The notes below the pieces were generated by a model, which was not told the origin of the DNA, ran no database searches, and was given only the letters and a program-made list of their open reading frames with translations. From NCBI GenBank assembly GCA_016790695.1, contig JAEUOS010000081.1, positions 33,169-97,168 of the forward strand: a stretch of 64,000 nucleotides of DNA, written 5' to 3'. Both the position numbers and the translations under genes were made by a program. Each line of letters opens with the position of its first letter. The stretch's first letter is position 1. Origin of the DNA: Burkholderiales bacterium (GTDB lineage: Bacteria > Pseudomonadota > Gammaproteobacteria > Burkholderiales > JAEUOS01). This document shows, piece after piece, positions 1 through 64,000 of this stretch.

Positions 1-446
1 CGCGCCTGACGGCCGACCTCGCCGCCGCCGGCATCGAACCGGCGCGCGTCGAGATGCGCGGCTGGTCGCCCTACGCGGAGGCGCTGGACCAGTACGCCGA
101 CGTCCACGTCGCGCTCGACCCGTTTCCGTACTGCGGCGGCCTCACCTCGCTCGACGCGCTGTGGATGGGCGTGCCCGTGGTGACGCTGCGCCAGCGCCAG
201 ATGGCCGGCCGCCAGACGGAGGCGTTCCTCGCCAACGTCGGACACCCGGACCTGGTCGCCGCCGACGCGGACGCCTACGTGCGCATCGCCGCCGACCTCA
301 TCGGCGACAGCGCGCGCCTGGCCGCGCATCGCACCGGGCTGCGCGAGGCGATGCGCGCCTCGCCGCTGCTCGACCACGCCGGCTTCACCCGCGCGCTGGA
401 ATCGGCCTGGCGCGGCATGTGGCGCCGCTGGTGCAGCGCCGCCTGA
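1..446 (+). CDS. C-terminal fragment of a SPINDLY/O-GlcNAc-transferase-like (TPR) glycosyltransferase; 5' end lies outside the window
   Basis: Frame is open to the window edge (RLTADLAAAGIEPARVEMRGW...). Contains the motif DPFPYCGGLTSLDALWMGVPVVT typical of this family's C-terminal catalytic domain. Confidence 0.6.
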   Translation, partial: RLTADLAAAGIEPARVEMRGWSPYAEALDQYADVHVALDPFPYCGGLTSLDALWMGVPVVTLRQRQMAGRQTEAFLANVGHPDLVAADADAYVRIAADLIGDSARLAAHRTGLREAMRASPLLDHAGFTRALESAWRGMWRRWCSAA

Positions 447-493
447 ACCATCGCGCCCGCCCGCCCGCTCCGCCCTGACGCCGCACTGCCGCC

Positions 494-1702
494 ATGAACG
501 AACCCCTGCCCTTCGCCGGACTGGTCGTCCTCGACATCAGCACCTACATCGCCGGCCCGCTGGCGGCGACGCTGCTCGCCGACTTCGGCGCCGACGTCGT
601 CAAGGTCGAGGATCCGCAGGGCGGCGACCCCAATCGCGTCGCCGGCGGGTTCTCGTCCTACCCGCAGAGCCCGGTCAACTATCCGTGGCAGATGGATGCG
701 CGCAACAAGCGGTCGCTCGCGCTCGACCTCAAGCATCCGCAGGCGCACGACGTGCTCGCGCGCCTGGTGGCACGCGCCGACGTGCTGATCACCAACTTCC
801 CGATGCCGGTGCGCGCGCGCCTGCGCCTGCGCCACGAGGACCTGCAGCCCCTCAACGAGCGCCTGGTCTATGCGTCGCTGACCGGGTACGGCGAATCCGG
901 TCCGGATCGCGATCAGCCCGGCTTCGACACGGCGGCGTATTTCGCGCGCGCCGGCTGGTTCGACGCCCAGCGTCACGAGGGTCAGCCGCCGCACTTCGCG
1001 CTGCCGTCCTCGGGCGACCGCGCCACCGCCACCGCGCTGTTCGCGGCGATCCTGATGGCGCTCTACCGCCGCGAGCGCAGCGGCCGCGGCGGCATGGTCG
1101 GCGCCTCGCTGGTGGCCGCCGGCCTGTGGTCGAACGCGATCACCGCGCAAGGTGCGCTGCTCGGCGCGTTCCTGCCGCCGCGCCCGCCGCGCGAGCGGCC
1201 GCGCAGCGCGCTGGTCAACATCTATCGCACCGCCGACGATCGCTGGTTCCAGCTGGTCCTTGCGGTCGAGGACCCGGCCTGGCCCGGCCTGTGCCGCGCG
1301 ATCGGGCAACCGGCGCTCGCGACCGATCCCCGCTTCGCCACCACGCCCGAGCGGCGGCGCCACGCCGCCGACCTCACCGCCATCCTCGATGCCGCGTTCG
1401 GGGCGCGCGACTGGACGTACTGGCAGGCGCAGTTCAAGACGCACCAGATCATCCACGGCGCCATCGCGCGCATGCAGGACATTCCGCACGATCCGCAGCT
1501 GCGCGCCGCCGGCGCGGTCGTCGCCACCGACAACCCGGACCTGCCGTTGTCGATCGGCCCGCCGCTCACCGCCGACTTCGCCCAGCCCGTGCGCGCGCGG
1601 CCGGCGCCGGCGCTCGGCGAGCACACCGACGCCGTGCTCGCCGAGTCCGGCTACACGGCGGCGGACATCGCGGCGCTGCGCGCGGCCGGCGTCGTCGCCT
1701 GA
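494..1702 (+). CDS. CoA-transferase family III (CaiB/BaiF-type)
   Basis: N-terminus GLVVLDISTYIAGPLAATLLADFGADVVKVEDPQGGDPNR matches the family III CoA-transferase signature. 402 aa with high third-position GC. Confidence 0.85.
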   Translation: MNEPLPFAGLVVLDISTYIAGPLAATLLADFGADVVKVEDPQGGDPNRVAGGFSSYPQSPVNYPWQMDARNKRSLALDLKHPQAHDVLARLVARADVLITNFPMPVRARLRLRHEDLQPLNERLVYASLTGYGESGPDRDQPGFDTAAYFARAGWFDAQRHEGQPPHFALPSSGDRATATALFAAILMALYRRERSGRGGMVGASLVAAGLWSNAITAQGALLGAFLPPRPPRERPRSALVNIYRTADDRWFQLVLAVEDPAWPGLCRAIGQPALATDPRFATTPERRRHAADLTAILDAAFGARDWTYWQAQFKTHQIIHGAIARMQDIPHDPQLRAAGAVVATDNPDLPLSIGPPLTADFAQPVRARPAPALGEHTDAVLAESGYTAADIAALRAAGVVA

Positions 1703-1722
1703 TCCGGTGCCGGCGCGCCGGT

Positions 1723-2415
1723 TCAGCCGACGTGCCTGCCGAAGAAGCGGAAGGTGCGATCCCAGGCGATCTGCGCCCAGGCCGGATCGTACTGGGTGAT
1801 CGGCAGCCGGCGCGGCCCCATCGCTGTCTCGTTGGCGAAGCCGTGCTGCGCCAGGTAACGATGGCCCTCGAAGCTCACCCCGGCGGCGCGCAGCTTGGCC
1901 TCGAGCGGATCGACGGTCTCGATCGGGAACGCGCCGTCCTGCGTCGCCCAGTGCGCCATCAGCGGCGCCTTGATCTTGCCGGCGTCGACGAATTCCAGCG
2001 GCGGCAGGCCGTACCAGGCGACGCCGGCGGCCGCCTCGGGCACCATCGTCAGCGCGAGAATGGTCAGCGCACCACCCATGCAGAATCCGGTGACGCCGAC
2101 CTTGGGGCTGCCGCCCTTCAGGTACTGCACGGCGCCGCGGATGTCCTGCGCGGCGGCATCGCCAAAGTTGAGCGAGGTCATCAGGTGGTGCGCTTCCTCG
2201 GCCTCGATGGTCGACTTGCCGCGGTAGAGGTCGGGCACGAGCGCGCGGTAGCCGGCGGCCGCGACGCGATCGGCGACGCCGCGGATCTGGTCGTTCAGGC
2301 CCCACCACTCCTGGATGACGACAACCGCCGGCGCGCCGGCTGCGGCCGCCGGCTCGGCGAGGTAACCCTCGACGGTCTTGCCGTCGGGACGAGCGAAGCT
2401 GATCGTGGTGCCCAT
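1723..2415 (-). CDS. Dienelactone hydrolase family protein
   Basis: VVVIQEWWGLNDQIRGVADRVAAAGYRALVPDLY plus the nucleophile motif GFCMGG (G-x-C-x-G); 230 aa. Confidence 0.85.
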   Translation of the reverse strand: MGTTISFARPDGKTVEGYLAEPAAAAGAPAVVVIQEWWGLNDQIRGVADRVAAAGYRALVPDLYRGKSTIEAEEAHHLMTSLNFGDAAAQDIRGAVQYLKGGSPKVGVTGFCMGGALTILALTMVPEAAAGVAWYGLPPLEFVDAGKIKAPLMAHWATQDGAFPIETVDPLEAKLRAAGVSFEGHRYLAQHGFANETAMGPRRLPITQYDPAWAQIAWDRTFRFFGRHVG

Positions 2416-2586
2416 GCTGCATCTCCTTTACGTTGGGGTCGGGATGGCGGCAACCGGCGCGCGGTGCCGCGAACGCCGGATTATGGCGCCTCTGCGGCCG
2501 GTGCCGCGCCGCGCCTGCCCGCCCGGCCGCGCACCGGCGCGGATGCCGTCGGTCCCGCCCCCCTGCAGCCGCGGCGCGCGCGCCGT

Positions 2587-4686
2587 TCAGGCCGTCAGCG
2601 GCTGGCCGGGCGCGGGCGCGCCGGCCGGCGCCTCGGTCGCCAGCGGCAGCCGCGCCACCTCGACGCCGTGCTCGCGGCTGCGGCGCACGAAGGTGGCGAA
2701 CGCATCGCCCCGGAGCGGCCGGCTGATGTAGTACCCCTGCAGGTAGTCGCAGCCGAGCTCCCGCAGCACGTCGACCTGCTCGATCGTTTCCACGCCCTCG
2801 GCCACGACGTCGAGCAGCAGGCTGCCCGCGAGGCTGACGATGGCCGCCGCAATCGCGCGGTCGTCCATGTCCACCGAGATGTCCTTGACGAACGAGCGGT
2901 CGATCTTGAGCACCCCGACCGGAAACTTCTTGAGGTACGCGAGCGACGAATAGCCGGTGCCGAAGTCGTCGATGGCGATCGAGAAGCCGGCATCGCGCAG
3001 GCGCCGCAGCAGAGCCACCGCGGACTCCGGATCGGCCATCAGGAGGCTTTCGGTGATCTCGAGCTCGATCTGCCCCGGCAGCACCTCGGCCGTCGCCAGG
3101 ATCGCCTCGATGTCCTCGAACAGGCGCGGCTCGCGCAGCTGCAACGCCGACAGATTGAGCGCCACTTGGATCGACGGCATCCCCTGGTCCTCCCAGCGGT
3201 GAATCTGGCGGCAGACCTCCTCGATGATCCAGCGTCCGATCGGAACGATCAGGCCCGTCGCTTCCGCGACCGGGATGAAGCGCGCCGGCGACACGTTGCC
3301 CAGCACCGGATGACTCCAGCGCAGCAGCGCCTCGGCACCGACCACCTGGCCGAAGCCGAGGTGGTACTTGGGCTGGTATTCGAGATGGAGCTGCCCGCGC
3401 TCGAGCGCCAGGCGCAGTTCGCGCTCGAGCTCGGTGCGCTCGCGATGGGCGCGCTCGAGCTCCGCCGAGAAGTAGACGCTGGCGCGCCGGCCGCCGGCCT
3501 TGGCCCGGTGCAGCGCGATCTCGGCATGCTTGAGCAGCGTGGTGCCGTCGGCGCCGTCGCGCGGGAAGCAGGCGACGCCGAGGCTGGCGGACAGCGCCAC
3601 GCCGGCGGCGTCGGGAAGCGCGACGCCCTCGACCGCCGCGCACACGTCCGCGACCATCGTCTCGATCGCGGCCGCGTCGGCGAAACCGTCCACGAGCACC
3701 GCAAACTCGTCGCCGCCGACCCGTGCCACCGCATGCTCGGCCGCCAGGGCCTGGCGCAGTGCGCGCCCGACCTCCGCGAGCGCGCGGTCGCCGGCGGCGT
3801 GCCCGCAGGCATCGTTGACGTCCTTGAAGTCGAACAGGTCGAAGTGCACGACCGCAAAGGGCCGCGGGTCGTGCCCGGCGCGCGCGATGCGCGCCTCGAC
3901 CGCTTCGAAGAAGCTGGCGCGGTTGGGCAGTCCGGTCAGGCTGTCGAAGCTCGACAGCTGGGCGATCGTCTCGCGCGCGGCGCTCTGCGCGTGGGCGAAC
4001 TGCGCGCGCAGGCTCGCGGTCGTGTTGTTGAGCATCTCTGCGGCGCGGCGGATCTCGAGCGGCGCGTCGCGGTCGACCTCGGCCGCGGCATCGAGCACGC
4101 CGGCGCGGATGCGCGATTCGACCCGACCGAGGCGCTCGAGCCCGCCGATCCAGCGCGACAACAGGTATCCGACGGCGGCGAGCGTCAGGGACAGGCACAG
4201 CGCACCAAAGACGAGCATGAGCCGCAGACTGTCCCAGTAGAGTGCGGCAAAGCGCTCGGCCGCTGGATGCAGCCGCAGCACGCCCAGCGTGCGCGCGCCG
4301 GAAGTGACCGGCACCTCGACCATCGGCAGTCGCGCCGCCACCGTTCGCACCAGCCAGTCCGGCGCGGCCCGGCGCAGCGGCTCGGTGCCATGGTGGACCA
4401 GGTGAATCCCGGAGATGGTGCGCAGTTCGGCAGAACGGAAGCTGGTGCCGGACACCGCCTTGGACAGAGCCTGCCGCAATCCTTCGCCATCGCCGGACAT
4501 CGCCTCGGCGACGAACCGCGCCGAGGCTTCGGCGACGATCTGGCCGGACTGCTGCGCGTCTTCGACCTGGCGCAGGAACTGCAGCTGGTAGGAGACGACC
4601 AGCCCGGCACCGACGGTCAGCGCCAGCGCGAGCGCGAACAGCGTCAGGAGCCGGGCAATGAGGCTCCGGGGCAGCAGAAAGCCCAT
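2587..4686 (-). CDS. Membrane-bound GGDEF/EAL (diguanylate cyclase/phosphodiesterase) signalling protein
   Basis: N-terminal TM segment (MGFLLPRSLIARLLTLFALALALTV) and a second TM/HAMP-like region. GGDEF motif (VGGDEFAVLV) and EAL motif (GAEALLRW...ELEITES) are both present. Start placed at the ATG at 4686 rather than the upstream track start. Confidence 0.85.
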   Translation of the reverse strand: MGFLLPRSLIARLLTLFALALALTVGAGLVVSYQLQFLRQVEDAQQSGQIVAEASARFVAEAMSGDGEGLRQALSKAVSGTSFRSAELRTISGIHLVHHGTEPLRRAAPDWLVRTVAARLPMVEVPVTSGARTLGVLRLHPAAERFAALYWDSLRLMLVFGALCLSLTLAAVGYLLSRWIGGLERLGRVESRIRAGVLDAAAEVDRDAPLEIRRAAEMLNNTTASLRAQFAHAQSAARETIAQLSSFDSLTGLPNRASFFEAVEARIARAGHDPRPFAVVHFDLFDFKDVNDACGHAAGDRALAEVGRALRQALAAEHAVARVGGDEFAVLVDGFADAAAIETMVADVCAAVEGVALPDAAGVALSASLGVACFPRDGADGTTLLKHAEIALHRAKAGGRRASVYFSAELERAHRERTELERELRLALERGQLHLEYQPKYHLGFGQVVGAEALLRWSHPVLGNVSPARFIPVAEATGLIVPIGRWIIEEVCRQIHRWEDQGMPSIQVALNLSALQLREPRLFEDIEAILATAEVLPGQIELEITESLLMADPESAVALLRRLRDAGFSIAIDDFGTGYSSLAYLKKFPVGVLKIDRSFVKDISVDMDDRAIAAAIVSLAGSLLLDVVAEGVETIEQVDVLRELGCDYLQGYYISRPLRGDAFATFVRRSREHGVEVARLPLATEAPAGAPAPGQPLTA

Positions 4687-4925
4687 CAGGCGCGCTCCCG
4701 GGCCGCGCGCACCCGTCGGAGACGGCTGGCGCGGCGCGTCGAGAGTGTCGGCAGAATGGCGGCGGCTGGTTCCATGGCGTCGGCGGGCGGGTGCCCGCAT
4801 CCGCGGGTCGCGGACGCAAGCCCACCCGTTGGCATCGTACGGTCCGGGCGCCGCGACGAGTCGCGGGAATTGGGCGGGTCCGCCCGCCCAGTTCGTGCGA
4901 CCGCCCCCGCCCCGGAGCTCCGTAG

Positions 4926-4931
4926 CATAAT
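4926..4931 (+). promoter_or_regulatory. Possible -10 hexamer (CATAAT) for mutS
   Basis: A/T-only hexamers are rare in this GC-rich DNA, and this one lies 25 nt upstream of the mutS start. I found no convincing -35. Confidence 0.25.
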
Positions 4932-4955
4932 CGCGCCTCGCGCCGGCCCCGCGGC

Positions 4956-7595
4956 GTGCCCATTGCCGACGAGCCAGGATTGAGCAAGCGCGACACCGCC
5001 CCCGCGGGCCCGTTCGACCAGCACACGCCGATGATGCGCCAGTACCTGGGCGTCAAGGCCGACTACCCGTCCACGCTGGTGTTCTATCGCATGGGCGACT
5101 TCTACGAGCTGTTCTACGACGATGCCGAGAAGGCGGCGCGCCTGCTCGGCATCACCCTGACCACGCGCGGCGCCTCCGCAGGCGTGCCGGTGAAGATGGC
5201 GGGCGTGCCGGTGCATGCGGTAGAGCAGTATCTGGCGCGCCTGGTCAGGCTGGGCGAGTCGGCGGCGATCTGCGAGCAGATCGGCGATCCGGCCACCGCC
5301 AAGGGGCCGGTCGAACGCAAGGTCCTGCGCGTGGTCACGCCCGGCACCATCACCGACCAGGCGCTGCTGCCCGAGAAGGGGGATGCCCTGCTGATGGCGG
5401 TCCTGCCCGACCGCCTCGGCGCGGGCACCGCCGCCCGCGCCTATGGCCTGGCGTGGCTCAATGTCGCCGGCGGCGAGCTGTGCCTCGCCGAGATCGCGCC
5501 GGCGCGGCTCGCCCACGAACTCGAGCGCCTGCGCCCGGCGGAGGTGCTGGTCCCGGAGAGCGCCGCCGTCGAGCTCGGCGGCGGTGCCGCGCGCACCGCG
5601 CAGAACGACTGGCTGTTCGACGTCCGCGCCGGCCAGAAGCGGCTGCTGGAGCAGTTCGGCGTCGCCACGCTCGACGGCTTCGGCGCCGCCGGCCTGAGCA
5701 TGGCACTCGGCGCCGCCGGCGCGCTCCTGCGCTATGCGGAGTCGACCCAGGGCCGGCGGCTCGATCACGTGCAGGCGATGGCCGTGGAGACCGGCCAGGA
5801 GTACCTGACCCTCGATGCGGTGACGCGGCGCAACCTCGAGATCACCGAGACCCTGCGCGGCGCGCCGACGCCGACGCTGTTCGCCACGCTCGACAGCTGC
5901 ATCACGTCGATGGGCAGCCGCACCCTCGCGCGCTGGCTCCACCATCCGCGGCGCGACCCGGCGGTCGCGCGGGCGCGCCACGGCGCGGTCGCCGCCTTCC
6001 TTGCGGACGGGCGCGGATTCGACGCGCCGCGCGCGGCGCTGCGCGCGGTGTCGGATGTCGAGCGAATCGCCGCGCGCATCGCCCTCGGGAGCGCGCGCCC
6101 GCGCGAGCTCGCGGGGCTGCGCGAATCGCTGGCGGCGCTGCCGGCGCTCGCCGCCGCCGTGCCCGGGGCGGGCGGCCTGTGCGCCGAACTGCGCGCGCAG
6201 GCGGCTGTGCCGACCGACGTGGTCACGCTGCTCGGTACCGTCCTGCACCCGGAACCGGCGGCGCGCGTGGCCGACGGCGGCGTGATCGCCGCGGGGTTCG
6301 ATGCCGAACTCGACGCGCTGCGCGGCCTCGCCACCAACGCCGGCGAGTTCCTGGTCGCGCTCGAGGCGCGCGAGCGCGAGCGCACCGGCATCCCGAACCT
6401 GCGCGTCGAGTACAACCGCGTGCACGGCTACTACATCGAGGTCACCAACAGCCACGCGGCCAAGATCCCGGACGACTACCGGCGCCGCCAGACGCTGAAG
6501 AACGCCGAGCGCTACATCACGCCCGAACTCAAGGCCTTCGAGGACCGCGCGCTGTCCGCCGAGTCGCGCGCGCTCGCGCGCGAGAAGTCGCTCTACGAGG
6601 CGCTGCTCGAGGACCTGCGGCCGCACGTCGGCGCGCTGCAGCGCGCCGCGCGCGCCATCGCGCAGATCGACGCGCTCGCCAGCCTGGCCGAGCGCGCCTA
6701 CGTGCTCGACTGGACCGAACCGGTGCTCGACGCCATGCCGGGCATCGAGATCGACGGCGGCCGGCATCCGGTGGTGGCCGGCCAGGTGCCCGACTTCGTG
6801 CCCAACGACGTCCGCCTCGACCCGCAGCGCCGGCTGCTGCTCATCACCGGCCCGAACATGGGCGGCAAGTCGACCTACATGCGCCAGGTCGCCCTCATCA
6901 CCCTGCTCGCCTACGCCGGCAGCTTCGTGCCGGCGCGACGGGCGCGGTTCGGCCCGGTCGATCGCATCTTCACCCGCATCGGCGCGGCCGACGACCTGGC
7001 CCAGGGCCGCTCGACCTTCATGGTCGAGATGACGGAGTCGGCCGCGATCCTCAACGCCGCCACGCCGGAGAGCCTGGTGCTGATGGACGAGGTCGGGCGC
7101 GGCACGTCGACCTTCGACGGCCTGGCGCTGGCCTGGGCGATCGCGCGCCGGCTGGTCGAGACCAATCGCTCGATGACGCTGTTCGCCACCCACTACTTCG
7201 AGCTGACCCAGCTCGACCGCGAGTATCCGGAGGTCGCCAACGTGCACCTGGCCGCCGCCGAGCATGGCGGCGGCGTGGTGTTCCTGCACGAGGTGCGCGA
7301 CGGCCCGGCGAGCCAGAGCTACGGACTGCAGGTCGCCCAGCTCGCCGGCGTGCCGCCGGCGGTGATTCGCGCCGCGCGCCGGCACCTGGCCGACCTCGAG
7401 GACCAGGCCGCGCGCATGACCCGGCCGCAGCTCGACCTGTTCGCCGGCGCGCCGGCGCCTCCGGCCGCGCCGCCCGCGGAGTCGGCCCGGCCGGAGGCGC
7501 TGGCGCTGCTCGACGGGATCCGGCCCGACGAGCTGACGCCGCGCGCGGCGCTCGATCTGATCTACGAGCTCAAGCGCCTGGCCGACACGCCATGA
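4956..7595 (+). CDS. mutS: DNA mismatch repair protein MutS
   Basis: [17 protein letters not shown]-terminal motif, Walker [14 protein letters not shown], and TFMVEMTE and [12 protein letters not shown] motifs; 879 aa. The start codon (GTG at 4956) is uncertain. Confidence 0.95.
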
Positions 7596-8545
7596 TGCGT
7601 GCGTTGCGCCGCGGCCTCGCCGCCACCGCCGCGGCGCTGGCCTGCCACGCGGGCGCCGCCGGCAGCATCGCGCTCCTCGGCGACATTCCCTACGGCGACT
7701 ACGAGGCCGGCGCACTGCGCGTGATGCTCGAGGAGATCGGCGCCGACGCCGATGTCGCCGCGGTCGTCCACGTCGGCGACATCAAGGCCGGAAACACGCC
7801 GTGCGACGACGCGCTCTTTCTCGCCCGGCGGGCCGAGTTCGACCAGTCGGCACGGCCCTTCCTCCTGGTGCCCGGCGACAACGAATGGACCGACTGCCAT
7901 CGCGACAGCAACGGGCGCTTCGATCCGCGCGAACGGCTGGCGCGGCTGCGCGAGGTGTTCTTCGCCGACGCCTACTCGCTCGGCCGCCACCGCCTGCGGC
8001 TCACGCGCCAGGGCGATCTGCAGCCGCGCTTCGCCGCCTGGCGCGAGAACGTGCGCTGGGAGCACGAGCGCGTGCTGTTCGTCGCGCTCAACGTTCCCGG
8101 CAGCAACAACAACTGGAAGCGCCGCGGCGACAACGCGGAGTTCCGCGACCGGCTCGCGGCCAACACCGCGTGGCTCGGCGCGGCCTTCGCCCATGCGGGA
8201 CAGGCGGGCGCGCTCGCGGTGATGGTGATCATCCACGGCAATCCCGATTTCGAAGAGGTCGACGCACGCCGCCGCGCCGGCCACCGCGACGGGTATGCGG
8301 AGTTCCGCGCCCAGCTCGCGCGCGAGGCGCGCGCCTTCGCCAGGCCGGTGGCGATCGTGCACGGCGACACCCATCGCATGCGGATCGACCAGCCGCTGCG
8401 CGACGCGCGCGGCGAGCCGGTCGCCAACGTCACCCGCGTCGAGACCTTCGGATCGCCCGCGCTCGGCTGGATCAAGGCGACCATCGATCCGGCGGCGCCC
8501 GCCGTATTCCGCTTCGCGCCGCGCCGCTACGTGCCGCGCCCCTGA
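7592..8545 (+). CDS. Secreted calcineurin-like metallophosphoesterase
   Basis: ATG overlaps the mutS stop (ATGA). Signal-peptide-like N-terminus [24 protein letters not shown]. Metallophosphoesterase motifs VHVGD, GDNEW, HGNPDF and HGDTH. Confidence 0.8.
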
Positions 8546-8562
8546 CCCGGCGGCAGCCGCGG

Positions 8563-9054
8563 TCAGTGCGGGGCGGTGCCCTCGTCGTGGACGTGCCCGT
8601 GCGCGACCTCCTCGCCGGTGGCCGCGCGCACCGCCTCGACCGTGCACTCGAACACCAGGGCCATGCCGGCCAGCGGATGGTTGGCGTCGAGCACCACCTT
8701 GCCCTCGGCGATGTCGGTGACCGTGAAGATCGCCCCGCCCTGCGCGGCCGCATCGGCGTCGCCCGGGATCCCCTCGAACCGCATGCCGACTTCGAGGGCC
8801 TCGGGAAACAGCTCGCGCGGCTCGACCCGCAGCAGCATCTCGTCGTAATCGCCGAACGCATCGCCGGGCTCGAGCTTCACGCGCGCGGTCTCGCCGACCG
8901 CCTTGCCCTGAAGGGCCTGCTCGATCAGCGGAAAGATGCCGTCGTGCCCGCCGTGCAGATAGTGCACCGGCGCGCTGGTGCGCTCGAGCAGCTCGCCCTG
9001 GGCGTCGAACAGCGCATACGAGATCGCAACGACCGAATCGCGGCCGACCTTCAT
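8563..9054 (-). CDS. slyD: FKBP-type peptidyl-prolyl cis-trans isomerase, SlyD-like
   Basis: MKVGRDSVVAISYALFDAQGELLE...HYLHGG...VLDANHPLAGMALVFECTV with a short His-containing tail; 163 aa. Confidence 0.85.
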   Translation of the reverse strand: MKVGRDSVVAISYALFDAQGELLERTSAPVHYLHGGHDGIFPLIEQALQGKAVGETARVKLEPGDAFGDYDEMLLRVEPRELFPEALEVGMRFEGIPGDADAAAQGGAIFTVTDIAEGKVVLDANHPLAGMALVFECTVEAVRAATGEEVAHGHVHDEGTAPH

Positions 9055-9079
9055 GACAGTCCCCTGGCGGCCAATCCGC

Positions 9080-9550
9080 CTAGTGCGGCAGCGTTTTTAC
9101 CAGATTCAGGACTTCGCTCGCATGCCCCTTGGGGCTCACGCCGTAGAGCGCATGGCGCACCTTGCCGCGCCGGTCGATCACGAAGGTCGAGCGCAGCACG
9201 TGCGGCCGCCCCGCCGCCGAGGGCGCGTCGGCCCTGACCACGTCGTAGCGCCGGCAGACCTCGCACTCCGGGTCGGACAGGAGCGTGACCGTCAGTCCGT
9301 GGCGGTCGCGGAACTCGGCGTGGCTGGTCCAGTCGTCCGGCGAGACGCCGAGGACGACGCAGTTGTGGCGCCGGAAGTCGTCTTCGAGCTCGGAGAACTC
9401 GATCGCCTCGAGCGTGCTGCCCGGCAGGTTGTCGCGATCGTAGAAGTACAGCACGATGTTGCGCTTGCCGCGCAACTGCGAGAAGTCGACCAGTTCCATG
9501 TCGGGGTCGGGAAGGCGGAATTCCGGTGCGCTCTGTCCTGCGTTGAGCAT
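9080..9550 (-). CDS. Bcp/PrxQ-like peroxiredoxin-fold protein lacking the canonical peroxidatic and resolving cysteines
   Basis: MLNAGQSAPEFRLPD...VLYFYDRDNLPGSTLEAIEF aligns to Bcp YFYPKAMTPGCTVQAC, with Cys->Ser and Cys->Ile. Start placed at the ATG at 9550. Confidence 0.8.
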   Translation of the reverse strand: MLNAGQSAPEFRLPDPDMELVDFSQLRGKRNIVLYFYDRDNLPGSTLEAIEFSELEDDFRRHNCVVLGVSPDDWTSHAEFRDRHGLTVTLLSDPECEVCRRYDVVRADAPSAAGRPHVLRSTFVIDRRGKVRHALYGVSPKGHASEVLNLVKTLPH

Positions 9551-9657
9551 GGCCTGTCTCCTCGCGCGGCACGCCCGGTGGTTCGCCGGTGCCGGGCCGC
9601 CAAAAAAAATCTGTCTCGGTTCGCTGCTCCCGTCGGATCGACTGCTACGGCTGTTTC

Positions 9658-9663
9658 TATAAT
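9658..9663 (+). promoter_or_regulatory. Perfect TATAAT -10 box 7 nt upstream of the ATG at 9670 (possible leaderless transcript)
   Basis: tttcTATAATagccacATG; there is no Shine-Dalgarno between the box and the ATG, and no clear -35. Confidence 0.3.
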
Positions 9664-9669
9664 AGCCAC

Positions 9670-10812
9670 ATGAAAAACGCCTTGCCAAGCGATATTTCGC
9701 AGCTTTTGGGGGGCTATTCCGCGGATCGCTTCCTCGCACGCTACTGGCACAAGCGCCCGCTGCTGGTGCGGCGCGCCATTCCCGGCTTCCGGCCGCTGCT
9801 GACGCGCGCGCAGTTGTTCGCGCTCGCCGGGCGCGACGACGTCGAGAGCCGCCTGGTGTCGCGCGTGCGCGGCCGGTTCCGGCTCGAGCACGGTCCGTTC
9901 GCCGCGCGCGCGCTGCGGCGCGGCACCGCGCCGCCCTGGACGCTGCTGGTGCAGGGCGTCAATCTGCATCACGCCGGCGCCGATGCCCTGCTGCAGCGCT
10001 TCGGCTTCGTGCCGTCGGCACGGCTCGACGACCTGATGATCTCCTGGGCGACCGACGGCGGCGGGGTCGGTCCGCATTTCGATTCCTACGATGTCTTCCT
10101 GCTGCAGGCCCACGGGCGGCGGCGCTGGCGCATCTCGACGCAGCGCGACCGCGCGCTGGTCCCCGGCGCCCCCCTGCGGATCCTGCGCGACTTCCGTCCC
10201 GGCGAAGAGTGGGTGCTCGAGCCCGGCGACATGCTCTACCTGCCGCCCGGCTGCGCGCACGATGGCGTCGCGCTCGGCGAGTGCATGACCTACTCGATCG
10301 GGTTCCGCGCGCCGTCTGCGCAGGAGCTCACGCGCGGCTACCTCGAGCACCTCGCCGACCACCTGCAGCGGCCCGGGATGTACGCCGACCCCGACCTGCG
10401 GGCGACGCGCGCGCCCGCGCGGGTGCCCGAGCGCTACGTCGAGCGCGCGATGCGCCTCATCGGCACGCTTCGCCCGACCCGCGAGAGCGTGGCTGCGTTT
10501 CTCGGCGCCTACCTCAGCGAGCCGAAGGCGTCGGTGTTCTTCGACCCGCCGGCCGCGCCCCTGGCGCGCGCGCGCTTCGCGCGCGCCGCCGCCGCCCGCG
10601 GCGTGCGCCTCGACCCGCGCACCCGCATGCTGCATCGCGGCCGCGCGCTGTACGTCAACGGCGACACCTTCGCGGACGCGGCGTCGCCGGCGCTGACCGC
10701 GCTGGCCGACGCGCGCCGGCTCGCGCCCGGCCCGCTGCCCGCGGGGCGCGACCTCGACTTGCTTTATGCTTGGTACACGCATGGCTGGCTGCATCCCGGA
10801 GCATCCCCTTGA
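9670..10812 (+). CDS. Cupin/JmjC-domain protein, ribosomal oxygenase (RoxA/YcfD)-like
   Basis: LLGGYSADRFLARYWHKRPLLVRRAIPGF resembles the YcfD N-terminus. Contains the H-x-D iron-ligand region GPHFDSYDVFLLQAHGRRRWRI. Confidence 0.8.
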   Translation: MKNALPSDISQLLGGYSADRFLARYWHKRPLLVRRAIPGFRPLLTRAQLFALAGRDDVESRLVSRVRGRFRLEHGPFAARALRRGTAPPWTLLVQGVNLHHAGADALLQRFGFVPSARLDDLMISWATDGGGVGPHFDSYDVFLLQAHGRRRWRISTQRDRALVPGAPLRILRDFRPGEEWVLEPGDMLYLPPGCAHDGVALGECMTYSIGFRAPSAQELTRGYLEHLADHLQRPGMYADPDLRATRAPARVPERYVERAMRLIGTLRPTRESVAAFLGAYLSEPKASVFFDPPAAPLARARFARAAAARGVRLDPRTRMLHRGRALYVNGDTFADAASPALTALADARRLAPGPLPAGRDLDLLYAWYTHGWLHPGASP

Positions 10813-11372
10813 GCACCAACGACAACGACCTCGATTTCACCAACTGGAAGCCGCCGCCGGAACCGCCGCCGACCACCGAGGTGGTGCCGGGCGGCCCGCA
10901 ACGGCGGCTGATCGATACCAGGAAGGCGTTCGCCGACGCATTCGACGAGTTGCTCGCGAAGACCGGGCGGACGCTGCGCATGTTCGACCGCAACCTCGCC
11001 GACTTCGGCATGAATTCGGTCGCGCGCGAGGAGCAGCTGCGCTCGTTCCTGCTGAAGCGCCGCAGCAACCGGGTGCAGATCGTGGTCCACGATCCGGCCA
11101 TCGTCGCCACGCGCTCGCCGCGCCTGATGCGGCTGTTGCGCCAGTTCAGCCACGCGATCGCGATCCACCAGACCAACGAGGAGATCCGCAATCTCGAGGA
11201 CGTGCTGGTGGTCGGCGACGATGCGCACTGCCTGCGCCGGCGCCACTACGCCCATCCCAAGGGCTCGATCTACCTCGACGACCCGGTCGAGACGCGCGCG
11301 TGGCTGAGCCGCTTCAACGCGATCTGGGAGCACAGCGCCCCCGCGGTCAGCGCGACGACCATCGGGCTGTAG
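10809..11372 (+). CDS. Conserved hypothetical protein (about 187 aa, Pro-rich N-terminus)
   Basis: TTG start overlaps the upstream stop (TTGA). Strong third-position GC bias throughout; I recognise no family. The start codon is uncertain. Confidence 0.55.
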   Translation: MSTNDNDLDFTNWKPPPEPPPTTEVVPGGPQRRLIDTRKAFADAFDELLAKTGRTLRMFDRNLADFGMNSVAREEQLRSFLLKRRSNRVQIVVHDPAIVATRSPRLMRLLRQFSHAIAIHQTNEEIRNLEDVLVVGDDAHCLRRRHYAHPKGSIYLDDPVETRAWLSRFNAIWEHSAPAVSATTIGL

Positions 11373-11377
11373 CGGGC

Positions 11378-12010
11378 ATGCGCGCCACCTGGTACTTCGA
11401 CCTCATTTCGCCCTACGCGTACCTGCATCTGCGCCAGTTCGACCGCCTGCCGGCGGGTCTCGAGGTCGAGTACGTTCCGGTCCTGTTCGCCGGACTGCTC
11501 AAGGCGCACGGCCACAAGGGGCCGGCCGAGATCCCGGAAAAGCGGCGCCACACGTATCGCAACTGCGTCTGGCTCGCGCACCAGCACGGCATCGCGTTGC
11601 GGTTCCCGCCGGCGCACCCGTTCAATCCCCTCCACGCGCTGCGGCTCCTGGTCGCCGCCGGCGCGACGCCCGACCATGTGGACGCCGCCTTCAGCGCGAT
11701 CTGGGAGCGCGGCGAGGACATCAACGCCCCGGCCAGCCTGGCCGCACTCGCCGCGCGCCTGGGCGTCGCCGATCCGCAGGCGGCGCTCGCGGCGCCCGCG
11801 GTCAAGGCGGCACTCGCCGCCAATACCGAACGCGCGATCGCGCGCGGCGTCTACGGCGTGCCGACCTTCGAGGTCGGCGGGGAACTGTTCTGGGGCGCCG
11901 ACAGCCTCGACATGATGCGCGCGTTCATCGCCGACCCCGCCCTGTTCGGGCAGGGCGAGTACGCGCGCGTCGACTGCCTGCCGGCGGCGGCAATGCGCAA
12001 GGAAGCCTGA
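11378..12010 (+). CDS. 2-hydroxychromene-2-carboxylate isomerase / DsbA-like thioredoxin-fold protein
   Basis: MRATWYFDLISPYAYL...GVYGVPTFEVGGELFWGADSLDMM is typical of the HCCA isomerase family. Confidence 0.8.
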   Translation: MRATWYFDLISPYAYLHLRQFDRLPAGLEVEYVPVLFAGLLKAHGHKGPAEIPEKRRHTYRNCVWLAHQHGIALRFPPAHPFNPLHALRLLVAAGATPDHVDAAFSAIWERGEDINAPASLAALAARLGVADPQAALAAPAVKAALAANTERAIARGVYGVPTFEVGGELFWGADSLDMMRAFIADPALFGQGEYARVDCLPAAAMRKEA

Positions 12011-12014
12011 CGGT

Positions 12015-12044
12015 CGGGGCGGCCCGGCCCGCCAAACCGCCCCG
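12015..12044. terminator. GC-rich hairpin between convergent genes (possible bidirectional terminator)
   Basis: CGGGGCGG (12015-12022) pairs with CCGCCCCG (12037-12044). There is no clear U-tract. Confidence 0.25.
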
Positions 12045-12070
12045 TCAAGCCGCGCTGTCAGACCGCGCCG

Positions 12071-14116
<2,046 letters not shown>

Positions 14117-14210
14117 CTAGAATCGTCCGGCGGAGTTCGGCGCGGTTGCCGTCCGGCAACGCATCGTCGCGAATTATCGCACTCCTCCCGCGCCCGCCCC
14201 ATCGCCTTCC

Positions 14211-15350
14211 TTGAGCACACTGACCGTACTCGATTCGCTGCGCGACCTCGATCCCGCGGAATGGGATGCGCTGGGCGGCGGCCACCCGCTGGTCTCGCAC
14301 GCGTTCCTGCATGCGCTGCACGAGACCGGCTGCGCGGTCGAGGACACCGGCTGGACCCCGCAGTATCTGGTGCTCACCGAAGGCGGCGCGCTCGCCGGCG
14401 CCATGCCGCTGTACGTGAAGATGCATTCGTACGGCGAGTACGTGTTCGACTGGGCCTGGGCCGACGCCTATCGCCGCCATGGCCTAGCCTACTACCCGAA
14501 GCTGCTCTCGGCGATCCCGTTCACGCCCTGCACGACGCCGCGGCTGCTCGGCCGCGGCAACGCCGTGCGCGCCGCCCTGCTCAACGCCGCGCTCGAGCTG
14601 GCCGGATCGGCCGAGGTGTCGTCGCTGCACGTCAATTTTCCGGCGCACGACGACGAGGCGACGCTGCGCCGCGGCGGCATGCTGCAGCGCCATACCGTGC
14701 AGTTCCACTGGCAGAACCGGGGCTACGCGGATTTCGAGGCCTTCCTCGCCACCATGTCCCACGACAAGCGCAAGAAGATCCGCCAGGAACGCCGCAAGGT
14801 GCGCGAGGCCGGCATCCGCTTTCGCCGCGTCGCGGGCGAGGCGATCGACCAGGACCTCTGGCGCTTCTGGATGCGCTGCTACGCGCACACCTACCGCGCG
14901 CATCACTCGACACCCTATCTGAACCTCGCGTTCTTCGAGCGCATCGGCCGGACCATGCCGCAGCACCTGCTGCTCGTGGTCGGGAGCATGGGCGGGAGCG
15001 ACGTCTGCGCCTCGCTGTGCATCCACGACGGCGCCACGCTCTACGGCCGCTACTGGGGCGCGCTCGGCTACGCGCCCGGGCTGCACTTCGAGACCTGCTA
15101 CTACCAGCCCCTCGAGTTCTGCATCGAGCGCGGCATCGGCACCTTCGAGGGCGGCGCCCAGGGCGAACACAAGCTCGCGCGCGGCTTCCTGCCGGTGGAG
15201 ACGCGATCGTTCCACTGGCTCAAGCATCCGCAGTTCGCCGACGCCGTCGAGGACTTCCTCAAGCGCGAGAGCGCCGGAATCCACCGCTACGTCAACGAGT
15301 TGCAGGAGCATGCGCCGTTCAAGCAGCCGTCGGCGGCGGGCGCGGACTGA
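14211..15350 (+). CDS. FemAB/BioF2-like GNAT-fold acyltransferase (DUF482-type)
   Basis: 379 aa; LDPAEWDAL...HPLVSHAFLHALHETGC...YVKMHSYGEYVFDWAWA is typical of this conserved proteobacterial family. TTG start. Confidence 0.7.
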   Translation: MSTLTVLDSLRDLDPAEWDALGGGHPLVSHAFLHALHETGCAVEDTGWTPQYLVLTEGGALAGAMPLYVKMHSYGEYVFDWAWADAYRRHGLAYYPKLLSAIPFTPCTTPRLLGRGNAVRAALLNAALELAGSAEVSSLHVNFPAHDDEATLRRGGMLQRHTVQFHWQNRGYADFEAFLATMSHDKRKKIRQERRKVREAGIRFRRVAGEAIDQDLWRFWMRCYAHTYRAHHSTPYLNLAFFERIGRTMPQHLLLVVGSMGGSDVCASLCIHDGATLYGRYWGALGYAPGLHFETCYYQPLEFCIERGIGTFEGGAQGEHKLARGFLPVETRSFHWLKHPQFADAVEDFLKRESAGIHRYVNELQEHAPFKQPSAAGAD

Positions 15351-15432
15351 ATCCGTCGCGCGTGCCGGGAACGGGTGCACCGACCGGCGGTCCAATGCGT
15401 TGGTTCCCTCGAACTCCCGACCGGATTCCGAC

Positions 15433-15966
15433 ATGTCCGCCATTCGAACGCTTGCCGCCTTCGCCCTCGCGGCCCTGCTTGCCGGCTGCGCCTCGACCGC
15501 ACCGGAGCGCGGCGCGGTGCAGCGCCTCTCCGCCGAGGAACTGGCGCGGCTGACGCCGGCGCCCAATCCGTCGGTCCCGCTGTCGCGTGTCCTCGCGCTG
15601 TCGCGGGCCGGCACGCCGCCGGCGTCGATCATCGCCGAGTTGCAGGCGACCGGCACCTACTACAACCTCGACGCGGCGCAGATCGTCGATCTCGCGCGCC
15701 AGGGCGTCGACCAGTCCGTGATCGACCATCTGGTCGCCGCCCAGGAGCGGGCCCGTCAGGCGACGCTCATCACGCAGCTCGCCGATCGCGACGCGCAGGC
15801 CGCCCGCGCGCTCGAGCGCGAGCGCGAGCGCCGCCTCGCCCTGCAGCGCCGCCACGATCCCTTTTTCGACCCGTTCTGGCCCCGCCCCCATTACGGATGG
15901 ACCCCGCGCAGCGGCTGGACCTGGGGCATCCACGGCGGCTTCGGCCCCTACTGGCGGCGCTGGTAG
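15433..15966 (+). CDS. Lipoprotein of unknown function
   Basis: Signal peptide with a lipobox (MSAIRTLAAFALAALLAGC|AS) and good third-position GC bias. Confidence 0.65.
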   Translation: MSAIRTLAAFALAALLAGCASTAPERGAVQRLSAEELARLTPAPNPSVPLSRVLALSRAGTPPASIIAELQATGTYYNLDAAQIVDLARQGVDQSVIDHLVAAQERARQATLITQLADRDAQAARALERERERRLALQRRHDPFFDPFWPRPHYGWTPRSGWTWGIHGGFGPYWRRW

Positions 15967-15971
15967 CCGGC

Positions 15972-17549
15972 TCAGGGCGGCGCGGCGCCGCCCGCGCCCG
16001 GCGCCGCGCGCAGGCCGCGGCGATACAGCTTGCCGGTCGGCCCGACGGGCAGCGCGTCGACCAGGTGGAACGCCTTGGGCACCTTGTAGCCGGCGAGCCG
16101 GCCGCCGTCACGACACCAGGCATCGAGAGCGGCCGCGGTCGGCGCGGCCTGCCGCGGCGCGGCGACCACGTAGGCCTCGACGCGCTCGCCCCACGTCGGA
16201 TCGGCCTGCCCGACGACCGCCGCCTGCGCCACGCCGGGGTGGGCAAGCAGCACCCGTTCGACTTCCTCGCCGTGAATCTTCAGCCCGCCGCTGTTGATCA
16301 GGTTGTCGCGGCGCCCGCAGACGAACAGGTCGCCGTCCGGGTCGAGGTAGCCGAGGTCGCCCGAACGCCACCAGCCAGCGACGAAGCGGGCAGCCGTCAG
16401 GGCCGGATCGCGCCAGTAGCCGAGCGCCAGGGACGCGCCGGCCAGGCAGATCTCGCCGGTCTCGCCCGGCGCCACGAGCGCGTCGATCGGCCCCTCCGGA
16501 TCGACGATGCGCACGTCGGCGCCGACCACCGGGCGCCCCGAGGTCCCCGGCTTGCCGGCTCCTCCCGCCGCGCCCAGCAGCGTGGGCTCGGTGGCGAGGA
16601 CCGCGGCACCGCAGCCGGACTCGCTCGAGACCAGGAACGACGCGATGCGCGGGCACAGGCCGCCCACGATGCGCGCGACGTCGGCCGGGGTCGGCGGCTC
16701 CCCCGAGATCGACACCAGGCGCAGCGCCGCCGGCGCCGGGGCGTCGGCCTCCTCGGCCAGGATCATGCGCCACATGGTCGGCACCGCCGGCGCCATCGTG
16801 ATGCCCTCGCGCGCGAGCGTCTCCAGATACCGGCGCGGCGCGAAGGTGTCGTCGAAGACGACCCGCGCATGCGCGCCGACGTAGGGCACCACGACATTGA
16901 CCCAGGCCGCGAACGACGGCTGCATCACCACCAGGGTCGCGTCGGCCGTGCCGATGCCGCCGTAGAGCGCCTGGCCGCCCTTCGCGTTCGCCACGAGCGT
17001 CCCATGGGAGTGCATCACCCCCTTGGGACGCCCGGTCGTGCCGGAGGACAGGATGATCGCCGCCAGATCGTCGCTCCCGGCCGCCACCGGCAGCCCGTCG
17101 GTCCGCGCCCCGGTGCCGAACAGCGCGCCGAGCGCGATGCCGCGGCAGGCTGGCGCCGCGGCAAGGACCTCGGCCGCGAGCGCCGCGGACGCGTCGTCGT
17201 AGACCAGGACCCGCGCGCCGAGCCAGTCGACGGTCTCGCCGAGGTTCGCCGCCGTTTCGCGCAGGTGCAGGCTGGCGCCGACCGCGCCGGCCAGCGGCGC
17301 CGCGAACCACGCAAGCGCGTGCCGGACCGACGGCCGGCACAGGAACGCGACCACCGCGCCGCGCGCCGCCCCGTGCGCCCGCAGGCAGGCGGCCGCATCC
17401 AGGCTCGCCGCCCAGGCCTGCGCGCCCGACAGCCGCTGCGCGGCGTCGATCAGGAACTCCGCGCCGCCGCGCCACTTGCAGGCGAGGCGGTACAGGTCGT
17501 TGAGGGTCGCGTGCCGCCCGATCGCGGCGCCGCCGGCCGGCGCGCTCAC
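15972..17549 (-). CDS. AMP-dependent acyl-CoA synthetase/ligase
   Basis: AMP-binding motif ILSSGTTGRPKGVMHSH; also GWWRSGDLGYLDPDGDLFVCGRRDNLINSGGLKI. GTG start overlaps the upstream stop (GTGA). Confidence 0.85.
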   Translation of the reverse strand: MSAPAGGAAIGRHATLNDLYRLACKWRGGAEFLIDAAQRLSGAQAWAASLDAAACLRAHGAARGAVVAFLCRPSVRHALAWFAAPLAGAVGASLHLRETAANLGETVDWLGARVLVYDDASAALAAEVLAAAPACRGIALGALFGTGARTDGLPVAAGSDDLAAIILSSGTTGRPKGVMHSHGTLVANAKGGQALYGGIGTADATLVVMQPSFAAWVNVVVPYVGAHARVVFDDTFAPRRYLETLAREGITMAPAVPTMWRMILAEEADAPAPAALRLVSISGEPPTPADVARIVGGLCPRIASFLVSSESGCGAAVLATEPTLLGAAGGAGKPGTSGRPVVGADVRIVDPEGPIDALVAPGETGEICLAGASLALGYWRDPALTAARFVAGWWRSGDLGYLDPDGDLFVCGRRDNLINSGGLKIHGEEVERVLLAHPGVAQAAVVGQADPTWGERVEAYVVAAPRQAAPTAAALDAWCRDGGRLAGYKVPKAFHLVDALPVGPTGKLYRRGLRAAPGAGGAAPP

Positions 17550-18688
17550 AGCGACCGGGAGATGATCTCGCGCATGATCTCGTTGGTGCCCGCATAGATC
17601 CGGTGCACCCGCGCGTCGGCCCACATGCGCCCGATCGGGTAGTCCCACATGTATCCGGTGCCGCCATGCAGCTGCATGCACGCGTCGAGCACGCGGTCCT
17701 GCACCTCGGTGGAGTACAGCTTGGCCATCGCGGCGGTGTGCATGTCGAGCGCGCCGCGCGCATGCAGCTCGATGCAGCGGTCGGTGAACACCCGCAGCGC
17801 CTGGGTCTCGGTGGCGACGTCGGCCAGCCGGAAGCGCGTGTTCTGGAAGTCGAACACCCGGCCGCCGAAGGCACGGCGCTCCTTGACCCAGCGCGCCGTC
17901 ATCTCGAGCGCCGCCTCGCAGCAGGCCGCCGCGCGCACCGCCACCAGGATGCGTTCCTGCACCAGCTCGGACATCAGCACCTTCCAGCCGCCGTTCTCCT
18001 CGCCCAGCAGGCAATCCGCCGGAACCCGCATGCCGTCGAAGAACAGTTCCGCCGTGTCCTGCGCCTTGTTGCCGACCTTCTTGAGGTTCCTCGCCTTGCG
18101 GTAGCCCGGCAGGCTGGTATCGACCAGGAGCAGCGACACGCCCTTGGCCTTCCGTTCCGGCGCGGTCTTGACCACGAGGACGACGAGGTCGCCGACGATG
18201 CCGTTGGTGATGAAGACCTTGGAGCCGTCGACCACGTAGGCATCGCCGTCGCGCACCGCGCGGGTGCGCACGGCCGCCAGGTCGCTGCCGCTGTCGGGCT
18301 CGGTCATGCCGATCGAGGCGACCGCATCGCCGCTGGCCAGGCGCGGCAGCCAATGGCGCTTCTGCGCCTCGGTGCCGTGATGGACGACGTAGGGCGCGAC
18401 GATCCCGGTGTGCAGTTCGAAGGCCGGCGCCGCCATGCCGGCGCGCGCATGCGCCTCGACGGCGACCGCGAGGGTGCGGAAATCGTCGCCCGCGCCGCCG
18501 TACTGCTCGGGGATGCCGGCGCCGAGCGCGCCGAGGTCGCCGAAGCGGCGCCAGATCGCCTTCGGCACCATGCCCTCCTCCTCCCAGCGCTGCATGTGCG
18601 GCGCCAGTTCGGCGGCGATGAACCTGCGCATGGCCTCGCCGAACGCGAGGTGCTCCGCGTCATAGACGGTGCGCGGCAGGCGCAGCAT
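17546..18688 (-). CDS. Acyl-CoA dehydrogenase
   Basis: IGMTEPDSGSDLAAVRT, ITNG and QLHGGTGYMWDYPIGRMWADARVHRIYAGTNEIM motifs. Start placed at the ATG at 18688. Confidence 0.9.
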   Translation of the reverse strand: MLRLPRTVYDAEHLAFGEAMRRFIAAELAPHMQRWEEEGMVPKAIWRRFGDLGALGAGIPEQYGGAGDDFRTLAVAVEAHARAGMAAPAFELHTGIVAPYVVHHGTEAQKRHWLPRLASGDAVASIGMTEPDSGSDLAAVRTRAVRDGDAYVVDGSKVFITNGIVGDLVVLVVKTAPERKAKGVSLLLVDTSLPGYRKARNLKKVGNKAQDTAELFFDGMRVPADCLLGEENGGWKVLMSELVQERILVAVRAAACCEAALEMTARWVKERRAFGGRVFDFQNTRFRLADVATETQALRVFTDRCIELHARGALDMHTAAMAKLYSTEVQDRVLDACMQLHGGTGYMWDYPIGRMWADARVHRIYAGTNEIMREIISRSL

Positions 18689-18838
18689 GGATTCGAGCGG
18701 AACCGGGGACTCGGCGGAGGCGTTCTGTGGCACGGCGGGATCGGCGTGGGCGGCTGGGGAATTTAGGATAGCATTCGCGCCCAGCGGCCCCGGCGCCGCG
18801 CGCCTTCCGACCATGCACCGCATCGCCAAGGAGATCTC

Positions 18839-19825
18839 GTGACCACCCGCCGCCACATCCTTTCCGCCGGCGCCGCCGCCCTCGCCGGCACCCTGCTGCC
18901 GACCGCCGGCAGCGCGCAGACCCTGCAGCGCAACGCGCGCCTGATCGTCGGCTTCCCGCCCGGCGGATCGACCGACATCGTCGCCCGCCTGCTCGCCGAG
19001 CGACTGCGCGGCAACTACGCGCCGCAGATCATCGTCGAGAACCGGCCGGGCGCCGGCGGCCGCGTCGCCGCCGACGTCACCAAGGCCGCCGAGCCCGACG
19101 GCACCACCATGCTGCTCACCCCGGCGTCGATCCTCGCCCTCTATCCGCACGTCTACCGGCGCCTGGGCTACGACGCCTTCGCCGACTTCGCGCCGGTCAC
19201 CAAGCTGTGCTCGTTCCCGTTCGGCTTCACGGTCGGGCCCGCGGTGCCGGCGACGGTGCGCAATCTCGCCGACTTCGTCCAGTGGGCGCGCGCGCAGGGC
19301 AAGCCGATCGCCTACGGCTCGCCGGGCGCCGGATCGATGCCGCACTTCACCGGCTTCACGATCGGCCGCGCGCTGGGCTTTCCCGTCACGCACGTGCCGT
19401 ACAAGGGCGGCGCGCCGGCGATCCAGGACCTGCTCGGCGGCCAGATCCCGGCATCGGTCAACGTGATCGCCGAACCGCTGCCGCATTACCAGGCCGGCAA
19501 GCTGCGCATCCTCGCGCAGACCGGCGCGCAGCGCTCGTCCTTCGTGCCCGACGTGCCGACCTTCGCCGAGTCCGGCTACCGCGACATCGTCGCCCGCGAG
19601 TGGTTCGGCATGTTCGTTCCCGCGCGCACGCCGGCGCCGACGATCACGGCGCTCAACGCGGCGCTGCGCGAGGCGATCCGGTCGAAGGAAGTCGGCGAGG
19701 GCTACGGCCGCTTCGCGTTCGACCCGGAAGGCGATTCGCCCGCCGACTTCGGCCGCGACCTGCGCGCCATGTACGATCAGTGGGGGCCGATCATCAAGGC
19801 GAGCGGCTTCACCTCGGACGACTGA
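18839..19825 (+). CDS. Bug-family (TctC-like) tripartite tricarboxylate transporter substrate-binding protein
   Basis: Tat-like signal (MTTRRHILSAGAAALAG) plus VGFPPGGSTDIVARLL...ENRPGAGG...VPYKGGAPAIQDLLGGQI. SD AAGGAG lies before the GTG start. Confidence 0.9.
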   Translation: MTTRRHILSAGAAALAGTLLPTAGSAQTLQRNARLIVGFPPGGSTDIVARLLAERLRGNYAPQIIVENRPGAGGRVAADVTKAAEPDGTTMLLTPASILALYPHVYRRLGYDAFADFAPVTKLCSFPFGFTVGPAVPATVRNLADFVQWARAQGKPIAYGSPGAGSMPHFTGFTIGRALGFPVTHVPYKGGAPAIQDLLGGQIPASVNVIAEPLPHYQAGKLRILAQTGAQRSSFVPDVPTFAESGYRDIVAREWFGMFVPARTPAPTITALNAALREAIRSKEVGEGYGRFAFDPEGDSPADFGRDLRAMYDQWGPIIKASGFTSDD

Positions 19826-19874
19826 TCTCCGGGCGGGCGCCGGCCGGCGCGACGCACGCCGGCCGCGCGCAACG

Positions 19875-20579
19875 CTAGGCGAACGCGACCGAGACGCGCC
19901 GGTTCTGCCGGCCCTTGCTCTCGATCCGGGTCACCGTCACCGGACCGATCTCGGCGATGTCGGCCACATGCGTGCCGCCGCAGGCCTGCAGGTCGATGCC
20001 GTCGATGCGCAGCAGCCGGACCCGCCCGAATCCGGACGGCGGCTTCACCGACATCGTCCTGACCAGCTCCGGGCGCTCGCGCAATTCGTCGTCGGTGACC
20101 CACTCGGTGCGCACCGCGGCGCCCGCGCGGATCAGCGCGTTCAGGCGCGCGTCGATCTCCGCGCGGTCCAGGCGCTCCCCCTGCAGGTCGAAATCCAGTC
20201 GGCCCGAATCCTCGCGCACCGCGCCGCCGTTGACCGGTCCGGGCACGACCGCGGTCAGCACGTGCAGGCAGGTGTGCATGCGCATCAGGCGATGGCGGCG
20301 CTCCCAGTCGATCGCGAGGCGCACCGGGGTTCCCGCCGCCGGCAGCGCATCCCCCGGCGCGATCAGGTGCACGATGCGTCCCGCGCCGTCGCGCCGGGTG
20401 TCGGTCACGCGCGCGCTGCCGCCGTCCCATGCGACGGTGCCGGTATCGCCGGGCTGCCCGCCGCCCGTCGCATAGAACACGGTCGCGTCGAGCACCACGC
20501 CGCCGGCATCGGCCGACAGCACGGTCGCCGGCGCCGCGCGCAGGTAGGCGTCGTCGCGAAACAGCTCGCGCGTCAGCAT
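19875..20579 (-). CDS. Free-standing alanyl-tRNA editing domain protein (AlaX-like)
   Basis: Zinc motifs H-x-x-x-H (MHTCLHVL) and C-x-x-x-H (ACGGTHV), plus FYATGGGQPGDTG. Confidence 0.8.
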   Translation of the reverse strand: MLTRELFRDDAYLRAAPATVLSADAGGVVLDATVFYATGGGQPGDTGTVAWDGGSARVTDTRRDGAGRIVHLIAPGDALPAAGTPVRLAIDWERRHRLMRMHTCLHVLTAVVPGPVNGGAVREDSGRLDFDLQGERLDRAEIDARLNALIRAGAAVRTEWVTDDELRERPELVRTMSVKPPSGFGRVRLLRIDGIDLQACGGTHVADIAEIGPVTVTRIESKGRQNRRVSVAFA

Positions 20580-21343
20580 CCGAGCTGATCGGCCAGGTCG
20601 TTGAAGTCGCGCGCGTTGTAGTCGAAGCGCGGCTCGAAGGCAGCGTCGTAGCCCGCCGACGCCAGGCGGGCGCGGCCGAATTCCAGCGGCCGCGGCACGA
20701 AGCAGGTCATGAGGCCGGCCTTCTTCGCGCCGTCGAGGTCGCTCTTGTGCGCCGCGACCAGCATCACCTCGGCCGGCTTGAGCGCCAGGAAGCGCGGCGC
20801 CGACAGGTAGGTCTCGCGGTCGGGCTTGTAGTGGCGCACCCACTCGGCGGAGAACACCAGGTCCCACGGCAGGCCCGCGAACTTGGCCATGTTGGTGAGG
20901 AGCGCGACGTTGCCGTTCGACATGCTGCCGATCACGTGGCGCGCCTTCAGGCGCTTCAGCCCGCGCACGGCATCGGGCCAGGCCCTGAGGCGGTGCCACA
21001 TGGTGTTGATCCGCGCCAGGTCGTCGGCGCCGACGGCGCGCCGCGGCGTGCCGCGCAGGAAGCGCGGCAGCAGCGCCTTGAGCGCCATCAGGTGCAGCGC
21101 ATCGAGGTTGGTCCATGGCAGTTCGCCGGTGCGCACCTTGTGCATGTTGGGCTGGTAGGCGCCGCGCCAGGCATCGACCAGGCCTTCCCAGTCGATGTCC
21201 CAGCCGCGCGCCGCGTTGAGCGCGCGCCCCTCGCGGATGATGCTGCCGCGCCAGTCGACGCAGGTGCCGAAGACGTCGAAGACCAGGGCGCGCGGCGCGG
21301 CGGATGCGCGCGCTGCCGGCGGGCGGCGCGGGGGCGCCATCAT
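20573..21343 (-). CDS. HAD-superfamily hydrolase, haloacid dehalogenase type II-like
   Basis: Nucleophile motif VFDVFGTCVDW plus SNGN...K...DLDGA motifs. Start overlaps the upstream stop (ATGA). Confidence 0.75.
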   Translation of the reverse strand: MMAPPRRPPAARASAAPRALVFDVFGTCVDWRGSIIREGRALNAARGWDIDWEGLVDAWRGAYQPNMHKVRTGELPWTNLDALHLMALKALLPRFLRGTPRRAVGADDLARINTMWHRLRAWPDAVRGLKRLKARHVIGSMSNGNVALLTNMAKFAGLPWDLVFSAEWVRHYKPDRETYLSAPRFLALKPAEVMLVAAHKSDLDGAKKAGLMTCFVPRPLEFGRARLASAGYDAAFEPRFDYNARDFNDLADQLGC

Positions 21344-22698
21344 GCGGCCTGGCGCAGCGCCGGGGCGAACGCCGCCTCCATCTCGCGGCGCACCCGGTAC
21401 GCGGCCAGGGATTCGTCGACCGCCACGTCGGCCCAGCACAGGCTCTGGCCCGCCTTGACCGGGCGCACCACCTTCAGGTCGTGCGCGAGGCCGAGCGGCA
21501 GCCCGCCGGCCGCCTGCGACCGTGCGGCCGGAAACAGCTTGCCCCAGACCGTGTAGCCGCCCTCGCCGTCGAGGATCTCGCCGGGCGCGAGATCGCGCTT
21601 GGCCGTGGCCACCACGTCGGCATTCCAGCCCGTCGCGGCGCCGGTGGCTTCGCCGCGCACTGCCACCGACGCGACCGAGATGCCGACCTCGAGCCCGATC
21701 AGGTGCCAGCGCTTGTAGAGGCAGGCGTAGCGCCCGGAGGGGTCGGTGCGCACCATGTACTCCTTGAAGCAGTTGCGGATGTACTCGCTCTCGCCCTCGA
21801 AGACGACGAAGACGCCGAAGCGGATGTCGTAGGGGATCACCCGACCGTCCTTCTCGAGGGACGAGATCACCTCCACCTGCCCCTTCTGGTGCAGCACGCC
21901 GCCCTCGGCGATCGGGCGGCAGACGAACGGGATGTCGTCGACCGAGGCCGGCGGATACGACAGTCCGTCGGGCGGCGCGGCGAGGCCGGTGGCGTTGCAC
22001 ACCGCCGTGGATTCGATCGACGGCTTGGAGCCGTCGAGGAAGGAATTGAACATCTTGGGATTGAGGCCGCCGATGCGCGCCGTCTCGGGCGAAAGCCCGT
22101 AGTGGCCCCAGACCGTCTCCGGCGTCGACTGCGCGAAATGCGGCAGCCACTTGTGACCGCGCCCCGCTGCCACCACCGGGAAGCCGGCGGCGCGGGCCCA
22201 GTCGACCAGGTCGCAGATCAGCGCCGGCTGGTCGCCGTAGGCGAGGCTGTAGACGACGCCGGCCGCCGCCGCCTTGCGCGCCAGCAGCGGTCCGCACAGC
22301 GCGTCGGCCTCGACGGTGACGTTGACCACGTGCTTGCCGTGCGCGAACGCCGCAAGGATGTGGTCGACCGCGGCGACCGGATTGCCGGTGCACTCGACCA
22401 CGATCTCGATGTCCGGATGCGCGACGAGCGCGCGCCAGTCCTCCCCGACATGGGTGTTGCCGGCGCGGATCGCGGCATCGATCGAACCCGCGGCACTCGC
22501 TTCCTCGCGCCAGCCGACCCGCGCGAGGTTGGCGCGGGCGCCGGCCGGGTTGAGATCGGCGATCGCCGCCAGGTGCACCCCGGGCGTGCGCGGCACCTGC
22601 GCGAGGTACATCGACCCGAACTTCCCGGCGCCGATGAGCCCGATGCGCACCGGCCGCCCGTCGGCCTGGCGCTTCAAGAGGAGCGCATGCAGGTTCAT
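21340..22698 (-). CDS. NAD(P)-binding oxidoreductase with C-terminal SAF domain (homoserine-dehydrogenase-like, COG4091-type)
   Basis: Rossmann motif VRIGLIGAGKFGSMY. The C-terminal DLAPGEILDGEGGYTVWGKL...LKVVRPVKAGQSLCWADV region looks SAF-like. 452 aa. Confidence 0.75.
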   Translation of the reverse strand: MNLHALLLKRQADGRPVRIGLIGAGKFGSMYLAQVPRTPGVHLAAIADLNPAGARANLARVGWREEASAAGSIDAAIRAGNTHVGEDWRALVAHPDIEIVVECTGNPVAAVDHILAAFAHGKHVVNVTVEADALCGPLLARKAAAAGVVYSLAYGDQPALICDLVDWARAAGFPVVAAGRGHKWLPHFAQSTPETVWGHYGLSPETARIGGLNPKMFNSFLDGSKPSIESTAVCNATGLAAPPDGLSYPPASVDDIPFVCRPIAEGGVLHQKGQVEVISSLEKDGRVIPYDIRFGVFVVFEGESEYIRNCFKEYMVRTDPSGRYACLYKRWHLIGLEVGISVASVAVRGEATGAATGWNADVVATAKRDLAPGEILDGEGGYTVWGKLFPAARSQAAGGLPLGLAHDLKVVRPVKAGQSLCWADVAVDESLAAYRVRREMEAAFAPALRQAA

Positions 22699-22699
22699 C

Positions 22700-23563
22700 T
22701 CACGCCGCCTCTTTCAGCAGCCCCGTGAGTTCCTCGGGCGGCGTGCCGTTCTTCCAGGGCGTCGCCACCGGATAGTCCTTGAGCAGGCAGTCGTCGGGCA
22801 GGCACGCGATCGGGTCGAACTGGCGATGCGCGATGTAGCCCGGGCGCTTGAAGCGGCGGATGTGGTTGGACACCGCGCACAGCGACAGGTAGACGTTGAC
22901 CCGGTTCCAGGGCGACAGGTTCGAGGTCGAGGCGTGGACCAGGCAGCCGTGGAAGATGATCATCGAGCCGGGCGGGCCCTGCGGGGAGACGATGCCGCCG
23001 TTGCGGCCGCCGGCCTTCTCCACCAGCTGGCTGATGGTGTCGTTGTTGATCGTCCACAGCGGATAGCTGGTGGTCGAGGTGTCGTGGCCGGCAGCCAGCA
23101 CGCCGGACTTGTGGCTGCCCGGGATGAACATCAGGGGGCCGTTGAACGCGTTGGTCTCGTCGAGGAAGATCGCGACGTTCATCGCGCGCGCCGCCGGCAT
23201 CGCGTCGTCGTTCATCCAGGTGCCGTAGTCCTGGTGCCATTGCCAGACGTCGCCGTCGAACGCCATCTTGCCGTTGATCTTGAACTGGTGCATGTAGAGC
23301 TTCTCGCCGAAGATCTGTTCGACCGGCTCGATCATGCGCGGGTGGCGCGCGAGGCGCGCGAACATGTCGTTGTACATGTGGGCGGCGAAATTGGTGCGCA
23401 CCACGTCGCCGGTCCTCTCGCGCACGTTCTCGGGGCGGCGCTGGGCATAGATGCCGGGCACCTCGTCGGACAGGCGCTTGATCTCCGCAGGGCTGAACAG
23501 CGAGGGGAAGAACAGGTAGCCGTCGCGGTCGAACCGCGCGAGCTCTTCGTCGGTGAGTTTCAT
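22700..23563 (-). CDS. Fe(II)/2-oxoglutarate dioxygenase, PhyH family (ectoine-hydroxylase-like)
   Basis: FDRDGYLFFPSLFS..., H-x-D ligand region WQWHQDYGTW, and NGPLMFIPGSHKSG...FHGCLVHAS resembling EctD/PhyH. Start placed at the ATG at 23563. Confidence 0.8.
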   Translation of the reverse strand: MKLTDEELARFDRDGYLFFPSLFSPAEIKRLSDEVPGIYAQRRPENVRERTGDVVRTNFAAHMYNDMFARLARHPRMIEPVEQIFGEKLYMHQFKINGKMAFDGDVWQWHQDYGTWMNDDAMPAARAMNVAIFLDETNAFNGPLMFIPGSHKSGVLAAGHDTSTTSYPLWTINNDTISQLVEKAGGRNGGIVSPQGPPGSMIIFHGCLVHASTSNLSPWNRVNVYLSLCAVSNHIRRFKRPGYIAHRQFDPIACLPDDCLLKDYPVATPWKNGTPPEELTGLLKEAA

Positions 23564-23700
23564 GAAGGTCCTCCGGTCGGCAATGGCGCGATGCCAATGG
23601 CGCGATGTTACCGGAAGGCGCACGCACCGTCGGCAGCCTCGCCGCCCGCGGCGCCCGTCCGCGCGCGACAATCGCCGCTTCGTCCCGTTCCGGCCGCGCC

Positions 23701-24186
23701 ATGCTCACCATCCGCCTCTGCCAGACGCTGTTCGTCTTCCTCATCGGCGCCTTCGCCGCCGGTGTCGTCCTCAACAACCTGCGCGACCCGCAGAGCAACC
23801 TGCGCTTCGTCACGCACCTGATGCGCATGGACACGGTGTTCCCGGACACGCGGCTGAAGCGCCGCGCGGTCACCGACCCGGCGCTGCACCTCCTGGCATT
23901 CCGGCTGATCGTCGCCGTCGAGGCCGCCACCGCGCTCCTGTGCCTGGCGGGCGCGGCGCGCCTGGCCCTGGCGCTGGGCGCGGACGCCGCCGCCTTCCAC
24001 GCTGCCAAGGATGTCGCGTTCGCCGGGCTCGGCCTGGGCTTCCTGCTCTGGTTCGGCGGCTTCATGATCGTCGGCGGACAGTGGTTCGCGAGCTGGCAGT
24101 CGCGCGAATGGAACGGCCGCGAGTCCGCGTTCATGTTCTATGCCGCGATCGGGTTCGCCTTCCTGGCCCTGCTGCACGCGGCCTGA
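23701..24186 (+). CDS. Small integral membrane protein (DUF2165-like)
   Basis: Four predicted TM segments; NNLRDPQSNLRFVTHLMRMDTVFPD resembles DUF2165. Confidence 0.65.
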   Translation: MLTIRLCQTLFVFLIGAFAAGVVLNNLRDPQSNLRFVTHLMRMDTVFPDTRLKRRAVTDPALHLLAFRLIVAVEAATALLCLAGAARLALALGADAAAFHAAKDVAFAGLGLGFLLWFGGFMIVGGQWFASWQSREWNGRESAFMFYAAIGFAFLALLHAA

Positions 24187-24313
24187 GCCTGTCGGCCGCC
24201 TTCCTACACGCGCATGCGCGGAATCCCGACGGCAAATCCCGCCTCCTCGCGCTGTTCACGCCACGGTGCGGGCGATAGGCTGTGCGCACCGATCGCGATT
24301 CCGGAGCCCTGCC

Positions 24314-24574
24314 ATGATCCTCGCCCAGTTCTCCCACTGGCTGCTCGAGCGCCTGATGCGCAAGCGCGCCGAGCGCCACGCCGGCTGCAGGATCGACCTG
24401 GCGCGCCTGCGCACCGATCCGGAGTACGCAAGCGCGATTCGCACCCTCGCGCAGTTCACGCTCGACGAGGAGCTGCGGGTCCTGGGGGCAAGCGGCGCCG
24501 GGCCCGTCGAGATGCCTGCCGCGCCGCCGGCAAGCGCGCTCGTGCTGCCGTTCCGGCGCCAGATTCCCGCCTAG
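24314..24574 (+). CDS. Hypothetical small protein (86 aa)
   Basis: High third-position GC and an ATG start; no recognisable family. Confidence 0.4.
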   Translation: MILAQFSHWLLERLMRKRAERHAGCRIDLARLRTDPEYASAIRTLAQFTLDEELRVLGASGAGPVEMPAAPPASALVLPFRRQIPA

Positions 24575-24729
24575 CACCGCGCGGCCGCGACCGCGCGCGG
24601 CCGCACAATCGCCTGCCGTGCCGCCGGTCCGCATCGCGCACCGGCCGGCGCCGCGTCGGCACGGCCGCGGGAAGGCGGGAGCAAGCCGGTACAATCCCGG
24701 TCCCGCCCGACGCGTCGCCCCGATCCCGC

Positions 24730-25332
24730 ATGGAACTCACCGGCAGCCAGACCCTTCCCGTCTCACAGGCCATCGCCTGGGATGCGCTCAACGATCCCGA
24801 GATCCTCAAGGCCGCCATCACCGGCTGCGACGAACTCCTGCGCGTCTCGGACACCGAGTTCAGCGCCGCGGTCACCTCGGCGATCGGCCCGGTCAAGGCG
24901 CGCTTCAAGGCCAAGCTGACGCTCTCGGAGGTCGATGCGCCGCATTCCTACAAGATCCGGTTCGACGGCCAGGGCGGCGCCGCCGGCTTCGGCAAGGGCG
25001 AGGCGAAGGTCCGCCTGACGCCCGAAGGCGCCGCCACGCGCCTCGACTACACCGCGCAGGCGAGCGTCGGCGGCAAGCTTGCCCAGATCGGTTCGCGCCT
25101 GGTCGACGCGGCAGCCAAGAAGCTCGCCGACGACTTCTTCACCAAGTTCAACGCCGAACTCGCGCGCCGCTTCGCGCCGGCCGCACCGGCCGCCGCCGCA
25201 CCCGCCGTGGCCGCGACCGCGCCGGCCGCCGGCGCGCATCCTGGCGACGCGGGTCCCGGCACCCTCATCGCCTACGTGGTGGCGCTGCTCGCCATCCTCG
25301 CCGGCGTCGCCGCCTTCCTCGCGCGCGGCTGA
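24730..25332 (+). CDS. CoxG-like SRPBCC protein with C-terminal membrane anchor
   Basis: MELTGSQTLPVSQAIAWDALNDPEILKAAITGC...GPVKARFKAK...GKLAQIGSRLVD is typical of CoxG. An Ala/Pro linker is followed by a TM tail. Confidence 0.8.
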   Translation: MELTGSQTLPVSQAIAWDALNDPEILKAAITGCDELLRVSDTEFSAAVTSAIGPVKARFKAKLTLSEVDAPHSYKIRFDGQGGAAGFGKGEAKVRLTPEGAATRLDYTAQASVGGKLAQIGSRLVDAAAKKLADDFFTKFNAELARRFAPAAPAAAAPAVAATAPAAGAHPGDAGPGTLIAYVVALLAILAGVAAFLARG

Positions 25333-25375
25333 CGCCGGACGCCGCGTCGGTCGCGCACGGCCCGGGCGCATCGCG

Positions 25376-26755
25376 ATGACGGTCCGCTCCGGCAGCGTCG
25401 GCGCGATGCGCCACCGGTTCGACGACCTCCGGACCCTGCTGGCGCGCGCCTCGCCCGCGCGCAGCGGGGACCGCCTCGCGGGCATCGCCGCCGCCAGCGC
25501 CGAGGAGCGCGTCGCGGCGCAGATGGCACTGGCGGACCTGCCGCTCAGGGTCTTTCTCGACGAGGCGGTGATCCCGTACGAGACGGACGAGATCACCCGC
25601 ATCATCGTCGACACCCACGACGCGGCGGCCTTCGCCCCGATCGCCCACCTCACGGTCGGCGGATTCCGCGAATGGCTGCTCGCCTACGAGACCGACGGCG
25701 CGGCACTCGCCGCGGTGGCGCCCGGCATCACGCCGGAGATGGCGGCCGCCGTCAGCAAGATCATGCGCCTGCAGGACATGGTGCTGGTGGCGCGCAAGGC
25801 GCGCGCGGTCGCGCGCTTTCGCTCGACACTCGGGCTGCCGGGGCGCCTGGCCAGCCGGCTGCAGCCGAACCACCCGACCGACGACGAGAAGGGCATCGCC
25901 GCCGCGATCGTCGACGGCCTCATGTACGGCTGCGGCGACGCGGTGATCGGGATCAACCCCGCCACCGACAACCTGGCGCAGGTCACGCGCCTGCTCGAGA
26001 TGCTCGACGGCATCATCCGCGCCTATGAGATCCCCACCCAGTCCTGCGTCCTGACGCACGTGACCACCGCGCTCGAGGCGATGCGCGGCGGCGCGCCGGT
26101 GGACCTGGTGTTCCAGTCGATCGGCGGCACCGAAGCCGTCAATCGCAGCTTCGGCGTGACGGCGGCGCTCCTGGCCGAGGCGCACGCCGCCGCCGCGTCG
26201 CTCGGGCGCGGCAGCGTCGGCGACAACGTCATGTATTTCGAGACCGGCCAGGGCAGCGCGCGGTCCGCCGACGGCCACCACGGCGTCGACCAGCAGACCC
26301 TCGAGGCGCGTGCCTACGGCCTGGCGCGCACGTTTCGGCCCTTCCTGGTCAACAGCGTGGTCGGCTTCATCGGCCCGGAATACCTGAACGGGCGCGAGAT
26401 CATCCGCGCCGGCATCGAGGACCACTTCTGCGGCAAGCTCCTGGGCCTGCCGATGGGTGTCGACGTCTGCTACACCAACCATGCCGACGCCGATTCCGAC
26501 GACGTCGACGTGCTGCTCACCCTGCTCGGCAACGCCGGCGTGAATTTCGTCATGGGCGTGCCGGGCGCGGACGACATCATGCTCAACTACCAGAGCACCT
26601 CGTTTCACGACGTGCTCTACCTGCGCCAGACGCAGGGCCTGCGGCCGGCGCCGGAGTTCGAGGCCTGGCTCGACCGCATGCGGCTGTTCGACGGCCCGCT
26701 CCGCCTGGCGCGCGCCGACGCCGGCCACGCCCTGCTCGGCCTGGCCCGCCGATGA
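25376..26755 (+). CDS. eutB: Ethanolamine ammonia-lyase large subunit
   Basis: DEITRIIVD, GINPATDN, YFETGQGSA, VGFIGPEY and NYQSTSFHD conserved blocks. The start could instead be the ATG at 25406. Confidence 0.92.
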   Translation: MTVRSGSVGAMRHRFDDLRTLLARASPARSGDRLAGIAAASAEERVAAQMALADLPLRVFLDEAVIPYETDEITRIIVDTHDAAAFAPIAHLTVGGFREWLLAYETDGAALAAVAPGITPEMAAAVSKIMRLQDMVLVARKARAVARFRSTLGLPGRLASRLQPNHPTDDEKGIAAAIVDGLMYGCGDAVIGINPATDNLAQVTRLLEMLDGIIRAYEIPTQSCVLTHVTTALEAMRGGAPVDLVFQSIGGTEAVNRSFGVTAALLAEAHAAAASLGRGSVGDNVMYFETGQGSARSADGHHGVDQQTLEARAYGLARTFRPFLVNSVVGFIGPEYLNGREIIRAGIEDHFCGKLLGLPMGVDVCYTNHADADSDDVDVLLTLLGNAGVNFVMGVPGADDIMLNYQSTSFHDVLYLRQTQGLRPAPEFEAWLDRMRLFDGPLRLARADAGHALLGLARR

Positions 26756-27585
26756 GTGCGTCGCCGGCCGCCCCGCCGTCCGCCGATCCGGGTCCGTCTG
26801 CGCTCGCGCCGCCGGACCCGTGGCACACGCTGGGCCGCTTCACCCCGGCGCGCATCGGCCTCGGGCGCGCCGGCGGCAGCCTGCCGACCCGGCCCGCGCT
26901 CGCGTTCCAGCTCGCCCATGCGCGCGCGCGCGACGCGGTGCAGCGCGCGCTCGACACCGATGCCCTGCGGCGCGACCTGGCTCGGCTCGGCCCCGCCGTG
27001 CTGGAAGCGCGCAGCGCGGCGCCGGATCGCGCGGGCTTCATCGCCCGGCCCGACCTCGGCCGCGCGCTCGCGCCCGCGTCCGCGGCGGCGCTCGCCGCCG
27101 TGCCGCCACCGCCCGCGCCGTTCGACGCCGCACTCGTGGTCGCCGACGGCCTGTCGGCCCGCGCGGCCGAACGCCATGCCGCGCCGCTCCTGGCCGCGCT
27201 GCTGCCGCGCCTGGATCGCGCCGGCTGGCGGCTCGCGCCGCTGGTCATCGTGACGCAGGGCCGGGTCGCGGTTGCCGACGAGATCGGCGCGGCCCTCGGC
27301 GCACGCATGGCGGTCATCCTGCTCGGCGAACGGCCCGGGCTGTCCTCGCCCGACAGCCTCGGCGCCTACCTGACCTGGGCGCCGCGACGCGGCCGCACCA
27401 ATGCCGAACGCAACTGCATCTCCAACATCCGCGAACCGGATGGCCTGGGCTACGCGGCGGCGGCGCACAAGCTGTTTCATCTGATGCACGAGGCGCGTCG
27501 CCGCGGCCTGTCCGGCGTCGACTTGAAGGAGGACGCCCCCGCCCTCGACCCGCCGCCGGCAGCGCGCCTCGACGGCGCGCAATGA
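26752..27585 (+). CDS. eutC: Ethanolamine ammonia-lyase small subunit
   Basis: ATGA overlap with eutB; TPARIGLGRAGGSLPT...LAHARARDAV...LLGERPGLSSPDSLGAYLTW. Confidence 0.9.
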   Translation: MSASPAAPPSADPGPSALAPPDPWHTLGRFTPARIGLGRAGGSLPTRPALAFQLAHARARDAVQRALDTDALRRDLARLGPAVLEARSAAPDRAGFIARPDLGRALAPASAAALAAVPPPPAPFDAALVVADGLSARAAERHAAPLLAALLPRLDRAGWRLAPLVIVTQGRVAVADEIGAALGARMAVILLGERPGLSSPDSLGAYLTWAPRRGRTNAERNCISNIREPDGLGYAAAAHKLFHLMHEARRRGLSGVDLKEDAPALDPPPAARLDGAQ

Positions 27586-27668
27586 CGCCGCAGCACCTAC
27601 AATGGAATCGACGGCAGGGCCGGCGCGCGCGTCGCCGGCACGGCCGCGCGTTCCTGGAGAAACCGCCC

Positions 27669-28643
27669 ATGACGAGATGCCTCGCCGCCCTGTCCGCATC
27701 CCTGGTCCTGTCGCATGCACCGATCGTCGCGGCGCAGACCTTTCCGTCCCGGCCGATGGTGATGGTGGTGCCGTTCGCCGCCGGCGGGCCGACCGACACC
27801 CTCGGCCGGATCATGGCCGAGCGCCTCGGTCGCGCGCTCGGCGGCACCATGGTGGTGGAGAACACCGTCGGCGCCGCCGGCTCGATCGGCGTCGGGCGCG
27901 TGGCGCGCGCCGTGCCGGACGGCCACACCATCGGCATCGGGCACTGGAGCACGCACGTGGTCAATGGCGCGATCTACAACCTGCAGTACGACCTGCTCAA
28001 GGACTTCGACCCGGTCGCGCAGATCGCGAGCAATCCGCAACTGCTGGTCTCGAAGAACGCGGTGCCGGCCCGGGACCTGCGCGAACTCGTGGCCTGGGTC
28101 AAGGCCAACCAGGACAAGGTGACCGTGGGCACCGCCGGCGTCGGCGCCGCGTCGCACGTCTCCGGGGTGTATTTCCAGACCGCCACCGCCAGCCGATTGC
28201 AGTTCGTACCCTACAAGGGGACCGGCCCGGCACTCGTCGACCTGATGGCGGGCCACATCGACCTGATGTTCGACCAGGCCTCCAATGCCCTGCCGCATGT
28301 GCGCGCCGGCAAGCTGCGGCCCTACGCGGTGACCGCGAAGAGCCGCATTCCCGCCGCGCCCGACGTCCCCACGGTCGACGAAGCCGGCCTCCCCGGCCTC
28401 TACATCGCGGTCTGGCACGCCCTGTGGCTGCCGCGCGGGGCCCCGCGCGAGGTCGTGATGAAGCTCAACGGTGCCGTGGTCGAGGCGCTCGCCGATCCGG
28501 CCGTGCGCAAGCGCCTCGCCGACATGGGCCAGGAGATTCCGGCGCGCGAGCAGCAGACGCCCGAAGCCCTCGGCGCCTGGCACAGGGCGGAGATCGAGAA
28601 GTGGTGGCCGATCATCCGCGCCGCGGGGATCAAGGGCGAATGA
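27669..28643 (+). CDS. Bug-family (TctC-like) substrate-binding protein
   Basis: Signal peptide plus VVPFAAGGPTDTLGR...ENTVGAAG...VPYKGTGPALVDLMAGHIDLMF. Confidence 0.9.
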   Translation: MTRCLAALSASLVLSHAPIVAAQTFPSRPMVMVVPFAAGGPTDTLGRIMAERLGRALGGTMVVENTVGAAGSIGVGRVARAVPDGHTIGIGHWSTHVVNGAIYNLQYDLLKDFDPVAQIASNPQLLVSKNAVPARDLRELVAWVKANQDKVTVGTAGVGAASHVSGVYFQTATASRLQFVPYKGTGPALVDLMAGHIDLMFDQASNALPHVRAGKLRPYAVTAKSRIPAAPDVPTVDEAGLPGLYIAVWHALWLPRGAPREVVMKLNGAVVEALADPAVRKRLADMGQEIPAREQQTPEALGAWHRAEIEKWWPIIRAAGIKGE

Positions 28644-29382
28644 CCGCCTTGATCCGGTAGAACGCGCGCCCCAGGAGTTCGCGCACGGCCGCCTCGCTGA
28701 GCGCGAGCGCGCCGGCGGCCGGCAGGAAATCCATCGGCGTGAGCGACGCCGTGCCGACCTTGAAGTCGACGGGAAACGCGTCGACGACGAATCCCGCGCC
28801 GGCGAACTGGCGGGCGGCGCGCGGCATGTGAAACGCCGAGGTGACCAGGACGATGCGCGGCGCCTGCGGCCCGAGCAGTGCGCGCACGGCGGCGGCTTCC
28901 TCGGCGGTGTTCTGCGCCTCGGCGGTCACGCGAATCGCCTCCGGCGGCACGCCCATCGCCTCGGCCTGCGCCTTGAGCACCGCCCCTTCGGTCGGCAGGT
29001 GGGCAAGCCAGGGCACGGTGCCACCGGTGAACACCAGGCGCGGCGCCACGCCGGCGCGGAACAGTTCGACGCCCCCGAAGAAGCGGTCGGGGTCGGTCCA
29101 CTCCATGACCGCCCCGCCGGGCCCCGCCACGCCGTGCAGCATGCCGCTCAGGACGACGACGGCGTCGGCGCGTGCCACCGTGCGCGCGTCGCGGCGCGCC
29201 ATGCCCGCCTCGACCAGGCCGAACAGCGCGCCGCCGGCGAGCGGCGTGGCCGCCGCGTACAGCGCAACGATCGCGATCCAGACCCACTTCAGCCGCCGTC
29301 GCGCCGCGCCGTAGGCGGCCAGGCCAAGCGCCAGCGCCAGCGGCAGCACGAACAGCGGCAGGATCTTGTGCAGGTAGATCAT
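28630..29382 (-). CDS. DUF218 (YdcF/ElyC/SanA-like) membrane-associated protein
   Basis: N-terminal TM segments, with VVVLSG...LVFTGG...LVTSAFHMPRA motifs. Confidence 0.8.
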   Translation of the reverse strand: MIYLHKILPLFVLPLALALGLAAYGAARRRLKWVWIAIVALYAAATPLAGGALFGLVEAGMARRDARTVARADAVVVLSGMLHGVAGPGGAVMEWTDPDRFFGGVELFRAGVAPRLVFTGGTVPWLAHLPTEGAVLKAQAEAMGVPPEAIRVTAEAQNTAEEAAAVRALLGPQAPRIVLVTSAFHMPRAARQFAGAGFVVDAFPVDFKVGTASLTPMDFLPAAGALALSEAAVRELLGRAFYRIKAVIRP

Positions 29383-29413
29383 GGACCGCGCCGGCCGCGC
29401 GGGCGCGGCGCGG

Positions 29414-30727
29414 CTACTTGCCGCGCATGGTCGTCGGCAGCCACAACGCGATCTCCGGCCAGATCCAGAGCAGGGCGATCACCGCGAGCATCAGGAACAC
29501 ATAGGGAAACGACCCCGCCACCACCTCGGAGAACTTGGCGCCGCCCGAGATGCCGTGGATGGTGAACAGGTTCAGCCCGACCGGCGGCGTGATCTGCCCC
29601 AGTTCGATCAGGATGGTGATGATCACGCCCAGCCAGATCAGGTCGAAGCCGATCACCTTGATGATCGGGAGCAGCACCGGCAGCGTCATGTAGATCATCG
29701 AGATGCCGTCGACGAAGCAGCCCAGGATGACGTAGAGCACCACCAGCATCAGGAAGAATTCCCACTTCGACAGCCCCAGCGTCAGCACCCATTCGCTCAG
29801 TTCCCGGCTGACGCCGGAGAAGGTCAGCGCCGTCGAGAGGATCTGCGCGCCGATGATGATCATCGCCACCATCGACGTGGTCTTGACCGTCGACATCAGC
29901 GATTCGGTGAACACCTTCCAGGTCAGCGTCCGGTAGCCGGCCGCCAGCGCCAGCGCGCCGGCGGCGCCGATCGCGGAGGCCTCGGTGGGCGTCGCGAAGC
30001 CGGTGTAGATGCTGCCCAGCACACCGGTGAGCAGGAGCACGATCGGCAGCACGTCCCACAGCGGCCGCGTCGAGTGGACCGCCTGCGCCGCCTCCGCGCT
30101 CGCCTGCTTCGGCGCGATCGACGGGTTGCGGATCAGGATGAAGGCGATGTAGAGCATGAACACCGCGCTCATCAGGATGCCGGGCAGGATGCCCGCGATG
30201 AACAGGCGGCCGACCGACTCCTCGACCAGCGCGGCGTAGAGCACCATCACGATCGACGGCGGGATCAGGATGCCCAGCGTGCCGCCGGCCGCCAGCGAGC
30301 CGAACACCGCGCGCGGCTGGTAGCCCTGGCGCAGCAGTTCCGGGATCGCGACCGTGCCGACGCTGGCCGCCGTGGCCACGCTCGATCCGCTGACCGCCGA
30401 GAAGATCGCGCAGCTGACGATGTTGGCGTGCAGCAGGCCGCCGGGCAGTCGCCGCAGCAGCGTCGCGATGCCCGCGTAGAAATACTTGCTGACGCCGCTG
30501 CGCAGGATCACCTCGCCCATCAGCAGGAACATCGGCACGGCGATGAGAATGTAGCTGTTGGCATTGTTCCAGACCACCGAACTCAGTCCCTGCAGGCCGA
30601 CGTACCCCTTGCTCAGGTAGATGATCAGCACGCCGACGATGCCGAGCGCGAACGCGGTCCACTGACCGACGAGCAGGAACAGCGCCAGCGCACCGAACAG
30701 CACGACCATCAGGAGCCCGCTATCCAT
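29414..30727 (-). CDS. dctM: TRAP transporter large permease subunit
   Basis: 437-aa polytopic protein with a typical DctM composition and length, directly downstream of the small subunit. Confidence 0.9.
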   Translation of the reverse strand: MDSGLLMVVLFGALALFLLVGQWTAFALGIVGVLIIYLSKGYVGLQGLSSVVWNNANSYILIAVPMFLLMGEVILRSGVSKYFYAGIATLLRRLPGGLLHANIVSCAIFSAVSGSSVATAASVGTVAIPELLRQGYQPRAVFGSLAAGGTLGILIPPSIVMVLYAALVEESVGRLFIAGILPGILMSAVFMLYIAFILIRNPSIAPKQASAEAAQAVHSTRPLWDVLPIVLLLTGVLGSIYTGFATPTEASAIGAAGALALAAGYRTLTWKVFTESLMSTVKTTSMVAMIIIGAQILSTALTFSGVSRELSEWVLTLGLSKWEFFLMLVVLYVILGCFVDGISMIYMTLPVLLPIIKVIGFDLIWLGVIITILIELGQITPPVGLNLFTIHGISGGAKFSEVVAGSFPYVFLMLAVIALLWIWPEIALWLPTTMRGK

Positions 30728-30736
30728 GCCTGGTGC

Positions 30737-31219
30737 CTACGGAAGCTTGCGCACCCGATCGAGCAGGAAGCTCGCGAGCTGGAGGACGAGCAGACCGCAG
30801 CCGGCGACCGCGAAGGTCATCGGAATGTACTCGGGCGTCGCCAGCACCGAGATCGCGCGGACGTCCTTCTCGAACGCGTAGTGGACGTGCGAGGCGAGGA
30901 AGAAACCCAGCACCAGCGCGAACGCCAGGCTGGTGATCACGATGAACCAGCGCGCTGCCGCGAGCGGCAGGCCGCGCAGACGGTCGTAAAGGAGCTCGAT
31001 GCGGATGAAGCCGCCTTCGCGCACGGTGTAGGCGAGCCCGAAGAACACGATCGCGACGTTCAGGTAGCCTGCCAGCTCGTCGGCAACCATGGTCGAGTGG
31101 TTGAACTTGCGCGCCACCACCTCGACGCAGACCAGCACGAGGATGAGCACGGTCGAGGCGGCGGCGAGAATGCCGCCGGCATCGACCAGCCTCCTGGTCA
31201 CCCGCGCGAACAGCGTCAC
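30737..31219 (-). CDS. dctQ: TRAP transporter small permease subunit
   Basis: 160 aa with four TM segments, located between the DctP and DctM homologues. Confidence 0.85.
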   Translation of the reverse strand: MTLFARVTRRLVDAGGILAAASTVLILVLVCVEVVARKFNHSTMVADELAGYLNVAIVFFGLAYTVREGGFIRIELLYDRLRGLPLAAARWFIVITSLAFALVLGFFLASHVHYAFEKDVRAISVLATPEYIPMTFAVAGCGLLVLQLASFLLDRVRKLP

Positions 31220-31272
31220 GGTGCGGACTCCCGCGTGTGCCGCCGCACGGCGCCGCGGACGCGACGCCGCAT

Positions 31273-32280
31273 TCAGCGTCCCAGCGCGGCGCGAACCTCG
31301 CGGACCAGCGCGGCGCCGTTGGCGCCGTGCTCATCGCCCCAGGCGCTCCAGTACGGGCGCATGCGCTCGACCAGCTTGTCGACCTCCTCCCTGGGCGGGG
31401 TGAAGATGTCGACGCCGTGCTTGGTGCGCAGCGTCTCGAGATCGCGCAGCTCGTCGGCGGCATTCTGCCGCGTCATGCGCGGCCCCCATTCCGCCGCAAC
31501 CGCGTCGAGCGCCGCGCGTACCGGCGGCGCCAGCTTGTTGTACGCGGCCAGGTTGACCAGAACGTAGTCGGGCCCACCGACATGGATGTTCGGCATGTAG
31601 GCCCACTTGACGAATTCGTACCACTTCGCGCCCATGACGTTGAAGCCGGCCGTGATGAAGCCGTCGACCACGCCGCGCTCGACCGCGACCGGCACCTCGG
31701 CCAGGGTCAGCGAGACCGACGCGGCCCCGAGGCGCTTGAGCATCTCGTTCTGCTTGCCGTCGGTGGTGCGGAACTTGCGCCCGGCGAAGTCCTCGAGGCG
31801 CTTGACCTGCGCGCCGCGCCCGTAGAGATTCTGCTGCGGCCATTCGAAATAGAACAGGGTCTTGACGCCGGCCTTCTGGAACTCCGGCTCGGCATACTTC
31901 TGAATGATCGGCCAGATCCTGTTGAGTTCGTCGGTGGTGCGCACCAGGAAGGGCAGATTGGCCACCGACGCCAGCGGCACGGCGCCGGAGATGAAGCCGG
32001 AATAGCCCTCGCCGAGCTGAACCTGGCCCAGGCCGGTGGCGCGCACGACCTCATTGGCCTTGAACGGGAACTCGCCCGCCGGACGCACGGTGATGTTCAG
32101 CTGGCCGTTGGTGCGCTTCCTGACCTCATCGGCAAATTCCTTCAGGCGCAGGGTGATCGGATGCGTCGCCCCGGGAAAGGCAAACATGTCCCATTGCTGG
32201 ACCTGCGCCTGCGCAAGATTGGCGACCGGCAACGCCGCCAGAGAGACCAACAGGCACGCCATGCGTCGCAGTAAGCTCAT
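31273..32280 (-). CDS. dctP: TRAP transporter substrate-binding protein (DctP family)
   Basis: Signal peptide MSLLRRMACLLVSLAALPVANLAQA; 335 aa; first gene of a P-Q-M operon. Confidence 0.88.
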   Translation of the reverse strand: MSLLRRMACLLVSLAALPVANLAQAQVQQWDMFAFPGATHPITLRLKEFADEVRKRTNGQLNITVRPAGEFPFKANEVVRATGLGQVQLGEGYSGFISGAVPLASVANLPFLVRTTDELNRIWPIIQKYAEPEFQKAGVKTLFYFEWPQQNLYGRGAQVKRLEDFAGRKFRTTDGKQNEMLKRLGAASVSLTLAEVPVAVERGVVDGFITAGFNVMGAKWYEFVKWAYMPNIHVGGPDYVLVNLAAYNKLAPPVRAALDAVAAEWGPRMTRQNAADELRDLETLRTKHGVDIFTPPREEVDKLVERMRPYWSAWGDEHGANGAALVREVRAALGR

Positions 32281-32418
32281 CGTCCCGCTCCTCGTTTGTC
32301 ATTCGTCCGGAAGTCCGCCCGTGCCCGACGCCGCGCCGCGGCTGCGCGCGCTGCGCCCTTCTGCACGTCGCTTGAAGATCGCGCGCCGGCTACGTTATCA
32401 TGATTCCGCGATCCGCAG

Positions 32419-32438
32419 CCATTCGACATACAGAATGG
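32419..32438. promoter_or_regulatory. Inverted repeat CCATTC-N8-GAATGG in the divergent dctP / selenoprotein-operon promoter region
   Basis: Read directly in the only AT-rich patch of the 194-bp intergenic region, about 37 nt upstream of the ATG at 32475. Confidence 0.3.
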
Positions 32439-32474
32439 TATTTTCATGCATTGAATCTTGGAAGGAAGCATGCC

Positions 32475-34205
32475 ATGACGTCGAACGCCTATCAAGTGGT
32501 CTGGCCGCGCAGCGCGAAGAGCGTCACCGTCAAGCCGCTCGCCCCGCGCCTGGACGCGCTTCAGGGCAAGACGATCGGCTTCGTCTGGGACTACCTGTTC
32601 CGCGGCGACGAGATCTGGCCCGCGCTCAAGGAGGCACTCGCGGCACGCTTTCCCGGCATGCGCTTCGTCGACTACGAGACCTTCGGCTCCACCCACGGCG
32701 AGGACGAGCACCAGGTTCTCGCGAACATGCCGACGCTCATTCGCGAGCAGCGGATCGACGCGATCGTCTCCGGGATGGGCTGCTGAGGGAGCTGCACGCC
32801 CGCCGTGCTGCGGGCGAGTGCGGTTGCCGAACTGGCCGGCGTGCCGACGGCATCGCTGTGCTGCGAGGGCTTCGTGGGGCAGGCGCGCTCGACGTCCGAG
32901 GGCCTGGGCTTCCCCAACCTGCAGGTGGCCCGCGTCCCGGGCCATGTCGACGTCCAGTCGGCCGAAGAGTTGCGCGCCAACGTGCTGGCGGTGACCGTCG
33001 ACGACGTCATCCGCTGCCTCACCGCGCCCGTCGCCGCGGTCACGCTGGGCCGCGACCCGGGACCGCGCGAGATCGTCTTCTCCGGCAGCTTCGAGGACGT
33101 CAACCGCTTCTTCCTCGAGAACCGCTGGAGCGACGGCCTGCCGATCGTCCCGCCCACCCCCGAGAAGATCGCCGAGTTCCTGGCCTTCACCGACCGCGAC
33201 CCCGATGAAGTCCTGGGCAAGCTGCTGCCGGACAACCGCGAGGCGACCATCTGGAACATCGCCGTGAACGGCGTGATGGCCGGCTGCCGCCCCGAGTACA
33301 TGCCGGTGCTCGTCGCCGCGGTCGAGGCGATGGCCGACCCCGTGTACGGCGTCGAGCACAGCGGCAACACGCCGGGGTCCGAGACCCTGATCGTTCTCAA
33401 CGGACCGATCGCGCGCGAACTCGGCTTCAACTACGAGCAGGGTGCGCTGCGCGACGGCTTCCAGCCGAACACGACCATCGGCCGGTTCTGGCGCCTGTAT
33501 CTGCGCAACGTCGCCGGCTTCCTCCTGCACCACAACGACAAGGGCACGTTCGGGGGCACCTGGCGCGTGGTCCTGGCCGAGAACGAGGAGGTGCTGCGCC
33601 GCATCGGCTGGCCGACCGTCGCCGGCGACATGGGCGCGCCGGAACGGGCCAACGCCGTGACCGTCTCGCGCTTCACCGGCTCCAACGTGGTCGCCTCGGT
33701 GTTCGGCGACACCGCGGAGAAGTGCCTGCCCTACCTCGCCGACGCGCTGGTCTCGCACACGACCTGGGAGGTGATCTTCACGGTCGGCATGTCGACCGGC
33801 ATGTACCGCCCGATGCTGATCCTGAGCCCGGTGATCGCGGAGACCATCGCCAAGTCGGGCATGTCCAAGGCGGACGTGCAGCGCTGGCTGTTCGAGAACG
33901 CGCGGATGCCGGCGCAGCGCTTCGAGCGCTACATGTCGGGCTGGACCAACCTCATTCCCGGCAAGCGCTCGCTGCTCGAGCTGGCGCGGCTCGGCAAGGC
34001 GCCGCGCGCGTTCGGCGCCTCCGGCGACCCGCAGCGCCTGGTGCCGATCGTCGGCAAGCCCGAGGACTTCATGATCGCCGTCAGCGGCGACCCGTTGCGC
34101 TCGAACTGCTATGTCCTGGTCCACAACGGCATCCTCGGCTATCCGACCATGAAGCAGGTGATGCTGCCGGCAGCCTGGCAGGACAAGCTCGCGCGCGCGT
34201 CCTGA
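32475..34205 (+). CDS. Putative selenoprotein: UGSC-type redox domain (Sec at codon 104, TGA 32784-32786) fused to a domain of unknown function of about 385 aa
   Basis: Track ORFs 32400-32786 and 32805-34205 share one frame and are split only by one TGA. Read-through gives GMGC-U-GSCTPAV. SD GGAAGGAAG precedes the ATG at 32475. There is no SD before the GTG at 32805. A SECIS-like hairpin lies just 3' of the TGA. Confidence 0.7.
32790..32825 (+). other. SECIS-like stem-loop immediately downstream of the in-frame UGA
   Basis: 5'-AGCUGCACGCCCGC[CGUGCU]GCGGGC(GA)GUGCGGUU-3'. 14 bp (two G-U pairs), a 2-nt 3' bulge and a 6-nt apical loop. The loop G-U falls at +22/+23 counting the U of UGA as +1. 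Confidence 0.55.
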
Positions 34206-34218
34206 GCGGAGCACCCGG

Positions 34219-35466
34219 TTGCCAATGACCGAAGAACGCGCCTGGATCCTCAATCCGGCGGGTCAGCAGGGCAGCGGCCAGTGGATCGACGACACCCTGG
34301 CCGAGCGGGTGCGCGAGGCCGGCATGACGGCGCGCACGCCGCTGGTCGGGAGGTTTCCGCGCACCCGGGTCGAGGCGGTCCCCGCCGACGATCTCGATGC
34401 CCGCGTCACGGCGCTGTTCCAGGCGCGCGGCTGGACCGACGGACTGCCGGTGGTCGCGCCGACGACGGCGCGCGTCCGCCGCATGCTGCGCTTCACGCGC
34501 CACAGCCCCGATCACAGCCTCGGCGACGTCGATCCCCTGAAGGGACTGGCGACCATCGAAAAGATCGCGGCCAACGCGGTCATGGCGGGGTGCCTGCCGT
34601 CCTACCTGCCGGTGGTCGTCGCGGCGGTCGAGGCGATACTCGACGCCGACTTCAACCTGCGCGGCGTGCAGACCACCGACGAGAACGTCGCGCCGCTGCT
34701 GGTGGTCAACGGTCCGGTGGCCGATGCGCTCGGCATCAACGCCGGGTTCGGCGCGCTCGGTCCCGGCTGGCGCGCCAATGCCAGCATCGGCCGCGCGGTC
34801 CGCCTCGTCATGAACAACCTCGGCGGCGGCTGGCCCGGAACCGTGTCCTTCGCCGGGTTGGCCCAGCCCGGCCGCTACAGCCTGTGCCTCGCGGAGAACA
34901 CGGCCGAGAGTCCGTGGGAGCCGCTGCACGTCGAGGCCGGATTCGCGGCCGCCGCCAGCGTGGTCACGGTGATGCGCGCGGAGTCGGTGATCAACGTCAC
35001 CGGCGGCCTGGCCGAGATCGCCAGCGTGATGGGAACGGCCGCATCGGCATTCGCGGCGATGTGGAGCGGTCGCTCCACGGTGATCGTCTCGCCCGCGCTG
35101 GCTGCCGCACTCGCCGCCGAGGGAATGAGCAAGGCCGCGGTCAAGGCATGGCTGTTCGCGCATGGCCGCTGGCCGTCCGACGGCTGGCGCGCGTCCTGGC
35201 TGTTCAAGACCGTGGGTGGCATCGAGCGCTGGCCGGCGGCAGTCCGCGATGCCGCGGCTGCCGGTGCCGTCCCCGTCGCCGCCTGCGCCGACGATCTCGT
35301 GCTGGTCGTCGCCGGCGGCAACGTTCCGATCGCGCAGCACGCCTACTGCCCCGCCTGGGGTTTTCCGCCGGCGCGCATCAGCCGCGCCATCGACCTGCCC
35401 GAGAATTGGGATGAACTGCTCGCCGAGGAACAGATGACGCACATGCGCATGCTGGGCAACCAATGA
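34219..35466 (+). CDS. Protein of unknown function, paralog of the C-terminal domain of the preceding selenoprotein
   Basis: Shares WTDGLPVVAPT (vs WSDGLPIVPPT), NAVMAGCLPSYLPVVVAAVEA (vs NGVMAGCRPEYMPVLVAAVEA) and LVVNGP (vs IVLNGP). The start is either the TTG at 34219 (GGAG 8 nt upstream) or the ATG at 34225. Confidence 0.8.
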   Translation: MPMTEERAWILNPAGQQGSGQWIDDTLAERVREAGMTARTPLVGRFPRTRVEAVPADDLDARVTALFQARGWTDGLPVVAPTTARVRRMLRFTRHSPDHSLGDVDPLKGLATIEKIAANAVMAGCLPSYLPVVVAAVEAILDADFNLRGVQTTDENVAPLLVVNGPVADALGINAGFGALGPGWRANASIGRAVRLVMNNLGGGWPGTVSFAGLAQPGRYSLCLAENTAESPWEPLHVEAGFAAAASVVTVMRAESVINVTGGLAEIASVMGTAASAFAAMWSGRSTVIVSPALAAALAAEGMSKAAVKAWLFAHGRWPSDGWRASWLFKTVGGIERWPAAVRDAAAAGAVPVAACADDLVLVVAGGNVPIAQHAYCPAWGFPPARISRAIDLPENWDELLAEEQMTHMRMLGNQ

Positions 35467-36389
35467 AGACCGGCTCGTGCGAACTGGCCGTGGTGGGCGG
35501 CGGCATCACCGCGCTGACCGCGGCCTGGCATGCGGCGCTGGACGGCTGCCAGGTGATGCTGCTCGCCGGCGACGATCTGCCGGGCGGCCTGGTGGCCAAT
35601 ATCGGCGCCGTCGACGGCTTTCCCGGCAGCGCACCGGTCGCCGGGATGGCGATGGCGGAGCGGCTCATGCAGGGCATCGTCGCGCACGGCGGCATCATCG
35701 AGCGCAGCGTCGCCGAAGGCATCGACGCCGCCAGTGGCGGTCTGGTGCTGCGCACTGCCACGGCACGCTGGCGCGCCGGCAAGGTCATCGCCGCGACCGG
35801 CGCGCGCCTGGCCGCGCTCGACGTCCCCGGCGCCGCGGCGCTGCGCGACAAGGGGGTGCTGCAATGCGCGTGGTGCAATGCCGGGCTGTATCGCGGTCGC
35901 CGGGTGGTGGTGATCGGCGCGGGGGATGCGGCCTTCCAGGAAACCCTGCACCTGGCCGGCTGCGGCGCGAAGGTCACCATGGTCATCCGCGGCGAGGCGG
36001 TTCGCGCCCGCCGGTCGCTGGTGGAACAGGCCGCCGCCAACGAGGCGATCACGTTCCTCTGGTCGACCGAGGTGACCGAAGTCATCGGCACCGACCATGT
36101 GACCGGCGTCGCGCTGCGCGAACACGGCAGCGGCGAGACCTCGTCGCTCGACTGCGACGCCGTGTTTCCGTACATCGGCCTGGTGCCGGCGGGCGCCTGG
36201 CTCGGCGACCTGGTCGAGACCGGGCCCGCGGGCGCGGTGATCACCGACGCACGCCTGCGCACGCGCACCAGCGGCCTGTTCGCGGCCGGTGCGGTCCGCC
36301 AGGGGTACGGCGGCCGGCTCACCGACGCGGTGGGCGAAGCGACCCTGGCCGCGCGCGAAGCCTGCGCCGCGCTGGCCGGCAACCCGTAG
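35463..36389 (+). CDS. Thioredoxin-reductase-family FAD/NAD(P)H flavoprotein with CAWC redox motif
   Basis: ATGA overlap with the upstream gene. FAD motif VVGGGITALTAA, redox centre QCAWCNAGLYRGRRVVVIGAGDAAFQE (TrxB has CATCDG...GGGNSA), and C-terminal GLFAAGAVR. Confidence 0.85.
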   Translation: MKTGSCELAVVGGGITALTAAWHAALDGCQVMLLAGDDLPGGLVANIGAVDGFPGSAPVAGMAMAERLMQGIVAHGGIIERSVAEGIDAASGGLVLRTATARWRAGKVIAATGARLAALDVPGAAALRDKGVLQCAWCNAGLYRGRRVVVIGAGDAAFQETLHLAGCGAKVTMVIRGEAVRARRSLVEQAAANEAITFLWSTEVTEVIGTDHVTGVALREHGSGETSSLDCDAVFPYIGLVPAGAWLGDLVETGPAGAVITDARLRTRTSGLFAAGAVRQGYGGRLTDAVGEATLAAREACAALAGNP

Positions 36390-36415
36390 CACACACAACG
36401 ACGAAGGGGATCAGC

Positions 36416-37171
36416 ATGCGCGACTATCTTGCCTGGCGAATGGCCTTTGGCGTGACCACGCCGTCGACCAACACCGTGGTGCAGCCCGAGTACGACGACA
36501 TGCGCCCGCCGGGCGTGACCAATCACCTCGGCCGCATGGCGATACCGGACATTCCGATCGCCAACAACGCCGACTTCGATCGCTCCATCGAGCTGATCGA
36601 CGCCGCGCTCGAGGGCGCGGTGGCGCGCGTGATGGACGCCAAGCCGAACGCCTTCATCCTCGGCATCTCCGCACTGGCCGTCTGGGGCGGCACGCCGGCC
36701 TGGGGGGACGAGCTCAAGGCGCGCATCCGCAAGGTCGCCGGCTGGGAGATTCCGGTGGCGCTGGCCACCGACGCGGTCGTCGCCGGGCTGCGCGCACACG
36801 GCGTCAAGCGCCGCATCGCCATCATGGAGCCGTACTATCCGTCGATCGAAAAGCGCATGGAGGGCGTGTTCGGGCCGTTCGGCTACGAGATCGTGCGCTA
36901 CAACCACATGCGGGGCAAGAGTCCGGCCTCGTACTCGATCCTGACCGCGCGCGACATGATCGACGCGATGCGGGCGATCGACGGGCCGGACATCGAGGCG
37001 ATCGTCCAGTTCGGCGCCAACCTGCCGATGGCGCGCCTGGCCGACGAGGCCGAGCGCTGGCTCGACAAGCCGGTGATCAGCATCAACGTCGCCACCTACT
37101 GGCACGCGCTGCGCATGAACGGCATCGCCGACAAGCGCTACGGGTTCACGCAGCTCATGTCGCGCTTCTAG
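36416..37171 (+). CDS. Asp/Glu/hydantoin racemase-superfamily protein (maleate isomerase / arylmalonate decarboxylase-like), cysteine-free
   Basis: FGVTTPSTNTVVQPEYDDM...IVQFGANLPMARL...PVISINVATYWHALR pattern. SD GAAGGGGA lies before the ATG. The 251-aa translation contains no Cys. Confidence 0.75.
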   Translation: MRDYLAWRMAFGVTTPSTNTVVQPEYDDMRPPGVTNHLGRMAIPDIPIANNADFDRSIELIDAALEGAVARVMDAKPNAFILGISALAVWGGTPAWGDELKARIRKVAGWEIPVALATDAVVAGLRAHGVKRRIAIMEPYYPSIEKRMEGVFGPFGYEIVRYNHMRGKSPASYSILTARDMIDAMRAIDGPDIEAIVQFGANLPMARLADEAERWLDKPVISINVATYWHALRMNGIADKRYGFTQLMSRF

Positions 37172-37200
37172 CGACCGCGGCCGGCGGCCGCGCCGGGTCC

Positions 37201-37228
37201 GACGGCGCCGGCAGCGGCCGGCACCGTC
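37201..37228. terminator. GC-rich hairpin in the convergent intergenic region (possible terminator)
   Basis: GACGGCGCCGGC-AGCG-GCCGGCACCGUC: 12 paired positions with one mismatch, directly 3' of the coxS-like stop. No U-tract. Confidence 0.3.
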
Positions 37229-37234
37229 GCGGCG

Positions 37235-37702
<468 letters not shown>

Positions 37703-37727
37703 GGCGTGCTCTGGAATCCGTAGGTGG

Positions 37728-38528
37728 TCAGCCGGTGATTTTCTGGACCGCGCGGCGGGTCATCACGCCGGCCAGGTGGGCCCGATAGTCGGCGCCCGCG
37801 TGCAGGTCGGCGATGCAGGTGCCCTCGTCGACCGCCAGACCATCGAGCGCAGCGGCGCTGAACGACTTGGCCAGCGCGGTCTCGGCGGCCTTCCAGCGGA
37901 AGACCCCGGATGCGCCGGCGCCGGTGATCGCGACGCGCACCCCGGCACCGGTGTCGGCGACGAAGGCCCCGGCCATCGCGTAGCCGGAGGCCGGATGGTG
38001 GAACTTGCAGTACGCCGCGCGCTTCGGGCAGGGGAAGCGGATCGCCTTGATGATCTCGCCGTCCTCCAGCGCGGTCGAGAACATGCCCTGGAAGTAGTCG
38101 TCGGCCGCGATCTCGCGGCGCGAGGTGATCACCGTCGCATTCAGGCCGAGCACCGCCGACGGATAGTCGGCCGCCGGGTCGTTGTTCGCGACCGAGCCGC
38201 CGAGGGTGCCGCGGTTGCGCACCTGCTGGTCGCCGATCTCGAGGGCCAGCGCGGCGAGCGCGGGGATTGCCGCCCGCACCTCGGCCGAGGCGGCGACCTC
38301 GGCATGGCGGGTCATCGCGCCGATGGTGACCGTCGCGCCGGACACCGTGATGCCGCGGAGCTCCGCGATGCGGCCGATGTCGATCACGTGCGACGGCTGC
38401 GCCAGCCGCGCCTTGAGCGTCGGAATGAAGGTCTGCCCGCCGGCGAGCAGTTTCGCTTCCGGGTTCTTGGCCAGCAGCGCGCCGGCTTCGGCGACGCTGC
38501 CGGCGCGCAGGTATTCGAATGCGTACAT
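37728..38528 (-). CDS. Molybdo-hydroxylase medium subunit, FAD-binding (CoxM-like)
   Basis: MYAFEYLRAGSVAEA...LLAGGQTFIPTLK...RNRGTLGGSVANNDPAADYP; 266 aa. Confidence 0.9.
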   Translation of the reverse strand: MYAFEYLRAGSVAEAGALLAKNPEAKLLAGGQTFIPTLKARLAQPSHVIDIGRIAELRGITVSGATVTIGAMTRHAEVAASAEVRAAIPALAALALEIGDQQVRNRGTLGGSVANNDPAADYPSAVLGLNATVITSRREIAADDYFQGMFSTALEDGEIIKAIRFPCPKRAAYCKFHHPASGYAMAGAFVADTGAGVRVAITGAGASGVFRWKAAETALAKSFSAAALDGLAVDEGTCIADLHAGADYRAHLAGVMTRRAVQKITG

Positions 38529-38548
38529 CGTCTCTCCTTGTCGAACGG

Positions 38549-40846
38549 TCAGGCCGCCTTGCGCGCGGCATCGTTGAGGGTGCGCCAGAGGACGCCGGGC
38601 GTGACCGGCATCTGCAGGTCGGCGACGCCGGCCGGGCGCACCGCGTCCATCAGCGCATTCATCAGGGCCGGCAGCGAGCCCGAGCAGCCGGATTCGCCGA
38701 CGCCCTTGGCGCCCATCAGGTTGGTCGCGGTCGGCACCGGGTGGGATTCGCGCGTGAAGCTGCCCTTGAGCCAGCCGGCGCGCGGCATCGGATAGTCCAT
38801 GAAGCTCGCGGTGAGGAACTGGCCGGATTCGCGGTCGTACACCGCGTGCTCGCCGAACACCTGCCCGACGCCCTGCACCACCCCGCCGTGCACCTGGCCT
38901 TCGACGAGCACCGGCTGCAGCACGTTGCCCAGGTCGTCGACCGCGGTGTAGCGCACGACCTCGGCCACGCCGGTCTCCGGATCGATCTCCACTTCCGCGA
39001 CATGGCAGCCGTTCGGGTAGGTCGCCGGCGACGAGGTCTCGGCGTTGCAGTCGAGCGGATGGTTGCCGTCGGCGTCGGGCGGCAGCGCACGCGCGAGTTC
39101 GGTCAGCGTGATCGACCGCCCGCCGCCGCTGAAGGTGCCGGCCGCATAGGTCACCGCCTCCGTGCCGAGCCGGGCCGCCGCCAGCGGCGTCGCCTTCTCG
39201 ATCAGCGCCAGCGCCAGCGCCTTGAACGCGCTGCCCTGCCCCGCGGCGGTCCGCGACCCGCCGGTGCCGTTGCCGACCAGGCGGTCGTAGGCCGGGTCGC
39301 TCGCGCGGTACTGCACCGTCGCCGCGGGAACGCCGAGCGTCGCGGCGAACACGCCGACGAACGTGGTCTCGTGGCCCTGTCCGGAGCCGCCCGCCATGCA
39401 ATGGATGGTGATCACGCCGTCGCTGCCGACCCGCGCGGCGGTCTGGTCCTTGTTGAACACCCCGGCCGCGGCGGCCTCGAGATAGCTGGCGAAGCCGATG
39501 CCGCGCAGCCGGCCGCGCGCGGCGCTCTGCGCGCGCCGCCCGGAAAAGCCGGCATGATCGGCGGCCGCGAGCGCATGGGCGAACACTGCCGGGAAGTCGC
39601 CGCTGTCGTAGATCGGGCCGGTGGCGGTCTTGTAGGGCATCTGCGCGGGCGCGATGAAATTGCGCTGGCGCAGCGCGACCGGGTCGAAGCCGTGCTCGTG
39701 CGCGGCCTGGTCGACCAGGCGTTCGATCGCGTAGGCGATGTCGGGCCGGCCGGCGCCGCGATAGGCCGAGATCGGCGTGGTGTTGGTGTAGGCCAGCACG
39801 GATCGCACGTGGACCGCCGGCACCTTGTAGACCCCGTGGGAGGTGATCGAGATGTTCTGCGTGCCGATGAACGCGCCGAACGGCCCGGCGTACGCGCCGA
39901 GGTCGATGGTGTCGCTCCAGCGGAAGGCGAGGAAGTTGCCCGCTTCGTCCAGCGCGACCTCGCCGGTCAGCGAGAGCGCCCGGCCGTGGTAGTCGGACAG
40001 GAACGTGTCGGCGCGCGACCCGACCCACTTCACCGGCCGGCCCAGTTCCTTGGCGGCAAGCATCGCCAGGAAGTACTCCGGGTACGGTGTGCCGCGGATG
40101 CCGAAGCTGCCGCCGACATCCTCGACGATCAGGTCGACGCTCTTCGCCGACAGGCCGGTGATCTGCTCGATGTGCGAGCGCGCGCCGATCAGGCCCTGGG
40201 ACGGCGCGTGCAGCGTGAAGCGCCCGGCGGCGGCATCGTACGAGGCGAGGCAGGCGCGCGGCTCCATCGGGTTGCAGACCAGGCGCTGGCTGTCGACCGT
40301 CAGCTTCGTGACGTGGCGCGCGCGCGCGAACGCGGCATCGGTGGCGGCGGCGTCGCCGTGCTCGTGCACGAAGGCGACGTTGCCCTCGATCTCGTCGTGC
40401 ACGCGCGGCGCACCCGGCGCGACGGCGTCGGCGAAGGTCACCACCGACGTCAGTTCCTCGTAGTCGACCGCGATCAGTTCGACCGCGTCCTGCGCGGCGA
40501 GCGTCGAGTCCGCGACCACGAAGGCCACCGCCTGGCCGACATGGGCGACGTGGTCCCGAGCCAGCACCGGGTAGAACGGCTTCTTCATCGGCTGGCCGCT
40601 GCGGTCCTTGGTGGCGATGCCGCCGGCGATGCTCTTGTAGCCGGCGCGCTCGACATCCGCGCACGTCAGCACGGCCTTGACGCCGGGCGCGGCCAGCGCC
40701 GCGGCGGTGTCGATGGCGCGGATGCGCGCGGCCGCGTGGGGCGACCGCAGCACGGCGGCATACAACTGCCCGGGCAGGTTCCAGTCGGCGGCATAGCGGC
40801 CCTGGCCCTGGATCAGGCGCAGGTCTTCACGGCGTGAGGGTTGCAT
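38549..40846 (-). CDS. Molybdo-hydroxylase large subunit (xanthine dehydrogenase family, CoxL form-II-like)
   Basis: REDLRLIQGQGRYAAD N-terminus; active-site loop AYRGAGR (not the AYxCSFR of true CO dehydrogenase); 765 aa. Confidence 0.9.
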   Translation of the reverse strand: MQPSRREDLRLIQGQGRYAADWNLPGQLYAAVLRSPHAAARIRAIDTAAALAAPGVKAVLTCADVERAGYKSIAGGIATKDRSGQPMKKPFYPVLARDHVAHVGQAVAFVVADSTLAAQDAVELIAVDYEELTSVVTFADAVAPGAPRVHDEIEGNVAFVHEHGDAAATDAAFARARHVTKLTVDSQRLVCNPMEPRACLASYDAAAGRFTLHAPSQGLIGARSHIEQITGLSAKSVDLIVEDVGGSFGIRGTPYPEYFLAMLAAKELGRPVKWVGSRADTFLSDYHGRALSLTGEVALDEAGNFLAFRWSDTIDLGAYAGPFGAFIGTQNISITSHGVYKVPAVHVRSVLAYTNTTPISAYRGAGRPDIAYAIERLVDQAAHEHGFDPVALRQRNFIAPAQMPYKTATGPIYDSGDFPAVFAHALAAADHAGFSGRRAQSAARGRLRGIGFASYLEAAAAGVFNKDQTAARVGSDGVITIHCMAGGSGQGHETTFVGVFAATLGVPAATVQYRASDPAYDRLVGNGTGGSRTAAGQGSAFKALALALIEKATPLAAARLGTEAVTYAAGTFSGGGRSITLTELARALPPDADGNHPLDCNAETSSPATYPNGCHVAEVEIDPETGVAEVVRYTAVDDLGNVLQPVLVEGQVHGGVVQGVGQVFGEHAVYDRESGQFLTASFMDYPMPRAGWLKGSFTRESHPVPTATNLMGAKGVGESGCSGSLPALMNALMDAVRPAGVADLQMPVTPGVLWRTLNDAARKAA

Positions 40847-40951
40847 GGGCTGCGGCGGAAGGAGATTGGGATTGCGAAGGCGAACCCGGTCGATTGTAGC
40901 AGCGCGGCGCGCGCGAACTCCGAACCGGCATGCGGCGCCCCCGGGCGCCGG

Positions 40952-41746
40952 TCATCGGCCGGCGAAGCGTGCCTTGCGGCGTTCGATGAACGAGCGCACG
41001 CCCTCGGCCGCGTCGGCGGACTGGGACAGCTCGCGCTGGACCGCGTCCATCTCGGCCGCCATGCCGACCGGGCCATGCTCGACATAGCGGCGCGACGACG
41101 CCAGCGACGCCCGCACCGCCAGCGGCGCCTGCTCCGCGATCGTCGTCGCGATCGCCAGCGCGCGGTCGAACTCGGTCCCGGCGGGCACGACTTCCTGGAC
41201 GAACCCCAGGCGCAGCGCCTCGGCGGCGTTGAACTCGTCGCCGGTGAGCAGGTAGCGCTGGGCGTTGCCCCAGCCGGCGCGCTCGACGAAGCGCATGGTC
41301 GCGCCGCCGGTGGGCATGATCCCGCGCCTGACCTCGAGTTGCGCGAAGCGGCAGTCGTCCGCGGCGACCACGACGTCGCAGGCGAGCATCAGCTCGATGC
41401 CGAGGGTGAAGCAGATGCCCCTGACGGCGACGACCACCGGTTTGGTGCGCAGCGGCGGGCGCAGCGACACCGGGTCGATCGTGCCCGGCGGAAACACCGG
41501 GTGGCCTGCCGCCATGTGCGGCCCGACCTGGTCGAGCTGCAGGCCGGCGGTGAAGTGGTCGCCATGGGCGAACACCAGGCCGCAGCGGGCCTCGGGCGCG
41601 GCCTCCATCGCGGTGAATGCCTCGGCGAGTTCGCGCAGCATCCGGAGCGAGAAGCCGTTGCGCTTCGCCGGCCGGTCGATGCCGATGGTGAACACCTGAC
41701 CGATCGGTCGGGTGGTGATGCGGCCGTCGGCCGGGTCGTCGCTCAT
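40952..41746 (-). CDS. Enoyl-CoA hydratase/isomerase (crotonase) family protein
   Basis: FTIGIDRPAKRNGF...GDHFTAGLQL...VAVRGICFTLGIELMLACD; 264 aa. Confidence 0.85.
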   Translation of the reverse strand: MSDDPADGRITTRPIGQVFTIGIDRPAKRNGFSLRMLRELAEAFTAMEAAPEARCGLVFAHGDHFTAGLQLDQVGPHMAAGHPVFPPGTIDPVSLRPPLRTKPVVVAVRGICFTLGIELMLACDVVVAADDCRFAQLEVRRGIMPTGGATMRFVERAGWGNAQRYLLTGDEFNAAEALRLGFVQEVVPAGTEFDRALAIATTIAEQAPLAVRASLASSRRYVEHGPVGMAAEMDAVQRELSQSADAAEGVRSFIERRKARFAGR

Positions 41747-41815
41747 TGGGGGAGTCCGCTGTCGTCGTCTGGTGGATTGTGGATCAGGCACGGCCGGCGC
41801 GCGCAGGCGCGTGTC

Positions 41816-44056
41816 TCACGTGCGCGCGCGCTGCAGGGCGCGCCAGACCTTGGGCGCGGTGAAAGGCATGTCGAGATGGGTCACGCCGCATTCCGCCAGC
41901 GCATCGAGCACCGCGGCGGCGACCGCCGGCGGTGCGCCGATGCTGCCGCCCTCGCCGGCACCCTTGGCGCCGAGCGGGTTGGTGGTGCACGGCGCGGATT
42001 CGTCGAGGAACACGCCGAGCGCGCGCACGATCCCCGCGCGCGGCATTGCGTAGTCGGCGAACGAGCCGGTGAGGAGCTGCCCGCTGCGGCGGTCGTACAC
42101 CGCCTCTTCGAGCAGCGCCTGACCCAGCCCCTGGGCCACCGCGCCGGCGACCTGGCCGTGGACGATCAGCGGGTTGATCACCCGGCCGACATCGTCGACG
42201 GCGGTGAAGCGCGTCACCGCGACCGCGCCGGTATCGCGGTCGATCTCGACCTCGCAGACATGGCAGCCGTTGGGCCAGGAGAACGCGTCGACCTTGACCT
42301 TGCCCTCGACCGACAGCGTCCCGCCCTGCGCGCGCGCGAACGCGAACCACGCATCGGCCGCGGGCGCGGCGCCGCGTGCGCGCGCCAGCGCGACGAGGCG
42401 GGCGCAGGCGTCGCCGATCGCCGCGCCGCCGATGAAGAGCGACCGCGAGCCGCCGCTGCCGCCGCCGCGGGCGACGCGATCGGTGTCGCCCTGGACGATG
42501 CGCACGCGCGCCAGATCCACCCCCAGCGCTTCCACGACCAGCTGCGCGTACGCCGTCTCCAGGCCCTGCCCCATGTTCTGGGTGCCCGAATACACCGTCA
42601 CGGTCTCCGCGCCGAGCTCCAGGCGCACCGATTCGACCGGGTTGGCCGCGCCGGTCGACTCGATGAAGTAGGCGAGACCACGCCCGCCGAGGCGCCCGCG
42701 CGCGCGCGCCGCCGCGCGCCGGCCCGCATGCCCGTCCCAGTCGGCCGCTGCCAGCGCAAGCGCGGTCACGCGCGCGAAGTCGCCGCTGTCGTAGACCTCG
42801 CCCATCGCGCTGGTGAACGGCATCGCCGCGCGCGGCACGAAATTGCGCCGGCGCAGGTCCAGCGCCGGGATGCCGGTCGCCAGCGCGGCCGCCTCGACCA
42901 GTCGTTCGACGAGGTAGGCGGCCTCGGGACGGCCGGCGCCGCGGTAGGCATCCACCGGCGCCGTGTGGGTCTGCACCACCCGCACGTCGAGGTCGATGAG
43001 CGGCGTCCGATACGGACCCGCCAGCGGCTTGGTGCCGGCCAGGGTCGGGATCACCGCGCCCAGGTGCGAGACGTAGGCGCCGACATTGGCCACGGTCGCG
43101 ACCCGCATCGCGAGGAAGGTGCCGTCGGCGTCGAGCGCGAGCGCGGCCTCGCTGACGCTGTCGCGGCCGTGGCTGTCGGCGAGAAAGCTCTCGCTGCGCG
43201 TGGCGACCCAGCGTACCGGCCTGCCCGTGTGCCGCGCCGCCTGCGCCACCGCGACGTATTCCGGGTAGAGAAAGCTCTTGGCGCCGAAGCCGCCGCCGAT
43301 GTCCTCGACCAGCACCCGCACCCGCTCGGGCGCGATGCCGAAGACCGCGTCGGCGAGCTGGGCGCGCGCGAGGTGCGGCATCTGGCAGCCGACGCGCAGC
43401 GTCAGCCGGCCGTCCTGCCAGTCGGCGAGCGCGGCGCGCGGCTCGAGCGCATTGGCGACCAGCCGATTGTTGACCACCTCGACGCGGGCCACGTGCGCGG
43501 CGGCGGCGAACGCGGCATCCACCGCGCCGGGGTCGCCATGGGCAAAGACGCCGAGCAGGTTGTCGGGGGCCTCGCGATTGACGCGCGGCGCGCCATCGGC
43601 CAGCGCGGCGCGCGCCTCGACCACGGCATCGTGCGGCTCCCATTCGACCGCGACCGCCTCGGCGGCGTCCGCGGCCGTCTGCGCCGAGGCCGCCACCACG
43701 ATGGCGACCGCCTCGCCGGCGTGGCGCACCCAGCCCGCGGCCAGCGCGTGGCGCGGCGGCGCGCGCATCGGCGTGCCGTCGGCGCGCCGCAGCACCGCCG
43801 CGTGCGGCAGCGGCCGCACGCCCGCGTCGAGCAGGTCGGCGCCGGTCAGCACCGCGTGCACGCCGGGCATGGCGCGCGCGGCGGCGGTGTCGACGGCGAT
43901 GATGCGCGCATGGGCATGCGGCGATCGCACGAACGCGGCGTGCAGCATGCCGGGCAGCGCGGCATCGGCGACGAAGCGCCCGGCCCCGGTCACCAGGCGC
44001 CGGTCCTCGACGCGCGCCACCGGCGCGCCGATGCCGCCCGAAGCGACGGGCCGCAT
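41816..44056 (-). CDS. Second molybdo-hydroxylase large subunit paralog, with no cognate S/M subunits of its own
   Basis: RVEDRRLVTGAGRFVAD, the AYRGAGRPEAAY loop and GAKGAGEGGSIG; 746 aa. Start overlaps the upstream stop by 1 nt. Confidence 0.9.
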   Translation of the reverse strand: MRPVASGGIGAPVARVEDRRLVTGAGRFVADAALPGMLHAAFVRSPHAHARIIAVDTAAARAMPGVHAVLTGADLLDAGVRPLPHAAVLRRADGTPMRAPPRHALAAGWVRHAGEAVAIVVAASAQTAADAAEAVAVEWEPHDAVVEARAALADGAPRVNREAPDNLLGVFAHGDPGAVDAAFAAAAHVARVEVVNNRLVANALEPRAALADWQDGRLTLRVGCQMPHLARAQLADAVFGIAPERVRVLVEDIGGGFGAKSFLYPEYVAVAQAARHTGRPVRWVATRSESFLADSHGRDSVSEAALALDADGTFLAMRVATVANVGAYVSHLGAVIPTLAGTKPLAGPYRTPLIDLDVRVVQTHTAPVDAYRGAGRPEAAYLVERLVEAAALATGIPALDLRRRNFVPRAAMPFTSAMGEVYDSGDFARVTALALAAADWDGHAGRRAAARARGRLGGRGLAYFIESTGAANPVESVRLELGAETVTVYSGTQNMGQGLETAYAQLVVEALGVDLARVRIVQGDTDRVARGGGSGGSRSLFIGGAAIGDACARLVALARARGAAPAADAWFAFARAQGGTLSVEGKVKVDAFSWPNGCHVCEVEIDRDTGAVAVTRFTAVDDVGRVINPLIVHGQVAGAVAQGLGQALLEEAVYDRRSGQLLTGSFADYAMPRAGIVRALGVFLDESAPCTTNPLGAKGAGEGGSIGAPPAVAAAVLDALAECGVTHLDMPFTAPKVWRALQRART

Positions 44057-44850
44057 CAGGGCTCGGTCTTGCGCGCCGGCCAGTCGACCACGCGCCGCTC
44101 GTGAAACGCCCGGATGCCGGTGCGGAAATCCTCGGTCAGCAGGATGTTGCCGACCGCCGCGTTGCCGTAGGCCAGCGCCTGCGGCAGCGTCATGTCCTGC
44201 ATCGCCTTGAAGGCCAGCTTGCCGCGCCGCGTGGCCTCCGGCGACTTGTCGATCAGCCGCCGCACCAGCCAGTCGAGTTTCGCATCGAGCTCGGCCGGCG
44301 GCACCACGTAATTGACCAGCCCCAGTTCCAGCGCCTCGGCCGCGTTCACCGGCTCGGCCGTCAGCATGAGTTCCAGCAGCTTGCGCCGGGGCACCAGGCG
44401 CTGCAGGTAGGCAAGCCCCAGGGTATTGGCCAGGCCGACCTTGGCCTCGGGAATGCCGAACATCGCGCGGTCCGTCGCCACCGCCAGGTCGACCATCGAG
44501 AGCAGCGACAGCCCCGGCGCCAGCGCGTGCCCGTTGACGCGCGCGACGATCGGCACCGCGCAGGCCTCGACGGCGGCGAACAGGCGCGTGATCGGATGGT
44601 TGAGCCAGTCCGGCGCGAGGCCGCGCAGGCTGCGCGCCTCGTCGCTCGCGAGATCCCCGCCGCCGCAGAAGAACTTCTCGCCGGCGCCGGTGAGCACGAT
44701 GACGCGCACCGCCGGATCCGCCTGCGCCGCGGCGATGGCGTCGATCATGTGCGGAAACAGTTCCCACGTCACCTGGTTCATCGCCTCCGGGCGATTGATC
44801 GTGAGCCAGCGCACGGCGCCGCGGGTTTCGCTCAACAGCAGGTCGGACAT
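44056..44850 (-). CDS. Enoyl-CoA hydratase/isomerase (crotonase) family protein
   Basis: VRWLTINRPEAMNQ...LTGAGEKFFCGGGDL...VNGHALAPGLSLL; 264 aa. Confidence 0.85.
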   Translation of the reverse strand: MSDLLLSETRGAVRWLTINRPEAMNQVTWELFPHMIDAIAAAQADPAVRVIVLTGAGEKFFCGGGDLASDEARSLRGLAPDWLNHPITRLFAAVEACAVPIVARVNGHALAPGLSLLSMVDLAVATDRAMFGIPEAKVGLANTLGLAYLQRLVPRRKLLELMLTAEPVNAAEALELGLVNYVVPPAELDAKLDWLVRRLIDKSPEATRRGKLAFKAMQDMTLPQALAYGNAAVGNILLTEDFRTGIRAFHERRVVDWPARKTEP

Positions 44851-44866
44851 GACGGTCTTCCTGTGG

Positions 44867-46372
44867 TCAGGGCGCGGGCCAGTAGGGCGCGCGCAGCTTG
44901 CGCTTGATGATCTTCCCGGATTCCTCGCGCGGCAGGGTCGCCGCGATCTCGACCTGCCGCGGCACCTTGTAGCCGGCGATGCGCTCGCGCAGGAAGGCGC
45001 GCACCGCGGCGGCGTCCAGCGCCGCGCCCGGCAGCGGCTGCACATGCGCGCACACCGCCTCGCCGAACTCGGCATCGGGAATGCCGAACACGGCGCTGTC
45101 GGCCACGCCCGGCATCAGGGCGAGCGCTGCCTCGACCTCGGCCGGGTAGATGTTGACGCCGCCCGAAATGATCATGTCGCGGCGCCGGTCGCCGAGGAAC
45201 AGGTAGCCGTCCGCGTCGAGATGACCGACGTCGCCGCAGGTGACCAGGCCGTCGCGCCCGACCTCCGCGCGGTGCGCGGGCAGGTTGTGGTAGGTGAAGT
45301 CGGGATAGTTGTCGTTGACCGCATAGATCTCGCCGGCGACGCCGGCCGGCAGCCGCTGCCCGGACGCGTCGTAGATGGCGATGCGCGCGCCGGGCACCGC
45401 GCGTCCGAGGGTGCCCGGGCGCTGCAGCCATTCCGACGCCGTGACGCTGGTGATCGGGCCCAGTTCGGTGGCGCCGTAGTAGTCGACGATGCGCTCGCCC
45501 AGCCAGTCGATCATCGCGCGCTTGACCTCCGGCGCGCACGGCGCGGCGCCGTGCACCACCCGCTCCAGCGAATCCAGGCGGAAGCACGCGCGCACCGCGG
45601 CGGGCAGGCGCAGCAGGCGCACGAACATCGTCGGCACCATGAACACATGGGTGATGCGATGGGCGTCGATCGCCTCGAGCGTCGCCTCGGCGTCGAAGCG
45701 CGGCAGGATCACCAGCGCGCCGCCGCCGCGCAGCGTCGACAGCGCCATCGCGTTGGGGGCGCCGTGGTACATCGGCGCCACCGCCAGCGTGCGCATGCCG
45801 GGACGCGTGCCGAACACATGGGCCATCGACGCGGCGACGCGCTGCAGCCCGGCCGCGTCCAGCGGCGGCCGGCACACGCCCTTGGGCCGCCCGGTGGTCC
45901 CGGAGGTGTAGAGCATGGTCGGCGGTGCCGGCCGCGCCGGGCCGTCCCAGGCCGCCGCCGCGTCGACCCGGCGCTGCCAGTCGGACGCGGGCGGCACGGG
46001 CGGCGCCTCGATGCCGTAGGCGGCGGCGATCTCGGGCGGTGTCGCCAGCGCGAAGCGCGCCGGGCCGCCCGCCGCCGGGCCCAGGGGCGCGAGCAGGTCC
46101 GCATGGCCGATCAGATGCGCGGCGCCGGAATCGGCGAGCAGGTAGTCGACCTCGTCGGGCCGCAGGTGCCAGTTGATCGGCAGCGCGGTCGCGCCGAGCC
46201 GCGCGATCGCGAGCGACAGCACCGGAAAGGCGATGTCGTTGCGCAGCAGCAGCGCGACCGTGCCGCCCGGCCGCACGCCGGCGGCGTCGAGCGCGCCGGC
46301 GTGTCGGGCGATCAGGCCCGCGAGTTCCGCCGCGCCCACATGCCGCGCGCCGAATGCGATGCCGTCCGTCAT
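44867..46372 (-). CDS. AMP-dependent acyl-CoA ligase
   Basis: MLYTSGTTGRPKGV, YGATE and GDVGHLDADGYLFLGDRRRDMIISGGVNIYPAE motifs. SD GGGGAGGG lies directly before the ATG at 46372. Confidence 0.88.
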   Translation of the reverse strand: MTDGIAFGARHVGAAELAGLIARHAGALDAAGVRPGGTVALLLRNDIAFPVLSLAIARLGATALPINWHLRPDEVDYLLADSGAAHLIGHADLLAPLGPAAGGPARFALATPPEIAAAYGIEAPPVPPASDWQRRVDAAAAWDGPARPAPPTMLYTSGTTGRPKGVCRPPLDAAGLQRVAASMAHVFGTRPGMRTLAVAPMYHGAPNAMALSTLRGGGALVILPRFDAEATLEAIDAHRITHVFMVPTMFVRLLRLPAAVRACFRLDSLERVVHGAAPCAPEVKRAMIDWLGERIVDYYGATELGPITSVTASEWLQRPGTLGRAVPGARIAIYDASGQRLPAGVAGEIYAVNDNYPDFTYHNLPAHRAEVGRDGLVTCGDVGHLDADGYLFLGDRRRDMIISGGVNIYPAEVEAALALMPGVADSAVFGIPDAEFGEAVCAHVQPLPGAALDAAAVRAFLRERIAGYKVPRQVEIAATLPREESGKIIKRKLRAPYWPAP

Positions 46373-46411
46373 GCCCTCCCCTTGCAATTGCCCGCCCGCC
46401 CTGCAATACTA

Positions 46412-46433
46412 TGACTGACTGATCAGTCAGTCA
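46412..46433. promoter_or_regulatory. Perfect 22-bp palindrome TGACTGACTGA|TCAGTCAGTCA, candidate TetR operator
   Basis: Read directly; it lies in the divergent ligase/tetR intergenic region, 40 nt from the ligase ATG. Confidence 0.6.
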
Positions 46434-46436
46434 ACA

Positions 46437-46534
46437 TTGGCTGGTCAACAGTGGCTGGTCAACGTGGTCTGGTGAACCATTGGTCCGTCAAGTGCCGTCA
46501 GTCAATAGCCGTCAGTCAATGTCGGTCAGTCAAC
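46437..46534. repeat. Seven degenerate tandem 12-15-bp direct repeats (..GGCTGGTCAAC / ..GCCGTCAGTCAA) sharing the palindrome half-site core
   Basis: Units: ttggctggtcaac, gtggctggtcaac, gtggtctggtgaacc, ttggtccgtcaa, gtgccgtcagtcaa, tagccgtcagtcaa, tgtcggtcagtcaac. Confidence 0.7.
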
Positions 46535-46581
46535 CAGCGGCCGGCGCGGCGCCACCGGCCGCGGCCCCGCGGAGACCCACC

Positions 46582-47220
46582 ATGCAGGCTGTGCCCGCCC
46601 GCCGCCGCATCGCGGCGAACGTCAAGGATGCGGCGCTCGTCGGCGAGCGCCGCGACCAGATCGTCGAGGCGGCGATCGCGGTGTTCCGCGACAAGGGCTT
46701 CGCCGCCGCGACGATGCGCGACGTCGGCCTGCGCGCCGGCCTGTCGCAGGGCACGCTGTACAACTACGTGCGCACCAAGGAGGACACGCTCTACCTCGTG
46801 TGCGACCGCGCGGTGGCCCACTACGTCGATCAGATCGCCCGCGCGGTCGAGGGCGTCGCCGACCCGCGCGAGCGCCTGGTGCGCGCGGTGCGCGCGGTGG
46901 TGCGCGCCCAGTACGACCACCGCCACAACATCGCCATCGTCCTGCGCGAGGCGCATCTGCTGGACGCGCGCTCGCGCGAGGCGCTGCGCCGCCGGGTCGA
47001 CGTCTTCATCGACGACATCGTCGCCATCGTCGGTGCCGGGACGACCGGCGGTCCGCGGCGCCGCGCCTCCGCGCGCCTGCTGGCGGAGGCCGTCACCTAC
47101 CTGCCGACCGTGTTCGCGATGCGCCCCTGGCGCGTGCGCGCGGAGGGCCCGCCCGACAAGCTCGTCGATGCGATGGTCGACATCCTGCTCGCGGCGCTGC
47201 GCATCGAGCAGCCCGCCTGA
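46582..47220 (+). CDS. TetR/AcrR-family transcriptional regulator
   Basis: HTH region RRDQIVEAAIAVFRDKGFAAATMRDVGLRAGLSQGTLYNYVRTKEDTLY. SD GGAGA lies before the ATG at 46582. The longer track ORF would begin inside the repeat array. Confidence 0.88.
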   Translation: MQAVPARRRIAANVKDAALVGERRDQIVEAAIAVFRDKGFAAATMRDVGLRAGLSQGTLYNYVRTKEDTLYLVCDRAVAHYVDQIARAVEGVADPRERLVRAVRAVVRAQYDHRHNIAIVLREAHLLDARSREALRRRVDVFIDDIVAIVGAGTTGGPRRRASARLLAEAVTYLPTVFAMRPWRVRAEGPPDKLVDAMVDILLAALRIEQPA

Positions 47221-47258
47221 CGAATCCGCGCGACCGACGCGCGAACAAGGAGACGCTC

Positions 47259-48227
47259 ATGCACTGGTTCCCCGGCCCCCTCCTCGGCTCCCTCCTCGCG
47301 GCCGCCCTCGCGGCGGCGGCGCCCGGCGCGGCCGCGCAGGGCTTTCCCGATCGCCCGGTGCGGCTGATCGTCCCCTTCCCGCCCGGCGGCCTGGTCGACT
47401 CGCTCGCACGCGTGGTCGCCGACGGCATGCGCGGCGAGCTCGGCCAGCCGGTGGTGGTCGACAACCGTGCCGGCGCCGCCGGCAAGATCGGCGCCCAGGC
47501 GGTCGCCGCGGCGGCTCCAGACGGCTACACGCTGCTGCTGTCCAACGGCACCACCCACGGCACCCTGCCGGTGGTCGATCCGAGCTTCGAGGCGGTGCGC
47601 GACTTCGCGTCGGTGAGCCTGGTCACGGTCACGCCCTTCGTCCTGGCCGCGCATCCGGACCTCCGCGCCAACACCGTTGCCGAACTGCTGCGACTGGCGG
47701 CCGCCCAGCCCGGCAAGCTCAACTACGCGACGCCCGGCTCCGGCACCGCGGCGCACTTTGCCGGCGAGCTGCTCAAGAGCCTGGGCGGCGTGGACATCGT
47801 GCACGTTCCCTACAAGGGCCTGGCACCGGCGCTCACCGACGTGCTCGGCGGGCGGGTCGAGCTGATCTTCGACTCGACCATCCTGCAGCACCTGCGCGCG
47901 GGCAAGCTGAAGGCGCTCGCCACCACCGGCATCGAGCGCAGCCCGCTCCTGCCCGACGTGCCGACGCTCCACGAGTCCGGCCTCAAGGGGTACGACATCG
48001 TCGGCTGGGCCGGGTTGTCGCTGCCGGCGAAGGCGCCGGCCGAGGCGGTGGCGCGGCTCAACGCCGCCGCCGTCAAGGCGCTGGCCCAGCCCGCGCTGGC
48101 GCAGCGCCTGCGCGAGATGGGCCTGGTGCCGGTGTCGAGCACGCCGCAGCACATGGCGCGCCTGATCGACGACTCGATCGCGCGCTATCGCCGCATCGCG
48201 GCCGACAACAAGCTCAGGTTCGACTGA
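47259..48227 (+). CDS. Bug-family (TctC-like) substrate-binding protein
   Basis: SD AAGGAGA; signal peptide; IVPFPPGGLVDSLARV...DNRAGAAG...VPYKGLAPALTDVLGGRVELIF. Confidence 0.9.
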   Translation: MHWFPGPLLGSLLAAALAAAAPGAAAQGFPDRPVRLIVPFPPGGLVDSLARVVADGMRGELGQPVVVDNRAGAAGKIGAQAVAAAAPDGYTLLLSNGTTHGTLPVVDPSFEAVRDFASVSLVTVTPFVLAAHPDLRANTVAELLRLAAAQPGKLNYATPGSGTAAHFAGELLKSLGGVDIVHVPYKGLAPALTDVLGGRVELIFDSTILQHLRAGKLKALATTGIERSPLLPDVPTLHESGLKGYDIVGWAGLSLPAKAPAEAVARLNAAAVKALAQPALAQRLREMGLVPVSSTPQHMARLIDDSIARYRRIAADNKLRFD

Positions 48228-48251
48228 CGCGGCGGCGCGCCGCGCCGCCGC

Positions 48252-50954
48252 TCAAGCCTGCCACGGCGGCGCCGCCGCAAGGTCGATGCCGAGTCGCGCG
48301 ATGGCGTCCGCGACCGCTTCCGCCGGCAGGCGCCCCTCGGCATGGAGCGCGCCGAGCGCGCGCGCCGCGACGTGGCGCCGGTCGACCTCGAAGAAGCCGC
48401 GCAGCGCCGCGCGCGTGTCGCTGCGACCGAAGCCGTCGGTGCCCAGGGTCACGTAGCGCGCGCGGACCTGGGCGCGGATCAGTTCCGGCACGGCGCGCAC
48501 GTAGTCGCTCGCGGCGATCACCGGCGCGTCCGAGCCGTCGAGACAACGCCCGACCCAGGTCGGTGCCGGCGGGGCGCCGCGGCCGGCGAGCGCGGCCAGC
48601 GCCGCGCGCTCGGCCGCCATGCCCTCGCGCTGCAGTTCGGCATAACTGGTCACCGAATACACCTCGGCGCCGAGACCGCACTCGCGCTCGAGCCAGTCGG
48701 CGGCCGCCAGCACCTCGGGCAGGATCGCGCCGCTGCCGAGCAGGCGCACCGCGCACGCGCGCGCCGCCGGCCGCAACCGGTACATGCCGCGCACGATGCC
48801 CTCGCGCTGCGCCGCGTCCGGCAGCGGCTGGGCGGCATTCTCGTTCATCACCGTGAGGTAGTAGAAGACGTCCTCGCCGCGCTCGAGCATGGCGCGCATC
48901 CCCTCCTCGACGATGACCGCGACCTCGTAGCCGTAGCACGGATCGTAGGCGCGGCAGTTGGGCACCGAGGCGGCGACCAGGTGGCTGGAGCCGTCCTGGT
49001 GCTGCAGGCCTTCGCCGGAGAGCGTGGTGCGGCCGGCGGTGGCGCCGATCAGGAAGCCGCGCGCGCGCTGGTCGGCGGCCGCCCAGATCAGGTCGGCGAC
49101 GCGCTGGAAGCCGAAGATCGAGTAGTAGATGTAGAAGGGCAGCATCGCCACGCCGTGGTTGGCGTAGCTGGTCGCCGCGGCGATCCACGACGACAGCGCA
49201 CCGGCCTCGGTGATGCCCTCCTCGAGGATCTGGCCGTCGCGCGCCTCCCTGTAGTAGAGCAGCTCGTCGGCATCCTCGGGCTCGTAGGCCTGGCCGTGCG
49301 GCGCGTAGATGCCGATCTGGCGGAACATCGCCTGCATGCCGAAGGTGCGCGCCTCGTCGGCGACGATCGGCACCACGTGGCGGCCGACGCCCTTGTCGCG
49401 CGTGAGGCTGGTGAGCATGCGCACGAACGCCATCGTCGAGGACATCTCGCCGCCCTTCGCCGGCGGCTCGAAGGCGAACTTCGCGAACGAGGCCGCGGCC
49501 GGCACCGCCAGCGGCGCCGCGCGCGCGCGCCGCGCGGGCAGCGCGCCGCCCAGGGCGGCCCGGCGCGCGCGCAGGTACGTCATCTCGATGCCGTCCTCGG
49601 GCGGACGGTAGAACGACAGGCCCAGGGTCTCGGCATCGGACAGGGGCAGCGCGAAGCGGTCGCGAAAGGCGATCAGGCTCGCGTCGTCGAGCTTCTTCTG
49701 CTGGTGCGTGGTCATGCGCGCCTGCCCGGCCGAGCCCATGCCGTAGCCCTTCATCGTCTTCGCCAGGATCACCGTCGGCGTGCCGCGGTGGCGCACCGCC
49801 GCGTGGTAGGCCGCATGGATCTTCACCGGATCGTGGCCGCCGCGCTTGAGCGCGTCGATGTCGGCGTCGCTCATGTGCGCGACGAGCTGGCGCACCTCCT
49901 CGTACTTGTTGAAGAAGTGCTCGCGGTTGAACTTGCCGTCGGTGGCGGCGTACTTCTGGAACTCGCCGTCGACGGTCTCGTGCAGGCGCCGCGCCAGCGC
50001 ACCGGCCGCGTCGCGCGCGAACAGCGCGTCCCAGTTCGAGCCCCACAGCAGCTTGATGACGTTCCACCCGGCGCCGGCGAACAGGCCCTCGAGTTCCTGC
50101 ACGATCGACCCGTTGCCGCGGACCGGCCCGTCGAGGCGCTGCAGGTTGCAGTTGACCACGAAGATCAGGTTGTCCAGCCCTTCGCGCGCCGCCAGCGACA
50201 GCCCCGCGAGCGACTCCGGCTCGTCCATCTCGCCGTCGCCGACGAAGCACCAGACCTTGCGCTCGCCGGCCGGCGCGATGCCGCGGTGCTCCAGGTAGCG
50301 CATGAAGCGCGCCTGGTAGACCGCCTGGATCGGCCCGAGCCCCATCGAGCCGGTCGGAAACTGCCAGAAGTCCGGCATCAGCCACGGATGCGGATACGAG
50401 GACAGCCCGCGCCCGCCGACCTCGCGGCGATAGTTGGCCAGGCGGTCCTCCCCCAGCCGCCCCTCGAGGAACGCGCGCGCGTACACCCCGGGTGCCGAAT
50501 GCGGCTGGAAGAACACCAGGTCGCCGCCGCCCGGCGCGTCGCTGCCGCGGAAGAAGTGGTTGAACCCGACCTCGAACAGGTCCGCCACCGAAGCGTAGCT
50601 CGCGATGTGTCCGCCCAGTTCGGCAGCCGCCTTGTTGGCGCGCACCACCATGGCGAGCGCATTCCAGCGCACCATCGAGGTGATGCGCGTCTCGATGCCG
50701 AGGTCGCCGGGGAACGGCGCCTGCTTTTCCAGCGCGATGGTGTTGCGGTACGGCGTGGTCAGGCCGCGCGGCACGTCGACCCCCATGCCGCGCGCGGCCT
50801 CGGTCAGGCGCTTCAGCAGGTACTGCGCGCGGCCCTCGCCTTCGCGCTCGAGCACCGCGGCCAGCGCGTCGATCCATTCGCGCGTCTCGGCCGGATCGAG
50901 ATCGGCGGCGAGCGCCTGGCGCACGATCGCGCTGACATCGGAATGGTCGGTCAT
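48252..50954 (-). CDS. aceE: Pyruvate dehydrogenase E1 component, homodimeric type
   Basis: 900 aa; DLDPAETREWIDAL, IRWNA-like VRWNALAMVVRAN, GGHIASYAS and GDGEMDEPES (ThDP motif). Confidence 0.93.
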   Translation of the reverse strand: MTDHSDVSAIVRQALAADLDPAETREWIDALAAVLEREGEGRAQYLLKRLTEAARGMGVDVPRGLTTPYRNTIALEKQAPFPGDLGIETRITSMVRWNALAMVVRANKAAAELGGHIASYASVADLFEVGFNHFFRGSDAPGGGDLVFFQPHSAPGVYARAFLEGRLGEDRLANYRREVGGRGLSSYPHPWLMPDFWQFPTGSMGLGPIQAVYQARFMRYLEHRGIAPAGERKVWCFVGDGEMDEPESLAGLSLAAREGLDNLIFVVNCNLQRLDGPVRGNGSIVQELEGLFAGAGWNVIKLLWGSNWDALFARDAAGALARRLHETVDGEFQKYAATDGKFNREHFFNKYEEVRQLVAHMSDADIDALKRGGHDPVKIHAAYHAAVRHRGTPTVILAKTMKGYGMGSAGQARMTTHQQKKLDDASLIAFRDRFALPLSDAETLGLSFYRPPEDGIEMTYLRARRAALGGALPARRARAAPLAVPAAASFAKFAFEPPAKGGEMSSTMAFVRMLTSLTRDKGVGRHVVPIVADEARTFGMQAMFRQIGIYAPHGQAYEPEDADELLYYREARDGQILEEGITEAGALSSWIAAATSYANHGVAMLPFYIYYSIFGFQRVADLIWAAADQRARGFLIGATAGRTTLSGEGLQHQDGSSHLVAASVPNCRAYDPCYGYEVAVIVEEGMRAMLERGEDVFYYLTVMNENAAQPLPDAAQREGIVRGMYRLRPAARACAVRLLGSGAILPEVLAAADWLERECGLGAEVYSVTSYAELQREGMAAERAALAALAGRGAPPAPTWVGRCLDGSDAPVIAASDYVRAVPELIRAQVRARYVTLGTDGFGRSDTRAALRGFFEVDRRHVAARALGALHAEGRLPAEAVADAIARLGIDLAAAPPWQA

Positions 50955-51061
50955 GACTGGCAGCCTGCGGGACGGGGACGAAGCCGCATGCTAGCGCCGC
51001 CATCCGGTTCGAATCTGCCAAAGTGCGTTGCTCTACGCGCAGCATTCGGCATATCATGCTG

Positions 51062-51077
51062 AGAAATTTACTTTTCT
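51062..51077. promoter_or_regulatory. AT-rich inverted repeat AGAAA-N6-TTTCT, possible Lrp box
   Basis: The only AT-rich stretch in the aceE/lrp divergent region, 10 nt upstream of the lrp ATG. Confidence 0.2.
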
Positions 51078-51086
51078 TGATCATTC

Positions 51087-51578
51087 ATGCCGAACACCAT
51101 GCTCGACGACACCGACTGGCAGATCCTCGACCGCCTGCAGGCCGACGCGCGGATGACCAACGTGAAGCTCGCCGAACTGGTCAACCTGTCGCCCTCGCCG
51201 TGCCTGGCGCGCGTGCGCGAACTCGAGGCGGGCGGCTACATCGACCGCTATGTCACGCTGCTCAATCCGCTCAAGCTCGGCCTCACGGTCAGCGTGTTCA
51301 TCCAGGTCACGCTCGAGAAGCAGGTCGAGAAGCAGCTGGAGAGCTTCGAATCGGCGATCCGCAGGCGCCCGGAGGTCATGGAGTGCTACCTGATGACCGG
51401 CGACTCCGACTACCTGCTGCGCGTGGTGGTGCCCGACATCCAGGCGCTCGAGCGTTTCATCGTCGACCACCTGACCAAGATCCCCGGCATCGCCAACATC
51501 CGCTCGTCGTTCGCGCTGAAGCAGGTGAAGTACCAGACCGCGCTGCCGCTGCCGGCCGCGCCGCGCCGGCGCGGCTGA
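51087..51578 (+). CDS. lrp: Lrp/AsnC-family transcriptional regulator
   Basis: [55 protein letters not shown] closely parallels E. coli Lrp. Confidence 0.92.
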
Positions 51579-51641
51579 CACGGGCGACGGCGCGCGGCGG
51601 CGCTGGCTACAATCGGACACCAGCCGAGGAGGTCGGAGCCC

Positions 51642-52628
51642 ATGCACAACCGCAAGCACATCGTCCGGCGCGCGCTCATCGCCACGCCGTTCTGCGCCGC
51701 CCTCGCCGCACCCGCGCGCGCCCAGGCCGCCTATCCGTCGCGCCCGCTCAAGCTGATCGCGCCGTTTCCGCCGGGCGGCACCAGCGATGTGCTGGCGCGG
51801 CTGCTGGCGCAGAAGCTCACCGAGCTGCTCGGCCAGCCTGTCGCCGTGGAGAACCGGCCCGGTGCAGGCGGCAACATCGGGCATGAACTCGCCGCCAAGA
51901 GCCCCGCGGACGGCTACACGCTGCTGCTGTCGAACAGCAGCAGCGTGGTCACCAACCCGCACCTGTACCGGCGCCTCGGCTTCGACCCGTTGAACGACTT
52001 CGCACCGGTGTCGATGGTGGCGGCCGCGGGCCAGGTGCTGGTGGTGCACCCGTCGGTGCCGGCGACCACGGTGGCCGAACTGACCGCGCTGGCCCGGACG
52101 CGCCCGGGCCAGCTCAATTTCGGCTCCGGCGGCAAGGGCATCCAGTCGCACATCAGCGGCGAGATGTACAAGGCCGCCACCGGGGTGAACATCGTGCACA
52201 TCCCGTACAAGGGGACGATCCAGGCCGTGACCGACCTGGTCGCCGGCCAGATCCAGATGGTGTTCTCCGACATGGTTCCCGCGGTGCCGCAGATCAAGGC
52301 CGGCAAGCTGCGCGCGCTCGCGGTCACCAGCCCGCAACGCTCGGCCGTGCTGCCCGAGGTGCCGACCATGATCGAGGCCGGGGTGCCGAACTTCGACGCC
52401 AGCGTCTGGTGGTCGATCACCACCCCGCGCGGCACGCCGGCCGAGGTGATCACCCGCCTCAACGCCGACCTCGGGCGCGTCCTCGCGATGGCCGACGTGC
52501 GCGAGTCCTACGCCAAGCTCGGCGTCGCGCCGGTGCACAGCACGCCGGCCAAGGTGACCGAGACCATCCGCGCCGAGGGTCCGCTGATGGCGCGCATCCT
52601 CAAGGCAGCCGGCGTCGAGCCCGAATGA
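51642..52628 (+). CDS. Bug-family (TctC-like) substrate-binding protein
   Basis: Signal peptide plus IAPFPPGGTSDVLARLL...ENRPGAGG...IPYKGTIQAVTDLVAGQIQMVF. Confidence 0.9.
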   Translation: MHNRKHIVRRALIATPFCAALAAPARAQAAYPSRPLKLIAPFPPGGTSDVLARLLAQKLTELLGQPVAVENRPGAGGNIGHELAAKSPADGYTLLLSNSSSVVTNPHLYRRLGFDPLNDFAPVSMVAAAGQVLVVHPSVPATTVAELTALARTRPGQLNFGSGGKGIQSHISGEMYKAATGVNIVHIPYKGTIQAVTDLVAGQIQMVFSDMVPAVPQIKAGKLRALAVTSPQRSAVLPEVPTMIEAGVPNFDASVWWSITTPRGTPAEVITRLNADLGRVLAMADVRESYAKLGVAPVHSTPAKVTETIRAEGPLMARILKAAGVEPE

Positions 52629-52761
52629 GGCGCCGTCACCCGCGGCGCGGCGCAGGCGGCGCGCCCACGGGCGCTCGCGCCCGGCCGTCCGCAGGGGGCG
52701 CCGCATTGCGCAATGCGCCTCCCTCGAGGAGGATCTCACGCCGTGACGGGAGGGCAGTCCA

Positions 52762-53751
52762 ATGAGCGCCGCTGCCGCCGCGCCCGGCCCCGGCGCGCGG
52801 CCCTGGCTGGCGCGGCTCCATCCCGCGCTGTTCGGCATCGCCCTCGGCACGCTGGGCCTCGCCGGCGCCTGGCAGCGCCTGGTGCCGCTCGGGGTGACGC
52901 GCGGCAACCCGGTCTCGCTCGCGCTGTTCGCCGCCGGCCTCGCGGTGCTCGGCGTGCTCGCCGTCCTCTGGGCCGCCAAGCTCGTGCGGCATCCCGCGGT
53001 CGTGCGGCAGGAATGGCATCACCCGGTGCAGGGGCCGCTCCTCGCCATCCTGCCGGTCGCGCTGCTGCTGGCGACCGCCCTGGCGGCGCCGGCGTTTCCC
53101 TCCCTGCGCGCCGCCTGGCTGACCCTGACCTGCGCGGCCCTGCTGATGCAGGGCCTGCTCGCCTGGCAGGTGGTCGCCCGGCTGTCGACCGGCCAGATGC
53201 CGCCCGAACTGATCACCCCGGCGCTGTACCTGCCGACGGTGGCGGGCGGCTTCGTCGGGTCGATGACCCTGAACGCGCTCGCCCTGCCGGGCTGGGGCGC
53301 GCTGCTCATGGGCATGGGCGCGGGGGCCTGGGCGCTGCTCGAGATCCGCATCCTCAACCGCCTGTTCGCGGGGCCGCTGCCGCCACTGCTGCGGCCCACC
53401 CTGGGCCTGGAGATCGCGCCGGCAGCGGTCGGCTCGCTGGCGCTGGCCTCGCTGTGGCCGGGCCTGCCGGCCGAAGCGCTGATGGTCTGCCTCGGCGTCG
53501 CGAGCGCGCCGGTGATGGCGGTGCTGACGCGCTGGCGCTACTGGACCGAGGTGCCGTTCAACCCCGGCTTCTGGTCGTTCTCGTTCCCGCTCGCGGCGAT
53601 GGCCGGCGCCACGGTCGAGGCGGTGCGCCGCGGCGGCTGGCCGGTCGAGGTCGCCGTGGCGGCGGTGGCGATCGCCAGCGCGGTGATCGCCTATCTCGCC
53701 GTGCGCACGCTGGTGCTGCTGCTGCGCGGCCGCCTGCTGCCGCCGCAATAG
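52762..53751 (+). CDS. TehA/TDT-family (SLAC1-like) anion or C4-dicarboxylate channel/transporter
   Basis: About 10 TM segments; N-terminus LHPALFGIALGTLGLAGAWQ is typical of the TDT family. Confidence 0.75.
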   Translation: MSAAAAAPGPGARPWLARLHPALFGIALGTLGLAGAWQRLVPLGVTRGNPVSLALFAAGLAVLGVLAVLWAAKLVRHPAVVRQEWHHPVQGPLLAILPVALLLATALAAPAFPSLRAAWLTLTCAALLMQGLLAWQVVARLSTGQMPPELITPALYLPTVAGGFVGSMTLNALALPGWGALLMGMGAGAWALLEIRILNRLFAGPLPPLLRPTLGLEIAPAAVGSLALASLWPGLPAEALMVCLGVASAPVMAVLTRWRYWTEVPFNPGFWSFSFPLAAMAGATVEAVRRGGWPVEVAVAAVAIASAVIAYLAVRTLVLLLRGRLLPPQ

Positions 53752-53833
53752 CCGGGCCGCAGCGGCACGCCACGGTAGACTGGCCGCCGGCGCCGGCCAT
53801 CCGCAGCCCGCGCGAACCACACCGCTGGAGGAC

Positions 53834-55384
53834 ATGCCCGTGCCACGCTTTGACCCTTTCGCCGGACGCACCGTGCGCGTCGCCGAGAACCTCGAACCGT
53901 CGTTCGTTCACGACGAGCAGGTCGCGCTCGCGCGGCGCAAGCTGGCGGAGTTCGTCGCCCGGCGCGGCAAGCGGCCGAACTTCCTGATCTTCCTGATGGA
54001 CGACGTCGGCTGGGGCGACTTCGGCTGCTACGGCGGCGGCGTGGCGGTGGGTGCGCCGACCCCGGGGTTCGACCGCCTGGCCGCGCAGGGCCTGCGCCTG
54101 ACCTCGTGCTACTCGGAGCCGACCTGCTCGCCCTCGCGCGCGACCATGCTGACCGGCCGCGTGCCGCATCGCCACGGCCTGCACCGCCCGCCGATGTACG
54201 GCGAGCCGGGCGGCCTGTCGGGCGAGGTGACCCTCGCGCAACTGCTGTCCTCCGCCGGCTACGTCACCCAGGCGGTCGGCAAGTGGCATGTCGGCGAGAA
54301 CGCCGCCTCGCAGCCGCAGAACGTCGGCTTCGACGATTTCTACGGCTTCCTCTCGGTCTCGGACATGTACACCGAGTGGCGCGACCCGCATTACTTCCCG
54401 GAGGTCGTGTACTCCGAGGCGCGCACCGAGTGGATCAAGAACATGCCGTTCAACCGCTGCTTCGTCCACGCGAAGAAGGGCGGCGAGGCGGTCAACGTCG
54501 AGGAGGTCACGATCCCGGTGCTGTCGCTGCTCGACGACAAGTGGTGCGCCTATTCGTCGGACTTCATCCGCGCGCGCGCCGGCAGGAAGGAGCCTTGGCT
54601 GCTCTACCACTGCACGCGCGGCGCGCACTTCGACAACTACCCGCACGAGAAATTCCTCGCGTCCTCGCCCGCGAAGCACCCGTACAAGGACACGCTGATC
54701 GAGCTCGACGACATCATCTCGCGCCTGACCGCGGTGCTGCGCGAGACCGGCCAGGCGGAGGACACGCTGATCTTCATCTCCTCCGACAACGGCCCGCACA
54801 TGGAGACCTGGCCCGACGCCGCCTTCACGCCGTTCCGCTGCTCCAAGGGCTCGACCTGGGAGGGCGGCGTGCGCGTGCCGGGCATCCTGGTGTGGCCCGG
54901 CATGATCGAGGCCGGCCAGGCCAGCGACGGCATCATGAACTTCTCCGACATCCTGCCGACGCTGGCCGCGCTGGCCGGCGACGGCCTGCAGCTGCCGACC
55001 GACCGCTACATCGACGGCGTCGACCAGTCCTCGTTCCTGCTCGCGCCCGGCGGCGACTCGAACCGCAAGTACCACTACTACTGGCTGATGCAGCACTTCT
55101 CGGCGCTGCGCTGCGGCGAGTACAAGATGATGCTGCGCTCGACCAGCGACGACGAGGCCGGCGCCTGGGCCCCCGGCGGCTTCACCGGCGTGCTGCAGGA
55201 ACACGCCTACGCCAAGCTCTACAACCTGTACCTGGACCCGAAGGAGTCGCACAACTACATGACGCGCAAGCTCGCGTACATGGAGGCGTTCCAGCTCGGC
55301 ATCCGGTCGCACCTGGCGACGTTCAAGAAGTATCCGCCGAAGAAGGTGATGGGACTGGCGGCGGCGGATCCGCGCCAGACCTGA
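53834..55384 (+). CDS. Cys-type arylsulfatase family protein, no signal peptide
   Basis: NFLIFLMDDVGWGDFGCYGG plus the formylglycine motif CSPSRATMLTG; also GKWHVG and SDNGP. N-terminal 45 aa are hydrophilic. Confidence 0.85.
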   Translation: MPVPRFDPFAGRTVRVAENLEPSFVHDEQVALARRKLAEFVARRGKRPNFLIFLMDDVGWGDFGCYGGGVAVGAPTPGFDRLAAQGLRLTSCYSEPTCSPSRATMLTGRVPHRHGLHRPPMYGEPGGLSGEVTLAQLLSSAGYVTQAVGKWHVGENAASQPQNVGFDDFYGFLSVSDMYTEWRDPHYFPEVVYSEARTEWIKNMPFNRCFVHAKKGGEAVNVEEVTIPVLSLLDDKWCAYSSDFIRARAGRKEPWLLYHCTRGAHFDNYPHEKFLASSPAKHPYKDTLIELDDIISRLTAVLRETGQAEDTLIFISSDNGPHMETWPDAAFTPFRCSKGSTWEGGVRVPGILVWPGMIEAGQASDGIMNFSDILPTLAALAGDGLQLPTDRYIDGVDQSSFLLAPGGDSNRKYHYYWLMQHFSALRCGEYKMMLRSTSDDEAGAWAPGGFTGVLQEHAYAKLYNLYLDPKESHNYMTRKLAYMEAFQLGIRSHLATFKKYPPKKVMGLAAADPRQT

Positions 55385-55405
55385 GGGCGCCCGGCCGCGG
55401 CCGGT

Positions 55406-57049
55406 TCAGCCGCGCGCCGACGGATCGCTGACCCAGCGCGAGATGCGCGGCGGCGACTCGCCCTGGTGGAAGGCGAGCTTGCGCTCGCGCAGCGTGATGT
55501 CGGCGGCGGTCACGCGGTCGAAGCGCCGCAGGTGCTCGGTCCAGTTCTCGTCGACGATGCGCTCGACGAAGCGCCCCGGATCATGCACGTCGGAAAGCAG
55601 GTCCCAGTCGAGCGCGCCCTGGCGCAGCCGGCTGCGGCGGCTCTCCTGCATCAGCACGCGGAATTCGCCGGCGCGCGCCGGGTCGATGTGGAACTCGATG
55701 TCGACCACGATGCGCCCGTCGACCGCCGGCGCCTCGGCATCGGGCGCCTTCAGCACCGACGAGCGCGACAGGTCCTCCTCGATCTTGCGGTCGACCACCA
55801 GGAGCGCGCCCGCGACCATGGTCAGCACGCCGCTCGCGGCCGCGATCGCAAGGCTGGTGGTGAGCGAGGTCATCGTCGCCACCTGCCCCCAGAGCGCCGC
55901 GCCGAGCGCGCTGCCGCCCATGACCGCCATCTGGTAGACCGACATGCCGCGCGCGCGCACCCAGTCGGGCAGCGCCAGCTGCGCCGACACCCCGAGCGAG
56001 TTGACCGTCGACAGCCAGGCGACGCCGGCGGCGAACATCGCGGGCGCCGCCACGCCCGCATGGGGCGCGAACGCGACGCACACGGTGGCGAGCGCCTGCA
56101 CCACCGTGCCGGCCAGCACCAGGGCGTCGCGCGAGAAGACGCGGCGCAGGCGCGGCAGGAACGCCGCCGAGGCGATCGCGCCGGCACCCATCGACGCCAG
56201 GAGCAGGGTGTAGGTGCCGGCGCCGCCGCCCTCGCCGCCGAGGCGGCGTGCCTCGAGCGGCAGCAGCGCCAACAGCGCGGCCGAATGGAAGAAATAGAGC
56301 GCGATGCGCACCAGCACCGCCTTCAGGCGCGCCGACTGCGCGACGAACTGCAGTCCGACCCGCATGCCGGAGAGCAGCGGCTCGCGTCCGAGCGGGCTGG
56401 GCCTGTGCACGCGCGGCCAGCGCGCGAGGAACGTGATCGAGACCACGGCGAGGACGGCATTGAGCACGAACACCCAGGCGCTGCCGGCGGCCGCGATGAT
56501 CGCGCCCGCCAGCAGCGGCCCGACGATGCGCGAGGCGTTCGCCGACACGCCGTTCAGGGCCATCGCCGAGGGCAATTGCGCGCGCGGCACCACCTCGGGG
56601 ATGATCGCCGAGTAGACCGGCCAGCGCATCGCCAGGCCGACGCCGTTGGCGAACATCAGCACCAGGAGCAGCGGCGGCGACATCTGGCCCGCCAGGAGCA
56701 GCGCGCAGGTCAGCAGCGCGACCACCGCCACCCAGCCCTGGGTGAACAGCAGGTAGCGCTTGCGGTCGATGCTGTCGGCCAGCGCGCCGCTGGCCAGCCC
56801 GAACAGGAACACCGGCAGCGTCGCCGCGGTCTGCACCAGCGCCACCCAGAGCGGCTTGGTCGTGAGCGAGGTCATCACCCAGGCGGCGGCGACGTCGTTC
56901 ATCCAGGTCGCGATGTTGGCGGCGAACCAGACCGTCCACAGCATCCGGAACACCGGATCGCCGAACGGCGCCAGCGGCGAGGTGCGCGGCGCCGGCGGCG
57001 CGGGCGCGGGTTCCTCGCGGTCGTTCCGTGGGGAGGGCGTCTCTGCCAA
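55406..57049 (-). CDS. MFS transporter (EntS/MFS_3-like) with a soluble C-terminal domain of about 130 aa
   Basis: Twelve hydrophobic segments, then a hydrophilic tail (IVVDIEFHIDPARAGEFRVLMQES...WTEHLRRFDRVT) with an ABM/ferredoxin-like pattern. Confidence 0.85.
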   Translation of the reverse strand: MAETPSPRNDREEPAPAPPAPRTSPLAPFGDPVFRMLWTVWFAANIATWMNDVAAAWVMTSLTTKPLWVALVQTAATLPVFLFGLASGALADSIDRKRYLLFTQGWVAVVALLTCALLLAGQMSPPLLLVLMFANGVGLAMRWPVYSAIIPEVVPRAQLPSAMALNGVSANASRIVGPLLAGAIIAAAGSAWVFVLNAVLAVVSITFLARWPRVHRPSPLGREPLLSGMRVGLQFVAQSARLKAVLVRIALYFFHSAALLALLPLEARRLGGEGGGAGTYTLLLASMGAGAIASAAFLPRLRRVFSRDALVLAGTVVQALATVCVAFAPHAGVAAPAMFAAGVAWLSTVNSLGVSAQLALPDWVRARGMSVYQMAVMGGSALGAALWGQVATMTSLTTSLAIAAASGVLTMVAGALLVVDRKIEEDLSRSSVLKAPDAEAPAVDGRIVVDIEFHIDPARAGEFRVLMQESRRSRLRQGALDWDLLSDVHDPGRFVERIVDENWTEHLRRFDRVTAADITLRERKLAFHQGESPPRISRWVSDPSARG

Positions 57050-57123
57050 GGCGGTTCCGGGGGGCGGGGACGTCAGGCGCGGCCGGACGGCGTGCCGCGG
57101 CGGCTCCGGCGCATCCGGCGCGC

Positions 57124-57438
57124 CTAGCGCGGCGCGGGCGGGCCCGGCGGCCTGGCCGCCGGCGGCGCTTCGAGAATCTGGAAGAACACTTCGTCGTCCT
57201 TGATCATGCCCAGCTCGAAGCGCGCGCGCTCCTCGATCGCACCGAGGCCGTTCTTGAGGTCACGCACCTCGGCCTCGAGCGCATTGTTGCGCCGGACGAG
57301 CCCGGCGTTGACGCCCTGCTGCGCCGCGACCTGGCGGTCGAGGTCCCAGGCGCGCATCCAGCCGCCCTTGCCCAGCCACAGCGGGTATTGCAGGAGCGCG
57401 ATCAGCCCCGCGAAGACGACGGTGAGCACGCGATTCAT
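57124..57438 (-). CDS. ftsB: Cell division protein FtsB
   Basis: One TM segment plus a coiled coil ([12 protein letters not shown]...[30 protein letters not shown]), immediately downstream of eno as in many proteobacteria. Confidence 0.9.
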
Positions 57439-57468
57439 CGGCCCCGCCCGCGCTTCGCGCCCGGCGTC

Positions 57469-59665
<2,197 letters not shown>

Positions 59666-59679
59666 CGCGTCGCGCGCCC

Positions 59680-61410
<1,731 letters not shown>

Positions 61411-61455
61411 TTACACCAAAGGCCCGCCGCTCCCTCGCGCGGTGCGCGGCGCCGC

Positions 61456-62877
61456 CTAGCGCACGTAGCGCAGTTCGCGTGCCCCGAGCTCGCGCTTCCA
61501 GAGCTCGTGGCCGTCGCCGTCGTGCGCGCGCAGCGTCAGGGTCCGCTCGCCCCACGGGCCGCCGACGTCGATGGTGCAGAAATTGCGCCGCGCGACCAGC
61601 GTGCCGGGCTCGGCCAGCGCCATGTCCTCGGCGGCGCGCGGCGCGTGCGCCCCCGCGGTCAGGGGCGAGCAGGTGAAATCGAACAGCGGATAGGCGTCCT
61701 CGCGCGGCAGCCGCGTGAGCACCGTGTGGTGGCGGTCACCGGAGAGGAACAGCACGCCCGGCACGCGGTTGTCGGCGAGCCACTCGAGGAAAGCGCGGCG
61801 CTCCTCGGCGAAGTGGCTCCATCCCTCGACCTTGGCCGGCACCGTCTTCAGCATCTGGCCGCCTGCGACGATCACGCGGAAGTTCGCCGTCGAGGCGATG
61901 AGCGCGTTCTTCAGCCAGCGCAGCTGCGCCGCGCCCAGCATCGACTTGTGCTCGAGCCCCTGGGCGGCGTCGGCATCGCGGTGGAAGCGGGTGTCGAGCA
62001 GGAAGAAGTCGACGTCGTAGTGGCTGACGACGCGGAAGATGCCCGGCGTGCCCGGCATGCCGCCCGCGCCGTTGGGCCAGTAGCGCCGGAACACCTCGAG
62101 CGCCTCGGCCTTGTAGGTGAAGCTGGCGTTGGCGTCGTTCGGGCCGAAGTCGTGGTCGTCCCAGATCGCGTAGTGGTGCCCGGTCCGCAGCAGCGCCTGC
62201 AGCGAGGGATGGGCACGGTCGCGGCGGTAGCGCGCCGCGATCGCGCCGGGGCTGCCGTAGTCGGCCTCGCGCAGGTAGGTGTTGTCGCCCAGCCAGAGCA
62301 TGAGGTCCGGCCGCGCCTGGGCGATGCGATCGAAGATGCCGTAGCCGCCGCCGTACGGGCCGCCGGGCCGGATCGAGCGGTCGAACGGCGGATCGTTGAC
62401 GTAGGCGCAACTGCCGAAGGCGACGCGAAAATCGCGCGGCTGGTGACCCAGGGCCGGGTTGTACGAGTGATTGCGCCACTGCCACAGACCTTCGGTCCGG
62501 AATGCCGGCGTCTGCGGCAGCCGCGCCTCGCGCGCATCGAGGAGCACGCGATACTGGTAGGTGGTGCCGGGAGCGAGCCCGTCGACGGCGATCTGCGCGG
62601 CGAACTGCGCGCCGGCCTCGAGGCGCACCGCGGCCGTGGCCTTGCGCCTGCCGCCGCCCTCCGGCCAGTATTCGATCCGCGCCGATGCCGGTCCGTCCGC
62701 CTGCAGCCAGATCAGGGTCGAGCGCGCATCGCGATGGCCGGCCATCGGGCCGGCGACAAGGTCTGCCGCCAGCACCGGCCCGGGCGCCGGCGCCAGGCAC
62801 AGCAGCGCCGCCGTGCACAGGGCCGGCGCCAGCCCCGCGCTGCGGCGCGCGTTGGGTCGAGTCCCGGGATCCGCCAT
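61456..62877 (-). CDS. PhoD-family alkaline phosphatase/phosphodiesterase (Tat-exported)
   Basis: Twin-Arg N-terminus ([12 protein letters not shown]), fibronectin-like N-domain, and [17 protein letters not shown] and SGDRH metallophosphatase motifs. Confidence 0.85.
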
Positions 62878-62933
62878 CCCGAAAGCTTACATCGTCGCGC
62901 CACACGCCGGCCGGCGCTGCCGCCGACCGCGCG

Positions 62934-63404
62934 CTACCGGAAGTCGTCGCGCTCCGCGTAGGCCCGGTCGAGACGCGCGCGTGCATCGACCAGGCGCTGC
63001 TCGAGGCCCGCGATGCGCGTGAAGTAGGCGTCATTGAAACGGCGCCCGGTGCGCTCGCCCGGTTGCGGCGCCAGTCCGCTTTCGAGCGCGCGCTGCGCCT
63101 CGCCGAGCATCCGGCTGGCCAGGCGGATCTCCAGCGCGTTGCGGTCGAGCGCCGCGCTGCGCTGGCGCAGCCGCTCGCGCAGCGCCTCGGCCTCGCCGGC
63201 GATCGCCTGCCGGCGGACCTCGATCTCGGCGCGTTCGGCGTCGCTCGCGCGCGGCAGATCCATCGTGCGGATCACCCGCTTGTCGGGCAACGCGCGATCC
63301 GCGTAAGTCACGCGCCCCTCACCGTCCGCCTGCTTGAACACCTGCGTCGCCGCCGCCGGCGCGGCAAGCATCGCGCACCAGCCGGCCAGCACCGCGACCC
63401 GCAT
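62934..63404 (-). CDS. DUF4124-domain periplasmic protein with coiled-coil tail
   Basis: Signal peptide MRVAVLAGWCAMLAAPAAA followed by VFKQADGEGRVTYADRALPD (DUF4124-like). Start chosen at the internal ATG at 63404. Confidence 0.65.
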   Translation of the reverse strand: MRVAVLAGWCAMLAAPAAATQVFKQADGEGRVTYADRALPDKRVIRTMDLPRASDAERAEIEVRRQAIAGEAEALRERLRQRSAALDRNALEIRLASRMLGEAQRALESGLAPQPGERTGRRFNDAYFTRIAGLEQRLVDARARLDRAYAERDDFR

Positions 63405-63467
63405 CGGCCTTCGCGCGCACGCCGGCGAACGAGGGGCCCGCCGGCCATCGATCCTCATGCGTCCTCC

Positions 63468-63983
63468 TCAGATCGCCGGCGCGCCGATGGCGTGGCGCGG
63501 CCCGGCGACCCGGGGCGGCCGGCGGGACATCCGCGGTGCGCGCGGGAGAACCCCGGGCGCACCGGCGCCGAGGGTCAGCGCCGCCACGTCGGCGAGGCGG
63601 AGATCCCAGGCGTCGAGCATTTCCCACAGCAGCAGGGATTCGCCCGCACAGATGCGGCCGTCCGCCCGCACGATCTGCAGGATCAGGCAGGCGATCGCGC
63701 GCCGGGTCGCGGGGTCGTCGATGCGCGCGAGCAGCCGGCGAATCCGGTGCGCATCGACGCTCAGATACGGCCGCGCCTCGCGCGCAGGCGCGTCGCCGCG
63801 CAGTTCGGTGCAGAACGCCGCCGCGACATCAAGAAATTCGCTGCGACCGATGGCGAGCACGTCGAAGGCGCGCAGGCGCTCGAGCAGACCGATCTCCGTG
63901 ACCCCGAAATCGCCGTCCGCCAGCAGGGCCAGCACCGTCAGCCGGGCTGCGGCTCCCTCGGGGGTCCGTTCATTCGATCTCAT
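63468..63983 (-). CDS. Hypothetical protein, TerB-like fold suspected
   Basis: Two ADG-containing helices (LALLADGDFGVTE, IVRADGRICAGE) reminiscent of the TerB family; good coding bias. Confidence 0.5.
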   Translation of the reverse strand: MRSNERTPEGAAARLTVLALLADGDFGVTEIGLLERLRAFDVLAIGRSEFLDVAAAFCTELRGDAPAREARPYLSVDAHRIRRLLARIDDPATRRAIACLILQIVRADGRICAGESLLLWEMLDAWDLRLADVAALTLGAGAPGVLPRAPRMSRRPPRVAGPRHAIGAPAI

Positions 63984-64000
63984 CCGCGGGCTCCTCAGGC

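Follow-up and report, generated by a model that had tools for sequence, protein, structure and literature searches.

Does the gene cluster at positions 29414–37171 of the window (the whole stretch of 64,000 nt of Burkholderiales DNA analyzed here) encode a new selenium-dependent enzyme system, and which of its genes belong to it? The initial annotation had grouped a TRAP importer, a selenocysteine (Sec) protein fusion, its paralog, a thioredoxin reductase (TrxR)-like flavoprotein and a racemase-fold protein into one candidate redox system. Our analysis indicates that the cluster probably encodes a new selenium-dependent reductase with a core of three proteins, whereas the importer and the "racemase" are lineage-specific accessories.

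Organization of the locus

The gene coordinates, gaps and overlaps of the initial annotation were all reproduced from the sequence (Table 1), with one possible change: a database protein 100% identical to the paralog (P0001, 413 aa) implies that translation starts at ATG 34225. The gap between the Sec gene (UGSC-X) and the paralog (X') is 13 nt if counted from TTG 34219 and 19 nt from ATG 34225. The paralog and flavoprotein genes overlap in an ATGA (35463–35466), and 26 nt separate the flavoprotein gene from the ATG of the Amdase-like gene. Co-transcription of the four plus-strand genes is plausible, since the promoter and hairpin scan detected no terminator-like sites between them and placed a sigma-70-like promoter upstream. 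Four related Burkholderiales loci (L004–L007) retain GTTATCATGATTC and the ATTCGA..TCGAAT palindrome. About 40 of the fetched loci, which represent several phyla, likewise have the paralog after the UGSC-X gene, so that this arrangement is far beyond chance.

Table 1. Features of the UGSC-X locus, in window coordinates.
Feature	Position	Strand	Remarks
TRAP large permease DctM, 437 aa	29414..30727	-	PF06808, E 1.5e-91; TIGR00786, 346 bits, above cutoff
TRAP small permease DctQ, 160 aa	30737..31219	-	PF04290, E 6e-23
TRAP solute-binding protein DctP, 335 aa	31273..32280	-	PF03480, E 3e-43
Divergent intergenic control region	32281..32474		194 nt; between dctP and UGSC-X gene
Sigma-70-like promoter TTGAAG-18-TATCAT	32372-32401	+	Promoter scan
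Palindrome CCATTCgacatacaGAATGG	32419-32438		Inside control region; hairpin scan
UGSC-X selenoprotein gene	32475..34205	+	ATG 32475 to stop ending 34205; 576 codons; read-through translation
UGA selenocysteine codon, motif GMGC-U-GSC-T	32784..32786	+	TGA conservation
SECIS-type hairpin GCCCGC-CGUGCU-GCGGGC	32798..32815	+	Starts 11 nt after UGA
X' paralog, 413-415 aa, without UGSC core	34219..35466	+	Likely true start ATG 34225
Low-Mr TrxR-like flavoprotein, 308 aa, CAWC motif	35463..36389	+	Pyr_redox_2/TrxR-like match
Amdase/maleate-isomerase-like protein, 251 aa, no cysteine	36416..37171	+	PF17645; EutA-like

The in-frame TGA is a selenocysteine codon

The TGA had been proposed to encode Sec, and the comparison with homologs confirmed this. 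TGA was found at 76 of 81 homologous UGSC sites in fetched loci from many phyla, and in about 40 loci the orthologs read through it. TGC occupies the position in three actinobacterial loci only, and natural full-length Cys homologs exist (P0325, P0333 and others). The 6-bp stem of the downstream hairpin is paired in 99% of cells, and one of its pairs covaries (G-C/A-U). Across 40 sequences the third-codon-position entropy falls to 0–0.17 bit in five hairpin codons, compared with about 1–1.8 bit in flanking conserved codons. Because the TGA is conserved, Cys forms occur naturally and the hairpin is frozen at synonymous sites, we conclude that the TGA is a genuine Sec codon.

Were the TGA an ordinary stop, it would end a peptide of 103 aa, and GTG 32805 would start a second, independent protein of 466 aa, leaving no selenoprotein. 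Metagenome gene callers do divide the gene at this position, no tRNA-Sec is present within the window, and Rfam returned no family match, SECIS included, for the hairpin. Yet the six-codon stretch that separates the TGA from the GTG (GSCTPA) shows protein-level conservation in all lineages, Cys replaces the TGA in the full-length homologs and in actinobacteria, the synonymous sites of the hairpin are invariant, and PGAP annotates a 582-aa read-through product in Vineibacter terrae. The ordinary stop is already contradicted by these data, and we consider it extremely improbable.

The N-terminal domain belongs to the UGSC family

The Sec protein is no unknown. Its N-terminal module belongs, by profile match, to the UGSC-containing selenoprotein family (Zhang & Gladyshev 2007/2008; Pfam PF24696, NCBIfam NF041046), and PGAP names the orthologs "UGSC family (seleno)protein". 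The domain (about aa 7–183, ~32493–33023) matched PF24696 with 104.4 bits against a cutoff of 25, covering profile positions 1–171 of 172, and it shows the U/C-G-S-C motif, in-frame TGA, Cys homologs and downstream SECIS-type hairpin of the family. NF041046 models a stand-alone protein of about 147 aa and its equivalog cutoff was missed (52.7 vs. 125 bits); the window protein is therefore a long fusion form, in which about aa 200–576 make up a second domain, here called X. A fusion termed "UGSC/Unknown_1" had been described from GOS metagenome data in 2008 (PMC2398784); Unknown_1 may or may not be X.

AF2 modeled a natural Cys homolog (pLDDT 84, pTM 0.87) with an alpha/beta N-domain, for which the Foldseek matches were flavodoxin-like. 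Judged by position in this model, the U/C-x-x-C motif lies just past strand 97–103 and leads into helix 108–121.

X and X' form a large family linked to UGSC

X' aligns with the C-domain of the fusion at 36% identity over 276 aa (E 5e-36), and on this similarity the two are true paralogs. Both belong to a very large, unstudied family without a recognizable fold, which counts 4784 cluster representatives at 50% identity; the more than 5000 homologs of X' are all termed "hypothetical". Searches of Pfam, NCBIfam and PDB sequences gave no match for X, and no PDB fold matched the AF2 model of X' (pTM 0.85; best E 1.3). For the fusion model, the best Foldseek match was a weak one to class I fumarate hydratase (E 9e-4, TM 0.18), and it disappeared with the X'-only model. 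Members with 30% identity share an invariant Cys (NAVMAGC), Asp (W-x-DGLP), Asn and Arg (RAN..GR) and Glu (AENE), which suggests that X is an enzyme; as no catalytic fold could be recognized, it is residue conservation that carries this assignment.

Results showed a close linkage between the two families in the 83 loci, where UGSC is fused, adjacent or one gene away for 86% of assessable X genes. UGSC is fused to or upstream of 69 of the 144 X genes and downstream of 11; another 36 adjoin a UGSC-X gene, and only 19 are solo. The association is thus seen by fusion and by neighborhood, in three different gene orders, and the post-Sec half of UGSC is present in 17 of 40 diverse X proteins. The recurrence across the fetched loci also bears out the initial proposal that the Sec gene, paralog and flavoprotein gene form a conserved module. 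Some further features were observed: a few X' homologs carry TAT or lipoprotein-like signal peptides, and one locus (L059) contains up to five UGSC-X pairs within a 15-kb stretch. In the literature searched, we found no description of the X family, of the UGSC-X linkage or of the downstream TrxR-like gene.

The flavoprotein is distinct from housekeeping thioredoxin reductase

Residues 7–299 of the flavoprotein align with residues 10–306 of the TrxR 2q7v, with CAWC opposite CATC; the alignment thus shows the TrxR architecture over its full length, including a redox-active CxxC. As had been presumed, the protein is not the housekeeping TrxB, for it scored 196.5 bits against TIGR01292, whose equivalog cutoff is 343. 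It reached 76.8 bits against NF007614 (cutoff 644), and its second-best family was AhpF, with 147 bits, below the AhpF equivalog cutoff. In 25 of 82 loci the TrxR-like gene comes immediately after an X gene, and no flavoprotein gene adjoins in about two thirds of the loci. Pfam and NCBIfam profile searches detected neither a thioredoxin-fold gene in the cluster nor peroxiredoxin, AhpC, AhpD or GPx domains in its proteins.

The transporter and the Amdase-like protein are accessories

The TRAP transporter is complete, all DctPQM components being encoded by three consecutive genes. The best solved relatives of DctP were 4n4u (137 bits) and 2pfy/2pfz, the latter being the Bordetella pertussis DctP homologs crystallized with pyroglutamate. 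Co-crystallization of B. pertussis DctP homologs with pyroglutamate is on record (PMC5812351). Of the 83 loci, only about 13 have TRAP genes beside the module; other lineages have Liv-type ABC or Bug/TctC transporters in their place, so that a carboxylate or amino-acid transporter of varying type stands near many module loci. Catabolic genes (hydantoinase/oxoprolinase, CoA-transferases, amidohydrolases, acyl-CoA ligases) were also observed as neighbors in many loci, the hydantoinase/oxoprolinase genes lying directly 3' of X' in other phyla.

The assignment of the last gene as a "racemase" was upheld in part. By sequence its product belongs to the Asp/Glu-racemase superfamily, in the Amdase family (PF17645, 40.9 bits, cutoff 25.9; PDB 3ixl and 2xed at E ~1e-7). 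The protein has no Cys at all, however, and therefore lacks the two catalytic Cys of the superfamily; in the alignment to the maleate isomerase 2xed, Ser and Gly stand in the stretches where the reference enzymes have these residues. The Amdase-like gene was found in only about 8 of 83 loci. The five genes and the TRAP genes, proposed as a unit, thus do not form one conserved set, and both the transporter and this gene are lineage-specific accessories.

Proposed function and alternatives

We propose that the core is a three-protein selenium-dependent reductase in which electrons pass from NAD(P)H to the flavoprotein, the U-x-x-C motif and X/X', acting on an imported carboxylate; in this full form we give the model about an even chance. 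The flavoprotein would take electrons from NAD(P)H via FAD and its CAWC dithiol and reduce the selenenylsulfide of the U-G-S-C motif at the strand-to-helix turn, so that the flavodoxin-like UGSC domain would serve as a built-in thioredoxin. The selenol/thiol pair would then act on a substrate held by the fused X domain and the X' paralog, UGSC-X and X' probably forming a heteromer. The substrate may be a small carboxylate or amino-acid-type compound, imported by TRAP here and by Liv-type ABC or Bug/TctC systems elsewhere. The chemistry would most likely be PrdB-type reductive cleavage of a bond: attack by Sec, formation of a Se-S bond with the resolving Cys, and recycling by the flavoprotein. 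The model draws on the Sec codon, the UGSC-X linkage, the syntenic flavoprotein with its CxxC, the place of the U/C-x-x-C motif in the modeled N-domain, the alignment with PrdB, the transporters nearby and the invariant residues of X. Several observations count against it. Signal peptides on a few X' homologs are hard to reconcile with an enzyme that works in the cytoplasm on NAD(P)H; an adjoining flavoprotein is missing from most loci, X shows no recognizable catalytic fold, there is no pyruvoyl-type partner, the likeness to PrdB is short and weak, and the window contains no tRNA-Sec. The literature searched contained no biochemical work on any component of the module.

A narrower version, in which X/X' adopts an unrecognized enzyme fold and forms with UGSC a pyruvoyl-independent, PrdB-like reductase that opens an imported cyclic amino-acid or lactam-type carboxylate, seems to us rather unlikely. 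The leads to such a substrate are the kinship of DctP to the two pyroglutamate-bound B. pertussis structures and the hydantoinase/oxoprolinase genes directly after X' in other phyla.

The module might instead serve in antioxidant defense or repair, the flavoprotein keeping the UGSC selenol reduced against peroxides, disulfides or electrophiles, with X/X' as scaffold or specificity subunits and the transporters incidental. Most bacterial UxxC selenoproteins are indeed classed as thiol oxidoreductase-like (PMC2398784, PMC13188914), AhpF ranks second for the flavoprotein, the host lineages look aerobic and transporter type is not conserved. Such a role is nevertheless unlikely, given the lack of peroxidase-type domains in the cluster and the many loci in which the module sits among catabolic genes and beside solute transporters; the multiple UGSC-X pairs in L059 look like substrate diversification, not like one housekeeping defense. 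Alternatively, X/X' could be a non-redox enzyme (an isomerase, hydratase or lyase using the invariant Cys) or a binding protein, with UGSC as a redox-sensing or regulatory cap and the flavoprotein resetting the switch without stoichiometric electron flow. The single invariant Cys with acid/base residues resembles Cys-dependent isomerases, and the solo X genes (no UGSC detected nearby), the export signals, the scarcity of the dedicated reductase and the fumarate hydratase match would fit. But keeping Sec at nearly all sites is a high price for a mere switch and what is usually seen with a catalytic residue, UGSC stays close to most X genes, and the hydratase match has a negligible TM-score and depends on the fusion model; we therefore regard this option as quite unlikely.

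The window locus and the 83 related loci provide a concrete, testable context for UGSC. It now has a near-obligate partner family, which counts thousands of members, is covered by no domain model and has no relative among solved structures; in proteobacteria a dedicated reductase is added. Natural Cys versions should be easy to express, and the carriers include the cultivable Vineibacter terrae (L001) and a Reyranella genome assembly (L003). Solving the reaction would explain what two large orphan families do in a single step and could reveal selenium-dependent reductive chemistry in aerobic bacteria. If the PrdB-like version is true, Stickland-type selenium chemistry would exist on a new scaffold outside anaerobic Firmicutes, in aerobic soil and water bacteria, and an orphan selenoprotein family that ranks among the most abundant in aquatic metagenomes would have a function.

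Comparison with known systems

The initial annotation had drawn an outline analogy to the glycine and D-proline reductases (Grd/Prd). This was reasonable and is slightly stronger than claimed, since Sec is matched to Sec when the UGSC loop is aligned with PrdB. In hhalign, the UGSC profile matched real PrdB with 64% probability (E 6e-5), a short, weak likeness over 59 columns that pairs Sec with Sec and Cys with Cys and extends to the E..G(I/V)PT segment that follows. Only 3 of 16 PrdBs reached PF24696 (E ~0.006), and we take the likeness as suggestive only. The systems share a selenoprotein with U-x-x-C at the end of a Rossmann-like strand, a TrxR-type reductase encoded alongside, and a likely imported amino-acid or carboxylate-type substrate. 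In contrast to Prd/Grd, the module lacks a pyruvoyl proprotein, a thioredoxin gene, GrdA, GrdC and GrdD. PF07355 matched neither the window protein nor 20 UGSC domains, even at E<=10, and PF09338 (the pyruvoyl-type PrdA/GrdE partner) matched neither the cluster proteins nor 40 X-family members. The partner X is an unrelated family without a PDB fold match, and the carriers are GC-rich proteobacteria, Methylomirabilota, Chloroflexota and others instead of anaerobic Firmicutes.

With low-Mr TrxR and the C-terminal module of AhpF, the flavoprotein shares the two-domain FAD/NAD(P)H layout, full-length alignment and CxxC position. It differs in falling below both equivalog cutoffs and in being syntenic with UGSC-X/X' and not with trxA or ahpC; its presumed partner is the UGSC domain. 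The UGSC family itself, plentiful in aquatic metagenomes, has been published as an orphan without function, partner or structure, with a guessed Trx-fold. Here the model points to a flavodoxin-like alpha/beta fold, and the family appears with the near-obligate partner family X, a paralog and a dedicated reductase.

The Sec gene and its in-frame TGA codon

The N-terminal 180 amino acids of the Sec protein match the UGSC family (PF24696, 104 bits), and its membership in this family is established. The first records of UGSC came from Hyphomonas neptunium and marine metagenomes (PMC1976440). In the GOS data it ranks among the top families by abundance (255 Sec vs. 21 Cys sequences; PMC2398784), and a 'UGSC/Unknown_1' fusion appears already in that 2008 paper. 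A 2026 review places UGSC among selenoproteins with functions 'largely uncharacterized' (PMC13188914). As the family is published and PGAP annotates orthologues as 'UGSC family (seleno)protein', there is nothing new in the Sec protein itself.

All gene coordinates of the initial annotation were reproduced by the ORF table and read-through translation. To assess its reading of the TGA as a Sec codon, we compared 83 related loci, taken from metagenome assemblies and species-representative genomes. Of the 81 UGSC-like sites in these loci, 76 have TGA at the position of the window's own TGA; TGC occurs there in three actinobacterial loci only. Conservation of the protein runs on past the TGA in every lineage, and full-length natural Cys homologues exist (among them the database proteins P0325, P0333, and P0354, with GVGA-C-GSCTPAV). 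A scan of positions 32250-33000 gave no match to a SECIS family in Rfam; the hairpin following the TGA was therefore judged from an alignment, by counting base pairs and by measuring entropy at synonymous sites. Stem positions pair in 99% of cells, with covariation between G-C and A-U at one pair. Third-position entropy across 40 sequences is 0-0.17 bit in the five hairpin codons (P-A-V-L-R), as against about 1-1.8 bit in flanking codons of equal conservation. In bacterial SECIS elements such as that of E. coli fdhF, the upper stem-loop lies 11 nt from the UGA and carries GU in the loop; by analogy, the putative element of the window has the geometry of a bacterial SECIS. The Sec reading thus holds, and a true stop, contradicted by the TGA conservation, the Cys homologues, the conserved downstream protein, and the frozen hairpin, is extremely improbable. 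No tRNA-Sec was found within the 64-kb window, and we infer Sec competence of the host. Most metagenome gene calls split the Sec gene of the window into products of 102-106 and 465-467 aa.

Coordinates of the features of the module and its surroundings in the window
Feature	Position	Strand	Remarks
dctM, dctQ, dctP	32280 down to 29414	-	ORF table; DctP/Q/M by Pfam and NCBIfam
Divergent intergenic region			194 nt, between dctP and the Sec gene
Sigma-70-like promoter	32372-32401
Sec gene (UGSC-X)	ATG 32475 to stop 34205	+	TGA 32784-32786 (GMGC-U-GSCT); single frame by read-through translation
Hairpin GCCCGC-CGUGYU-GCGGGC	32798-32815		18 nt, 11 nt past UGA
Paralog gene (X')	34219-35466	+	13 nt after the Sec gene; 19 nt with ATG 34225, as in database protein P0001
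Flavoprotein gene	35463-36389	+	overlaps the paralog gene by ATGA at 35463
Amdase-like gene	36416-37171	+	26-nt spacer precedes ATG 36416
CoxS/CoxM/CoxL-type operon	37235-40846	-	molybdenum hydroxylase; converges on the module end

A promoter/hairpin scan showed no terminator-like sites between the four plus-strand genes, and judging from the sequence a single transcript for all four is plausible. The divergent promoter region (32372-32438) shares an invariant GTTATCATGATTC, containing a -10-like TATCAT, with the intergenic regions of four related loci (L004-L007). Downstream of GTTATCATGATTC lies the palindrome ATTCGA..TCGAAT (in the window CCATTCgacatacaGAATGG, 32419-32438), followed by a short U-rich run; this conserved palindrome has the look of an operator for some regulator, or else of a hairpin in the 5' UTR. 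The region is not adjoined by a regulator gene. The convergent Cox-type operon is found also in close Burkholderiales relatives (loci L004, L005, and L036), and CoxL-like genes lie within 6 kb in about eight loci overall. Its position beside the module may reflect chance or a shared pathway.

Fold models of UGSC and the X family

For the fold of the fusion we used the AlphaFold2 model of P0325, the natural Cys homologue with 58% identity to the window protein (pLDDT 84, pTM 0.87). A Foldseek search against the PDB returned generic flavodoxin-like matches to the N-domain only, plus a negligible fumarate-hydratase match. In the model, U-x-x-C sits right after a beta-strand and runs into the next helix of the alpha/beta flavodoxin-like domain; such strand-to-helix turns are the classic site of redox-active dyads. 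Both the predicted fold and the position of the motif speak against a Trx fold, which had previously been guessed for UGSC.

The C-terminal 390 amino acids of the Sec protein (X) are paralogous to the product of the next gene, X' (36% identity, E 5e-36). More than 5000 homologues of the paralog exist, all 'hypothetical' (4784 representatives at 50% identity), and X had no relatives in Pfam, NCBIfam, or PDB sequences, whether the query was one sequence, a set of 40 members, or a profile. Among 40 diverse members scanned with Pfam, the only hits were UGSC remnants in 17 proteins, which are fusions truncated by gene callers at the TGA. The X'-only AlphaFold2 model, confident like that of the fusion (pLDDT 81, pTM 0.85), had no fold match in the PDB by Foldseek (best E 1.3). 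Across members with 30% identity, W-x-DGLP-x3-PT, NAVMAGC, NGP, RAN..GR, and AENE are invariant, a pattern that would be expected of an active site with Cys and carboxylate-binding residues. X stands a real chance of being a catalytic scaffold of a categorically new kind.

The N-terminal motif (W/L)ILNPAGQ of the paralog (34225-34260) resembles the first strand of UGSC, xxLVNPVGE. X' is without the UGSC core, and sequence comparison suggests that it may derive from a UGSC-X gene through loss of the Sec domain. Some X' homologues (database proteins P0127 and P0134) start with TAT- or lipoprotein-like signal peptides, e.g., MVRAKGLTRREMLQAAGALGAGALLSGCAAK; part of the X family may thus be exported, which fits poorly with an NAD(P)H-driven cytoplasmic role.

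The flavoprotein and the Amdase-like protein

The flavoprotein was assigned to Pyr_redox_2/TrxR-like proteins by Pfam and NCBIfam. Its alignment with low-Mr thioredoxin reductases covers the full length, and the CxxC motif is retained as CAWC. Its score is far under the TrxB and AhpF equivalog cutoffs. Identity with the housekeeping TrxB was rejected on the former ground, in agreement with the dedicated TrxR-like enzyme initially proposed. Pfam and NCBIfam place the last gene product within the Asp/Glu-racemase superfamily, in its Amdase/maleate-isomerase branch, so the racemase-fold assignment stood at the level of the superfamily. The protein contains no cysteine; Ser and Gly fill the stretches aligned to those of maleate isomerase that presumably hold its two catalytic Cys. 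It therefore cannot be a classical two-Cys thiol racemase, and its chemistry, if any, must differ from that of the classical racemases and isomerases of the superfamily.

Conservation of the gene neighborhood

UGSC lies directly upstream of, or is fused to, X for 69 of the 144 X genes in the 83 loci, and directly downstream for 11; a further 36 X genes adjoin a UGSC-X gene, as in the window. Nine are at contig edges, and for 19 no UGSC was detected nearby. Thus 86% of assessable X genes are linked to UGSC, across three different gene orders. Burkholderiales and many Alphaproteobacteria have the exact trio of UGSC-X, X', and flavoprotein; UGSC-X and X' without the flavoprotein were seen in Methylomirabilota/Rokubacteria, Nitrospinota, Limnocylindria, and Dormiibacterota. 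In 25 of 82 loci the flavoprotein gene comes immediately after an X gene. Nearby transporters vary (TRAP in about 13 of the 83 loci, Liv-type ABC in about 12, Bug/TctC binding proteins in about 11), and the Amdase-like gene is present in about eight. These counts define the conserved unit as UGSC and X, with optional X' and TrxR-like genes. The co-occurrence expected from the initial annotation was borne out for this core; a fixed five-gene-plus-TRAP operon was rejected as the conserved unit, the transporter and the 'racemase' gene being lineage-specific accessories.

Hydantoinase/oxoprolinase genes (HyuA/B) lie near the module in 8-9 loci, in two of them with HyuB directly after X'. In Methylomirabilota-type loci (L020, 11227 onward; L027; L030 and L033, +2.8 kb) a HyuB-type gene comes directly after X', in the slot held by the TrxR-like gene in proteobacteria; HyuA/HyuB adjoin the module also in Vineibacter (L001) and Reyranella (L003). 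L020 is a contig binned as an ammonia-oxidizing archaeon (Nitrosotalea sp. MAG), with a TGA-containing module 60-68% identical to bacterial proteins; most likely it is a misbinned bacterial contig. Arrays of up to five UGSC and X pairs within about 15 kb were observed in a Chloroflexi MAG (L059, 5859-20959), and arrays are present also in L044, L068, and L081. Each pair has its own in-frame TGA, and both orders, UGSC-X and X-UGSC, occur. Such arrays suggest diversification of the family for many substrates.

Proposed activity and alternatives

We propose a relay in which electrons from NAD(P)H would pass through FAD to the CAWC dithiol of the flavoprotein, which would reduce the selenenylsulfide of the UGSC U-x-x-C motif; the reduced motif would then act on a substrate held by X/X'. 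Neither Pfam nor NCBIfam detected a thioredoxin gene in the cluster, which fits UGSC as a built-in thioredoxin equivalent. Together with the position of U-x-x-C and the PrdB alignment described below, this supports the relay, to which we give an even chance. The favored chemistry is reductive cleavage in the manner of PrdB, on a new scaffold that would work without a pyruvoyl group. The solved relatives of DctP are 2pfy/2pfz, which we take to be two B. pertussis DctP homologues crystallized with pyroglutamate. Crystallization of B. pertussis DctP homologues with this ligand has been described (PMC5812351). These relatives, the widespread carboxylate/amino-acid transporters of varied types, and the recurrent oxoprolinase-type genes faintly point to a carboxylate of the cyclic amino-acid or lactam type as substrate.

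An AhpF/AhpC-like antioxidant system is unlikely, as the cluster is without a peroxiredoxin partner, the gene context is catabolic, and the module forms multi-copy arrays, with five UGSC-X pairs in L059. X could instead be a non-redox enzyme with UGSC as its redox switch; the near-universal retention of costly Sec speaks against this reading, which we regard as quite improbable.

Relation to known selenoprotein reductases

In the papers searched we did not find X described as a huge family that lacks both a domain model and a PDB fold match, nor any account of its near-obligate link with UGSC, of the duplication into X and X', of the dedicated TrxR-like reductase, or of a flavodoxin-like (vs. 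Trx-like) model of UGSC.

A parallel to glycine and D-proline reductases (Grd/Prd) had been drawn in the initial annotation. No match to PF07355 or PF09338 was found anywhere in the cluster. The profile of 20 UGSC domains was aligned by hhalign with PrdB, using real D-proline reductase entries from the database (probability 64%, E 6e-5), in which Sec pairs with Sec and the resolving Cys with Cys, and the E..G(I/V)PT segment is matched; only 3 of 16 PrdBs match PF24696, at E of about 0.006. This similarity is suggestive only. A sequence search found no PDB entry for PrdB. Public PrdB entries P0391, P0398, P0402, and P0437 have W or R at the Sec position (TAG-W-GTCHR), presumably a TGA read by another genetic code or a recoded site. 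Membership of Grd/Prd is not established: the defining features tested here are absent from the module, apart from the suggestive local similarity between UGSC and PrdB. The module overturns nothing but opens UGSC, an orphan for many years, to direct testing; the known class here is that of Sec-dependent, TrxR-coupled reductases, of which the module would be a variant.

Follow-up and report, generated by a model that had tools for sequence, protein, structure and literature searches.

The question raised by this locus is whether two open reading frames are two genes, or one gene split by a TGA that is read as selenocysteine (Sec). The window (the whole stretch of DNA that was analysed, 64,000 nucleotides) contains ORF 32400-32786, which has an ATG at 32475, and ORF 32805-34205. 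They share one reading frame and nothing but the TGA at 32784-32786 splits them, exactly as an earlier note on this DNA described. Reading through it gives ...IVSGMGC-[TGA]-GSCTPAVLRASAVAELAGVPTASLCCEGF.... No other in-frame TGA of the window is flanked on both sides by coding-like GC3, and the coding signal of the downstream ORF is intact (GC3 0.96). We argue that the two ORFs are almost certainly one protein of 576 residues and that TGA 32784 encodes Sec. The gene also ends with a TGA, at 34203-34205, so the recoding has to depend on context.

The length of the protein follows from the choice of start codon. The Shine-Dalgarno-like GGAAGGAAG precedes ATG 32475 and the N-termini of homologues (M..Y[DQ]VVWPR) line up with it, so the product is 576 aa long and Sec is residue 104. 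The earlier note had counted Sec104 from this ATG and placed the UGA inside C-U-G-S-C, and both the sequence and the homologues agree with it. It had also dismissed GTG 32805 as a start. That codon does lack an upstream Shine-Dalgarno sequence, and in the minimum-free-energy fold it sits in the apical loop of a hairpin (32804-32809). The public records, including those that NCBI names "UGSC family (seleno)protein", hold a 466-aa fragment that starts at this GTG inside the SECIS loop. The gene should be recorded as one 576-aa selenoprotein. The features of the locus are collected in the table.

Table. Features of the selenoprotein locus and its neighbours, in window coordinates
Feature	Position	Strand	Basis
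Divergent TRAP transporter: dctP 31273-32280, dctQ 30737-31219, dctM 29414-30727	29414..32280	-	Pfam, NCBIfam TRAP_S1
Shine-Dalgarno-like GGAAGGAAG	32460..32468	+	sequence; 6 nt before true start codon ATG 32475
Selenoprotein gene, UGSC module + C-terminal domain, 576 aa	32475..34205	+	sequence, Pfam, homologues
UGSC domain, residues 7-183, unbroken across TGA	32493..33023	+	Pfam PF24696
Sec codon UGA, residue 104, motif G-M-G-C-U-G-S-C (UxxC redox motif)	32784..32786	+	Sec/Cys homology
Extended hairpin, lower 8 bp + GA bulge	32790..32825	+	minimum-free-energy fold; poorly conserved
SECIS core: helix GCCCGC/GCGGGC, 6 bp, loop CGUGCU (32804-32809)	32798..32815	+	comparative pairing
C-terminal domain, residues ~200-576 (~375 aa)	33072..34202	+	homologue alignments, no family match
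C-terminal-domain paralogue, 413 aa from ATG 34225 (ORF opens TTG 34219)	34225..35466	+	sequence similarity
Thioredoxin-reductase-like flavoprotein, 308 aa	35463..36389	+	Pyr_redox_2

The family to which the N-terminal part belongs is clear. Pfam PF24696 (UGSC) matches the read-through product over model positions 1-171 of 172 with 104.4 bits against a cut-off of 25 (E 9.5e-30). This match spans the TGA, and each ORF half alone matches the corresponding half of the model. The family is defined by a U/C-G-S/A-C motif and the window reads C-[TGA]-G-S-C. The NCBIfam equivalog NF041046, which describes stand-alone proteins of about 147 aa, matches residues 31-173 (E 4.5e-14) with 52.7 bits and so falls below its cut-off of 125. 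This makes the protein a member of a divergent, fused subfamily and not the stand-alone equivalog. The name 'UGSC family (seleno)protein', which the earlier note gave, is the one NCBI uses for the homologues. The gene is not new in kind. The UGSC-containing protein has been listed as a selenoprotein family since 2007-2008 by Zhang & Gladyshev (PMC1976440, PMC2398784), the fusion was already reported in 2008, and the biochemical function of the family was still unassigned in the literature as of 2026 (PMC13188914). The window gene shares with the family (PF24696, NF041046, e.g. Hyphomonas neptunium ABI76733.1) the domain, the U-G-S-C (UxxC) motif and the alternation of Sec with Cys, and gene callers mis-annotate the other members in the same way. 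It differs in that the module makes up the N-terminal third of a longer chain of 576 aa rather than standing alone, and in an extra Cys directly before Sec (C-U-G-S-C).

The column of the TGA was then compared across homologues. TGA is found at 105 of 109 homologous loci and Cys (TGC or TGT) at the other 4, and together these span Burkholderiales, Reyranella, Rhodospirillales and Acetobacteraceae. Nine full-length homologues, 578-607 aa long, have Cys there and align across the site. They bear out the profile check that had been proposed for the read-through product. A fusion gene from the Thermodesulfobacteriota (L026) has TGA at the same column at only 31% identity. A bacterial selenoprotein gene is marked by an in-frame UGA where homologues have Cys, together with conservation before and after it, and this is the pattern seen here. 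Across the whole window-type clade (64-86% identity) the downstream frame is under purifying selection.

If the UGA is decoded as Sec, a SECIS element should lie just downstream of it. The earlier note had proposed a 14-bp stem (32790-32803 with 32810-32825) with a GA bulge. The minimum-free-energy fold of the window reproduces it at -28.8 kcal/mol, but only the upper 6-7 bp and the loop are conserved. The upper helix (32798-32803 with 32810-32815) is paired in 99% of cells of the homologue alignment, and a seventh pair, C32797-G32816, is possible in the window. The lower 8 bp are paired in 74% of cells, and several of these pairs are broken in a third to half of the sequences. The fold of this single sequence is unexceptional at 72% G+C (z = -1.28; 23 of 200 shuffles are as stable), so the case for a SECIS rests on comparative evidence.

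There are several lines of such evidence. The closing pair of the core helix is compensatory (GC 39, AU 8, GU 3), and this covariation runs through a Thr wobble site and the second codon position of an Ala/Val codon. The hairpin lies within the codons for T-P-A-V-L-R. Across 96 distinct sequences nothing changes at positions 16-31, not even at the wobble positions 18, 21, 24, 27 and 30, while the flanking wobble positions vary freely in the same genes. Gene-wide, 4.7% of conserved codons have zero wobble entropy, compared with five in a row (P-A-V-L-R) at the hairpin. The Cys-form genes serve as a control. They encode the same TPAV[LIV]R with different codons and the hairpin collapses: the core is worth -2.6 to -6.1 kcal/mol in Cys forms, compared with -13.6 in the window and -8.5 to -13.6 in the other Sec forms. 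The consensus of the loop among the Sec forms is CGUGYU. Comparison of these sequences supports the view that the hairpin is under selection at the RNA level.

It must be noted that some of this nucleotide invariance cannot be separated from that of the TPAVLR peptide, although the frozen wobble positions and the Cys-form control speak against the peptide as its cause.

The hairpin can also be compared with the published bSECIS model (PMC13188914 Fig. 2A). That model calls for an apical loop of 3-9 nt, an upper stem of 4-16 bp, 16-37 nt between UGA and loop, and a minimum free energy of -7.5 kcal/mol or lower. The loop should have a G in its first two positions, usually followed by G or U. The hairpin after UGA 32784 falls within all four published constraints. 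Its 6-nt loop has G-U at positions 2-3, its stem is 6-7 bp, it begins 11 nt after the UGA with the loop at 17 nt, and its energy is the -13.6 kcal/mol given above. A hairpin inside the ORF just 3' of the UGA with a G-U in the loop is common to the window, to the bSECISearch model and to its E. coli fdhF prototype. The sequence is unrelated to the fdhF SECIS, however, and its conserved upper helix lacks a bulged U. The minimal fdhF SECIS requires a spacing of 11 nt, which equals the spacer in the window. An Rfam scan of 32600-33000 at E <= 10 returned no SECIS family, but this does not weigh heavily, given how diverse bacterial SECIS elements are. The stand-alone UGSC genes of Actinobacteria have a different hairpin of -12.4 kcal/mol with a GUC loop 19 nt after the UGA, which also fits the bSECIS model. 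The Thermodesulfobacteriota fusion has only a weak one (loop UAC, 15 nt from the UGA, -4.9 kcal/mol).

Sec also needs its own machinery. Searches of the 64-kb window found no selA, selB, selD or tRNA-Sec, so we infer the Sec competence of the source organism from its relatives. In the window-type clade sel genes adjoin the fusion gene at 0 of 32 informative loci. At least 15 loci of the sister clade have tRNA-Sec beside their homologue of it. One locus (L051) has SelB, tRNA-Sec, SelA and SelD in the same block as the UGSC-fusion gene and another (L042) has SelA and SelB. A third (L017), which belongs to the same orthologue group as the window gene, has SelA and SelD nearby. We argue the best explanation is that 32475-34205 is a single gene for a UGSC-family fusion protein, and that its UGA at 32784 is very probably read as Sec by means of the SECIS. 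All of the tests proposed for a selenoprotein gene split by ORF calling that were run agree with this.

One can imagine a scenario where TGA 32784 is a genuine stop that leaves a 103-aa fragment and a 466-aa protein from GTG 32805. Gene callers and public annotation take this view, and most database homologues, including those named by NCBI, are 465-468 aa long and begin at the equivalent GTG. The missing Sec machinery of the window could be cited for it too. However, a genuine stop would cut a single Pfam domain in half where the Cys homologues are continuous. It would require initiation at a GTG that has no Shine-Dalgarno sequence and lies inside a stable hairpin. It also does not account for a frame and a TGA that 105 loci have kept, with selection at the RNA level directly after the TGA, or for tRNA-Sec and sel genes that adjoin the gene in relatives. 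We consider a genuine stop highly improbable. It is less probable still that the gene is a pseudogene or that the TGA comes from faulty sequencing or assembly. One base change from TGC or TGT, by mutation or misreading of a Cys codon, would suffice to make a TGA, and the window seems to be a metagenome-type assembly because its closest relatives are MAGs. Against this, 105 independent loci share the TGA and come from numerous samples and taxa, the ORF beyond it keeps its coding signal, and the SECIS is conserved in the TGA forms only. The comparative data effectively refute this scenario.

Two scenarios remain. The hairpin might not be a SECIS at all, but a by-product of TPAVLR and the codon bias of high-G+C genomes, or it might act in regulation or pausing with no connection to SelB. 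The peptide is invariant, CCC, GCC, GUG, CUG and CGG are common codons since these genomes are G+C-rich, and both the Rfam scan and the shuffle z-score offer the SECIS little help. This does not explain why Cys forms encode TPAV[LIV]R with other codons and have no hairpin, why neighbouring wobble sites of the same genes vary freely, why the closing pair covaries, or why the distance, loop size and loop G-U all fit the bSECIS model. We rate it very unlikely, if less so than a genuine stop. The other scenario is that the gene is of the Sec type by descent in an organism that lost or lacks the sel machinery, so that the UGA is read inefficiently as Cys or Trp or is a recent relic. The 64-kb window without sel genes and the 0 of 32 adjacent cases in its clade are what one would expect then. 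But purifying selection acts on the downstream frame clade-wide and the gene keeps an intact TGA and SECIS core, and such conservation would decay fast without Sec decoding. SelA and SelD near the gene in its own orthologue group (L017) also speak against it. This is the least unlikely of the four and still improbable. Decoding of UGA 32784 as Sec is the reading we retain in what follows.

The rest of the protein is harder to place. In the C-terminal domain Cys271 is invariant and lies within the motif NGVMAGC, and other motifs are WSDGLPxVPPT and EHSGNTPG. Grouped at 50% identity, the family of this domain comes to 4,264 clusters, most of them from Proteobacteria of soil and freshwater. The earlier note was right about the architecture, a UGSC module fused to this domain, but it is not unusual here as thousands of homologues share the fusion. 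In the Acidimicrobiia the module and the domain are also found as separate adjacent genes. Neither Pfam (E <= 10) nor NCBIfam has a match for the domain or its paralogue, and a PDB sequence search with the domain gave only chance-level matches to ARF (E >= 0.017). The AlphaFold2 models of the domain are confident and have no fold match in the PDB. Foldseek against the PDB with a full-length Cys homologue reached E 1.8e-3 at best, and all of its matches were generic alpha/beta domains. With the stand-alone paralogue the best match was barbiturase at E = 1.9 and TM 0.20. This is not meaningful, so the idea of a YjgF/barbiturase-like repeat was dropped.

A 'UGSC/Unknown_1 fusion' from the Global Ocean Sampling metagenome is described by Zhang & Gladyshev 2008 (PMC2398784, Fig. 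S1A). There Unknown_1 is a conserved domain with a conserved Cys that also occurs stand-alone. The fusion in the window has the same architecture, with an invariant Cys271 and stand-alone paralogues, so by comparison of descriptions the C-terminal domain is possibly Unknown_1. PMC2398784 limits Unknown_1 to a few aquatic organisms, whereas the domain in the window has the wide soil and freshwater distribution given above. For the UGSC module PMC2398784 suggested a Trx-like fold, but in the AlphaFold2 model the module looks like a parallel beta-alpha-beta (alpha/beta) domain. Sec104-x-x-Cys107 would then fall where a beta-strand leads into the next helix.

The neighbouring genes offer another line of reasoning. 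The fusion gene, the C-domain paralogue and the thioredoxin-reductase-like (TrxR-like) flavoprotein form a conserved operon. The paralogue has 36% identity to the C-terminal domain of the fusion (E 8e-37). The UGSC module is absent from it, but the invariant Cys is retained. Of the 32 informative loci in the window-type clade, 24 have a separate paralogue gene, and all homologues of the paralogue are annotated 'hypothetical'. The ATG of the flavoprotein overlaps the stop codon of the paralogue (ATGA). Its redox CxxC is C134-A-W-C137, and the CAxC is kept in 59 of 59 homologues beside UGSC-fusion genes. It scores 196.5 bits against TIGR01292 (thioredoxin-disulfide reductase), where the cut-off is 343, so it is TrxR-like and not a TIGR01292 equivalog. 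This gene adjoins Sec and Cys forms of the fusion gene alike. The TRAP transporter is linked to the fusion gene, in either orientation, in 15 of the 32 informative loci of the clade. Linkage to a Mo-hydroxylase (CoxSML-like) was rejected as a functional clue, as it is mere synteny among close relatives.

On the reading retained here, the SECIS, a G+C-rich helix of 6-7 bp that begins 11 nt after the UGA and closes the loop CGUGYU, very probably recruits SelB and Sec-tRNA(Sec), which decode UGA 32784 as Sec. A working model of a redox relay can be drawn by analogy, and it is pure inference. Electrons might pass from NAD(P)H through FAD and the CAxC dithiol of the flavoprotein to a selenenylsulfide of Sec104 and Cys107. 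The reduced selenolate of the UGSC module would then serve a catalytic C-terminal domain, which probably acts in complex with the paralogue. The substrate might be a small carboxylate that the TRAP transporter next to the gene brings in. Such a reductase system would be a dedicated one, and its logic would resemble that of selenoenzymes fed by Trx/TrxR. The adjacent TrxR-like gene, the CAxC in every one of the 59 neighbours compared, the split UGSC and domain genes of Acidimicrobiia and the invariant domain Cys are all consistent with such a relay.

Known systems show where this analogy holds. As in the Trx/TrxR and AhpF/AhpC relays, a low-Mr TrxR-type flavoprotein lies beside a UxxC/CxxC protein. 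However, judged by its TIGR01292 score the flavoprotein is no true TrxR, and the operon has no thioredoxin gene. Glycine and D-proline reductase offer a works-like comparison, with no membership claimed, where a selenolate would by analogy be recycled by a pyridine-nucleotide-dependent flavoprotein. PrdB of D-proline reductase also carries a UxxC motif (PMC2398784 Table 2). The Pfam families of GrdB and PrdB match neither the N-terminal half, the C-domain, the paralogue nor the Cys homologue at E <= 10. Unlike the clostridial systems, the hosts are aerobic or facultative Proteobacteria and not Stickland fermenters.

We propose tentatively, and with more doubt than belief, that the operon encodes a so far uncharacterised three-component NAD(P)H-dependent selenoenzyme. 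The flavoprotein would recycle the Sec-x-x-Cys, the catalytic domain, with a fold not represented in the PDB, would form a hetero-oligomer with its paralogue, and a TRAP-imported carboxylate would be reduced or otherwise transformed. If this is true, the sister clade keeps a whole sel operon and tRNA-Sec in one block for this selenoprotein. The partnership with the flavoprotein, the fused and split modules and the invariant Cys are testable handles on function. Further ones come from gene linkage, which in one clade is to the TRAP transporter and in another to the sel operon with tRNA-Sec. At least two hosts of the gene are in culture, Reyranella soli NBRC 108950 and Rhodospirillales bacterium URHD0017.

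The TGA at 32784-32786 shares its frame with the ORF at 32400/32475-32786 and the ORF at 32805-34205. Translation through it reads ...IDAIVSGMGC*GSCTPAVLRASAVAELAGVPTASLCCEGF..., which agrees with the claim of the earlier note that the two ORFs are joined by this codon. The ATG at 32475 is the true start, because it is preceded by GGAAGGAAG at 32460-32468 and the N-termini of homologues align to it. At its end the gene has a TGA of its own as stop codon (34203-34205). TGA is therefore Sec at 32784 and stop at 34203, so its meaning is set by context. Among the in-frame TGA codons of the whole window, a scan returned 32784-32786 as the sole site flanked on either side by coding-like third-position G+C.

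Cys homologues aligned to an in-frame TGA are the classical Sec/Cys criterion. A search of 5.8 billion proteins with the read-through protein gave more than 4,500 matches. The bulk are 465-468 aa long at 81% query coverage, so their start corresponds to GTG 32805. Fewer matches, of 578-607 aa, span the entire query, and when aligned these have Cys exactly at the TGA column (GMGC-C-GAC or GVGA-C-GSC). There is no full-length Sec form among the best 120 of the matches. The Pfam UGSC model (PF24696) runs through residues 7-183 of the read-through protein at model positions 1-171 of 172 (E 9.5e-30, 104 bits, cut-off 25), and the N- and C-terminal ORF fragments each match only their own half of it. 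The unbroken match and the full-length Cys homologues bear out the proposed continuity across the TGA. We argue that the fusion gene is very probably a real selenoprotein gene.

One can imagine a separate protein that begins at GTG 32805. This codon sits in the apical loop of the hairpin, as had been claimed and as the fold confirms. Public annotations do start there, within the SECIS loop. The entries named 'UGSC family (seleno)protein' (database proteins P0010, P0023, P0033, P0040 and others, and L004:10331-11728 in a homologous locus) are such 465-468-aa fragments. Two longer entries in the protein alignment of homologues (A1), P0067 (861 aa) and P0078 (888 aa), look like gene-caller run-ons of a truncated fusion into the downstream paralogue; P0078 has an apparent frameshift near the junction.

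The motif column was compared in 29 reference-genome and MAG loci (Burkholderiales, Reyranella, among them the cultured R. soli NBRC 108950, Rhodospirillales bacterium URHD0017 and Acetobacteraceae), 80 metagenome loci and 4 Cys-form loci. The motif region is present in 109 loci, of which 105 have TGA at the column and 4 have TGC or TGT. A Thermodesulfobacteriota fusion at 31% identity keeps the TGA (GD-U-GSC), as do stand-alone UGSC genes in three Acidimicrobiia-type genomes (GD-U-GAC).

It is worth considering the hairpin on its own. The MFE fold of 32784-32840 (-28.8 kcal/mol) is the structure drawn in the earlier note, but its lower 8 bp are paired in only 74% of cells and broken in many sequences. 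In this 72% G+C DNA, 23 of 200 shuffled sequences reach a fold as stable (z = -1.28). Counted from the U of UGA (position 1), the conserved helix is R15-C-C-C-G-C20 / G27-C-G-G-G-Y32 around the loop C21-G-U-G-Y-U26 (window 32798-32815), and 99% of cells in this upper helix are paired. In a set of 96 distinct 60-mers there is essentially no variation at positions 16-31, wobble positions 18, 21, 24, 27 and 30 among them; the flanking wobble positions 6, 9, 12, 33, 36, 39, 42 and 45 vary freely. The closing pair, formed by the Thr wobble base and the second base of the Ala/Val codon, co-varies (GC 39, AU 8, GU 3, unpaired 2). At the codon level, 4.7% of 213 conserved-amino-acid codons in 22 orthologues have zero third-position entropy. 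P-A-V-L-R has five of these in a row, and no other six-codon window is as frozen as T-P-A-V-L-R apart from the overlapping one shifted by one codon. The Cys forms serve as a control: they keep the peptide TPAV[LIV]R with other codons (CCA/CCT, CTA/ATA/GTG, CGT/CGC). Their core hairpin folds at -2.6 to -6.1 kcal/mol, against -8.5 to -13.6 for the Sec forms.

The published bacterial SECIS model asks for a loop of 3-9 nt, an upper stem of 4-16 bp, a G within the first two loop nucleotides, as a rule with G or U after it, a UGA-loop distance of 16-37 nt and an MFE of at most -7.5 kcal/mol (PMC13188914, Fig. 2A). In the window hairpin the loop is 6 nt long and has G-U at positions 2-3, the stem is 6-7 bp, the UGA-loop distance is 17 nt and the energy is -13.6 kcal/mol, which places it within all four constraints. 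The Acidimicrobiia stand-alone genes have a hairpin of unrelated sequence that still falls within this model (5-bp stem, loop GUC, UGA-loop 19 nt, -12.4 kcal/mol). No Rfam family matches the window hairpin. The data show SelB-type recoding signals on a single gene. The distant Thermodesulfobacteriota fusion, from a single-cell genome (L026:10292), has a weak, off-consensus hairpin (loop UAC, UGA-loop 15 nt, -4.9 kcal/mol).

No tRNA gene lies in the window, which is part of a longer source contig (109.8 kb), and SelA, SelB and SelD were not found among the roughly 40 window genes scanned with Pfam. In at least 15 loci of relatives the homologous gene is followed, after 10-100 nt, by a tRNA-Sec (anticodon TCA) that ARAGORN detects. 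Over all loci SelB occurs in 18, SelA in 10 and SelD in 5, and L017, from the window's own orthologue group, is among the loci with sel genes. The order in L051 is TrxR-like, UGSC fusion, SelB, tRNA-Sec, SelA, with SelD on the opposite strand; in L042 it is SelA, SelB, TrxR-like, UGSC fusion, tRNA-Sec. In the MAC-U-GSC sister clade, mostly from soil and peat metagenomes, selA, selB and selD share a block with the fusion gene and its nearby tRNA-Sec. This suggests that the machinery is retained in that clade for the sake of the UGSC fusion as its selenoprotein.

Features of the UGSC operon and of homologous loci (L handles)
Feature	Coordinates	Strand	Remarks
UGSC fusion gene	32475-34205	+	576 aa; in-frame TGA at codon 104
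C-domain paralogue	34225-35466	+	413 aa; starts 19 nt after fusion gene; 36% identity, E 8e-37
TrxR-like flavoprotein	35463-36389	+	308 aa; C134-A-W-C137; start overlaps paralogue stop (ATGA)
Separate C-domain and UGSC genes	L027:~10001-10830 and ~11100-11650		same in L028, L029
tRNA-Sec near UGSC fusion, MAC-U clade	L042:7719-7811 (example)		L034, L036, L037, L039, L042, L044, L046, L056-L058, L061, L064, L066
sel block	L051:7956-12524		

More than 5,000 database proteins make up the family of the paralogue. All are labelled 'hypothetical', and neither Pfam nor NCBIfam has a model for them. The flavoprotein scores under the TrxR equivalog cut-off, and its CAxC is kept in 59/59 homologues encoded next to UGSC fusions. 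Divergent from the fusion gene are the genes of a TRAP transporter, DctPQM. Among 32 informative loci of the window-type MGC-U clade, 24 have the separate paralogue and 15 have TRAP genes in either orientation. The MAC-U clade is without the paralogue and has the TrxR-like gene immediately upstream in 16/28 loci and sel genes in 14/28. Cys-form loci also retain the TrxR-like neighbour. In Acidimicrobiia / Ca. Poriferisocius the C-domain and UGSC are separate adjoining genes in the order opposite to the fusion, which is Rosetta-stone evidence that the two work together.

A confident AlphaFold2 model of a full-length Cys homologue (pLDDT 86.8, pTM 0.89) gives the UGSC module as a beta-alpha-beta-alpha array, with C-[U/C]-G-x-C between strand 97-103 and helix 108-121. 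The only PDB fold hits, among them MccF, SIS and B12-binding domains, are Rossmann- or flavodoxin-like alpha/beta domains with weak scores (E >= 1.8e-3). The modelled module thus appears to be a parallel alpha/beta fold, not the Trx-like fold suggested in 2008. The C-terminal domain (~375 residues) has no sequence match in Pfam, NCBIfam or PDB, and even a confident model of it alone, via the paralogue (pLDDT 84.1), has no PDB fold match (best Foldseek E = 1.9). An exhaustive HMMER search puts its family at 4,264 clusters at 50% identity. It has one invariant Cys, fusion C271, in the motif N-[GA]-V-M-A-G-C, found in every alignment and in distant loci.

A possible route would pass electrons from NAD(P)H to the FAD of the TrxR-like flavoprotein, on to its own CAxC, then to the Sec104/Cys107 selenenylsulfide of the UGSC module and finally to the active site of the C-domain, with its invariant Cys. 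The C-domain would act on a TRAP-imported carboxylate. We give this relay about an even chance, and any specific substrate idea a far smaller one. That the operon is a new three-component selenoenzyme is a tentative proposal, with the odds somewhat against it.

The window gene joins an already known family. A 'UGSC-containing protein' was listed in 2007 as a selenoprotein of unknown function (PMC1976440), a 'UGSC/Unknown_1 fusion' with a conserved Cys has been reported (PMC2398784), and reviews from 2022 and 2026 give no function. Compared by description only, Unknown_1 fits the C-domain here. The earlier note was right in its diagnosis but over-rated the novelty, as the family and a UGSC fusion were on record. 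What may be new and useful is the operon and sel-gene linkage, the fission/fusion evidence and a C-domain without a structural relative.

Two CoxL/xanthine-dehydrogenase-type molybdopterin large subunits and a [2Fe-2S] small subunit (37235-37702, 38549-40846 and 41816-44767, all on the minus strand) converge on the UGSC operon. They are syntenic in the close Burkholderiales relatives L003 and L014, and nothing beyond this synteny points to a functional link. In this 72% G+C window the longest-ORF calls run too far, as at 17546-19486 (-) versus 18839-19825 (+) and 41816-44767 (-) versus 44056-45075 (-). In these calls the acyl-CoA dehydrogenase domains do not begin before residue 277, nor the Mo-cofactor domains before 260, and the extensions overlap real neighbours (TctC, enoyl-CoA hydratase). 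The ORF at 25079-26755 (+) encodes the ethanolamine ammonia-lyase large subunit EutB (E 5.5e-210). Its domain starts at ORF residue 112, and the start is probably mis-set or there is an N-terminal extension.
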